This document shows positions 1-64,000 of a stretch of 64,000 nucleotides of DNA, piece after piece. The position numbers were made by a program, and so were the translations under genes. Each line of letters starts with the position of its first letter. Positions within the stretch are counted from its first letter, which is position 1. Source of the stretch: Podarcis melisellensis. Lineage: Eukaryota. The notes beneath the pieces were generated by a model that ran no database searches, was not told where the DNA came from, and worked only from the letters and a program-made list of their open reading frames with translations. The stretch is taken from assembly GCA_964234715.1 (NCBI GenBank), contig OZ174281.1, one strand, 5' to 3'.

Positions 1-329
1 TATCGAGGAAGGGGGGGCACCTCGATACCTTTTTTTGGGTATTTTTCTTTTTTTAAAAAAAAATCGAACATGTAAATTTTAGGTATTTAAAATATTTTTT
101 TTAAAAAAAAAACAAGTTATACTGACGACCGGATACAATTCCAGTGGCTATCGGCAATTTTTACCCCTTTCGTTTTGCCTTTTGCGAGCGTTTTGTTTGG
201 TTACCTTTTTATGTAATTTTTTTTTTTGAGTGGGGGGATTCCAGGAAAGGGGGGGGGAGGTTTGTCTGTTGGAGGTTTGAGAGGGGGGTGTTGTTGAGAT
301 TTAAAGCTTGGAAAGTTTTCGGTGCAGCT

Positions 330-1100
330 GCTTGAGCGAAGCCCCGAGCCCCCCAGCCCGCCGCCACGGAAGAGAGGGAGGGAGAAACAGAGAGAGCTAG
401 CGGAGGAGAGAAAGTCTTCCGAGGGTCTCCCATCGGTTATAAGGAAGTGTAGTTTTCTTAGAGGGCTGACATTGAAACAACTTCAGCTGTTTACTTTTAG
501 GATGTCTCGCCGCAAGCAAGCTAAACCAAGAGCACTCAAAGGTAAGTACTGACCCCCTTCCCCCCTCCCTCTCTCTCTCTCCCCCCCCCGCCCCATTTCC
601 CTGAAATGCCACCGTTTGTAGCTCTTAAGAGCCAGGCTGTGCTGCTGCTGCGAAGTCTAGCTTGTGTTTGCGTGTGTCTGTGCGAGACTTTGACTGACTG
701 GCTCGGAGTGGAACTGAGATTCCCCTTAATTTTATCGTTCCTGATCCAGAGTGAACCAAAGAATTGCGAAAGGGGGGGGGCGGGCGGAGCGCGCGCACAC
801 ACACACACGCTCGCGCACACATAAATATTCAGGCAAGAGTCGTGAGCTGGGAAGGAAGGAAGGGGGCACTTTAAAAAAAAAAAAGCAAAACTCTCTTTAA
901 CGCGGTCCCCGCACTTCTCTCCTTGAAATCGTAGTGGGAAAGTTTTTAAAAAAACAAAACACCACAATGCACGTTAAATGCTTGTAAGCTTTTCCCCGTT
1001 TCCTCCTCTCTTTCCAAGTGCTGCATGGATTTTCCACTTCTTCCCCCCCCCTCGCCCCCGCAGAGCTTCTGAAACTCCTGGAAGAAGGTGGCTTTTTTGT
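330..1100 (+). promoter_or_regulatory. GC/CpG-enriched promoter-proximal region around the ZNF521 start exon
   Basis: Local CpG enrichment (gccccgagcc, cccgccgccacgg, gcgggcggagcgcgcgc, cgcggtccccgc) against a CpG-depleted, AT-rich background. Confidence 0.55.
502..541 (+). CDS. ZNF521: ZNF521 first coding exon (exon 501-541; ATG at 502), MSRRKQAKPRALK plus phase-1 G; NuRD-interaction motif
   Basis: Acceptor ttacttttAG ends at 500 and donor G|GTAAGT starts at 542, giving 40 coding nt. The peptide matches the MSRRKQxKP motif of ZNF521/ZNF423/FOG1/SALL/BCL11 and splices in frame to 32993. Confidence 0.95.
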
Positions 1101-4100
1101 TTTGTTAAAAGAAGGCATGCCCCCAAAGTGAAACTCCTCAGCATCTTATGGGGCCGGGAGTCCTCCTTTGGGTTCTGTCCCATGAACAAGCAAACAATAT
1201 ACGCTGCATGTGAGTGTGTGCGTGTTTCTGTTGATACCATAGGAGTTGCTCATATAACTTCTTGCAAGCTTAAGAGATGGGTGGCGGGTGGGGTGGGGGT
1301 GGGGAGTCCAGTTTGTGTTTGTCCCAGCTGGAGAAGGAAGTTTTTTTAAACGGGGAGGGGGGGAAGTGGGTGGGATTTGCTGGAATGTGGTGGTGGAGTA
1401 GAGGAAGGGAAACAGAATGGAAGTTCTTATTGATCCGGAGGCTGGAGTTCCTGGAGCTGGAGCTGTGTGCTGGAATGTGGGAGGGGGTGGGGGTGATGGT
1501 GGAGCAGATCACGTGAAACCTCCCCCCTCCACTTTTTTTTGGGGGGAGGGAGGGCTTAGAAGATGGGTGGGGGTGGAATTGATATTTGAGAACTAGAGTT
1601 GAGGGGTGCTGAGGGGAGGGGAGCCTATGAAGAAAAGGGGGGGGGATGCGCAGGAGCCTCAAGTAATATACACACAGGAATCAGCCCTGAGGAGGAAAGA
1701 GCAAAGGCCCAGAAGTGAGGACAAAGGGCGGCTTGTGAGAATGTGGCTGGGCCACAGGAATGTCCTGGGGAGATTTGGTCTGTGCTGCCTCCCTCTTTCA
1801 GCCCAGTGGTCTTGACATGCTGGCCTCCCTCAGTCATCCTTCTCCGCCCCATCTAGGACGCTGTCACTCGTCCCTCAGATTGGTGCTGCCAGCAGGATTC
1901 CCTTCCCCAAAAATCTGTTGTAAATACTCATATCTTTCTTTCCTTCCTTGCCCCCCCACCTCATTTCGTTCTCGCACCGCTACTGTTGCTAGCATCCCCA
2001 TCCAATTCACGTAGACCTTCTCAGTCATATTGACAGTTGACCTATACTATCATAACAGGACTTGCCCTTCCACAGCCCCCACCCATCACTAAATTTCTTC
2101 CACCCCAGCAACTGTAGGTGGAAATCCAACACAGCTCCTTGTAGTTTTTGTGTGTGCCCTTTTGCTGTGAAGAGAAAGGCTACTACTCAATCTCTCTGCT
2201 ACTGGAGATAATAAAATACAAAAGGTTGACAAAAGAGCTAGAGTTTCTGTCCTGTCCTAGGCTGGAAGATGTGAGGACACAGGTGATGGCTTACGTGTCA
2301 TATTAGGGCATAGGGGTGTGTGTGAAGACAGTATCTGAAGTTTTGGAAAGTTGGCCTGTAAACATGGCTGGAATGAGTTTGGGATGTGACTGAATTAATA
2401 GGTGACTTACATAAAAGTACTAGGCCTGATTTTGTATGGTAAACCAGGTTTTGCTAGGTTGAAGTCAGTGAAACACATTGGTTCTGAGGGGGCAGTAAGG
2501 TCAGCCTGTCTACATATACAGGCCAGGACAATAGTGATTTGTTTGGCTGGTATAAAAACTCATTCCAAAAGTTTACCTCTCGGAGACCTGATCCAAAGCT
2601 TAAAGCAGCATGCACCCTCCTATTCACTCCAATTCTCCACATCTCCCTAGCAGTGTATATTAAACTTGCTCCCTCACATTTGATTTTGACCCATACATAA
2701 TTTTCGGTTGACTGAAGTTTATACAGTTCATTGATGCTTTAGTCTGACAGCTTGTAAGGAATGAATTTGATGTTCTTCAGCTATCTTTTAAAATGACTTC
2801 ACAATGAGAGTTCTGTTGATTGTGCATATGTTTATTTCCTGATAGCTTCCCTAAAGAGGATTAATTTACATGCAAGCAAGTTTTTATGGCCAATAAATAA
2901 AGTCATCAATTGGTTAAATTTATGGGGAGATGTAGAAAAGAAATTGAGTTGAAAAAAGCCCCTCATTATTATACTTGTGAATCTTTGAGAACTGGCTGAG
3001 CATGCAAAGTTAACCGATAAATGATGCACAGTTGTATTTAACGCCAAAATAGTGTGTATAACTTTTTAAAAAATCTCCTCGTGGAAACAAAACACTTATT
3101 TTCCTAAAGGCTTTTTGGTAAAGAAAATTATTAATTAAAATAAAGATGTAGCTTCAGTTTTCTGTGTGCTCATATAAAATATAGTCTTTGGTCTGTATCA
3201 ACAGCCTATGAGCAGAGAGAAGTATCCCAATGTCATTGACAGTAAGTATTGACCGAAACAAGCAGTGGCTTATTTAAATGCATAGGTTACACATTCCTAT
3301 ACATTATTCTACTCATTATCCCCTTTAATCATAATGCATGCTAATGTCATCTGAAGTATCATGGTTGATGCAATATTTAGATTGTTGCTACATAGATTAA
3401 TATTCTTTTCCATTCAGCTGAAAAAAATTTCTTTGTTATTGTCCATTTTTGAGCTGGCTGGCCTTATTCAAAGGAAAATATGACTTTGGAGTACTGAGGC
3501 AGTTGAGAGCTTAAGTATTTTGCTTTCAGCACTTTTTTTTAAAAAACAAATCACATGCATCTTTCTTTTCAATTAGGAAGATGCAGATTTGAGCTGAATC
3601 ATAAATATTTGGTACAGTTTAATATGGTTAGTGTGGTACTAATTTAGAGCCCAATCTGCTAGCCATGTCTACTCAGGAGTAAGTTCTATTTCTTTTAATG
3701 GGACTTCCAATTAATTGTGCTTATGTTCCTAGCCTTACATCACAAGGTTAACGAAGTCTGCTCAGAAGTAAGTTAATTCAGTGGGGTTTATACCAGGAAA
3801 GTTGGATTAGTATTGCAGCCTAAAATCGTTTTCTTACTGTAAAATGAATAATGGCCAAATCATTTAGAAATAAACAAGAACTATAGCTCAAAATGCAGTT
3901 ACAAACTTTTCAGAGGCAAATCAGTCATGTGAGATACATTGTTAAAGCTACCATAATCAATGAGTGTTGACAGTGAATCAACAAAAACTATTAAGTAAAC
4001 ATTAATAGTGCCAAAAAAGTGTTAGGATAGGGGTGGTAATCTGTAGTCTACAAATTAAATTTGGATCAGTGTCTGGCTTAAGTAAAATTATCATGAAATA

Positions 4101-7100
4101 AAGGTCCTGAGGCTCCAGTCTATTTGTTTGATGGAAGGGGGAAAAGAGACTTTTTTGTACTATTGACACTTCTGTTAGCCTGATTTGAAACTTGCATTCC
4201 AGGGTAGTAGTGACATTAGGCAGGTATATTATCAAAATGGCAATTTGGTTTGGAATATTACTAAGAGTAAGTAAATTACAGTCAAGCTATGGATTTTACA
4301 AACTTCATGTTCTTGCTCTTTGTAAAATGTATTTATTTAAAATAAACCTGTTTTTCATCACGATTATTGGCTGGGGAGAATGGCGAGTGGGGCGGGATAT
4401 GGTGGCTGTTGAACTTGTGTTTAATTATTTTAATAGCACCATTTAGCAGAATTCTATACAAGCGTAATGTGTTGTGTGTGGCTTGTTGTGAAAATCTCTG
4501 AGAAGTATAACTGTACACCGTGGCTACCATTTCCCAATGAAAAACTTAAAAGTTATGCAAATGAATTGTGAAGGAATGTATTCAAGTGTATCTATATGTT
4601 GGGGTGAGAGCATTATTTATTCACTAATGCTTTAAAGCATTATATATTTTTTGGAATTTAAAAGCCAGAACCTACAGGTTGCTTTAGACATGAGATTTGA
4701 CAACCTTGACCTGTGCTTTTTCTCCATTCCCTCCCCCTTCCCCACCCTCCTAGTCATATATCCCATTTCTTCTGGGAGCTCTTGACTATACAGTTCTTAC
4801 CTGAAGAAAACCTAGCATTAAATATTGTTGTCCAAATGTCGTATCCTTCCTGCCACTTTCATACTTGGTAACCAAAGGTCAAGATAGGCCTTTCTGCATG
4901 TATGAAATTCTTCCTAGGATTTCCTAAGCAATGGAGGCAAGGAAGAAAGAATACTTCCAAGTGCTTAATGTCACCATTGGAAAGGATTACCTTTCCTATA
5001 ATTCAGTGGCCTGTGTTACCGACCTATTTTTCTTGTTTGCTTTTTTCTTGTCTCTCTTGAAATTACACATTTTTAAAATTATATGTCCACTTATACATCC
5101 AAATTGATCCTCCTTGCTGGTTGGGGGAAAGATACCCAAAATTGTACATGCATTCTAAAACGTACTTCTTTTGAAAGTAAATTCCATTGAGTACGATAGA
5201 ACTTTTAAAGCAAGTATCATTTCCAAATAAGTATGTTTAGGATAGAGATGTAAATATGTTTATACACTGCCATCATTTCTGAACCAAAATAAGGTTCTGT
5301 TTATTACACCAGTTACTTGTGGAGGGATAACCACTGGAAATTGTAGATGTAAAATTAGCCATAACGAGGATATTGATATGATTTGAGACTTAAGTGTTTC
5401 TATTACTTAAACATTTCCCCTAGTGCAGTATGTGTTTCATTGTACTGTTATGCAGACACAGTTTCATAAGGCTTTATTAATTTTATGTTTCTTGATGAAG
5501 GACACAGTGTATTTTACTCCATGTACTACATTTAATATGCCTAAAGCATGCATTTATTTAGAAATATTGAAAATACTACGTAGTAAGGCCCTGAATTGTA
5601 CTGTTTGAGAAAATTCAGCCATATTTTTACTTCTGAATTGTTGGAAATGTTGAAAAACATATTTTCTATTTCCAATTATATATTTAGACATATTGTTTCA
5701 TTCTTACACATTCTGGAGAGCCAAAATAGATTTTGCATAGAAAAGCGCAGAATTGAGAACTCTAATTTAGGAATAGTAACTCAGAAGGGAGATTGACATT
5801 CAAAGAATAGACCATACTGACTAGATATTAAAAGACATTAGATTACTTGACTCATAATATAATCTGAGGAATTCCATATAGACAAAAATAGTAATTACTG
5901 TTGGTACTATCCCTGAAACCTGCCCACCCCCACTCTCATACTGTTGTTCTAAATGACTTTATCTGAAATGACCAATTTCTGAGCACTATAGCATTATATT
6001 CTTAAAAGGGAGGGGACAAAAATTCATAAAATTCCAATTGGCCTGTAAACCAAAAACATCTGTGCTGAAGCAGATTGCTGCTTTTTTGTGTGTCTAGCCA
6101 AAATTGGGCAAAATTGAGAATAGTCAACATGAAAGCGTACAGACACATGTACAAAGCAAAATTACATATTAGAACTGTCTTACAATATTCTTTAAATTCA
6201 GGCAACTATCTATATAGTAGTTCCCTTTTCGTGTGCTATCGGTTTACACTCTTTCTTTGTTGATGTATCACAACACACATGTTAATCTGCCCTGTCACTA
6301 TTGATGATTTGTAGCAATCTGAAATTATTAGATTTACTACAGGTATTCCAGACCTCAGTGGTGCACAGAGCATTGTTGCTGCAGCAACTGCCTTTGGCTT
6401 ATAGGGAAAGTGGGGTAGCATGTTCTGCATGTTCCCCGCAGGCCTGTTCAAATGCTTCCTGTGATATATAACTTTCAACTTTTTCAGAGCACAGGTCCAC
6501 CTTTAACTCAAGCATGCATTTGGGATCAGCTTGTTAATTATTATTCTTTACCATAGATATGTATGGTTGTAGTGCTGCAAGTGTAATTCACCTGAGGTTA
6601 GGCTGCAACATGGTCATAGGTCCCCATCTGCCCAGCTGAAGACAAATGATATATTAAGGATGCCAACATAACACTCATCATAACTAAAAATGTTTAAATT
6701 GTTAATATTTTGGCTGAATATTTTGCCCTACCAGCCTCAGTTCCACTTGTATGATAGCCGTTGTTCATGGGACCACACTGCCGGATTTGGTGATTGTGTT
6801 GGTTACTAGTATAATAGCTCTGTACCAGCATAGCTACATGGGTTGCCTTCTTCAGCCATCTCACGGTGCAAGTTTTAACACAGCAAGTTGTGGCATTGCA
6901 TTGTGACTGTATTGAGTATTGCTGTAGCAGTGTAGTGACCCACATTACTGACAACCCTTTATTTATGTCTGGAAGGAAGTATGAGAATCTTGTCCACAAA
7001 TTGCTATCTCTCGTATCAGTACAGCAGGAATTAGAACTTCATGAAAATGGTTGAAGAACAATATATATTTTCCAGTGTTATGAGCTGAGCCTTCTTTTTC

Positions 7101-8767
7101 ATTGGGCCATACAGGCATCTTACAATTAAGAGATTTCGTAACTGCCCCCTGAATTGTTGCTGAATTTGTCTGTACTGTGATACGTCTAATATGTAAAGAT
7201 AACATTTGCAATGTTGATCCAGGATTTCTTGAATGGCTTTGTGCTTCCCCTTAATTCTTGGGCTGTAAGCTGCAAGTCTTTACAGCTTAATAACATCAGT
7301 TCCTCTGTTACAAACTCTGTGCTGTAATGTAGAAATTCAAAGAATAATACTTGACTCCAAAAGTTAGCTTGTTAGTGCTGTCAGTATTAATGTGGCAATA
7401 AATGTAAATGGGAAAACTAAGATGATTTTTGGGTTCCGTTATACTTTGTGACTTGAGTGATTTTCAGTGTAAATAGCATTATATTGGAATGTTATTTTTA
7501 AACTGCAAATGCAGTTTAAATCTCAGCATGATGTATTTCCCCATATGTATTTTGATTTTTTTGTTGTCCCCTGTTGTTTTGTCAAAGGTCAGGATTGGTC
7601 CCATTGGGAGGAAAATGTGGTCTTGTGTTTCATTTTTTTGCCTTGGGGTCTACATGCAGCTTAGCAAGAATTATGTATGCCTTATTTGTTCATGTTTTCC
7701 TCTGGTTGTGTGCATGTCTGGCGTTTAAATGTACTTAGCAATACTGTCGCTACAAAAAACCTGAAATTCAGGGACTGCAGATTCTTTTAGTTTATCTCCT
7801 TAACATAATCAAATGGTGAAGGAAAGTTTTAGGAGACCAATGAGAAAGTTTGACAGAAGATGTGAATCTTAGAAAATTGAGAACAGTTGTAAACTTAAAA
7901 ACTAAAACACCTCCCTCTAATTTAGGCAGGTCGGGCTCTTAGCATGCATCACAGTTCACCTCAAGTATTAGTAATTATGCTAGTTTAGTAATTATTGGAG
8001 ATGAAAGAAACTCTGTAAGATGTGAATCCTTCTAAACTTCAGTAGCTTTACTTTGAGCCGGAATAATGATCAAGCAGTAGTTAGCTATATGCCTGGGGAT
8101 TATGTTGAAGCAAAAAGGGGGGGGGAGGAAGAAGACTTGAGCTAAACTTCGAGTATCTTTATTACTATACTTCATAGTTTGCATTTCCATTTAGTATTCC
8201 TGCTTTCCAGAGAGAGGACAGAAACTCCATGTTTTGCTCTTATGCTTTGGTATAACAAACAAGGCAAGGCATTTTAGACTGATAACATAAAATTTAAACT
8301 GTACCACCCTCAGTATTAAATGATGGACACTTGGGTACCCCAAAATCTGTGACCCGAGGCAGGCTGCATCTCCTTGGCTGCTGGTGGTGGTGGGGGGAAC
8401 TATTTGGGATGTCTGCTGAGGCACTCACACACTTGGAGCGCAAAAGGGCATTGAAAAGCCTATTTCTTCATTGTGATAGAAGATGGGATTATTCTAACTG
8501 AAATGTAGGCATTATTTTATTTAAATTATTATTATTTGCTGGCATTTGTTTGGCATGCCGTGCAAACAAAGTATCAAAGCAAAACAGCAAGATAAAATAC
8601 AAATGAGTAAAATAAATTGAGGCAAAATAAAAAAGGAGAAACACAACATACAAACAAACATTTCCTGAAGAGCTCATCCAACGATACAGTAAAAAGAACA
8701 AAACCTAACCCATACCACAGCAGAGGCTAATGATCGCAAAATCTTAAAACTTGAAAAAATACTAAAA

Positions 8768-8955
8768 GCACATAGGAAGCAGTCTTTATATCTGGATGGA
8801 CTGTTGTTCATCTAGGTCGGTATTGACTCCTGACAGTCAACAGTTCAACAGGCAGAGGTCTTTCATATCAGCTCCTATCTGGTTATTTTAAAAGGAGATA
8901 CAGGGGGTTGAAACCCGCAAAGCATGTACAGTACTGTTATCACAGAGCTGTCCCT
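8768..8955 (-). mobile_element. Degenerate squamate tRNA-derived SINE with CR1-type 3' tail
   Basis: Colinear with the copies at 34457, 37733 and 44225 (cataggaagc...catctagg...tattg...ggggttgaa...cacagagctg). Confidence 0.5.
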
Positions 8956-11117
8956 TGCAAATAAATATGTTATCCTTGTACAGTACTTCTAGGTGTTCCC
9001 TTTCCCTTTGAAGAAGGCATTTAATCCAATGAGCTGCTATTCCTCCCCCCACCTTGAGCATTTGTGTGTGTGTGTGTGTGTTATTTTTAAAAGTGAAGAA
9101 GTGCTGTGGTTTGGAAAACGCATACTTTAGAGTGTGCACAACATATGCAACTACTTTTACCACACTTACTTTAAGTATTTCAATATGGACAATTACCCAC
9201 TTTTCAAACCTTACATTGCTAACTTTAATGGAGGGTGGTAGAGTTGGTTGACTTTGCTGGCAAATGAATAACAGTTCTGTTGCTGGCATAGTCCAGATTT
9301 TAAATAGTGTTTCATTTTAAGTGAATGTAGTTTTTCAGTAGTATTACCTAGACTTATCATCCTTACTACATATATAAACTTTATTCTGATTTTCCCAATA
9401 TCGGCAGTCTTCAATACACTTCATTTGGGACATAGCAGGAGCCTGCTTTTCTAGGGCACAACAAATGGATAAGAATTCTCTGAAGCAGGTGTATTAAAAG
9501 CTCCAGAAAAGCCATTTTAATAAGAATGTCAGCATTGCCACCTAATTTGGATGCTCTCATCCTTAAAACTTACATGTCGTCTTAAGTTGTAGAATGTGAT
9601 TTAGTAGCATAATTATCAGTACAGAATTTGAGTGTCACAACAATTTGGGTGGTAGTACAGGATTCTCCCAGACCCCAACTGAGCTCTCTTAATTTATTTA
9701 TTTTCCAGTTTAGAATTATATCTATTGGCTATTCATATCCCTGATGATTTTGCAAATTCTACCCCCCTAAATCTCCTAACGCAGAGCATTTATGTTCTTT
9801 AACATTAAAGTTTCTGCACCTCTGCTTTACCACATGCCAACACTGATGCTAAGTGGGTGGGGAATGCCCTGGTTGTTCATAGGTTAGGTGAATTTACCTG
9901 TGTCCGTGTTTGTATTATAAATATTGTATGTGGCAACGTGTTGCTGAAAAGACCTTTCACTCTGCAACAGTTACTTCTATTTTATTTTATTTCTAAAACT
10001 GGTCTGTACAAGAATGTTACTTGAACATCCCTTATGCCTTTAGATACATTTTCCAGCTGTAGCCTTTTTATATCTCCTCATTCCTAGATGTCTGTCTCAG
10101 TGACACCCTCTGCCCGCCCAGCCAGGACGTCAGGTCATTCAAATCAGATATGCGCTCCATGTTCCCTCTAAAGATTCTTTTGCACTCTTATGATCAGGGC
10201 CCTAAAAATGGGCTAGCTGATCACTGTACGGTTGAGCAATAAGCTTTGCAGCAATTAGGTAGCATGCATGACTCCTTTGCAAGATATTGGCCACATTTGC
10301 ATGGAATGCTAAGATAAACCAGGTTTGTTCTTGGCTACAGTTTGTGGTTAAGAAGGAAAGAGCTTAATCACAAGCCTGGGTTCAGATGACACAGTAAGCC
10401 AGACCTTTGTTTTGCTACTGTGCTGCCTCAGCTAATAGAACCAGGCAGGGGCAAAGTGGGTGTGCATTTCTCTCTGGGAGCCATTGTCAATGCTTTATTT
10501 TTAAAACATTTATTAGCAGACGGTATATTTGTATTTTGTTTATTCTTCACATTACCAAGTATTTATTATTACTGACACCTGCTATTATTTGCATATTGTA
10601 TTTTAGTGGGTTTTTATTTTATTTTATTGGCCTTTAGGAGGTGCTCTTATTGGAGATTTTTCAGTGAACATTCCTTCCTTTTGTCTTTGTTACTTTGCCC
10701 AGGATCTGAAACATGCTTTGTTAACAACACCTGTCTAAGGAACGGGATAATTTGGTGTCAGAGCGACTGAAATTTGTCAACAGTGTCTCTAACTTGTAGT
10801 GTCACTCCTTAATCTTTTTTATGGTTTCTACTGTGATAATAATCATCTTCTGTTTTTGTATTTCACATTGCATTCTGACCGCACCTGTTCAAGGACACCA
10901 TGATTTAAAAATGCTCCTAACTGTAACTCGTTTTATTTTGTTGGGGTAGGACTGTCATTTTTGTTTTAATGAGTGGAAGATTAGGTATATATATAGATTG
11001 AGTTAAGTGATCAGTACGAAAAAAAATATATGCATTCGGGTTTAAAGGGGAGAGGATACTGCTTAAATGAGATTGTAGACTAAAGTATGAATGTGAATAG
11101 TAAGAGGAAGTAAAATA

Positions 11118-11221
11118 CAGGAATACCTCAGAGATACTGAGGGTTCGGTTCGACAATAAAGAAACTTACAATTCCCCCCCCTCGCCAAGGCATATAAAAG
11201 TTATGTTTACACTATACTGTA
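11118..11221 (-). mobile_element. Tigger1-like (pogo) DNA transposon terminal fragment
   Basis: TA followed by CAGGAATACCTCAGAGATACTGAGGGTTCGGTTC, and GCATATAAAAGTTATGTTTACACTATACTGTA (11190-11221), match my recall of the reverse-complemented Tigger1 3' end. Confidence 0.7.
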
Positions 11222-11418
11222 TTACGTAAGAGTGCCCATGACTGCTTACCTTTTGTTGTACCTCCTGTTTGGGGGGAAAGCTGAAGATGTGAAGCAGGAA
11301 GGGGTTTTGAGTTGGAAGAGGGCCAGTGAGGAAGGGGGTTAAAACCATTCCTCCATTCTCATTTCTCCAAATGCAGTGTAGCCCTCTAAGCTTGCTTTCA
11401 CGTATAACCCTTATGCTT

Positions 11419-11523
11419 TTGTAGTCAGCTAGGTTTTACTCAGAGTAGACCTATTGAAAGTTAACGGCCATAACTGAGTCATGTTCATTAATTGCAGCAG
11501 AATTTCTGTAAGTAATAATACCA
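11419..11523. repeat. Palindromic MITE-like squamate repeat, degenerate
   Basis: ttttactcagagtagacctattgaaa...gtcatgttcattaattgca; same family as 28137-28256. Confidence 0.5.
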
Positions 11524-11689
11524 CTCATAGTTTGCCCTATAAAACAGGATGCTTTATATGTATTTTCTCTGATTTAGGTACCACTAATTATAATTTATTT
11601 GTCAGTGTCAGGAGAGGAACATCTATGAATCAATAAAATTGCCCTTACTTTTAGCTTGTCAGTTGGAGGTGATCAGGGCACCAAATGCT

Positions 11690-11845
11690 GTAAGAACAGA
11701 AGAACCTTGCTAGATCAGGCCAAAGCCCATTTAGTCCACTATCCTTTTCTCACAGTGGCCAGCCACATGCCTGTGGGACGCCCACAAGCAGCCTTGAACT
11801 GCAACAATACTCCCCCCAGCTGTGATTCCCAGCAGCTGATCACCA
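11690..11845 (-). mobile_element. CR1 LINE 3' end fragment
   Basis: taagaacagaagaaccttgctagatcaggccaaagcccatttagtcca resembles a reverse-strand reptile CR1 3' UTR; related to 60308-60550. Confidence 0.6.
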
Positions 11846-13007
11846 TCCCATAGTCATGCTGTACCTCTATAGTCTCATTTTTAAAGCAGTTTTATTTTTA
11901 ACTTATTTCCTAATGATTCCTATAATGGAATTTAGCTTATCCGCAGTCGTCAGATCTTGGCTTCAACATTTTTTGGTTAAGCTGCCTACCACTACCCCAA
12001 GATTTCTTACCTGGTTGGTTGTGTGCAATGTGTTCTGTATACAGAGACTGAATGTGAATACCTTAGAACAGCCAACAGGTCTGATTAGGTCCTTCAGACC
12101 ATTTTGGCCAAACCATGCCCACCTGCTCTGCACCTGACATCATATATGATATCAAGAGTGGGTCAGGAAAAGTTGAGGCTTGGCCAAAGGGAAGTGAAAC
12201 GTTTGGAAAAGCGGGTCAAAACCCCAACTATATTCATTCAAACCCCATCTATCAGTGGATTGCGAAGATTCCAAAGCACATCACAGACTCCTTGTAACTG
12301 AAAACCAGCTGATAGGGACTTACAAGGGAGCCTCTTTGAAGGTAGGTTCCCAGTGCCAATGAGCTGATTGATGCTGGAACTACATCTTACAATGAGATTG
12401 CAACCTCCTTTGCACTTTGAGACAAGTGCCAGTCAGCTGACATCAATAAGATGTCCCATGGTTGAACAATGGGTGGGTCTTGCTCATCTGCCAAAGTTGG
12501 CCTGTGGATGGGTGTGGAGAATAGGGAACTGGCCCACTGGCTTGATCCAGTTCCCCATCTCTACACAGGGCTATGATGAGAGAGCAAATGAAGTACATAC
12601 ATGTGGAAATAAAGCTTAGGATCTTTAAACATAAATTCTGCTTTTTGCAGGGATCAGCTGCCCAGTTGCTCAGCCTATTCAGGTATAGTTAGCTGCAAGG
12701 GGCCAGAAAACTTTACTTCCACAAACTTCCTTAGGTCAACTTAGCCTAAGACCCAAGCCAACATGCCTAGAGCGCACTGTTCTCAGGTTGCTGCAGTAAT
12801 GCCTACGGTTTTATCAAGCCACATTTCCAACCATGAGTCCTGCTGGCATTTGCTGATGCAAGTTTAGAGTCCTTGATTCACCCATAACTACATTGGCCAT
12901 TGAAAGCTCACAAGTTTGCCACTCCTTTCTTAACTTACTAGAATCTGATTGCGGTAGAATGTAAATGGGTAAAGGAAGAGCCATATATACAGTTATATAT
13001 ACATATA

Positions 13008-13204
13008 CAGTTGTACCTCGGGTTACAGACTCTGCTAACCCAGAAATAATACCTTGGGTTAAGAACTTTGCTTCAGGATGAGAACAGAAATTGCGCATTA
13101 GCAGTGTGGCGGCAGCAGGAGGTCCCATTAGCTAAAGTGGTACCTGTTTCAGGTTAAGAACGGACCTCCAGAACGAATTAAGTTCTTAACCCGAGGTACC
13201 ACTG
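13008..13204. mobile_element. Tc1/mariner-pogo (Tigger-type) MITE, copy 1
   Basis: TIRs CAGTTGTACCTCGGGTTA and TAACCCGAGGTACCACTG, with TA on both sides (13006-7, 13205-6). Near-identical to 56205-56430. Confidence 0.88.
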
Positions 13205-14000
13205 TATGCCAGTTTGAGTCCCTTCTAAGAAAGTTGTGTGTATAAATAAAACAGAGCGTTTAACGTGTTTAATAATCGTATTTTCAGTTTATATTCTACC
13301 TTTTCTCCCAAAGGAGATCAAAGCGGCATACAAGGCTGAGGTTTGCCATGGTAGTGTTGTATTCTTTCCAAGCCCCATCAAGTGCTGGTTTCCCATTTAT
13401 ATTACAAGAGCCAAATTGTTTCACATAAATTAACTCCCTCACCATGTTAATTAAAATCAGTATCATGGCAATAGCAACAAGTCCTGAATTTTCTAAATAA
13501 TTAAACACACTCCTCTTCCATATAAAACAATGTACATATGCTTAATTAACTCATAGATCTAGCTGAGAAACCCACAATTTGTGATCCACCAATCTGAACA
13601 CAACTGAAGTGGATCTTATTGTGACCTGACAAGAACTTGACAGGCAGTGAAATAGCTAAAGCAGAGTGTATTGAGCTACTGATAGGGTGTCATAAGTCGT
13701 TGGTGGGCTTTGCCGATCTTAGCTGTGCAAAATTGATAAGATTTTTGACTGTAGGTAGAATGAGTTTGCTGTGTGCGCGAATGTGTGAAGAGATTTATTT
13801 ATGTGTATACTTATTTCATTGCAGAATGGGTGGTTTTTGTGTTTCCTTATGACAGTGTTTTGATGCTGAAGTTATCTTTTTTTATAAACTGCTTACCTAC
13901 CTTTCTTGATTAAAGCAATGCATTTAACAGACAGGTGATGTTTTCCATGTTATGGTCTTTTTTCAACCTCAACACATGGCATTTACCAAGATACTTTTAT

Positions 14001-14082
14001 TTTATTGTAACCAATTTTATTGTAACCAATAATCAATTTGTAACCAATTAATCAATTTATTGTAACCAATTAATCAATTTGT
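14001..14082. repeat. Imperfect tandem repeat, four TTGTAACCAAT cores
   Basis: Directly visible units of ttgtaaccaat(t)aatcaattt. Confidence 0.85.
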
Positions 14083-16164
14083 CATTCACTTAAAAGCAAA
14101 ACAGTTAGTTGCTTGAAATATCTTTAATTGGTTGAAACCCTAATGATAATCAACTTCAGCTTGTGTGGTTCAGTGGACAGAGTATTTTGGGGGAATCCAG
14201 AGAACATTAGATGCTAATTAAAATAGAACCCAACTGTGTGCTTAAATTCCATACATCTTAATGGGATTTGAACTTACCTAATTTCCTCTGGTAGTATCCT
14301 GTGAACTTGTTGGTTAGCCTTGGCTACATAACTGGTTTTTAGTCTTGGGGCACGTATCTGTTTTCAACAGAATTCCATGAAGTTCCCTCAAGGGATCGGA
14401 GTAGTAGAAAGTTCTTCCTGAGGAGTTCTACCATGCCATTTTCAAGGTCAGGATCTTCTCCAGTAGCAGCAGCCATGGACTTCTTAGTCTTAGCCCAGTA
14501 AACTGGGTGAGTCAGTGATAGGATCTCCCCAGCTTGTGGCTGGGCTGGCTGAGTTGCAGACCTGTCTTGGAGAAGCAGATTGGGGCCTTCTTCAAGGACC
14601 AGCCAATTTGCCTGATGTGATCTTAACATAAATAATTGTGAAACACTTAAAACATGAATAGACACGAACACACTGAATTGAAGTGGTACTAAATGTACTA
14701 AAGGAATCTAACCAAAAGTATATCCATGGTGCAAAACCTTTAAGCTATCCTTTCAACTATGTTTGTAAGTATAGGTCACTATGCTTCTCATAAAATTACT
14801 ACTATAAAACAGCCTCATCAGGCTGTGAATATCCATCAGAGTTCTTTTTTTGGGGTGGGGTCAGGGATGCTAACCCGATAGTTCACAGTTTAGTTCTTAA
14901 GTTAAAGTAATATGTATGAGAGGAGAAATTATGCCTCTAAACTGAATATGGATCAGTTGAAGGGAACCGGCTGATGATGCCACCAAGGGAGTAGTAGTAA
15001 GTGGAACTGAGCCCTCAAATTGTAGTGGTTTTTTTTTTTAAAATGAAAATATTTATGAAAGTTGGGTGTAATTCTAGCGGTATCTGGTCTTGGTTATTGG
15101 CTTTGTTAATGTTTCTTGTGTGGTATGAGAGTCACTCTATATTCATTTTAGAAATATATAAGACCTTTTAAGTTTTTCTTCTTTTAACACCTTTTTTTAA
15201 AGACAAATATTCAGAACCTGATCCAACAGTTGGTTCCTAGTTTGAAGTTGAGTGCAGAGTCTTACATATTCAGCAAACATATCATGTGAGAGCTGTGTGC
15301 GCATTAAATGTACTTGGAGTTTTGAACCAGAACTGGACTTGATTATTCATTAATACAAATATGATCCAGTGCATTTGTATTTTGGTCATTTCTTCCTGGA
15401 GTACAGAATAAGAGTATATGTTTTATGTGCCTAGTGGTTAGGTAGGATTAGGGAACAAATAGCATAAAGAGAAGAATTACATGGCTTGTTTATTACTTAA
15501 GGGTGAAAAGTATTTTAAATTCATTGTCTTAGTCCAGGATGGCAGAAAAGACTGGCAACTCCTTGAACGCTTGCTACTGTCTCAACCACCAACCCTTTAC
15601 AACTGGCAACTTTTAAAAAATGGGCATTCTGTGTCTGTGTGTATAATTGTTGTCACCTTATGAAGTAGGTTACTACTGCTATGATCTGGACTTCATCTAA
15701 TCCAGGAAAGCCCCCTGAATTTCTACAGACATGGCTCAGCTGTAACCAAGTCCCTGCTTTTAAAGGCTGGGGCTACCCAATAGAGTTGAATACCCCCTCC
15801 CCAGCGCCCCACTTTATTTCTTTATAGATTATTAACAGGTGGTTACACTGCAAGCCCACACCAATGTGAAACACATATTTTGTATCCCATTCAGTGTTGC
15901 TTGGTCAAGCTCAGAGAGAAAACCAACAGCTTTCAAAAGCAGTTTGCTCCTTTGCTCAAGATTTCTAGTTCTGAGTCAAAGAACTCTCAAGACATATGTC
16001 CATCTTAAATTGCATTTTTGCATATTATTGTGCCTTCAAATCTTTTATGTATTCTGATGAAATTAATGGAGTATCTGCTCCATTGTCAATTGGTCAGTCC
16101 TTCCCTGGATGTCAATACAAGCCATTTTGCTACTAAATCAGCTCTGCAGTACACAGCCCTAAAC

Positions 16165-16291
16165 CAAGGGTAGCCAACATAGTGCCTCCAGCTGTTGGGA
16201 CTCCCAAATTCCATTAGCCAAAGCCATCATGGCCAGAGATGATAGGATGTAGCCTAAAAACATGTGGAGAACATCATATGGGTATTCCTGC
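16165..16291. mobile_element. Old palindromic hAT-type MITE, about 130 bp
   Basis: gggtagccaacatagtgcctccagctgttgggact...catggccagagatgataggatgtagcc...acatgtggagaacatc; same family as 20757, 51768, 54797 and 59870. Confidence 0.6.
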
Positions 16292-19200
16292 CCTACACCT
16301 AGAACTAGGGATGTTAACTTTTAAAGCAACCACCATATGGTTAATAGGTAAATTTCTATCAACGCTAGTTAATGTTGGCTAGTATTGTGGCCAAAGTAGC
16401 TAAATTTTAGCCATGTTTCAGTCTGCAGCAGCGAAGAGAAGGGGCGGGGTAAATGTGTCTGCTCTAAATTCCTAGTCCAGAATTAAGGGATTGGAAAGAT
16501 TTGGCATGTTCCTGCTTCAACACTGCTAGTGTGGTCTGCTTTGTTTGGGTCCTTGATCCTGCTGTTAAGCCTCACTTCAAGCTCTGTTTTCAGCGAGTTG
16601 CAGTTTTGCATTAATCAAGAACCTTTATTTTAAACAGTGAAATATGCTCATCTCCCATTCAACATCCTGAAAGTGAGGAGAGTTAACATATATTTCCTGT
16701 TCTTAAGTGTCTTTCTGAAATGTGTCTTCTCTCTCTGAAGGGTGGAGGGGGTGGGTGGGGGGCAGTCTGTGCCTCTTATTAGCTTTACATGCACAGAGGC
16801 AGAGGAGAGAAAATGCATAAAGATACCTCCCGAAATTACTGTAATTTGTAGATGCTAAAATAATGGCATACACATATCACTTCTGTTCTGTCTGGATAGC
16901 TCTGTAAATTGTGTATTGATTATGCTAATCTGCCTAGTGTCTCTATTACTTGTCTGCTGATACTACTCAAACATGCAGATTGAACACATTTTTCCTCCTG
17001 CAAAGTTGTCATTCTTGTGGGAAAAGACTTGTGTAAGATGGGTGAAAAGACCAAATAACTTCTAATCTTTATGCATAGGAGGGTTTATAGAATAACTATT
17101 TATTGAACTGCAGGAAACGCAAAATGCAAGTCACCCCCTTCTCCACCCCCCCAAAAAAGAAAGAAAAAAATGAGGACAGTTGTCTTAGGTTAAAACCTTT
17201 CCTCCTCTTCTACCTCCCAGCAACTATTGTTGCTGTATTAGGCTTATTTTGTTTCACGTTCCTTAAGGAAACCATTTTAGGAAGGGTACTAAATCAATAG
17301 CAATCTATTTTTATAGTTTATTTTGGGATGTGTGGCTTCTCTCTTACTTTGTTTAACAAGCCGAAAATGGCCTCAGTCATTCAGGGCAGTAGGTATCTCT
17401 AAAAAAATTATTAACCTGCCTCGTGAAAAAGAAAATAAGACTTTTTTCAATTATCCAAAGCTTTTATTTTTATTATAGTTTGTAGTAGTATAAATACAAT
17501 AAATCACAGCCTTTGTTCTCAAGGATTTGTTGTAAAGTGTACATTCACATTCTTGCTGTGTTTGTACAACTTCACAGTCACCCATTACTTCCCTTATTAA
17601 GTCTCTAATGCACATTTTTGCCAGTGGCCACTACTTTCCTAATGCGGAACAAGGCTGGCTCTCATTTAAGAGGCAGCTTAGCGAATTGCAGAGTATGTCG
17701 TTATAAAATGAAGGAGGAATAATGAATTTTGTTCCCTGGGCTTTATCAAATTCCTGCTCATGTTTAGAGGCCATCCCATTTTCATAGCTTGCTCCCTGAG
17801 GGGCCCTTTCATAGCATGCTCCACAGGAGACCTGTTCAGTCTGCCAGACTATTGCTCTAGCGCTGAAACCGAAAGCGAGAGAGAGAGGTGCACCCTCCTC
17901 AAAGCAGGCGTTACTGGGTGCTGAAGAATCCTAGGCCAACACTGTTCCTGGGCTGCGGAAATCTGCTTCAAGTCTATTATTGGCCTTCTCATTCTCACCT
18001 GCTACAGTTCAGATTTGGGCACTGGGGCTACTGTACTCCACAGGTATCAGGAGTGATAAAAAAAGCATATCTGATCACGACAGAAGAACTAATTCACATT
18101 CTGAGTGGCAGTTGTGCTTCGCTCCTCTACGCAGAAAGAGTAAAGGGAAGGGGGGCATCTGAAACATGCAGCGGTGATGGCTCCCTGGCACATGTCTACC
18201 ATGCATTCCTGAGCTTTTGAAGCTCTTCTCCCCTTTGTGCTATGTGTGTACAGGCTCCAGAACTCTGGTCTGTGCATTGACTGTGCCTGTAGTATTGCAA
18301 AAGAGAATCAAGGAACGGTGTTGGCTTCTCCCTACAACCCTGTTCCATTGCGATTACTTTCTCTGCCTTTGTCTTTCCCAAAGCACGTCTGGTGCAGTAT
18401 GCCTTTCGTTGCTTCTGTTTCATTAATCCCCAAACTACCTACTTTCCTTCCTTTTCCCCCAACCTTGTTCCGTGTGTTTTGGAAGAGATAATTGCCTGTT
18501 CTGTGCCCTGTAGGACACCATCTACATTTCAGCACTAAGCCAACATTGAGTAGTGGTGGCAGTAGCAGCAGCACTATCACAATAACATTTTGCAAACTTA
18601 TTTTTTTCATTGAGATTGAAGAAACACTGCTAAAGAAAACTTAACTTAAGGATGATTCAGTATGCTTTGTGTTTTGATAGGACTAATTCTGCTTTACTTA
18701 TTTATTATTTGCTTAGTGCTGAAATGCTTTTATATGATTAATCTCATAAGATAAGGCATGAGAAATTGAAACAACAGCAACCAGTACTAAACAGTGAGCA
18801 CGAAATTCATTTTACAAAGGCCACTAACTTTGTGGTGGTCTTAATGCGCGAGGTGGCAAAGCATCAGGGCATGTGCTTGCTCCATTCACAGAAAAGTGTG
18901 CCAGGCCATGAAGTGACTACTCAAAAGTAGAAAAATCAACAACTGCAACACATGACCCAGGGTATGTGTCTCCCCACTAACCCCATGCCAACATATGAAA
19001 GATGCTCCACTGATAACACCTCTAAGGTCACAGTGTATTGCATATTCTTGCAGATTATAAACCTTTGCTGTAAGACCTTCAGAAAACTGGATGGAATTCT
19101 TCCTGTGTTAGTATCTCGGGCAAAGAAGAGAGCAAACTGCAATTCTTTTGTTTTGGATGGAAAGTGGGGGGAATTATTTAGCACGCAGCTGACTTCCATC

Positions 19201-20756
19201 TTGTGTGCAGTGAAACACATTGGAATTCTAAAGCCATTTTTTGGCTTCAGGCAGACTTATGGCATTATGGTATGATGGATGAAGGCCTATCACTCTGCAG
19301 CCTTTGGTGTGGTTGATTAGCAGGTGCTAGTGATTAGTTGACTGTTGTGGACTGAATTACTTATAGACATTCTGTTTCATTGTTTAGCAGTGTTGGCCAG
19401 TGCTGGCAGTATTTGGATTTCATTGGGGCACTCTCTCTCTTTCTCTCTCTGTTTATTTAGCAAAATTGTGTCTTTTGTCTCCAAAGTTGTTCAAGGCGGC
19501 TGTTAACTATTGCTCCAGTGCAGCCAAGTATTAAGTGTATTGTATTGTTTGTTTGTTTACCGAGGGAACTGAGAAAACTGATTATAGTCCACACTTAACA
19601 GTTTTTAAAATGTGTTTCCTGAAGGACACACAAACAGTAATAGAAGAACAGTAGTCCCTCTCATACCATTTTTCTGTATCTGTGTATGCATGCAATACAG
19701 CGTGAGTGCCTTTCTAGCCAGGTGCGCTGTGCAGTTCTAAGTTCAAAAGGGAACAATGAATAACAGAGGTGTTGGTGTTGTTGCCTTTGAAACTTATAGT
19801 TCTGCTGTCGGCTCATGCTGCCCCCACATTTTCCCTTGATCTATCTTTAGGAATCAGTTCTTCTAGCCCACTGCCTTTCTCTGGTTTAATTGTTATTCGT
19901 TTTGAGGAGGACATAACCATTTTAGGAAGATGCACTGAAGCATATAAACACAAGGATGAAGTCAGCACAACATACCTGTAGCAGCTAGCCATATTTTGCA
20001 ATGCTTGGTGCTCTGTTCCTGAGGGTTAGCTTCAGTAACTTTCCAGCAGCCAAATTTGGAAGTACGGACAAAGGTTAACAAGATCTTAACAATTGCTACC
20101 TAACCCACATCCGTCACCACAGGCAGGATACGAAAACCACAGCAGCTATTATTAAAAAATTGTGGCGTTGTCAAGCTAACTGCTAAGCTCATTTTTGCAG
20201 TTTGGGCCTTTTGAAGAGGTTTTATATCAAACATTGTGGCATTATCTTTTGGGGGAGCTTTTTCAAAATTATCACGTAGGATAATGTCTGAACAGACATC
20301 TTGGCCAAACTTTGTATCTACAGTACTTAATAAGAGAGATTTCCTATCGCCTTATAGGTTGAACCTTATATTTGTTGCAAACAATAGAAATCAGAACGGC
20401 ACCGAAGTATTTTTAAAATATTTACCTAAATTAGAGATAATATCGCTCAAGTCTTTGACATTATAATGAGTGGGATTCAACTAACCTATGTTGCTCTGCT
20501 GTACAGTGTGCAGTATAGTTTGATTCTACAATTCCTTGTAGAATATAAACAAAAGTTTGCTTTGTTCATTTATTTTAGAAAACCATAAAGAGCAGAACCT
20601 TTGACAAAAAGGAGAATGACACCCTGAGAAATGCTGTCTCACTAGTAATATACTAACTCTTAGGTCTGATTTGGAGATAACAAATCATGCCTTTAACAGA
20701 ACGGCCAAGTGTGAGCCTCATATTCTCCTTTGCCCTCATTCATGCCTTAAGTTAGG

Positions 20757-20855
20757 CCAGTGGTGAGCCAACATTGGACCCTCCAGATGCAGCCGGACTA
20801 CAGCTTTGGCCAGCATGGCCAGTGGCCAAGAATGATGCCCAGCAATACATGGAAT
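20757..20855. mobile_element. Old palindromic hAT-type MITE, left part; the right end resumes at about 21369-21382
   Basis: cagtggtgagccaacattggaccctccagatgcagccggactacagc...ggccagcatggccagtggccaagaatgatg, interrupted at a TA. Confidence 0.6.
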
Positions 20856-20857
20856 TA

Positions 20858-21366
20858 CCGCATTCTTCGCACCAGACCATAAGACGCACCTAGTTTTTGG
20901 AGGAGGAAAAGAAGAAAAAAAATGTTCTGAATCCCATAAGCCAGAATAGCAAGAGGGCTCTGGCTTCTGGGATAGCCTCTTGCTGTCCTGGCTTATGGAA
21001 TAGCTGCGCGCAGCCCCTCCTGGGCAGCGGGATGAAGGCTCCCCCTGCCCGGAAGAGGTAGCGCGTGGCTAAGGCAGAAACCACAACAGCAAGCGATCCC
21101 TTATGGGATAGCCACTCGAAGCCTCTTGAGGGCAGCAGGAGGAAGGCTGCCCCAAGAGCCGCACTCCCTTTAGAGAGAGCGCAGAGCATGTGTGCGGCTC
21201 TTGGGGGCTTTTCCCCGAGGAGGGAGAAGGGCTGCCCTTCCACGCGGCTCTTTAAAGGGAGCGCTGAGCAGAACCTCCCGCCTGCATTCACTCCATAAGA
21301 CGCACACACATTGCCCCTTACTTTTTAGGAGGGGAAGAGTGTGTCTTAATAGAGCAAAAAATACGG
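20858..21366. mobile_element. Non-autonomous Tc1/mariner-superfamily (Tc2/pogo-type) DNA element, about 510 bp
   Basis: TA|CCGCATTCTTCGC...GCAAAAAATACGG|TA imperfect TIRs, internal repeated ccataagacgcac motif, and a GC/CpG-rich interior. Confidence 0.75.
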
Positions 21367-22784
21367 TACATTGCCTGCCCCTCAGGTAGACAAATTTGAA
21401 GCTTTCAGCCATAGTTTGTAACAGTCCATAGTTTTTCATTCCATTCAAAACCATACTTGGGTGAAATAGGAAACTGCTTTGTTACAAATTGTGATAACTG
21501 AAAACTTTAAATTCCCTTCCCCTTGTGCTCAAAAAAGTGATGGGGAGGCAAATGTGCAGAAGCACTGGGCTCATAGCTCCTCTCTCTCATAACAGTAAAC
21601 CATGGTCTGTCAGTATGTCTGAGTTGAGCCTCACAGTGCCTACTGGCCAAAAACCCAACAGCTTCCACACATTTGGCCCAGTAGCTACTACAAAACATTT
21701 TGCAGAACAGCAACAACTGTTGTCCCTGTTTCATCATCACAGTGTGGATCAAGAAAGAGTTAAAATAAGTAATTAGTTGTGCCCAGGAGCCACCAGTGGG
21801 AGAGAAGTAGAAGCAAAGTGAATTTTGGATCCTGCTGAACTTCTGAATATTTACTCTGTTGGAATAAAATGGGCTAAATTCTCTTCTAAGTGGGACTGCT
21901 CCAAGCATGCCAAAAATGTCACCACTGTTCTTGACAAACGCACAGCATCTATTTTTTGAATGCTCTTATTAGAGCTTCCCACCGCTTGAGTCTAATTTTG
22001 TGCAGCGTGAAGGGAGGAACTCCCAGGGCAAGGAAGGCTTCTGTGCGTCATCCCAGTTTGAAGCAACGTAGGCTCAGGGGGAGGTTTCCCTCACCTGCAT
22101 CTCTGGGAAGGGACCCCTAAGTTGAAGAGAGCTCCACTAGGTTCTGAACGTCACAGGCTGCTCCATTTCTCTTGATCTTGCTATGATGGAGTCTAGACAG
22201 TTTAATCCACCATAGTGGCACCCTTCACCCGCCTTTTCTGCACTTCCTCCAGATCTCTTGGATGGGCAAAGAGATTTGGGAAGTTTTGAATGACTTGCTA
22301 GACTGCCCAGCCCTTTCAGAAAGGGTAACAGGAAATGGCTAACACAGAGATTGACTGTGCCTGCACTACTCACTTGCTATGGGGAGACCTCACCCCCGAA
22401 CAATCTGAGTTCTTTTCCATCTTTTTTTCTCGTGGTACTCTCAACTTCTGCTCTTTGTGATGCTCCTTTTAACATTTCTCAAAATGATGGGGCGGATAAG
22501 GATGGATGTAGTGGATGCGGATGGGTTCAGAGAGCTTGCAGCCGTCTTCCCTCCAGCATGGCAATCCTATGGCTGTGGCAGGCAGCGACAACCCCAAAAT
22601 ATTTGAACAGAAGCTACCCAGGCCAAAAGTGTGTGCGTGTGTGCATGTGCACATGCATGCTTATGCAATGGGATTGAAATAAATGGGATTTCTCTGCCCC
22701 AGGTTGAAGTGGGATCCTGGGAGTTAGAATGGCAAGGACAGGAACTCCCTGGCTAAATCTTCTTAATTATATTTTACAACGCTC

Positions 22785-23421
22785 TACATCTTGGCTGGGG
22801 AACCTTTTCCAGCACAAGGGCTGTGTTCCCTCATGGAGAACCTTCTGGGGCTGCCTGCCAGTGCTGGGCTGGACCAGAGGCAAAAGTGGACAGAATGATG
22901 GATGTTACTCTTACCTTTTATATTGGAGGTTGCCTCCAGCCATGCTAAAGTTAGTGGTTGACACAGTTGTGGACAGTGGTTAGACACTGCTGCTCACCAG
23001 ACCCACTGAAAACTGAGTCATTGCCGCTTACCAGGGCAGAGAGTGGGGGGGGGGCGAGGTGGTGGGGAGTTCAGCACTGTGCAAAAGCAACAGGGCTCCT
23101 GCAGGCGCATTTGCACAATGCCAACCAACTTGCTGCCCCGCCCCCTAACTCTTTCACCTGGTAAGCTGCAAAGACTCAGCTGTCAAGAGGTCAGGTTAGC
23201 ATCACTTCACTGTCCATTACTGTACACACACACACAGCATCCATGCAAGCAGGAGGTATTACCGCAGTTCAAGCCCATATTCCAGTGAGGCAGTACGTAA
23301 AGAATGAATGTATGGAGCAGGGGGTGGAGTGGGACATGGCCTGGGAAAAGACTCCCAAGGGCTAGAAAGAGAGGTATGGAGGGACATCTCTAGCCCTCAG
23401 GTATGAGTTTCCCCAATCTGC
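22785..23421. mobile_element. Degenerate hAT-like non-autonomous element
   Basis: Ends ggctggggaacctt and gagtttccccaatctg form imperfect inverted termini around a GC-rich interior. Confidence 0.4.
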
Positions 23422-24474
23422 TCAACATCATTCTCTTACCATTAGATCCCACTCCACCCCCAATTTCTCTTTTAATGGTTGTTTCCATAGAGTAGCTAAA
23501 ATCACAGTGCAGCATAAAAGTTGTACCAGGGAATAATACCGCTTAATGTATAATGCCTCTATGGAATCCTTGTCTTATTAAATACCTACTAGTATCACAT
23601 CCAGCCTGTGAGACTTAAATATCTAACTAAGCAAGCGTTTATATTTTTTGCCAAGACTTTAAGACTGCTCCTCAGTAGAAGCTTGATAAACTTTTAAGCC
23701 CCCACTCCTTAAACCTTAAATTGTCACCTCTTTGGAATGGGAGAAGAGGACTGTTCTCTTCCTCCTGTCCATTTAGAGCTGGAGCTTGATGGGAGAGTCT
23801 TTTTAAAAGAAAAAAAGAAAAAAAGAGTGGCAATTCTCCTTTATCTTGAGTCGCATCCCTTACAAATTGCTCTAGTGCCTGACACTGTTGCTACAGCCAA
23901 ATGCAAATTACAGGAATAGCTACAGTGCAACTGACCATAGCCCAGTCAAAATGGCAAGGGTAGCTGCAGTCACAACTCCCCAGTCATGATGAATACACTC
24001 GATAGATAACTTTCGTATTCAGAGTCCTAGATATTAGGATTCTGATAGATTTTATTTTATTTTTGATATTTTTTAAGTGGTAGTGAAATTCCAGATTGAT
24101 GGTTTAAGAATGCTCTTGCCCTTGTGCTTACAGGGGCTACTACGGTTGGTGGAGCTTTTCAAGTAAGAACACAGTCAAAGACGGATTCCCTTCTGCAATG
24201 ATTTATTTGGCTTCTGATGCACAACATTTTTTGAGTTGTCCCATAAAGCCACTTATCCAATGGACAAATAGATGCATTGAGATTCCGTTTAAAGCCTGGC
24301 TCCTTTTCAAATAGATCTTTTGTTAGGCAGAATTTCTTTTTATTTATCATGGAGTGGGAACATTGATGGCCTTAAGAAAGGAAGGTAGCGATATGTGTTT
24401 GGAATACAAATAAGGCACTTACCTAATGGATCATTTTTCGTTTTGTTTGTTTGTTTTTTACCTTTCCTTGACAG

Positions 24475-24531
24475 TAGAAGAAAATGAATCGGAGGACCAG
24501 GGAGGTGTGGGACAGTCAGCTGTGCAGACAG
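24475..24531 (+). CDS. ZNF521: Probable alternative in-frame 57-nt ZNF521 exon, (V)EENESEDQGGVGQSAVQT
   Basis: Branch-like CTAAT at about 24423, a T/C-rich tract of about 40 nt, CAG acceptor (AG 24473-24474) and donor CAG|GTAATG at 24532. Phase 1-1, no stop, purine-rich. K-VEE start parallels ZNF423 exon 2 (KVEEGEASD...). Confidence 0.78.
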
Positions 24532-26574
24532 GTAATGCTGAATTCCTACATTTATTTTGCTTGTCTTGGAACAGTGTGAGAGATATTGAGTCCACTCTTA
24601 CCTGATTGAACTCCAGCTCAAGTATTTGGAAGGAAGAAAAAGCCCGTCTTTCCATTTCTCTCTGTTCCCCAAAGGCCTCCTAGCTTCCCAGGATCTCTCT
24701 CTTTCCCTCAACCAAGAGGGCTTCGGTTTGATGGATGGATGACCGTCTTCCGGAAATATGGACCCTTTAATATCCACGATGCCTTATTTGTAAGCAGGAA
24801 TCCACACTAGCTCCCAGCTAATCACAGCTCTTTGAAAGAAACTTTTCATATGAAACGACAGTTAGGCTGTGAACCAGACCTCAGCTCAATTCCATTTTTT
24901 TCGGCCCATTTATATTCCAGTAGCCCTGCTTCCCCTCACAATGTCTTCCCCACCCACACAGCAGATCTGTCAGGCCACTTTAAAAAAACTTCCGGAAGTT
25001 TGAAAAGGGTGTGGGAGTTTGGCAGAAGGAAGGGACTGAAATGGGAATTAGCTTGTGCCTGCCGATCTGGCGCATGCACGCTTCTGGATTGTGGCCAGTA
25101 TCTCTACAGGCTAGTTGCTTTCATAAACGAGTGTATAGTTAAAATCTTAATCCGTTGAATTTCTTAGCAGCCACTGATCCCTACATTTAAGTCACTGGGA
25201 GTTTTGTAGCTAAATCCTTAGTTCAACCAGCAAGATTTTAGGTTGGAAATCTGACCTGTTCATTATAATGAACAGCTATAAGGGGGTTAATAGCATGTTG
25301 TTGGTTACAGTGGTTCCCTTTTTATTTTATTTTTTTGCTTCTGGTCTGAAAAAAAATATACTTGGTTTTTACAGTTTAAGGAATGATTCAGTCTTTTGGT
25401 ATATTTGACTACTTATTCTGCGAAGTAATAATTAAATAGCTTTTGCTCAACGAAATGATCATGCTCTATGCTCTATTGATACTTGCTTATGGATCTTTAG
25501 ATGAGGGTCTCAAGAAAATCCTAAGGGGAAATTCTGCTTTCATTGATCGTGTTTTACTTAGACTTAAAAAGCCCCCCCTCCCATCGCAGCTAATGTATAG
25601 CTTTTAGTTTGAAGGATTCCTTTATAAGGTGATTAATAGTAATGTAAGCTTATTATATGCGGTAAACTGATTATTAGTACATTTTTCATCTCTAGTAAAG
25701 TGGATTCATCTCTTTGTTGTTGTTTGTGCTGTCTAACTCTTTGGACTCTTGTATATACTATATTTTCCTTCTTTGACACCCGCATAAAAAAGACTGCTTG
25801 TGACAAAATATGGAACCATATATGGAATTTTCTTCTACTTTTTTCTGGAAATGTCTCTAACTACTTTGGAGAAATGAAATCCTGTTAATGTTTTAGTGGG
25901 CTGCGTTTGGAAAATATGTTGTGAGGAAAGGAACATGTTTTCCCAAAATGTTAGACCTGCTTTGTCAGTTTTTAATGGTGTTTGCCATTAAATCTTGGAT
26001 GATCGCACGGATATGTAGCTGATTGACATGCTTGCGTAATAGCCTAACTTGTAACATTACACTGGCTCATCTGCAGGGCAACTTAAGGATTTATTTCTGG
26101 AAAAGCAAAGCTCAGCCAGGTATTTCAGTGCATTTCAAAATACTCCATACAGATCACATCTCCACCCCTATGAAGATCTCAGATGTTGTGTTTTTCCCTG
26201 AACAAAAAGCCCTCTGCTTTTGATTATTATACACCTTTACTATTTTATAAAGTGGAAGAAAACAATTGTAACTATTTGAAGCATCAGCAGCAATGGGACA
26301 TCTTGGGCAGGCACACTGTTCTGAATCTTTTGAAATAATGAATTAATTAACATGGTTAGGAGATAGTTATGATAGTATTATAACTACATTGGCACAAACC
26401 AGAGTTGCTCTTGTAGTCAGTGTTTAAAGTGAGCTTGCAAACCGTGGTTACAGGAGCATTTGGTCAATTTTATAACCTATTGGCAAAAGTTAAGGACACT
26501 TCTAATTGAACAGCAGTACTGTGATATTTTAAACCAGTAAAGAAACCATGGTTAGCACTGATAATAATAAGTTC

Positions 26575-26660
26575 TTATTAACTGTATACCCCAGCCATCT
26601 GGCTGGGTTTCCCCATCCACTCTAGTGCAGCTCCCAACAGAATACGTATTAAAAACATGC
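26575..26660 (-). mobile_element. L2 LINE 3' tail fragment
   Basis: tataccccagccatctggctgggtttccccatccactct matches the L2 tails at 28861 and 62422. Confidence 0.65.
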
Positions 26661-27102
26661 TAATAACTGATAAAAACTATAGAGTGTTTAAAGCAAACCA
26701 TGGCAGGGTGTGAGAATACCCTGCAGAAAAGGGGGGAAGGTTACTCCTGAAATGGGGAGATTCATTTGAGGTTAGTCGAATAGCTTCATTTCTAGAGATT
26801 CTTCCGATTATGCACAACTTAAGCCGTAGCCTTTTTCTAAAATGTCACTCATGTTGGAATGTTGTTTAATAAAGCACCCATGGGCTCACACCATGTGAGG
26901 TGCGTGGAGTTTTGAAAAACATTTACCAATGTCTTTATTGATTATTGATTTGTTTGTTATTACGGCTTTTGGGTGCCTCGTATGCTGCAACACTTTTAGC
27001 CTTCAAGCAGATACAGAAAATATTCAGCTGTTTCACACAAAAGCAGCGTAAGAAGCCCCATACATGCTGCTAGAAGTTTTTCTAGTAAATCTTTGTATCA
27101 AA

Positions 27103-27242
27103 NNNNNNNNNNNNNNNNNNNNNNNNNNNNNNNNNNNNNNNNNNNNNNNNNNNNNNNNNNNNNNNNNNNNNNNNNNNNNNNNNNNNNNNNNNNNNNNNNN
27201 NNNNNNNNNNNNNNNNNNNNNNNNNNNNNNNNNNNNNNNNNN
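27103..27242. other. N-run, 140 nt
   Basis: Direct. Confidence 0.99.
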
Positions 27243-27503
27243 AGAGTTTTACTTCACCGCTGAACTGCAGAAATATTCCTTTCCTGGTCATAATTATAAC
27301 CACATGATCTCTTAGTTTTCCTTTCTTTTGCCAGCACTTTTCCATGCAGAAGTGGCTTGGAAGGAGGTCCATTAAAACGCAGTCAAATGGACTGGAAACT
27401 GGGCTTTCTTCCTCGTAGTTTGACATTTTAGGCTCTTGATCAGCTATGGATCCTTGTTGCGTGGAGAGAAATATTCAAGATGAGTTTCAGGCATACAGAT
27501 TGT

Positions 27504-27640
27504 NNNNNNNNNNNNNNNNNNNNNNNNNNNNNNNNNNNNNNNNNNNNNNNNNNNNNNNNNNNNNNNNNNNNNNNNNNNNNNNNNNNNNNNNNNNNNNNNN
27601 NNNNNNNNNNNNNNNNNNNNNNNNNNNNNNNNNNNNNNNN
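27504..27640. other. N-run, 137 nt
   Basis: Direct. Confidence 0.99.
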
Positions 27641-28136
27641 AACCAATCTCTTACTGGAAATTAATTGAAGTCCATGGGTTTATTGCTGCTAACTCTTTTA
27701 AGCCTTTTCAGTTTTTCATTTTCCTCCAAAGTTGTAGTTTTATTAGACCAAGTTACAGCAATAACATCCCTTATGAGGAGAAGGAAGAGAAGGAGAAAGC
27801 CACCTGCCAGGACACGAATGTAATGGGGAAAATACCATTTATAAATAACATTTAACATAATCAGGAACAGAAAACAGCAGTTCATTTATGTACTATATTA
27901 ATGGTTAGAATTCCTTCCAGAGCCAAATCTTTCCCCCCTTTTGCATTAGGTAATCTTATAAAGGGATCTTGCAGATGGGACAGTGATATACAGACTTGCT
28001 GACGTATTGAGCTTTACTAGTGTATTGTGGTTTGAGACCCTGAACTTCCAGCAGTTCATGCTGGAGATCCAATTCAGTGATGGACAATCCACACACAGCT
28101 GTAGGCTTCTATGAGCGGATTGTCCACCCATACCAT

Positions 28137-28256
28137 GAGTTGTATCCAGTGCTAATCCTGTTTAGAGTTGACCCATTGAAATGAATGAACATGACTAACT
28201 TAAGTCCATTAATTTCATTGTGTCTACTCTCAGTGAAAGTTAGTTGGATACATCCC
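28137..28256. repeat. Palindromic MITE-like element, about 120 bp
   Basis: Ends gttgtatcca and tggatacatc; internal arms agagttgacccattgaaatgaatg and cattaatttcattgtgtctactct. Confidence 0.65.
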
Positions 28257-28860
28257 ATATACACAAGGAGATGGTGACATGTGTGTCTAAGTAATATCTG
28301 AAACCCAGCAGTCCCAATTTTTTCTCTGTATCCAGACTCCAGCAATAACAGCATTCCAGAGATTGTGTACTTGTAAAACTTTTCCACCCCTTCCCTTGTT
28401 GGAAAAGGTGGGCCCAGTGCATTTATTTTCCCATGTCTATCATATGTTTGATAGGAGAAAAAGTTTCTAATATCACAGATATCTGAAATGCATCTGTGAG
28501 CTAGAGAATTCATGTCAAGTTCTGCAGTTATCAAAGAAAAAATTCATTTGGTAGGACTTCTGATTTGGAGTCATGTGGATATTTGATGTAGAGAAAGTGT
28601 GGGAAGGCAAGCTCTGTGTAAAATAAATGTTGATAACGTTAGGTGACACCTACCAGTATAAGCTTGGAGATGCTATAAAACTTCAGGCTGATGATGGCCA
28701 TACACCAGTCCATCATACTGATGGGACCAAGAGAAAAGCAGGGATTGCGGTTTATGCTTTTTCTCTTGTTTGCTGCCCATCATATGAGTGTGCAACCACG
28801 GGTTTAGATATTGGGTACTTGGCAGACAATTTGCATTGTGGAACTCTTTTTAAAAAACCC

Positions 28861-29180
28861 TATTATTATTATTATTTATACCCCGCCCCAGCCACTCTGG
28901 GCGGCTTCCAATCAAATGTTAAAAACAATACAGCATTAAATATTAAAAACTTCCCTAAACAGGGCTGCCTTCAGATGTCTTTTAAAGATAAGATAGCTAC
29001 TTATTTCTTTCACATCTGAAGGGAGGGCGTTCCACTACCGAGAAGGCCCTCTGTCTGGTTCCCTGTAACCTCACTTCTCGCAATGAGGGAACCACCAGAA
29101 GGTCCTCGGCACTGGATCTCAGTGCCCAGGCTGAACGATGGGGGTGGAGATGCTCCTTCAGGTATACTCCTTCAGGTATA
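28861..29180 (-). mobile_element. L2 LINE, 5'-truncated 3' fragment
   Basis: (TAT)n tail, then tttataccccgcccc..., then ttccctaaacagggctgccttcagatgtc, whose minus strand encodes RHLKAALFRE, typical of the L2 ORF2 C-terminus. Near-identical to 62422-62636. Confidence 0.82.
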
Positions 29181-31831
29181 TTTTTTTAAACTGTAGTTTG
29201 TAGTCTGTATGGTTACTGGGTGGTGGGAATGGAAGCATGTGGCTATTTTCTGTACATCCAGATTGAGATGTTGAATGAGCAGTGTTCCCAGAAGATACAA
29301 CTATGGGAAGTCATTAACTAGTGTGAAAGGCTTGGAATATATTGGTGGAGCCAACCAATAGTTAGGGTTGCCACTGAGCCAATGCTTCATCAAAACCTAG
29401 CCGTAATAAATGTGTGTTGCCATACGTAATGTAGACTATGGTTCTACCTGCCATTTCTAAAACCATTCAGCAGCTTCCAAGTATCTGTGGCTTTGTTTTA
29501 AAATGGAGAGGTCTTTATGGGGGGGGGGGGAGAGAGAGACAGTGGTAGAAATATATGCATCAAGAGAGGCAGAGTGGCAGAGGCTGCCACAACTCATTAC
29601 ACAGAGGCTGTGACCGAACCCAGGTCTCGCAGGTTTTCCCCCTTAAGAGTTGACCTAAAAACTACCGTAGCATTTTGCTAGAGCATGCATTCTGAAGTTG
29701 CAGCAGAAGGGACTAAGTTGCCTGACTCCCGTCCCAGTAGGTTTGTATTTGTGAATGCATAAATGGAAGCAAGTCTTCCCTCTCCCCCACAGCGACTCCC
29801 ATTATGTAATTTGAAAAAATAATTCTAACATTAATAGTTGGTTCTATTTTTGTAAAACGCATTGTCATAAGCAGTTTTTCACGTTTTGTATCCTAAGCTC
29901 TGTGCGCGCACCTGTCTGTTATTCTATTGGATTCTTGTTAAGGGCCAGCATTCATGAATAATAAGTGCTGAGCGTTGTTGCATCTCTTTCTCCCCTCTAG
30001 CATGCTACTTAAAGCAGAGTCAGACTCTACCCTTATTTTAAAACAAACAGGTCTGTAAACTTTATGTGCAGCATTTAAATAGTCGTGTTAAAATTCAGAC
30101 CCAGTGCCTGCATTTCCCCGAGTGCTGTCAGTTTTATGAGATGAAACTGGGAGCTTGAGCTGAACATCTAATAGTATGCATTGTGCACATGCTGCCTTCC
30201 AACAAGTGTTTAATGATGTCGGGGTCAGTTTGCAACAGTTAAGACAATTATTTCTTTTCCTCAGCTGCTTATAACCTAGCGGTATTTTTAACTGCTAGGC
30301 TAAGGTAGATGTAAAGGTTGGGAATGTACTTACAAGTAAGTTTGGGATCCAAGCAGTGTGTTAAAGGGAGTTTAAAGGGGCTTTTCTCTTCAATCAGCAT
30401 GTGTTGTTCTGGGGTAATGTAAGATCCAAATGAAACAATATGGAAATTAGCTGGTACATGCCAGTATACTACTTCTATACCAGGACTGCTTCTTATGAGA
30501 GTCATATTCATTTTTAAATTATGTGTATACTGCATGTATTATACCATGGGGACTCACTGTCAATCACAGTTTCCTAAAGAGTGTATATGTAGTCAATATT
30601 TGACTAGAGAATGATGCACGGTGGATTGTGCCTTACTACTGGTGGAATGTGAGCACCTTTTGTAACTGAGTTGCTTTCCCATGTACTATGGCAGCCTTAA
30701 TTACCACACACACTTTCCAAAGGGATTTTAAAGGGAGCTTTCCATATGCATTTAACATGTATAAGCTGCTTGTTAGTAGACGACATATTCATAATACTTG
30801 CCAAATATAGGTGCCACCATACCAAAAACACAAAGGATCATACTTTTACATGCCATTCACATACACAACCTAGAACTTGAAATATGTCTTTATACAAACA
30901 CATTAACTTCTGCACCTCATTCACACATGCAGACTAAACATATACCAATATTCAGACACAGTGTTTACACATGTACAATCACTTTGCCATTTGGGTTTCT
31001 TGGTTCCTCATACAGATTTTTCCACTGTTTACATAATTCCAGGTATGAAACCACATTTCCTTTATTGAGTTTTAAGGATGAAGAGGGTCATCTGCAATTT
31101 GGGGGGGGGGTCTCTTCTCTTCCATAGTACTTAATGGAGCTTGATCAATCGGTTAATTTTTGCGGCCAAAGAGGGTGCTCTCTTATCAGGCAAACTGTTG
31201 AGGAGAGCACTCTCTCGCAACTTCCTAGGGAGAAGATGTTGATGTGTTCCTGCCTTCCTGTGCTGGCAAACCCATTCTCTTTCCCCATACAGCTTAGTGG
31301 GAAAATGATGGTCTCTAGAGGGGAAGCTTTCTTGATGTCTCCAGTCCTGCCATCAGACTGAACTGAGGTTTATTGCTATGCTAACCTCTGTAGGAGAAAC
31401 TGCTGCTGCATCTGAACAAATGTTGAGTTTCAGTGGATGCAGAGCTTCCACCCGAGTCAGTTTTAGGTTCTGCACCTCCACCTCTTCTCAAGTTCCTCTC
31501 TCAGGTCTCTTTTTGCTCCAGTCAGGTGTTTGTTTTCCAGTGGGCAGGAGGAAATTTATCAGATTTCTTATAGGCCCAGGGGACTATATATATGCAACCT
31601 TGATCATGGCTTTCTACTTTTGGAGGAAGGTTGATAGAAAGATACAGCTCCTAGTATCTGAAGGGAAAAAAAAAGATATTTTTAATACCTGGTGAACTAG
31701 ATAGAGCTCTTAGCTTTTCAGTACTATGTTTTCAAGCCTTTTTGGCATGGGTAATCTTCTGAAAGTTCACAAGAAGCTCTCTTCAATTATGATCTTTTTA
31801 AAGTCTTAAACTTGCTTGTCCCTTTTGCGCT

Positions 31832-32200
31832 GGGGACGCGGGTGGCACTGTGGGTTAAACCACAGAGCCTAGGAACTGCCGATCGAAAGGTCGGCGGTTC
31901 GAGTCCCCGCAGCGGGGTGAGCTCCCATCGTTCGGTCCCAGCTTCTGCCCACCTAGCAGTTCGAAAGCACCCCTAAGTGCAAGTAGATAAATAGGTACCA
32001 CTCCGGCGGGAAGGTAAACGGCAATTCCGTGTGCTGCGCTGGTGCTGGCTCGCCAGATGCCACTTCGTCACGCTGGCCACGTGACCCGGAAGTGTCTTCG
32101 GACAGCGCTGGCTCCCGGCCTCTTGAGCGAGATGAGCACGCAACCCCAGAGTCGGTCATCACTGGCCCATACAGGCAGGGGTACCTTTACCTTTACCTTT
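31832..32200 (+). mobile_element. Sauria SINE (Squam1/POM-type), full length
   Basis: GGGGACGCGGGTGGC head, A box TGGCACTGTGG (31843), B box GGTTCGAGTCC (31896), (ACCTTT)n tail, and 11-bp TSD CCTTTTGCGCT (31821-31831, 32196-32206). Confidence 0.92.
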
Positions 32201-32992
32201 TGCGCTATACAAAGCTGCAGTTGTGCTGGATGATTATTAGATTTCACTTTCTACAAGGGATTTGTGTGAACCGGTTACAAAATGTTAGAACCTATTGTTG
32301 GGCTCATCATTACTGTCCTGGAATTAGATTATCAGTTTGATCCTCACTATACCAGTTACGATTTATAATGATGGAAACAGGGTCTCTTGGGCTAGTGATC
32401 CTCTGCGGGTTAATACAGCTTTGGTTAATTAGCAGACAGTTTTAATAACTTTAGGACTTCTCATTTTAAGGCATATGTTTTTATTTTTAGTTGGCAATAA
32501 AATAAAATAATCTGATCATTTGGCTTGTTAGGGAAATGAGACAGTTTCATTCTCACGACTTGGATAGCTTTTATCATTTTTTGAAAGTTAAAACAAAATC
32601 TCTTGAATTCACTCACTGGTACATTTTTTGTCTTTCCTTTCGTTATATAATGGTGAATTGTAGAAGGGATTTATTCTTTTAAATTATTCAAGTGATGAAA
32701 AGCCCCCAATAGTTATATTAAACTTGACAAAATTAACTGTGACGAATGGAAGTGCTGCTTTTGCAGGGGGGAGTAACTGTTTGGGAAGAAAAACCATTGA
32801 GAAAAGATAGGATGGATGCTTCCTCTGTTTATGTGGCTATAAAAGCTAGTATTATGTTCATGTTCTGCAGGCTTGAGCAAAAATACCCCCCCCCCTGTTA
32901 AGTAACCTAAACAACAACAAACCCAATCTGAATCTTCTTCTTTTTAAAGGATCTCTTAAAGCCCTGGAGTCACAGTCTTTATTTTCTTTCAG

Positions 32993-33172
32993 ATCTGAAC
33001 TGTAAACTAGAAGACAAGACAGAAGATGGAGAGTTGATAGATTGTAAGAAAAGGCCGGAAGAAGGGGAGGAGTTAGAGGAAGAAGCTGTGCACAGCTGTG
33101 ACAGCTGCCTCCAGGTGTTTGAGTCACTGAGTGATATCACAGAGCACAAGATTAATCAATGTCAACTGACAG
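32993..33172 (+). CDS. ZNF521: ZNF521 180-nt coding exon, (D)LNCKLEDKTEDGELIDCKKRPEEGEELEEEAVHSCDSCLQVFESLSDITEHKINQCQLT; first atypical C2HC zinc finger
   Basis: Acceptor tttattttctttcAG ends at 32992 and donor CAG|GTAAAC starts at 33173; phase 1-1. The peptide is near-identical to the recalled human ZNF521 N-terminus and has C-x2-C-x12-H-x4-C spacing. Confidence 0.96.
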
Positions 33173-34456
33173 GTAAACAATACTTATCACTTTGTGTCTC
33201 CTTCCACTGTTCTGTTTCTGATTTCAGGTCCCTTCTTCAGAACCGCTCTCTTATTCCCGCCCCCATTTCCCCCTTCCCTGTTATTTTACTGCTAAAGATG
33301 CTCAGGTAATTTTGTTCACATTTCTGAAATGATTCCATTGTTCTTCAGTGAATGGGTTCCATTCAGGTTCTAAGGAAGCATGGATCATTCTGGCAGACCA
33401 TTAAACACCATTGTAGATTTCTTTATAACTGATTTTTCTTACTTGCCTCTCCAAGCATCTCTTATGCAATTTGATGTAAGAAAAAATGGCGTGGGTACAA
33501 CCTGGTCCTTGAAAACTTAGACTCAGGGCTCCAAATGCTGTTTTCAGAAATGGTGTGTGGCGATCGCTGATAGAATTTGCAGTGGATGTAGTGAAACATT
33601 ACACCAATAACTGTAGTGTGCTGGTCACAGTAGCCTCATGAACCTACTCCTATCCAGTTGTAACACTGTGGACAAAGATGCTGTTTGGTGTTTTACTTTT
33701 GGGCCTGTGGTCTAGAGCAATGTCTGGGCACTAAAGAAAGGTGCATTTTCTCAGTGGGTTTTCTTAGCAGTGATTGGGACTGACAGAACCAAGTAAATTT
33801 CTAATGCAATTTACTAAACAGAATATGGACTTGGATGCTGGGATGGTGATGAGAAGACCCACCTCATATAACCCCATGTGGTAAACCACAGGAAGCATTT
33901 TGGTTGAGAAGCTTTCTTGAAAAATCTTTTGGCCTCAGAAGCATGAGGAATTATGTAGGGGCAAACCAATGCATCCTATATCCTTGAAGACCAATCCAGG
34001 GACTCCAACCCAAAGGAATGCAGGTCAGGGCAGCTCCAGAAAACAGTTGATATTAGACATTCATGTTTTTTGAAATCAAAGTAATTTTTTCAGCCGTGAA
34101 GAAATATGTGGTGCAGCACTGGCAACAGTCCCTTGGTCTAAGCAAGCAAATTCTCCTTTACCTACCATAATAAGACTATATCCAAAAATAAACACATTTT
34201 TTACACAATTCCCCATGGTTTCTTCATTTACTTGTGAATGTTATTCAGATTGGCCTAAACCTTCTGAGTTCAGATCACAGGAATCATCACGGCCAGCAGT
34301 TAGCTATTTCTGTAGAGAAAAATGTATGAGACGTGTGCTTTTGCAATTAAGGGAAGCAGATAAGCATTTTGCAGTATTATTTGTGTGCATTTACTGGCAC
34401 CTTTAGCTCTTTAGCCAAAACAGCCACACAAGATTGCATACTTGTATGTATAAAGC

Positions 34457-34655
34457 AGGCTGTAGCTCAGCAGCAGAATACATGCTTTGAATGCAGAAGG
34501 TCCAAAGTACATGCAGTTAAAAAGCAGTCTCTGATAACAAGGCTGGGGAAAGACCCTGGAGAGAATCCTTAGACTCTGAGAGCTGCCTTCAGTCAGAGTA
34601 GATGAAGCTGTCTGGGAATGCTTATATTCATAAGGTAGCCTTGTATGTTCATATG
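34457..34655 (+). mobile_element. Degenerate tRNA(Ala-like)-derived SINE with CR1-type tail
   Basis: ggctgtagctcagcagcagaatacatgctttgaatgcagaaggtcc head and taaggtagccttgtatgttcatatg tail. Confidence 0.6.
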
Positions 34656-34792
34656 TATAATCTGGTATTGAAGCTAATTCATGGTGAATAGAGAAACAGA
34701 ACAAACATATTTAAGGGGGAAATCTCTCATAATATGGCACACTGTGTGATGCCAAAATTTGGCATCCCCAAATGGATCTTCTCAATTGTGTA

Positions 34793-35102
34793 CAGGGCTG
34801 TCCTAAGCGTATGCGGTGCCGGGGTGCAAAGATCTGCCTGGCGCCCCCCCCCCAGGCTGCTCAGTCCCAGGTGCAAAGGAGGGTGGAGCCGGCTGGCTGC
34901 CTCAGCATCTCACTGGCTCGTTCGCCCCTGAACTTGTGGCGCAGATCTGCCAGCAGCAGAGGAGCCCGCCGCGGCGCTCTGACCGACAGGTGGGCTCTTC
35001 CCTGGACTCAACTCTTGGTCCCTGGACTCTCGGCCTGGCGCCCCTGAAAGCCCGGTGCCCGGGTGCCCCGCACCTCTAGCGCCTATGGGTAAGACGGCCT
35101 TG
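34793..35102. mobile_element. hAT-superfamily MITE, 310 bp
   Basis: TIRs CAGGGCTGTCCTA and TAAGACGGCCTTG; 8-bp TSD ATTGTGTA (34785-92) / ATTGTGCA (35103-10); very GC/CpG-rich. Confidence 0.85.
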
Positions 35103-37036
35103 ATTGTGCATCTTCTCAGTTTGGCGCCCCCTCAGCTTGGCATCCTGTGCGGGGAACTGCCTGCACTGCCCTATATTTGAAGCTGCAGACAATCACAGTA
35201 TATATTTTCTGTGTGTTGCCTTCTGTTTTGCTTTTTGCTCTTGGTCTTTTAAATCATCTTCTGACCAAAGTTTGGGTAAATCAATCCTTCTGTTTCACTC
35301 CAGCCCTTTTATGTACTTGTCATGCTCTCCTTTAGGCAATTCTTATTTATGTCTGGCAAGGTGTTGGTGTCGGTGGGTGGAAACCCCTCCCCCCCAATTT
35401 GACCATTATGTTTGGTAAACTTTCTCCTTTTCTACCAAAAAGAAGAAACAAAAATAAAAAATTGCTGCCTCCATTTTTCCTTGACGGACCCTTTGTAATC
35501 CCCTGACATATCTCACCCGGAGCTGGGTGTTGAGTTGAGTGACTGCAAGCAGCATGAACTGAATATCGCGCAACTAGGGAACTGAAGCGAAAGGAGAAAT
35601 TCCTGGAGCACTGCTCCTGATCCACTTCACCCCAGGTCATGCTGGAGGGCAGAACTTGCCATGCTAAATGAGGGTTAAAATGGCTCTGCCACTTGAGTAC
35701 ATTTAAAAAGAAATGTTTTTCAAAGAAAGGCACTGAATCCCCTAAAAAGCCTGGTGTCTCAGTGTTGCTGTAGAAATTGTTGACTGGTAGAAATCAAAAC
35801 TATTCAAAATAAAACGGAGGGTTTGGAAAAAATTAAAAACCTCTTTCTGCATCGAAGGACCAAGATTGTTCCTCGTGCTCTGCCACACCTGAAATAATCC
35901 AAAATTAAGTACAGTGTCCTGCACTTGAAACAAGGATTATACAAATATGCCATTTTCTTAAAAGTATCTCATGTGTGTGCTTGTTTTTAATGCTGTCTGC
36001 AGGATCAGTCAAAAACATTTTATGTGTTGGTTTCAGAGGGTGGGATATATTAGAAAAAAATAAATAGCAAATGGTTTTGTCCTGGATATGGTATGAAATA
36101 ATGCCCTTATACAGTTTTCTAGTTGTTTCATTTTTTCTAATTAGCAATGGGCACTAGAAGAGACTTCCCCAGCTGGTAAACTATGGTTTATTGGAACCAC
36201 ACAGATGTGCAGAGCCCTGGAGAGTTTCTCGCAGCTGCTTTTCTCCTCCCTAGTCCTCCCCCCCCCCCCATGGGGTTTGGATGGTATGGCTAAAATCTTG
36301 GCCTGCATGGCACTGGAGTAAAAAGACCAGGAAGGAGGCTTGTTGTATTGTATGAACCAGGCCGTGTATGAAAAAACGAGTGAAGAAAACATGCTTCAGC
36401 CCCAAATGTGAAATTGGGTACTTGAGGCCGCAATCCTATATATAATTCCCCACGAGTGTAATAGGACTTACTTTCCAATAAACGTGCACAGAATAGTGCC
36501 GTAAATTAGGCTGCTAAATCTATGTTTTCATTCCTCTCATATTTAGTTTAGTTTTGAGTTATTGGAAGTTTCAGCACCATGTTTTGTGTACGTTAAGCAC
36601 AATAATGTCAAGAAAATATGACCCAGTAACCTAAATATAAACTGATGAAGTATTACTGAGCCCAAGGATAGTTGCTGCTTTTAGCAAGTATTGATTTTTA
36701 TGATGCTTGGAGAGATAGCAAACTTCTGAAAAAGCTTTTTTAAGGAACATTCTTATAGATTTAGGATCCTGTTTTGCAGACACAGTTAAGTTCTAATTCA
36801 GATCATATTCTGGTGCTACTTTTCTTCCTGGGATCGTACTTCCGCGACTCGACAAAATCAAATCCTCTTTCATAGAGGCTCAGGTGCAATCCCATATTCA
36901 GATAAAGATGGGATCTTTTCTTTCCATCTCTCTTTTTCTTAGTCGTGAGGGGAGTAGAAACCTATGAGTCTGTGGCCTATTACTGATCTTTCCCAAGGTG
37001 TGGAATGGTCAATAATGCCAAAGTAGGCCCTAACCT

Positions 37037-37394
37037 GGGACGCGGGTGGCGCTGTGGGTTAAACCACAGAGCCTAGGACTTGCCGATCGAAGGTAGGCGG
37101 TTCAAATCCCTGCGACAGGGTGAGCTCCCGTTTCTCGGTCCCTGCTCCTGCCAACCTAGCAGTTCGAAAGCACGTCAAAAGTGCAAGTAGATAAATAGGT
37201 ACCGCTCTGGCAGGAAGGTAAACGGCGTTCCGTGTGCTGCTCTGGTTTGCCAGAAGCGGCTTAGTCATGCTGGCCACTTGACCCGGAAGCTGTACGCCAG
37301 CTCCCTCGGCCAATAAAGTGAGATGAGCGCTGCAACCCCAGAGTCAGCCACGACTGGACCTAATGGTCAGGGGTCCCTTTACCCTTTACCTTTT
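37037..37394 (+). mobile_element. Sauria SINE, full length, second subfamily
   Basis: GGGACGCGGGTGGCGCTGTGG head, B box GGTTCAAATCC, ccctttaccctttaccttt tail, and perfect 13-bp TSD TAGGCCCTAACCT (37024-36, 37395-407). Confidence 0.93.
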
Positions 37395-37732
37395 TAGGCC
37401 CTAACCTAATAACTTTATTCTAGTTCAGAATGCAAAAGCTAATTTGACTTGCTTCTGTGTCCCTAGCCATGTGTTGTGTGCACATGGGCTTGGGGTGTGT
37501 AAGAGAGCTTTCTTCGCACTATACTGTAAATGGCGATGGAAACTTGGGAGCCTGAGAGGCTTTTTGTCATGTGGCTCTAAGGTGCAAAGGGAGAAGAAGA
37601 GGGTCTGCATTCAAAGAGTGGAGTGGGGGAAGCGCATGCTAGCTATTAATTTGTTTTCAGTGCTAGAGTATAGCCTTATGTCGCTGCTTCTCCTGAACAT
37701 TGTGGAATCCAGACTGAAATTCTGTCAATTAT

Positions 37733-38193
37733 AGGAACATAGGAAGCTGCGCTATACTCAGCCCATCTAGGTTAGTATTGTCTTCACTGACTGGTAGCAG
37801 CTCTCTAGGGTCCCTCGCAACCCTACCTGGAAATGCCAGGGATTGAACTGGAGGCATTCTGCATGCAAAACATAATCATTATCATGATTTCATTTTCATG
37901 CCGCCTTTTCATAGTTAATAATGATTATAGATAATACTAATTTTATTATTTAAACCCCACCCAACTGGCTGGGTTGCCCCAGCCTCTATGAGTGGCTTCA
38001 GCACACATAAAAACAATAATAAAATGTCAAATGAAGATGCCACCAAACCGAACTATTTCCGCATAAATAATAAATTGTCATAAGATCTAAAAATTAAAGA
38101 TAGAAAAAAATATATTGATAACAGCAATGCCCACCCCAAGAAAAACCCCAATCCCAATACCCCAATCCCAATTGCTCTATCACTGAGCTACAG
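37733..38193 (-). mobile_element. tRNA(Ala-like)-derived SINE split by an insertion of about 300 bp containing L2 tail sequence
   Basis: Body aggaacataggaagctgc...gggattgaac...ttctgcatgcaaaac ends at about 37871. The head tgctctatcactgagctacag resumes at about 38173. An L2 tail lies at about 37945-38030. Confidence 0.65.
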
Positions 38194-38931
38194 TTAGTAA
38201 TTATGCTCCTGTCATGGTTTCCAGTCAGACCAAATTGGAGTTGAGGATTAAAGTTTGCAAACGAAGGCCCACGCCTGATTTAAGGCAACAGTTCTGTGCA
38301 GACTAACCTGGGAGTACATCACATTGTGCCTTGCTTCTGGCTGGACTTGTGTAAGATTGTGCTGTGTTCCTGTGGGTTTCAGTGGCTTGTGGCTGAAACC
38401 CTAATTCAAACATAAAGGCTCCATCCAGTGGCTCTGGTGTATACTGAGTGCTCAAAATATTCCCCAGTGTCGGAGATAATAAAACAGCCTCTGCTCCCAT
38501 AGAGCACAGTCCTGTAAGATTTTGGATTATGACTGTAAGGGAAGCAAGTCTTGCTCATTTTTGTTTTAAATGTGCATAATATCCATCTGGGGTTAGCATT
38601 GGGCCGCACGACCCCCCCAAAAAAAGTTATAAGCACTTCTAATTAAAATGCTGATAAGAATATATATGCAGACATCCTTGGAGGAGAGTGAATGGTTGTG
38701 TACCAGAAACATAAGACCTACTCACATGGATTAAGAATAAAGCACATTTACATTATAGAGAGTGGATCAGTTCAGACCTCTATGCTCTTCTCTACTTCTA
38801 GATAGAATTTTTCTTTGTTAGCTGTTTTTGTTTTAACTTAATATCATTTTCATATATTTGTCAATTTAGCCCCAGAATAATGAACTTCTGAAATCAAAGG
38901 AAGATAATCTAGAACCTCTAGCCTTGTAGGC

Positions 38932-39026
38932 ACATGAGATTTGTATACACTGTATACATGAGATTTGTATACACTGTATACATGAGATTTGTATACACTG
39001 TATACATGAGATTTGTATACACTGTA
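38932..39026. repeat. Minisatellite, (ACATGAGATTTGTATACACTGTAT) x4
   Basis: Three perfect 24-bp units plus 23 bp of a fourth. Confidence 0.97.
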
Positions 39027-40439
39027 GTGACAGTCTTCATCAACATACAGTAAGCGAAACATCAGCGCTGAGCTTATGTGCATACAAGCTGAATGCTCAT
39101 AATGCTCTGTCCATGGGTCCAGGAATTCTCCAAGGGCCCATATATTGTGTACTGTTCTTACAATTTCCTGATGTTGTTCTGAATGCATACAGGAGGGGGT
39201 GAGCCAGTGGAAGTAATTCCACTCCATTTCTGTATGTGAATCTGGTGTGTATACATGTGTAATGTTCTTTTATACTTTTATTCTTGCTACTCTAGGTTCA
39301 AATTTCCTCCAATGTTCTTGATATGCACAAAAAATTAAAGGAATTCCATCTATACACCCAACTCATGTATTATATATATAGTGAGATAATTTAAATCAAT
39401 GTGAGTTTAAATCAGTCATTTAAATCAGCAGGAAAGAAAAGGCCAATTTAACCTTGGGTTTGCATGTATTTCCTAAGCAATGGTGTAAAATCAAAATCTG
39501 CAAATATATTTAAAATGTGGTGAAATTGGTTCTTCATTTGCATAGAATAGTCTCATTTAATTCAGTGTGTCTGGTAAAAGTAATTGATTCAGTTTAGAGA
39601 TTCATTGTACAGCTAAGAATCCTATGTTCAGATTATTTAATATGAAACAGGTTATTCTTTAAGAAAAACTTAGCATATGTGATTTTTAATAGATTTCTAT
39701 CTGGCTTGATCTATTGCTCAGCCGACCAGTCACTGCCCCTAGACTTGCACATGGCCACTCAGTATAGATTGATGAAGGCTTGATTGAAAAGTTTATCTCA
39801 CGATAATATTGACTTCACAGGAAAGTCCTCTCTAATTGATTATTTTCCTTTTGTTGTCTTTATAGAGAAGTTTGAGAAAAGAAGCCTTACATAGGGCATT
39901 AGTACACTGCACACAATGGAATAAAACATGCAATTCTCTGCCAAGGTAATCCAAATTATGTGCCAAGAAAAATTGAATCTGGCAAGCTTTATAAATGATG
40001 TGATATTGTGCAGGGCGCTAAAGCCGCCTGTTCTTGTCCCTTTTTAGTCACTGGCTACAAGATTAAAAGTGCAGGCTCACAGTGATAGGCAATTGGAAAC
40101 TTTTGAAAAGAAAAATCAGAGCAAGAGTTGAATCTAATGGAGTCATTGCCAGAGAGGAACAACTTCTTCTCATGTAACTTTCACCCTTCAGCTTGTGTGC
40201 CCTCTGCTCCCCAAACCCCAGATCTGTTCTGGAAGGTTGGGGCAAAATGCAGATTTTGGGGGGTGCAGGGCAGACAAGGTTGAGAGAGAGGAGTTCCACC
40301 GCTTGGGCAGACACCCATTCCTCTCGCACAGTGGCTCCATTCTATACAACTCAGTCTCTGCACCCTCTATCAGATTTCAAGTTTTTCCTGTGCTAGTGAA
40401 AAACCACAGATTGATACGTCGGCAGCAGTGCCCAGGCAG

Positions 40440-40630
40440 AAATTGGGCAAGTGTCTGGGAAAATCTGGACGTATGGCAGCCCACGGCAGTAGTGCCATTT
40501 TTGCCGTTTTCCCATAAAAATAGCTCAAAACGGCATTTTTTTAAAAAGTCATTTTGCCCCCAAATCTCAACAACTTTGGGCAAAACTAAAAACTCGACAA
40601 CTTTACACTGTTTGAAATATGGCAACCCTA
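40440..40630 (-). mobile_element. hAT (Tip100/Blackjack-like) terminal fragment
   Basis: tttgaaatatggcaacccta is the reverse complement of a TAGGGTTGCCA-type terminus; a second similar motif, ggacgtatggcagccc, lies at about 40467. Confidence 0.45.
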
Positions 40631-43600
40631 GTTTTCAGGGTTTATATCATGCCTTCCCACCAAGGTGCCAGAGCAGCTAACAACAAACACATGTACAATC
40701 AAAAAGGTAGAAGAAAGCAATAGCAATAACACTAACCTTACACAGCCTTTCCCGTTTTTCTGATTAGGAAAGGGAGGGGAAGTAAAAGGGGGAAAGTGGC
40801 TTAACTTATGGGATGTTAGAGTCAATAGGTAAGAGACGATATATGGCAGAACAATTGCATATTAAGTACTGGTTGAACAATGTAAGTATTAAGAAGATTT
40901 TTGGTGGGTTGTCATTCTAGCTCAGTGTTAGTTTAACCAGATTTGTGACTTCACATTCTATTTCTAGAGACAGAAATTGTATCCAAGTGATAGTGGGGAG
41001 TTTTGCTTTTTTGTATCTTGTGCCTGGCTGGAAAAATCTATTACAAAATACAGTTAACAGAAATGCATTAGAGGGAAAGTCAGAGCAGTTATTTCATACG
41101 GTTGCGTTGGAGTTTGAGGGAAGGGATAGGATTTAGTAGTATACTGTTAATAATCAGTATTAATGTGTACACCATTCTGAGATGAGGGCCATTTTGCACA
41201 TTATATTCAGGCAAACGTGAATGTGCAAAGGAAACTGTAGCCAACTGTGGTTCCCTGACAAGTTTACTTACATGAGTCACCTTTTTGCAAGTGCATGTTT
41301 GCCACAGTCACACTTTACGGTGCACCTCAAAGCATGATAGTACAATTAGAAAATGCAATATGTTCCTTTGTGACTTAGCAGCAAGTTCTCTCTGAGCCTC
41401 TTGTGTGTTCCCTGTTGCTTCCCAGGGTAGCTGGGAAGAAAAATTATGCTGTTTCTGCCAGTGAGCTGCAAGTGAGGGAAGAATGTTCCACAATCATGGC
41501 ACCACTAACAGTGCATTGGCAGAGACTTGCAAAAATCCTGGGGCTCCTGTTCTAGGGTTGTTGCCAAGTTCAGAAACTGCGGCAAACACACAAGCTTTCA
41601 AATAAGGGTGCAGAATTGAGGTCAGGGTGCAGTCACTGGAGTAAACTTGGTAGAATATCCTTTCAGCTGCTCCTACTTAACTCCCTTGAGTTAAAGCACC
41701 GCGACCACATATTGCTTCTTTACACAATAGTTGCTTAAACAGAATTTGGCCCTGCTGGGCATGCATTCTCTTCGTCCATCTCCTGCACCTTAATGAACTT
41801 TTGCACTAAATCCCAAGATGGCTATTTAGGAAGATTCCAGTGGATGAACGGGTGATGCATGTGTGGCTTCATATACCAATTATGTTTATTATACTGTATT
41901 AACTTTATGTGTTAGTCTTATATGATTTTTTTTAAACAAATTCTGTTAGAAGTACGGTTGGTGTATATTTTGTGCCGTGTCTTCATTCATCAGGATGACT
42001 AAGAGGCTGCAGAGATTTTATTTTTCTGACAAATCTGTCATCCGATTCCAAAATGGCTGATGACAGAAGAAAACTTTGTTAAAGAAGTAGAACTTCATGT
42101 TCTTAATTCTTTCTTTGGGCTGAAAGGTCACCATCCTTGGTAGGGGAGATCACCTGGGAATGGTGTAAATGTAGTGGAGATCTCTGACCTGTTAATAAGC
42201 ACCAGGAGAAGGAGATAGGGATCATTCCACAATGTGCCCTGGGGGTACTTTTCCTTTAAACTTCAAGCTGTGTAGCTGGAACTGTTCAACTTTTTATTTC
42301 TTTCAGTTTTACCTTCAGGGGAAAATTGATCGATTTGGAGATGATTATTCCATAATCTCTGAATCTCTCTTTCTCCACATTGCAGTGGGAACTCCTTGAA
42401 GTTTAAAGGCATTGTGTTTCCTCAGTGCATTGTGCAGTGAGCCCAAAGAATGTAGGGGGACAGGAGTATTCTTTAACAGATGGATGGTAGTAGGCATGTT
42501 TGGAACTGTAATACTCATGTTTTATACTAAGGATATATCTTAGCTTATGTTGCATCCTTCCCAGCAATTTCTGGGATGGTGTTGGGATGACAGAACAAGA
42601 TAGCAGGGACAAAAGCTTGTGCTTGTGTTGTGAACTGAGATATGAGAACGTTGGTTACAGATCTTTTAGCAAATGATTTGTGCTCCCCCCCCATGAAACA
42701 ACAATGAAACCATCCCTCATAATTTTGTTTTGCCCCCTCCTTGATATTTGCTTCATAGCGTTAAAACATTTTCACATAAGATGATGTAAATGATAAAAGA
42801 GTTGCTGAAATCTCATTTGTTACCAGAACAGTATGATCAATGACATTCTCAAGCTCACTGCCAATATTTCACCACTGTGAATCTGTATCTGCATATAAAA
42901 CAATTCATGGGGAGCTCACTGAAATAAAAAGCAGAGGGGAAGTTTCCCTTGACTTTTCTGTCCACATTTGATTCACCCGCTCAACGCCTACTAAAAGTAT
43001 TTTTATGGATTCATTCTTAATTCCTGAAGTTGGAAATACATAGCGAGGACACCTATGTATACAATAACAGAGCAGACTGACAAGGTGTCAAATTCAGGAA
43101 AATGGTGGTTCATGCACTTTTTTTTGCACAGGGGGAGGGAAGCAAGCTAAATAATGTATCAGAGAAATGCCTGCTCTTTCACTGCTTTTCTAACTGTGAA
43201 TGGAAATGGTGTGTCTCATTTGTTTTTACTGCTTCATTCCAGCGGGAAGTCCAGTTTAATGACTGGAGGAGGGTTGGGTGTCTCCCGTGGAGAAGGCACA
43301 GGAAGGGTCAGGTTTTTCAAACACAATGCAAGCCCCTTTACCAGATGTAAAAGTTAACAAAAGGAAAAGTGGGAACAGCAGATTCTGATTATTTACTTTC
43401 TCTTGATGAAAGCAAAGTTCAGCTTATGTGTCTGAAGTGCACTTTAATAAATTACGGCACAACTACTGCTTAATAAACATTCTCTGAAACCTGAAAAAGC
43501 ACACTGCCGTTGCCACAAATCCTAAAATATATGAAATTCTCAAAGTATTCTGAGCCTCGGATTAAGTTCAACCTTCGTCCTCAAAAATTCCAGACTGTCA

Positions 43601-44224
43601 AAACATTTACTCTTTGAATTTTGATTTTAAAATGTATTGCAGACATAACAATGTTAGTCTTTGACCTTCATCTTTCTGTTGATTAAGCTGTATATTATCA
43701 TCCTATCCTTGCACTCAATAAAGCCCTGGTAGCCACAGCATCTGAATTCCTTTCTTAATGTAGAAAAACTTCTCAAGTCAAAGGAATTGAACCTTCTTCG
43801 AAACAGTTTTAAAAAATATCTACCCCTTTCAAACTATAGTTTGAAGGGTCTTTTATGAAAGATAAACCCATTCTCATCCCTTTGACAGCCAGGTGAGGAC
43901 CCCTGTGTTTGCATGCATATGCAAGTATGCTTTATGAAAAAAGCGTTACATTCAACTTCTTCCAGTTGCAGGTATTCACATGGAAGTTATTCATAGATCA
44001 ATCCTATGCATGTTCTATTCAGAAGTAAATATAACTTTTTGATGGGGCTTACTCCCAGGTAAGTTTGCTTAGGATTTCATCCCCAGTCTTGGCAATTGCC
44101 TCTTGTCTCTGAAGTGCAGTGTGCACACAGGCCTCAGGCAAGCATTGGGCCTAGCACTGTCTCCTGAGATTGGCAGGTCTGATACAAACGCTGGGATGAT
44201 GGTCTTCTGACTTGGCTGGTCAGC

Positions 44225-44396
44225 ACATGAAGCTGTCTTATATTGAGTTATAGCGTTGGTCCATTTAGCTCAGTATTGCCTACATTGATTTGTTGTGGCT
44301 CTCCAAGATTTCAGACAGTCTTACTTGACAGTGACAGGGATTGAATCTTGGATCTTCTGTGTTCAAAACATGTACATGACCACTGAGCTACAGCCC
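44225..44396 (-). mobile_element. tRNA(Ala-like)-derived SINE with CR1-type tail
   Basis: gaagctgtcttatattgag...ttggtccatttagctcagtattg...gggattgaatc (B box, reverse complement)...ccactgagctacagccc (A box, reverse complement). Confidence 0.7.
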
Positions 44397-47204
44397 ACCC
44401 CTGAGCCATCACACGCCATCTTTCCTAGTTTCCAAACCTACTGCTGTATGTAGCACCTGACTTTCTGGAAACTGGTGTGGAGGACACAAATTCTAGTAAA
44501 ATAATCTGGTCCTTCCATATAAGAATTGTGTGCAGTTATGGAATGATTCACACAATTTATAAGATTTTACTGCTTGTCTTGAGCGGACAGCCTGTTTTGC
44601 TTGTGTCCCTATCTGCAGAACATGATGCGTAGCATTCCTATATGTATAAAACATATATACAGTAATTTCTCTTTGCCGTATCCATGAGTTGCGATTCAGA
44701 ATTGTATTGCTCAAATGTATGTCAATGTGGATTTTGTATGCACAGAAACTGTTGTAGGTTTTCCTAAACCCACAAGGGTTGGACAATATAGTCTGTGATT
44801 TCGCAGTGTTGCTATAACAAAAGAGGGGGAGAGGGAAATCCTTGTTATTTTACGATATGCATACTACAGATTCATGTTCTAATTCAGTGGTCTCTTTGAG
44901 CTTGGGAACACTAGTGTGCACATGGATTCCATGCCTACAGGGAATGTCCCATTTACTTCAGTGGAACTGTAGACACTCTTAAGATATATAGAAGTTCCAT
45001 GTGTATATTTGAGTAGATGTGCAGCTTAAAGTGTATGCATTACATAACTGTCCTGGCATTACCCAAGATTCATTCAGATTTTGTGTGTGGCGGGAAATCC
45101 TTTCCTAGATCTTTGTACACAGCAATGCAATTGAAAAGAGAGCTGGAGTACTTAGTCTGCAAAGTTTAAATCTCCTTTTAGCTAATCTACATTTTCATTG
45201 TCTATTAAGTCTTTTGGATTTTGGATTCCAATTACTACATTTATGTTTCTCTGTTCATTCATCTTTTAAATTTCTAATTCATCATCCAACCCTTTCCCAT
45301 CCCTTACTTGGCTGTAATGATTTTTCTGCCTAGGAGGTTTCCTCATCTCCCCTTGTTTACCCTGTTGCTGAAATTTAGATTGTGAGTTTCTCAAGACAGA
45401 GACCTTTTTTTGTTGCTTTGTACATTGATGCCACTAAATAAATAAATCACATGGTATTCTGTGTCATGGGCTGAATGAGCTGCTTCTTTCCACCCTAGGA
45501 CCTTATCTTTACAATTTTTTTTTTCTTTAGCAACTTACATTTCCAGTGTTTCCCTAAAGGCCTAATAAACCACCCAAATCAAACCAGAATATGGGCTCCC
45601 AGGTTCAGTTTTGTGACGTAGGAAAGTTGTTGGCTCTCAAAAGGGACAGCCCAGCAATTATATGTGGGTGATCCTTTTTGATTTCTTCAAAGCATCCAGT
45701 TTTCTCTGTTGTGGGACTACTATGTTTATATGTCATGAAAAATTACTGTTCCAGGAATCTTGGGTCAGGTAGGGGGACTTGAATTCCTACCCCCCAATCA
45801 GTTCTCTCTATAAAAGTCCTGTATCAGTTCCAGCGTGCCCCTTGACTTTCTCCTCCTCATCTTCAGAATGGCTTTGGACATTACAAATGCACTCTCCTAG
45901 CTGGATGCAGAGTCAGCCACACATATGGCTGATGGCATGTCTTCATATTGTTGGAAAGTTCAACAGGAAGTGTGTAAATGCTCATGCCAGCTACACTGCC
46001 TGTCTGCTTTGTATTTTTACAAATAAGCACTACAGTCTTGGATGCCAGACTTGAGTTGTCCATTGGTCACAGTACTTGCTAGTCATGCCTCCAGCTGCTC
46101 AGTCAGTGAATTTATAATACCAGGAATAAATACCCTTGCTTGTGCAAAAGTGTAGAGATTATCATCTGCTGCATACACAATCACTGTCATTGTTCCTATG
46201 GTATCAGTTCCACACAGGACAGGCCGCATTTGTGTGCAGACAAATCCAGTGGACTTGGGTACAAATCTGTTGCTTCCAATATGTGTGCAGGCAGCATCAG
46301 GAGACTTCACAGAGCATGGGAAGTCTTGCTCATACCTCTTCTATCCCCTTCCAGACTTTTGTTCTTGCCTTCATGCAGCTCCTGAATTGGGGCCACTTGG
46401 AAATCTATGTATGGGTGCTGCACTCAGTGGATTGGGTTCTCCCCCATCTGTTTTGACATCATGAGAAATCTTTCATGGCTATTTTTAGCCATAGATGGTG
46501 GAATCTGAACTTTCCCTCCATTTTCTTCTTGCTTTCTCTCTGATATTTCTAACACAGCATTATGCTATGTTTACAAAAAGGGTCAGCTGTAGGACAGAAA
46601 CCTTCAATATTAGCACAACTTTTGGTAGAAGTTTTAATTTATATTTCTGGCCAAAGCACATTTGAATTTTCTACCAGTTATAATTGACCATAGCTGGCTT
46701 TCATTCAGTCTCAATAGATCTTACATTTTGCCACCCCCTTGTAGCTAACGTGAAGAACAAAGTTAAGTTCACAAGAGAAGCAATGACACCTGAAAGACTT
46801 GGTCTGATAAGTGGAATATAAGTAGTCAGAATATGTTTTGCCTGTGGGTTATATGTGAAGCATACAATGGAGTGTTTTAGATAACCAATATCTAGGTTAA
46901 TGGGCCACATAGTCCAGAGCCCTTTATTTCTGTGATCCACATGTTCAGCTCAAGTCTCAGATTCAATACCCCCTCCCAAACTGCAAATAAAAATCAGCTT
47001 TGCCTTTAAAAATACTTGTCCAGGTGAAGGGGAGTAGTGTCAAATCAGAACAGACACTTTCTCTCTCTAGTATATGGAACTCTGCTTTTAGCTAATACAG
47101 CTTACTGTATCTAATTGTGATGTCGTAGCTATGTTGCATAGCCTCCAGCTTTTGAAATAGATCTAAGGCCTTCCATTCTGCCTGACACATTCATTCAATC
47201 ATTA

Positions 47205-47300
47205 CTTCAGGCCATGATCCATGCACTGGCTTCCCTTCTGCACCCAGCACAAACGATTTGCCCTTATCTTTAAAGCTGTCTGTTGCCTTGCTCTGCCCTT
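47205..47300 (+). mobile_element. Old L2 ORF2 fragment
   Basis: HWLPFCTQHKRFALIFKAV resembles the L2 LHWLP...FK.L motif. Confidence 0.4.
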
Positions 47301-47482
47301 TCTTTTTGCCCATCATCCCCGTCATAGTCCTTCTTCTCCAACTCGTACTGCCCTCAGTTGCTCTAGAGCCTTTTCCACTCTTTATTTTATATCACAAACA
47401 CAACAATAAGGCAAACTAAGGAAGAGCCAAAATGCTGGTTGAGAGAGACGGAAGAGATGTAGAACCCCAGTACAGTATTGGG

Positions 47483-47610
47483 TCACAGAATTGTAGGGCT
47501 GGAAGGGACCACGAGGGTCATCCTACTCCACCCCCCTGCAATGCAGGAATCTTTTGCCCAAGGTGGGGTCTGAACCTGCAAGCCTCAGATTAAGAGGTTC
47601 GTGTCATCTC
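47483..47610 (-). mobile_element. tRNA-Lys-derived SINE with CR1 3' end, copy 1
   Basis: Colinear with 51232 and 54144; core cccctgcaatgcaggaat. Confidence 0.75.
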
Positions 47611-47789
47611 TTTCCTCTTGATCCTTCATTGCATCTCTCTGTGAAGTCTATGGCTTTCCCCCCTTCCCCAGTTGAAACTAAGTGTATGTAACTGTACTTG
47701 CTCACATTGATAGCTTATTTCGTTTACCTTGCCCCACTCTGCTTTGGCTTCCTGATACCATTACCACTTAATATTTTTAGAAAGAAAGA

Positions 47790-48070
47790 AATCTAAGTGG
47801 TTTACAGAAGATTACAAAAAAAAAAACAAAAAAAAAAAAAACCAGAACGGAGGAAATATGTTATAAAAACAACACATCAGTTAAAAACAACACTGTCAGT
47901 AACTGAACAAGACAACCCTCCTAAACACCAGAAAAGGTCTGAATAAACCACTGGTTTAAAATGTCTAATAGACATTTGAAATATCCAGCTGATGGAGCTT
48001 TGCTAAACTTTTGGGAGGATATTCCAGAGGGTTGGTGCTGCAGCGGAAAAGGCCTTTTTTTGCAAAGTTT
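47790..48070 (-). mobile_element. Old L2 3' fragment
   Basis: Minus strand encodes KAFSAAAPTLWNILP, an L2 ORF2 C-terminal motif. Confidence 0.6.
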
Positions 48071-50128
48071 CTAGATGACAATCCATTGGGTGTAGGATAC
48101 CCAGCAGGTTATATTTGAAGAGCACAAAAATCAATGTGTTTTCTAATAGGGGAGGTGACCTGCTTGGTAGCTCGGTGTCACATAAACACAGCTGACTGAT
48201 GCTTCTTTCAGTGTTTCTTGCCATTAACACTCTGGCACAGCAGAAGGGGAAAATGGTGCCAAGTGGCAAGGTTTTGTGTTGCCCAATGCCACCAGGGTCA
48301 TTGGTAGCACCATTGCCAGTTAGATAGGTTTATTTGCTGTGTAACACCAGTTCAAGAGAAAGGACAGCATTGCCTAAGTCCAATAATTGCTAAACTTTGG
48401 AACCTTCCTTTCAGCCAGTGAATTGAGCAGTGAATTTGGGAATATTTTGGCTTAGCTTTAGATGTAAACTCATGAGTTGAGAATCTATGGCCTCCCGCTT
48501 CTTATGCTGCTCTTTTTTCCAATATACATAAATAAATGACCATTTCCACTGGGTGCCCAGGATGAAAGATCCCACTTGTGTCATATCCTTTTTAGGGAGT
48601 TTGTTGTTCCTTGGTGATTCCCCCCCCCCCCGCAACAAAATGTAAGAGGGCTGTGTAAAATGGTTTGGGAAATGTTTCAAATACTGTTTTCAGAAAGTGC
48701 TATAGTACACTAAACAAAAAGGCTCTGTGTGTAAAATCAGAATTATTATTTTCCACTGCTGTATAGAAATAATTTGCAAATCGGTATGCATTAAAATATA
48801 TCCCAAGTTCTAGTTTACTGATCGTAATGAACTACTTATTGAAACACTGTGCAGCTCACAAATGACTCTCCAATTTGAGTAATTTCGTAGGAATATAAAA
48901 TATATTCTGTGGGAGAAATAGAAGTGTGGCTAAGAACTGTTTTGTATGCAAGAAACAATAGAAGCATTACTTGCTGATCATAAATTGCTGAATTGTTAGC
49001 TTTTTCAGTTCAAGAGATGCATAAAGAGATGTCTAAAAACCATATAATTTAGTACTGAAAGCTAACAAAGAACCCACAAAACCAAACATTTATTTTTGGA
49101 AACAAAAAAATATTAGGGTGTGGAGCACAGGAAAGCTGAAATAAATAGAATGGTAGCACTGCACTCTGGTCAATGGCTTTGGGTATAAAAACCTGTTGTA
49201 GCCCTTTTCAGACATTATTTATCTTGTTAACTAAGACTGCAGAGGCAGTAGACTCAACTAGCTAGGTCGCCTTCCACCACTGCTTCATTTGCCTTTCACA
49301 AGGGTAACTGTCTGCAGCCAGGAACCGTGCATGTCTGTTAAGCCTCCCCAGACATGTTTTAGAACCCTAATTATACTGGTTATGGTGTTTCCACATAAAC
49401 CTTCTCATTCCCTCCAGCAATGTTCAGATGGTTTGAAGATCTCCTGGGAGGGCTTCCTAATCAGTGTCTCCACAATCTACATTTCTCCCTCTTCAAGCAG
49501 AAGCTTTGGCCCATGGTCTGGTCCATAATTACTATAACTCTCTGTTTCCCCCTCCTATCCTCATTTCAGTCGGTTGAGAATATCTCTGCTAATAGTGATC
49601 CTTCTCTCTTGCTGCTGTGATCATATTGTTTCCTGTAATGTGTTGGCGTGGCTGCCTATCATTGTCTACATCAACTGTAGGTTTTTATTTCTACTGTTAC
49701 AGCTCTCCACTTTTCCTTCCCCATATATATCCATTCCTACTTTGTACCATTACTTTTCTCATTGGTTGGATCCAGACAGGGGGAAAAACTGTAGTCCAAT
49801 GAGCTATTGTCTGTAAGGTTAGCATTCTGTCAAACATTCCTCCTTTCTTTTCTTCTTCCTGTCTGTACCTATCTCTAACAAATGTCTTCTTCCTTTCAAG
49901 TGCTTTCTCTCTTTATGTGTTACTTTTAACGCAAGAATGCCATGCATAGGGTTTGCAGTCTCACATTGAAGCCCTTGCCAGGCAGAGATCTGCTTAGCTT
50001 CATGTGCCTTCAGATCACAGCACACATCCAGAATTATTTGAGCCCCACATTATCTGCATTGCTTCTCCTGCAATCCTGTAACTCATCTGTCACTCCACTG
50101 CCACGCCATTCTGCCCCTTCTCATTGGC

Positions 50129-50386
50129 AGACTGCCAGTGTGGTGTAGTGGTTAAGAGCGGTAGTCTCTAATCTGGGGAACCGGGTTCGCGTCTCCGCTC
50201 CTCCACATGCAGCTGCTGGGTGACCTTGGGCCAGTCACACTTCTGTGAAGTCTCTCAGCCCCACTCACCTCACAGAGTGTTTGTTGTGGGGGAGGAAGGG
50301 AAAGGAGAATGTTAGCCGCTTTGAGACTCCTGAAGGGGAGTGAAAGGCGGGATATCAAATCCAAACTCTTCTTCTTCTTCTTCTTC
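50129..50386 (+). mobile_element. tRNA-derived CORE-type SINE (Squam3-like) with (CTT)n tail
   Basis: A box TGGTGTAGTGG (50141), B box GGTTCGCGTCT (50184), core gggtgaccttgggccagtcac, L2-like 3' end, and TSD CTTCTCATT(G/T)GC (50117-28, 50383-94). Confidence 0.88.
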
Positions 50387-51231
50387 TCATTTGCTACACT
50401 TCCCTTTTTCTGCATTATTATTTGAGGAGTATCCATGTTACTTTTTATGTTCTGCCTGGCACCTAGTCAATCAAATGTTAAATAGCAATAAAAGTAGAAG
50501 CTCAGGGGGGAAATAAGTATGGAAGGCAGGGCCCTCCTAATGTACAAATGTGTTTGGTAACCCGAACAGAGTGATTTGATTTCTCATATTTGGATCCATT
50601 CTCTCCCACCCAGGTAGTGTAGAAAGGGTTATTCAATTTATTTATCCTCTCAACAATCATGGAAAATAGGTTACTCTGAAGAAGTACTAATATCTCCAAG
50701 TCCTGCCCCCCACCGCCAGTAATCTTCATCTCTCTGTAGGCATTTTGAATCTAGATTCGTTCCGTCAATTTTGTATCTGTGTATATGAGTACATGGGTAC
50801 ATTAAGAAAGATTTTTTATATAAAAAGATATAAATTATTTCATATGAATATATTGATCTATCACTTTAGAATTCTTAGAGAAATCAATGGATACCGACCC
50901 TCATTTTCTGACACGGGTAATAAACTTTCATAAGCCTGAGTTATGTTAGGTGTATTGAGTGAGAAAATGAAACACGCCTACACTTATACCCTAGTATTCC
51001 TGTTGACCTCAATATACTAAATATTAATAACCATGGGATTTTTATCGGAAGGTGATATTGCCTACTTTAGGACAATATATGCTGGATACGCCTTCCCAGC
51101 CAACTTATCTGTCTCTCTTTTTAAATATGGCAGAATGTTCAGAAACATGGTTTGCCTCACCTGCCGTGTGAAGGAAGGGACAGGGAATAGCGTGCCACCA
51201 TGTGGCTTTACTGAACATGTTGCTCCATCCT

Positions 51232-51362
51232 TAGAATCATAAAATGGTAGAGTTGGAAAGGACCGCAAGGGCCATCTAGTTCAGTCCCCTGCAATGCAGG
51301 ATTCTTTTGCCCAACATGGGGCTTGAGATTAAGAGTCTCATGCTCTACTGACTGAGCTACCA
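51232..51362 (-). mobile_element. tRNA-Lys(CTT)-derived SINE with CR1 3' end, copy 2
   Basis: Reverse complement reads TAGCTCAGTCAGTAGAGCATGAGACTCTTAATCTCA...AGCCCCATGTTGGGC, followed by a CR1-like tail ending TATGATTCTA. Confidence 0.82.
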
Positions 51363-51767
51363 GTGAATCTTATGTGCACACAACTAGATACAAGCTATGT
51401 CCTACTTTGTTTCTCTCCACACGTCTTGCATCACTCACTGCCTGCTACATGTTATTTGTTCATTGAATCGAAATCAAGTAATTGTATATAGCCTTTGAAT
51501 CCACAAAGAACTGACTTAAATCTATGTTTCACAAAAACCCTTAAGAGCCATAGTGTTTAAGAATTTTATTGGGCAGCATATAATATTTTTTAAAAATTAA
51601 TACCTTTCCCCTTCTCCTGCCCCTGTGTATACAGTGATCCCAGAGAAGTGAAACAAGGAGATTTCCCAGAGAAGTGAAACAAATCGTAAAAGTGTGGGAG
51701 GACCTTAGACATTAAGCCTTAGAATGAACTTTATATTTCCTTGCGCTTGAAATATATCGTTTGACTA

Positions 51768-51894
51768 GCTTTTGCCAGCATGATGCCTTCCAGCTGTTTT
51801 TGACTGCATCTCCCATAATCCCTCACCATTGGTCCAAAGTGGACAGCAGTTTGAGTCCAGCAACATCTGGAGGACACCTAGTTGGAGAAGGCTG
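51768..51894. mobile_element. Old palindromic hAT-type MITE
   Basis: gccttccagctgtttttgact and agtccagcaacatctggaggac form inverted arms. Confidence 0.6.
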
Positions 51895-51929
51895 TATTAG
51901 AGGTATAAGGCCTCCTTTTAGTGCCATGT

Positions 51930-52310
51930 TGAAGAACAGGAAAATGCCCTCTGGGTGAATCTCAAGGTTCATCTAGTCAGGCCTTCAGTCTCCCTCACTC
52001 AATGGAACATTTAGGTGGCTCATGAACAGGACACAGTAGGAAAAGCCACATCCGGTTTGCCCCAATCACATGGAACAAAGATGTGTACAGACTCTCAATA
52101 TGCAGATTTCATTTTTACATATCATGGATAATATATAGCCATTCATTTCTCTGTTCTTTTCAATGCCGTACATGCAACCGGCCACAAACTATTTTCATTT
52201 TTCCCTGTTTGCTTGCTTTTGTTTGTCTTAAACCTACTGCTAATCAATTTTATTGGATGCCCTGAGTTCTATAGCTTGTAGTAGAAAAAAAAAACATTTC
52301 TCTGTATTGA
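51930..52310 (-). mobile_element. Degenerate CR1 3' fragment
   Basis: aagaacagg...aaggttcatctagtcagg and ttttattggatgccctgagttcta...aaaaacatttctctgtat resemble reverse-strand CR1 sequence. Confidence 0.45.
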
Positions 52311-54143
52311 TACACTCCACTCTCTTCCTCATAGCTGTGTAAACTTAGGATGGCGGTCAGGGCTTCCTATGTTTCTGCATCTGAACAACTAAAGACCAAT
52401 ATTATTATTATTTCAATTTGAAGGCGAATGTTTCATCTGTGCTATGGCCTTTTTCCATGAATTTGCATGGGGTTCCCAAACTTTGTCATAGTAACTGAAG
52501 ACTAAGCTAACCAATAGACTAAAACTGACACAGGGACAAACAAAAGAGGACGCCTTCACCCCAGTATGGCTCCCCTTTATTAAATATGCAGCCCAACAAG
52601 AAGCCAGGAACCTCAGTAGGGATTAGGAGTGGGACTTGCTGAATTCAGCTTCCAAAGCTACTCACTTGATCTGAAGTGTGTGGATCACAACTCAGGTCCA
52701 ATCATGGGTCTGTTTCAGAGTCTGCAGGCCTGTGGATCTCTGTGCAACATTCTGAGAGATGTAATGCTGCCTCTATGGCCACAGCCTGGAGCTGCTACTG
52801 CAGGAGGCTTTTTGAATACAGTACAGCAAGTCCCTTTTGGAGTAGTGGTGGTTGGATTTCTGTGTCCCAGCTCAGTGATTTTTCAAACATTCTCCCTTTT
52901 GGGGAAGCCTTTCGACATGGACTTGTCTGCCAAGTAACTCCACTATGTTGTAGAAAATGCTAAGATGCCTTTGAGGGCACAGACCATCCACACAGGCTGC
53001 TGTTCTGGCTTGTTAGCTTCTCACCATTTCCCCATGGAAACTGAAAATGTAACTTTGAACACCTCTGTACTCTTTTGTGGGTGTCCTTGGCAGTGGATGA
53101 TTGGCCGCAAAGATTGGCCACCATCTTTTAGTGGTGCTTGTCTGCCATTACTGATAAATGCATGCTGATACTCTTATAAGCATGCATTTTCTGGAACACA
53201 ATTTGAAAACATTTGCCCTGAGTCTTGGTGATTAAGTAAAAACTTGGGGTGAGAAGGAATTCTAACATCCTCTAGCAGCTCTTGGGTAACTTACCTGTGA
53301 ACGCCCTTGTTGCATTTTAAGGAACATGGTCACATCATGGAGCCCCAAGTCCTGATTTTTGAAGAGTGCTGTAATTCAGATGCAGTTTCATGACTAGGTG
53401 TTATGTAGTGCTTACAAGCATATTTGCAATACTTGCTCATCTACCTATTGACTTATGATTTTGCCCAGAGGTCATTTTCTTTCACTTCATCTGACTCTTC
53501 TATTAAAGAATAGTGGAATTGCTCCAGAATAAATTATTAAAATCCCCTTCATGGAACTGGAGGTAAGTCATCAACAGTCACTGCCTACAGGTATCAGAGG
53601 CAGTTAAAACTTCTAACAAAACAGATATTTGAATCTTATCCAACATCAGCAGGAGCTCATCGCCCAACAAAACCAGAGCAGTCTACATCTGTTCTTTATG
53701 AGAGTAATGATGTAAATGGATACAACCCCCTTCTCTCTTTCTTTGGTCAACAATATGAAGCTTTGTCAGATACAAAATGTAGCAAACATTAGAAATGGGA
53801 ATGAATCAAAACTAGACAAGTAGCCATTTGTCTCCTGATTGAGCAAAAGGGAAGGTCCTTCAAACTTCACAAATGTTACCTCATTGCCGTAGCAGAAAGT
53901 TTAATGTGTGATTAGGAATACCTGAGGCTCGCTTGAAAATGTAAGATGCTATCTGACACCCTGATCCAGAGCACATTTGCCCACTGTGCCTCCTCCTAAG
54001 CGACACCACTTTTTGAAATATAGTAAGGTGTCTTACTATATACTTACTTACATCCACGTCTCATGTACCAAAAGCTCTCCTGCACCTTAATCCCCATTAA
54101 TTGTTCCACCAGTTCTGTGGCATCTTGTGCCCCTTCAGAGACC

Positions 54144-54284
54144 TAGAATCAAAGAACTGTAGAGTTATAAGGGACCGCAAGGGTCATCTAGTCCAATCCC
54201 CTGCAATGCAGGAATTTTCTTATGCAATGTGCCACTCAATGTGCAGATTAAGAGTCTCATGCTCTACCAACAGAGCTATCTGGC
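54144..54284 (-). mobile_element. tRNA-Lys-derived SINE with CR1 3' end, copy 3
   Basis: Reverse complement starts GCCAGATAGCTCTGTTGGTAGAGCATGAGACTCTTAATCT and has the same CR1-like tail. Confidence 0.8.
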
Positions 54285-54372
54285 TGTTCCCATCCCATTT
54301 CTCGTCTTGTCTTATCCCATGGCTTTATTGGCCTGACGTCTTCCCATTTCTTTAGCTCAAGCAATGAATGTA

Positions 54373-54429
<57 letters not shown>
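54373..54429. repeat. (AAT)19 microsatellite at an L2 tail
   Basis: Direct. Confidence 0.97.
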
Positions 54430-54700
54430 TTATTTATACCCCACCCTCTCCAGCCAAGGCCGGGCTCAGGACGAATAACAACCAATTATAAAAGCAAGTT
54501 GATTGAAATACAACTTAAAAACAAGGTTAAATACAACATTAAAACACAGTCTCATCACAGGAGGAGAAAGGAAAAAAGAAAGAGGGGGAGGGAATAAAAA
54601 TGACTCCAAGCCAAAGGCCAGGCAGAACAACTCTGTCTTACAGGCCCTGCGGAAAGAAATCAGATCCTGCAGGGCCCTGGTCTCATGAGACAGAGCGTTC
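54430..54700 (-). mobile_element. L2 LINE 3' fragment, second family
   Basis: Minus strand encodes NALSHETRALQDLISFRRACKTELFCLAFG (L2 ORF2 C-terminus), followed by a 3' UTR ending ggggtataaataa. Confidence 0.8.
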
Positions 54701-54796
54701 TCATGAATCCCGACAGCACTATAGCTTAGACTTGAAGCAAGGGGTGCTTATAGTGAGAGGAACCCCACATTCCTGGTAGTTTTATATCATTATAAT

Positions 54797-54933
54797 TGGG
54801 GGGGCATGTTTCCCTCCAGATGTTTCTGGACTACATCTGCTATTATCACTGACCATTGAGAATTGGCCATGCTGCCTCGGACTAATGAGAGTTGGAGTCC
54901 CAACAATATCTGGAGGGCCGCAGCTTCCCACCC
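54797..54933. mobile_element. Old palindromic hAT-type MITE
   Basis: ccctccagatgtttctggact and agtcccaacaatatctggaggg form inverted arms. Confidence 0.65.
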
Positions 54934-56204
54934 AAGCCATAATGGATGCTTTTGGGAAATGCTTCATCATCTATGCAAAACAATACATTTGGAAGATTTC
55001 TGTAGCTTTGGGCACCGCATATTAAGGGTGTTTAATGAAATCTATAGGCTGATACAGGTATTGATTAAGCCCAATCAGAGGTGACACACACTAATGAGAT
55101 CATGCAGCACTGAGGTTTGCATTTGGTTTTTCATTCAGCAGCTCTCCCTGCCAAATCCCCTAGCCACTTCCAAAACGTGGGATAAATGATAGTGGGTTTT
55201 ATGGAAAGAGCTGCTGAGCCACCCAACAGACCCAGATATGAGCATATCTGGTATGCGCACAGTTTTAGAACACATCTGTTACCTTTTTTTGCAGAGATGG
55301 GAGTCATTTCTATATCTTTATGCCTAGTTAAGCATATTTGCTTTGATCCAGAGGCCCCAGTGCCAACAAAGAAGCACTGGTGCACACCTGACAAGTCTCC
55401 AGTGTGACTGTACAACTCAGAGAGAGATAACCGGGGAATGCAGAATCATCATCACCATTAATTTATTACCCACACTTCACCCTAAGGTCCTGGGACAGGA
55501 TACAGCATTAAAACACAACATTAAAATCAATGTACAAGCAGAAATAAATAAAAAGGTGGTTCCTAAAAACACATGCATACTTGCCTTGGATAGAACCACA
55601 CCTTTCCGAGAACTAGATTTTAGCAATTAAATCTAAGTATTTATCATTTATTTAAAATGTTTTAAGGCCACCCTTTTCCGCCGTGTGACACAAGGGTAGG
55701 GTACAATAATATGAGTTAAAGCAAACAAATAGTGTAAGACAGTATAATAAAAGGAGTGACTTATGCCACCATTGGTCATTCTTCAAAGTCCACAGATCTG
55801 TGGAACAGGAGGGAACTGCACAGAGGCTGTAGTGCCAGAGAGTGAACTTAGGAGTGACCATGTAGACTCTCCTGTTGGACCAAGGTTGTGAAAGCCTTGC
55901 TAGCCTTGTCAGCCAGAAAGTTCCTGAGAGCATTCAAGAATCTCTCAGATACTGGGAGTCTCCAGAGGTGGATGATCTTTATAGGTCCGCCACACATGCA
56001 GTTGTTGCTGTCAGTCCAAATCACAACAGGTACTAGTTGATCACAACAGTGAGGTCATTATGTGCCTCTCCAGTTCCAGGCCACCCTTCCTGTGTTCGGA
56101 AGCAAAGACCAGATTGAAGACACGATCTGCACTATGTGTTGGGACCACCTTCATTTATCCAAAATGCAAAAACACATAATTCATTTATGTAGATAATGTA
56201 TATA

Positions 56205-56430
56205 CAGTGGTACCTCAGGTTACATACGCTTCAGGTTACAGACGCTACTAACCCAGAAATAGTACCTCGGGTTAAGAACTTTGCTTCAGGATGAGAACGG
56301 AAATCGGGCAGCAGCGGCGTGGCAGCAGCGGGAGGACCCATTAGCTAAAGTGGTGCTTCAGGTTAAGAACAGTTTCAGGTTAAGAACGGACCTCCAGAAC
56401 GAATTAAGTTCTTAACCCAAGGTACCACTG
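56205..56430. mobile_element. Tc1/mariner-pogo (Tigger-type) MITE, copy 2
   Basis: TA|CAGTGGTACCTCAGGTTA...TAACCCAAGGTACCACTG|TA. Confidence 0.9.
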
Positions 56431-58246
56431 TATTCAGAAGCGAATTATCATCAGTTCAGTGCAACTTACTCACAGGTAAATGTGCAGCCGACATTTGGCT
56501 ATATAGACAAGCATGGTGGCAAATCTCTCATCCAAAGTAATTTCACAATAATATTATTAGAAAGTAAGCCTACATATGTGCCATCCCATGTCTGCAAAAT
56601 AAATTAAGAAATGCCTGTGTGTGTGTTAGGTTGTGCAGTTAAGCTTCTGGTTTTCCACGGTGATTAGGAAATTGGGTGTTTACCTGTCTTTTGTAAAATT
56701 CACAAGGCTTTGTAAGACCAGCAGTAGTATTTGTAGTTATTTCTGTCTGTTCTGCTTTCACCGGCGGTTGTTAACAACCAGACAACAATTTATATTTTTT
56801 GTCTGAGTCCCACTGACCTGAATAAGATTCCAGATGGCAGGAGAGTTGGGCATGACCTTATGTTTTCAGCTCTTGTAGTTAGCATTTGTACTAATCAATA
56901 GGTTCTTTATTAAGGATAAGGTTGCTAATTCCCTGTGTATACCTAGTAGCAAATGTGTTCTTAGATTTCCTTTATTTATACGAATGTTTTCTACAAAATT
57001 TCCCGAGGCTTTCAAAATCAGCATTACTGCTTGGCAGCACTGAGCACTTTAGTCTGCGGTTCATCATTGTGTTGTTTCTAACCCAAACCCCTTCTTTTGG
57101 TTATAGCAAATGCTCCTGGATTCTAGGCAACAGAAGAGACGTAAATCTGGCCACTGTTCCTTAGCTGCACTGAACAATTCAAGCAAAAGTGCCTTTCATT
57201 TTGCATTGACAGAAATGTTTAATTTTGCTCATCGTTACAGCAGGTCACATAACATGGCATTTGCCCTTTTGTTTCATTGTGTTTGTTCTAAAATAACAAC
57301 CGAAACTCACCCAACAACAGCCCAGTAAAGCAGTGATCAGTAATAGCTTCTTGTAGTAAAAAGGGCTTATTAAAAGGATACTTTCTTCTTGGGTGAAAAA
57401 CTTACACCATAAATACTTTATATTACACAGAGCTATACTTTTCTTGTGTTCAGAGGTTGATTGCTTAAAATAATGGTTTTCCAGCAGCAGAGTTTGCCTC
57501 TCATTCCTGATATAGGCAGAATTCAGATAAAAATCCTAAAAATGAATGAACGTAGGTTACACATGGAAAGAGCCTATAAAGTTTTTCTTTCTCCTGTAAA
57601 CAAAGTGCAGGAGAGGAATTGCTAATACTGTACCATTCAATAGATATGGTTTTATTACGTGCTTCCAAAGACCCTTCATTGCAGCCCCAGCAATATGTAG
57701 TGTTCAGCAAACATGTCATAAAAATCAGATGCATTTGGTGTTAGCGCTGCTCAGTGATGTTTGTGGAATGGCTGGAGTTTTCTTTAAATAACTACAAAAG
57801 GTGGGTGCCTGCCCAGCCTCAGTAGCTAGGAATTTCAAAGATAAAGAGCAAGGGGTGGGGTAAAGGGGGGGCAACGGAAGATCAGTCTGACTGTGCTTCC
57901 TGATCATGCGTATTCACAATGTTTTCTATAAGTATATAAAGACTTTCATTTAATATTGCCAAGGTTCCTGGTAAGGATGATTCATAACTGAAGTCCAGTT
58001 CTCCTCAGGGATTAGGCACCAGGGTTTGTTTTTTGTTTTTCTAGCATAGCAACTGAATTTCATCATTCATTTTGTCATTTAGCGAGAGAAGAAGACAACT
58101 TCACCAAAGAAGTAAAAATGGGAAATAAATGGAAGCCATCTGTGTTTACTGTATTTTTTTAAAAAACATTTTGAAAGGGCTGTGGTGTTTCGTTCTCTTT
58201 ATCTAGGGTGGGTAGAGGAAAGCCCATCTTATCAATAGCCTTTAGG

Positions 58247-58249
<3 letters not shown>

Positions 58250-58283
<34 letters not shown>
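58250..58283. repeat. (GT)17 microsatellite
   Basis: Direct. Confidence 0.97.
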
Positions 58284-58288
<5 letters not shown>

Positions 58289-58370
58289 AAAAATAGTTAT
58301 TTGGTTTGTGTGTGTGTGTTTCTGTGGATGTTTGAAGACTGCATTATGCCCAAAGTGTTCAGAGAAGGCT

Positions 58371-58679
58371 NNNNNNNNNNNNNNNNNNNNNNNNNNNNNN
58401 NNNNNNNNNNNNNNNNNNNNNNNNNNNNNNNNNNNNNNNNNNNNNNNNNNNNNNNNNNNNNNNNNNNNNNNNNNNNNNNNNNNNNNNNNNNNNNNNNNNN
58501 NNNNNNNNNNNNNNNNNNNNNNNNNNNNNNNNNNNNNNNNNNNNNNNNNNNNNNNNNNNNNNNNNNNNNNNNNNNNNNNNNNNNNNNNNNNNNNNNNNNN
58601 NNNNNNNNNNNNNNNNNNNNNNNNNNNNNNNNNNNNNNNNNNNNNNNNNNNNNNNNNNNNNNNNNNNNNNNNNNNNNNN
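58371..58679. other. N-run, 309 nt
   Basis: Direct. Confidence 0.99.
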
Positions 58680-58723
58680 TTTTTAAGTGCTATAATGCAG
58701 CTGAATAATGATGAATGCAGTAG

Positions 58724-58728
<5 letters not shown>

Positions 58729-58778
<50 letters not shown>
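58729..58778. repeat. (AG)25 microsatellite
   Basis: Direct. Confidence 0.97.
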
Positions 58779-58781
<3 letters not shown>

Positions 58782-59869
58782 ACACACTATCAACGGATCT
58801 GGAAAACAAAATTTAAGGGGGAAGCTAAAACCAAAGCAGCTTAGGGGGTGAGAGGGTGAGCTTGAGGGGAAGCTTACCTTGTCACGTACCTAAGTTTGTA
58901 GGGGAAAGCACATAAAATGGAGGTTCATATTCTGGAATGGTACACTGTATGTAATGTAATTCCTCTCTCTCTCCCCCTCCCCTTCAGAGGTTGAGCAATA
59001 GTCTCAGTATTGTTCACATTGAAGGGCATCACATTAGCTTGTTAATTGAACTGCAGCATCCATGCTTGCTCTCCCTGAACAGTTTGGGGGAAATCCCCAT
59101 ATGTATGCCTACCCATGAAATTTCTAGAAATGCCAGGCAATCTCATACAAATTAAGATGAGGTTGTTTATGTTGCTTTTGTGTGTGCTGTGTGCACGTTC
59201 TTTTGCCAGACTGTCATTTCGCGCACGTGTGGGGTGAGCACGCATGTGCACGTGGCTGAAAAAAAGAGCAAAATCGGCAACAAAATGGAGTAGGCTGCAA
59301 CATCCTGTGACGTTGGACGCAGTATTTACAATACCTTAATTTAGTGTATATCTTTGTATCAAGGATACACCTGTGCAGCAAGGGAATATTTGGCCTAGTT
59401 GCCAAATACAGCATCCATGCTGCTCCCATATATTCCAATGGACCTCTCCGCAAAAACACTGCTCTTTGCATTGCCTCTGTTTGCCATGTGATCCAGATTT
59501 GTGGGTCCCCTTGTGGGTAGGTGCAAATGTGTTCATTGAAGAGTTTGGCTGTCATCAGGAAAGAATGAGTAAGTTTCCTCAGATGTGTGGTTTTTTTACA
59601 TGGCGCATCTTGGCATTCTCAGCAAAGATTTCTTGCGTTTCCTAACATTCCCTTATTGCTGCCTCCATTGTTGTATTCTTATTGGACCCTTGGCCTCCAC
59701 CCTCTAAGGGAAAGGTACAAATAGTTCCAGGTATGTGGGGATTCATTCAGAGACATGTCCAGAGCCAGCAACCCCATTGCTCTTGCAGCAGCAGATGAAC
59801 AGGAGGAATTGCTCCTCTGTGAACATCCAGTCACTCACCACCTTTATATTTTAGAGTGTATTGGAATGT

Positions 59870-59985
59870 ATGGGACCCTCTAGGTCTTGTGGACTACAGT
59901 TTCCATCAGCCCAAGCAAGGATAGCCAATAGTCAGGGATGATGGGCGTTGTAGTCCAAAGTGGTGGTCTGGAAGCCATTACTTTG
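59870..59985. mobile_element. Old palindromic hAT-type MITE
   Basis: tggactacagtttccatca and tgatgggcgttgtagtcca form inverted arms. Confidence 0.65.
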
Positions 59986-60307
59986 ATATAAGCCCCTGGA
60001 ATATATCAACAAAAAAATCTAGTGGCACTTTAAAGACAAAGATCAGAAAGGGTCTTGATCTTTTATGGTAATCCAAATGGTTTCAAGCACGCATAGGGTG
60101 CCTTTTTTAAAAACAAAAAAAAAATTTGTACCAGGTGTTTCTCATGGGGTTCTAGGTTTGAAACTCCTGGAAGGTATATATTTAGAAAGGGGAGGGCTGA
60201 GTTTAAAAAAACTGAGGCACTTGCACACACCTTTCATACTTTTGGTGTACTCACACCTGTACGCTCATCCTTCGGTGTTGGTGTTGTCCAGCACTGACTT
60301 GCATATG

Positions 60308-60331
60308 TAAGAATACAGAGATGGGCATAAG

Positions 60332-60400
<69 letters not shown>

Positions 60401-60550
60401 CCAGTCAGTCCTGCTGGATCAAACCATAATCCCGACTAATCTACCCTTCTGTTCCTACATTGGCCAACAAGGTACCTATGGAAAATCCACAAGTAGTGTC
60501 CCAATCACATTCTCCCATTTCAACTCAGACAAAGTGCTGTACATTCAACC
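60308..60550 (-). mobile_element. CR1 3' fragment containing an interrupted (AG)n microsatellite (60335-60398)
   Basis: cataagaac[(AG)n]...cctgctggatcaaacca...tggccaacaagg...tatggaaaatccacaag; related to 11690. Confidence 0.55.
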
Positions 60551-60838
60551 TTACACTATAAAGTGATGAAGCACTGAATGCATGGATGCATGAATCAACC
60601 CTCTGAGTACTTCAGATGCACACAGTAGGGAAAATCTTGCTTCTTAGTTTCCCAAATTTTTGTAGAAGTTTACAAAGAAAATGAGAAGGTCTATATGCAG
60701 GTGGTGTGTTTTTTTTAAGTGTTTAGAATTAATATTAGTTAAAATCAGCCTCGGTGGTCATGTGTCTGTCATTAGAGTAGAATAAGATCACAATAATAAT
60801 AATAATAAAAGGTTGTTGACCTTTCTGCTGTAATTTTT

Positions 60839-61129
60839 NNNNNNNNNNNNNNNNNNNNNNNNNNNNNNNNNNNNNNNNNNNNNNNNNNNNNNNNNNNNNN
60901 NNNNNNNNNNNNNNNNNNNNNNNNNNNNNNNNNNNNNNNNNNNNNNNNNNNNNNNNNNNNNNNNNNNNNNNNNNNNNNNNNNNNNNNNNNNNNNNNNNNN
61001 NNNNNNNNNNNNNNNNNNNNNNNNNNNNNNNNNNNNNNNNNNNNNNNNNNNNNNNNNNNNNNNNNNNNNNNNNNNNNNNNNNNNNNNNNNNNNNNNNNNN
61101 NNNNNNNNNNNNNNNNNNNNNNNNNNNNN
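60839..61129. other. N-run, 291 nt
   Basis: Direct. Confidence 0.99.
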
Positions 61130-62421
61130 AAGAGTACAATGTGTGTGCTTTTGGCACTCTGTGCAACACGTGGAGAGAAATTCGGATGATATCTCCCCTA
61201 CCCCATGCCCTTCCACATTGCAGCGGCACCAAGTTTATAATGCAACAAATGCTTGGGTGTTACTTAGTTGTTGCAAGGGCCCAGGGAACTTTCCTCTAAT
61301 AGCATTTCTGTGGCACATTTTATGTTGCCAGCAGTATTTTGTTAAGGACCTCCAGTTATATCATATATTGGGGTAGGGTGCTGTGTGGAATGTGGCCACA
61401 TGAGTGTCAGAGGCATCTATTGGACAATGCCTGTGACATCACTAATGACAAACCACACTGTGGCCTTTTGTTTTGTTTTCACATTTTTATCCTGGGAGTG
61501 CTAATGATGCCTTTGTTTGAAAAGTGGTAAATGCCTGCAAGGCTACTTCCCTGGGCCACACAGCATGTTCTTCCACTTTGTGGGCCATTCTACTATTTTT
61601 TGAAAATGAGTTATGAAGGTTGAGCCCTCCTCTCTTCAAAGCTAGAGTGCAGAGCTCTCTCCTATTAAAAACCAAGCAAACACATATGAACACTCAAAGT
61701 GCCCCCACCCAAACATACATGCGCAAAGGAAACCAAGTGCACCTATCCCCCACTACAAAGTTAGCTCCCCGTTTATTTTATGGGACCAGCGTACATCGCT
61801 ACTGGCATTTGCAATGGGAGCTTTTGCAAGAATAGCACAATAAATTAAAATTCACCATCCCCATTATTTTTTGCTATTTTAGAAGACTGTGTGCATGCAT
61901 ATGTGTGAGCAAGAGCGAGAAAGAGAAAGATGTCAAGTCATTTCAGCCAGGACTTTTTCTTCGATTGTGTTTTATTGGAGCTTTTGTTCTGTTTGTCAGT
62001 GTAGGGCAAGCAGAGCATTTTGAATTACTGCTGGTTTGTTTATATAAATGTTGTTATGTCTTGTTTAAGGGGAAGATTTAAAGGTTGCACCCCATATTAT
62101 TATTTCTGTTTAACTGGAGTGCCACTGTGAGTCATTCTCATGACTAAAATTGTAATATGGAAAGTTTGTGTCCGCCTGCAGGTTGGACTTGGCTGTGACA
62201 AACTTCCTTCTTGATTCCTGACTCCACCTGCAATGTCAAAAGTCCTTCTCATGGTATGATTTTGTTTGTGCCAGCAACTTTTGGGAACATTTCATGAATT
62301 GCAACATATGAAGCTGATCTGAGGTTTCATGCTATCAAAGAAGTCCTTAGGATGGAGTGTGCCAATACCATGCCTGTGTTTCTCCACAAAAGCAGGCTAG
62401 CAGTAGTTGGTACTGTACAGG

Positions 62422-62636
62422 GATGATGATGATGATGATATACCCCGCCCATCTGGCTGGGCTTCCCCAGCCACTCTGGGCGGCTTCCAACCAAATATTA
62501 AAATACAGTAATGCATCAAACATTAAAAGCTTCCCTAAACAGGGCTGCCTTCAGATGTCTTCTAAAAGTTTGGTAGTTGTTGTTCTCTTTGACATCTGGT
62601 GGGAGGGCATTCCACAGGGTGGGCGCCACTACCGAG
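62422..62636 (-). mobile_element. L2 LINE 3' fragment with (GAT)n tail
   Basis: Minus strand encodes SVVAPTLWNALPPDVKENNNYQTFRRHLKAALFREAFNV*, typical of the L2 ORF2 C-terminus. Confidence 0.88.
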
Positions 62637-63608
62637 ATGATACATAGACATTGCAGGCATGTATGCTGGCATAGATAGGGTGAGTGGGTAGGAGAGGCAG
62701 ATAAAAACATTGATCTTCCTATTTTATTTAATGTTTACACTTGTATCCTTCATGCCCGTGGTCCCAAGTGATCTCTTAACAGGTATAGGCCAGGCCTTGG
62801 CCCACTCAGAGAGATGGAACTAACACAAGACCTCTTTACACCTCATAGGCATGAGTCCTCCCTTAATTCCCTGATAGCCTCCAGAAGGACAGTAACAGAG
62901 TGTAATTTGCATTTAATTAAACCAAAATCTTATAAGCTACGTTGTTTGTTCCCCAGGATGTTGGAGATAAAAGAATACAAGTATTTATCTTTGCCCTTTG
63001 ATTTGGGGGCGATGGATTAATAGGGTCACACTGCAGCTCTTTTTATTCTGATTTCCAAGTTTCTTTGTTGTTCCAAACAAAAGCTGGATAGTATAATTTT
63101 CTAATGGATCACAGCATTTCTGTTGTGGGGTGCGGGGAGAGAAATACTGAGCCAAAGAGAGCAAAATAATGTCAAAGGAGATTTCCACTTGTGCAGGAAA
63201 TGCAGCTACAAGAGCCAGAAAGGTGTGGCTGATGTGTGACCTTTCCTTGAATTTTCTTCCTTTGGAGATTTCAGGGCACAAAAGGTTGAAAAGCTGTTTA
63301 ATGTTAAAGAAATTTTGGAAATTGATGGTAGCAGGCAGTGGCCCTTTTGTTCACAGCGGAAGTGCTGGAAGATATAGATGTAGCCTGATGCGAAAATCCT
63401 GTCACTTGGCGTAAGCCGGCGCTATCTGTTCTTCAGCACTTTGCTGAGAATATAGTTTTATGTTCATTTAATAATTATCCATTTGGGTTGTACTTGTCGG
63501 GGAGAGCTTCTTGAGCCCTATCAGTTTTTCAGAGAAGCACCACTCAAGCTCTTCTGCTGGAAATGTTTTTCCTTTCCTCCCTTCACTTCATTCCACTCTT
63601 TTCCCCCT

Positions 63609-63948
63609 NNNNNNNNNNNNNNNNNNNNNNNNNNNNNNNNNNNNNNNNNNNNNNNNNNNNNNNNNNNNNNNNNNNNNNNNNNNNNNNNNNNNNNNNNNNN
63701 NNNNNNNNNNNNNNNNNNNNNNNNNNNNNNNNNNNNNNNNNNNNNNNNNNNNNNNNNNNNNNNNNNNNNNNNNNNNNNNNNNNNNNNNNNNNNNNNNNNN
63801 NNNNNNNNNNNNNNNNNNNNNNNNNNNNNNNNNNNNNNNNNNNNNNNNNNNNNNNNNNNNNNNNNNNNNNNNNNNNNNNNNNNNNNNNNNNNNNNNNNNN
63901 NNNNNNNNNNNNNNNNNNNNNNNNNNNNNNNNNNNNNNNNNNNNNNNN
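63609..63948. other. N-run, 340 nt
   Basis: Direct. Confidence 0.99.
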
Positions 63949-64000
63949 GGATAGGAAAAGGGTGGCAGACCTGATACATGGAGGCAATTTCCAGCCCAGG

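Follow-up and report, generated by a model that had tools for sequence, protein, structure and literature searches.

An ancient acidic exon between the NuRD motif and the first zinc finger of ZNF521, read from the lizard Podarcis melisellensis

The 5' end of ZNF521 and a short in-frame exon

The stretch of DNA analyzed here (the window; 64,000 nucleotides from Podarcis melisellensis) holds the 5' end of the ZNF521 gene, on the plus strand. The coding part of exon 1 occupies 502-541. It encodes MSRRKQAKPRALK at 502-540, an N-terminal peptide of the MSRRKQAKPR type that marks a FOG/SALL-type NuRD (RBBP4) motif and that is identical in two snake records, and with its last base, G541, a split codon begins. 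The exon 1 donor, read directly from 542, is GTAAGT. The next coding exon, at 32993-33172 (180 nt, phase 1/1), holds the first zinc finger; it opens with (G)AT, which gives D, followed by LNCKLEDK, and its peptide runs as D-LNCKLEDK...QCQLT.

ZNF521 and its paralogue ZNF423 have been studied almost wholly in mouse and human, where the NuRD motif of ZNF521 adjoins the first-finger exon. The NuRD-interaction domain (NID) of ZNF423 has been described as SRRKQAKPRSVK (PMC3804944), and the motif in exon 1 of ZNF521 matches it. According to a review, the NuRD motif sits on a short exon, and mammalian ZNF521 recruits NuRD through this N-terminal motif (PMC4695665). Our literature search found no paper describing the ZNF521 exon considered below, which is referred to here as the VEE exon.

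The VEE exon is a stop-free coding segment of 57 nt, in phase 1/1, at 24475-24531. Read together with G541 (G + TA), it begins with V and continues as EENESEDQGGVGQSAVQT, and its last base, the G at 24531, opens the next codon. Upstream of it are a candidate branch site, CTAAT, at 24423-24427 (48-52 nt 5' of the acceptor) and a pyrimidine tract with acceptor at 24434-24474, of which the tract takes up about 24434-24469 and the end reads TTGACAG, with CAG closing at 24474. The donor, GTAATG, is read directly at 24532-24537. The first-pass annotation had proposed a 57-nt in-frame exon here, with a CTAAT branch, a long pyrimidine tract, CAG and GTAATG, and a direct reading of the window bears this out in its coordinates, both phases and each of the signals. 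The order of the three exons on the plus strand (502-541, 24475-24531, 32993-33172) is also that of the corresponding loci of Crotalus (L001), Columba (L002) and Aldrovandia (L003).

The 32.4-kb intron between exon 1 and the first-finger exon (542-32992) was scanned for stop-free segments of 30-200 nt in phase 1/1 that follow an AG with at least 16 of 20 pyrimidines in front of it and run up to a GT. The scan returned 34 segments, a single one of which has a donor of the form G/GTRA[GT] (the slash being the exon border), and this one is the VEE exon. Taken alone, the splice signals are therefore suggestive, pointing to the VEE exon without deciding the matter; it is cross-species conservation, and not the signals alone, that places the exon far beyond chance.

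Orthologous exons in snakes, birds and teleosts

Orthologous exons with AG/GT borders and phase 1/1 are present in the genomes of Crotalus (L001, 34711-34767, 57 nt), Columba guinea (L002, 21058-21117, 60 nt) and Aldrovandia (L003, 14692-14751, 60 nt), and in the orthologous loci exon 1 ends AAAG/GTAAG ahead of the VEE exon. The lengths of 57, 57, 60 and 60 nt for the window, Crotalus, Columba and Aldrovandia differ by exactly one codon, and all four exons are free of stops. The Crotalus exon has the same position, length, phase and GACAG context as that of the window, and 15 of the 19 codons specify the same residue (12 identical and 3 synonymous), leaving four amino acid differences; in this comparison the window species is a more distant squamate, for which about 7 kb of the first 36 kb can be aligned. 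The bird and teleost exons are likewise orthologous and in the same phase but are 60 rather than 57 nt long, and the peptide encoded by their second half differs.

The conservation is unevenly distributed. Codons 1-9 (27 nt) are nearly identical at the DNA level across teleost, bird, snake and lizard, silent positions included, whereas in the second half of the exon the amino acids vary freely and the frame is kept. Against the rattlesnake, blastn finds 24447-24536 (86.7% identity) as the sole alignable block within 20000-25066 of the window; it spans the exon together with the donor and the final part of the pyrimidine tract. In the blastn comparison with the pigeon, ten conserved blocks fall in the window's first 36 kb, among them the exon block, which extends over 24430-24587 (78%). 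The 16 intron bases 3' of the exon, consisting of the donor GTAATG and the next 10, are identical in window and pigeon, and Crotalus, Columba and the rodent relic described below all retain the GACAG context of the acceptor. The position aligned to CTAAT reads CTAAC in the pigeon, use of this site as the branch remaining a candidate assignment. As judged from these alignments, the pattern fits a translated exon under additional RNA-level constraint, and neither chance nor plain non-coding conservation would account for it.

It could nevertheless be argued that the segment is a conserved non-coding element, such as an enhancer, which resembles an exon by chance and has been mistaken for one through its homology to ZNF423. 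Conserved non-coding blocks are numerous in the ZNF521 intron, and the 34 loosely defined in-frame pseudo-exons returned by the scan lend this some plausibility. However, conservation with the rattlesnake starts inside the pyrimidine tract and ends five bases beyond the donor GT, the AG and GT do not vary across the four lineages, and lengths of 57, 57, 60 and 60 nt without a stop are maintained. We consider a non-coding origin of the conservation highly improbable, and further observations against it are given with the snake records, the rodent relic and the lizard RNA.

Other parts of the first ZNF521 introns are also conserved between lizard and pigeon (71-87%), namely 6007-6141, 7955-8116, 16802-16984, 17229-17520, 27243-27503, 27641-27876 and 29571-30277, of which 27243-27503 is in addition 92% identical to the rattlesnake. 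These blocks are probably developmental enhancers of the locus. Runs of N in the window, at about 27100-27240 and 58330-63960, adjoin strongly conserved blocks.

The pigeon locus contains a second short piece of interest, ETQILETTSCMKPWGWRRRKR, encoded by a stop-free segment of 63 nt in phase 1/1 with AG/GT borders (L002, 19936-19998), 1.1 kb 5' of the VEE exon. In the Columba model it stands, in frame, behind exon 1 and ahead of the VEE exon; in other birds the models are partial and begin with it, and the Lamprotornis model reads it in a different frame. A search of the lizard window for a counterpart gave tblastn matches at chance level only, one of them with a stop, and no blastn block against the pigeon. 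The piece may be a bird-specific exon or an alternative-promoter exon comparable to that of ZNF423 alpha.

At the protein level, a word search with the peptide of the next exon identified three snake records that run from exon 1 through the VEE peptide into the next exon: Pseudonaja textilis A0A670XX93, Crotalus adamanteus KAK9403353.1 and Micrurus spixii A0A2D4MAK8. In these the VEE peptide reads VEENESEDQEGVEQSAVP(T/I), followed by DLNCK. Bird records carry VEE(N/S)ETEDQQAGVGHTAAQT ahead of DPNCK, as seen in Leptosomus (XP_009950808.1), Columba guinea (KAK2517945.1), Merops, Antrostomus, Colius, Pterocles, Mimus and Lamprotornis. In teleost ZNF521 the VEE exon directly follows MSRRKQAKPRSLK, and it is found in Aldrovandia (KAJ8395007.1), Gadus chalcogrammus (XP_056453650.1, RefSeq isoform X2), Hypomesus (isoform X1) and Ilyodon. 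Gene models of sauropsids and teleosts have the VEE exon as their second coding exon. Because gene prediction may carry an exon over from a homologous protein, these database models are not wholly independent. For the Micrurus spixii record the collection lists no genomic contig, and the published data for this species are venom-gland transcriptomes (PMC5488037); we therefore take the record to be derived from cDNA, which again speaks against a purely non-coding element.

Several claims of the first-pass annotation can be placed against these records. To call the exon hidden was too strong, as public gene models of related species already hold it. That it was kept in reptiles holds for the snakes but proves too narrow a description, since birds and teleosts keep it as well. 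A conserved orthologous exon in sauropsids, which had been named as a test, is found in snakes and birds, and the claim of an ancestral exon gains from its presence in the ZNF521 of Aldrovandia, Gadus, Hypomesus and Ilyodon. The exon is real and ancient, and it is already part of the public annotation of related species.

The nature of the same records raises another possibility, that the VEE exon is confined to short, truncated or unproductive transcripts and is absent from the full-length protein with 30 fingers. All exon-bearing snake records are only 96-107 aa long and acquire differing, non-canonical tails right after the next exon, and the bird records are partial fragments. This shortness is a sampling bias, because the protein word search returned only records of 0.55-1.75 times the query length, so that the exon-bearing records obtained are short N-terminal fragments. 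The window contains no long exon, and a search among representative proteins brought up N-terminal fragments and unrelated long proteins only. The frame, the one-codon length difference and both splice sites have been kept from teleosts to squamates, which would be hard to explain without selection on an in-frame product, and the ZNF423 paralogue uses the equivalent exon in a functional protein (PMC3804944). Confinement to unproductive transcripts is accordingly regarded as improbable, and inclusion in a translated ZNF521 remains our preferred reading.

The tails themselves deserve mention. After the first-finger exon, Pseudonaja continues with DIWENNQA, Laticauda with DIGENNQA and Micrurus with another sequence, which hints at truncated isoforms that would have finger 1 alone behind the NuRD motif and the acidic exon. 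A lizard counterpart of the DIWENNQA tail was sought in DIWQNN at 40838-40855; this has neither an AG acceptor nor a pyrimidine tract and was dismissed as a chance likeness. In Naja naja, gene model P0002 (corresponding to window 24484-24543) starts at an ATG inside the exon, at the equivalent of 24484, in the wrong frame (MNQRTRKEW...), and runs past the exon donor before the next exon. Although an artefact of annotation, the model marks the exon.

The ZNF423 counterpart and the exon-free form

The paralogue ZNF423 (Zfp423) has an exon that resembles the VEE exon of ZNF521 in following the exon for SRRKQAKPRS(V/L)K, in being in phase 1/1 and in starting with VEEGE.... In the stork Ciconia it lies at L004 45546-45605 (60 nt) and in the pupfish Cyprinodon at L005 24256-24318 (63 nt), in both cases in phase 1/1, starting with VEE (with an extra A in the pupfish) and placed directly after the exon coding for MSRRKQAKPRSVK, which ends AAAG/GTAAG. 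The Cyprinodon exon ends with SAVQT, followed by D, as in the window, and 11 of 19 residues are common to the two, including VEE, GG and SAVQT, the peptides being too short for a meaningful E-value of their own. The ZNF521 and ZNF423 exons fall into shared columns of an alignment. The paralogues differ in mid-peptide, where tetrapod ZNF423 has SDFxLxWDSS. As position, phase, size and motifs all agree, paralogy with ZNF423 exon 2 is supported, and the first-pass annotation's identification of the exon as the counterpart of ZNF423 exon 2 is upheld by the same position, phase and VEE start in the Ciconia and Cyprinodon loci. Both the alpha and the beta form of ZNF423 run into this common VEE exon.

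Mammalian ZNF423 keeps its VEE exon. Fragments of ZNF521 from narwhal, chimpanzee and Xenopus laevis show an exon-free form, in which K13 passes straight to D. A disabled relic of 61 nt is preserved in the rodent Neotoma lepida at L006 36784-36844, 6.6 kb 5' of the first-finger exon, and the pigeon exon with its flanks aligns to it over 167 nt at 72% identity (E 5e-18). Two bases are gone at its start and there is a 4-nt insertion; GAC TAA is read in phase 1 and a TGA in the ancestral register; the donor has GC in place of GT, and the acceptor GACAG survives. For this one rodent genome, the decay read from the sequence is consistent with loss of the exon in mammals. The exon had been claimed to be absent from the mammalian form, in agreement with the narwhal and chimpanzee fragments and with the merely relic state in Neotoma.

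The relic also has a bearing on the possibility of a conserved non-coding element. That it can still be aligned although disabled is what such an element might show; on the other hand, frame and donor have decayed precisely where the protein lacks the exon, as expected of a former exon and not of an enhancer. As a separate matter, 72% identity to the pigeon over 167 nt, pyrimidine tract and downstream intron included, is more than would be expected of long-dead sequence, and in mammals the relic region may have acquired, or never lost, a non-coding role.

For Xenopus laevis (L007), blastn, tblastn and pattern searches returned no homologue of the exon in an intron that holds runs of N at 13937-14027 and 15482-16102. 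The upstream peptide of the narwhal fragment (P0027) was considered as a diverged form of the exon and set aside, as it has no likeness to the rodent relic in any frame.

Use in lizard RNA and a possible role behind the NuRD motif

A search of sequencing runs with 24445-24561 made use of seven sampled words. Six runs contained all seven and are probably DNA. Two of the seven words were found in eight small runs guessed to be RNA, four of which, from two studies, carry the label of the window species; two of seven is the share expected if exon-internal words only were matched (27 of 87 possible words), which is an indirect sign of the exon in RNA. Two bulk RNA-seq runs, X17 and X18, were then mapped on 24203-24802 with 12% of the reads of each. 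X17 gave 0 reads in this interval at that depth, and X18 gave one read, which covers about 24473-24531 and then continues into unlike sequence; the flanking intron received no reads from the 12% sampled of either run. Two contig runs, X1 and X6, gave no match in the interval, under a filter that can drop contigs. The two extra bases at the left of the X18 read are those that a junction with exon 1 predicts, because exon 1 and the intron both end in AG. Its orientation (first mate, minus strand) agrees with RNA of the plus strand in the common stranded protocol. Being bounded by both exon borders (about 24473-24531), it is a further point against a non-coding element. From this one read, use of the VEE exon in lizard RNA is weakly indicated.

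It may be asked whether the VEE exon is an optional cassette at all. There is close to an even chance, falling slightly short of it, that it is constitutive in the lizard, in which case its framing as a hidden alternative isoform would be wrong. No squamate, bird or teleost record joining exon 1 directly to the next exon was returned, the skip form having come only from mammals and Xenopus, and ZNF423 includes the paralogous exon in both of its described forms. Against this, very few records could be reached, and the first 27 nt are conserved unusually strongly, down to silent positions, in the manner typical of exons under regulated alternative splicing.

When anatomy, orthologues, paralogue and rodent decay are considered together, 24475-24531 is best explained as a true coding exon of ZNF521, between the NuRD-motif exon and the first-finger exon, to which we assign a probability of about 0.88. 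We infer that this exon would be included regularly in full-length lizard mRNA. It would have been present before ZNF521 and ZNF423 split, with ZNF423 having kept its copy in all forms seen, and with the ZNF521 copy kept in teleosts, birds and squamates and missing from mammalian ZNF521 proteins.

Inclusion of the exon would place a stretch of 19 mostly acidic and probably unstructured residues, with a conserved S/T in ENE(S/T)EDQ, immediately behind the basic motif that binds RBBP4/NuRD. Human ZNF423 beta, with the NuRD-interaction domain, and alpha, without it, are promoter variants, and repression by beta is the stronger (PMC3804944). Since ZNF423 beta, which has both the motif and the paralogous exon, represses more, the insert in ZNF521 is most likely compatible with NuRD binding and would at most modulate it. 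It would probably not be needed for binding, because mammalian ZNF521 without the exon still recruits NuRD. The acidic insert is most likely a modulatory linker.

A more far-reaching proposal can be formulated, which we regard as unlikely on present evidence. The first 27 nt could act as an RNA-level code, in the form of a purine-rich splicing enhancer, making inclusion of the exon a regulated switch; the acidic insert with its S/T could then tune the engagement of RBBP4/NuRD, a layer of control that mammals would have lost.

In conclusion, the VEE exon belongs in the gene model of the lizard genome. The ancestral ZNF521 had an acidic exon like that of ZNF423 directly behind its motif, and the forms with and without it amount to a comparison offered by nature, in which the effect of the flank of an RBBP4-binding peptide on the recruitment of a co-repressor can be addressed.
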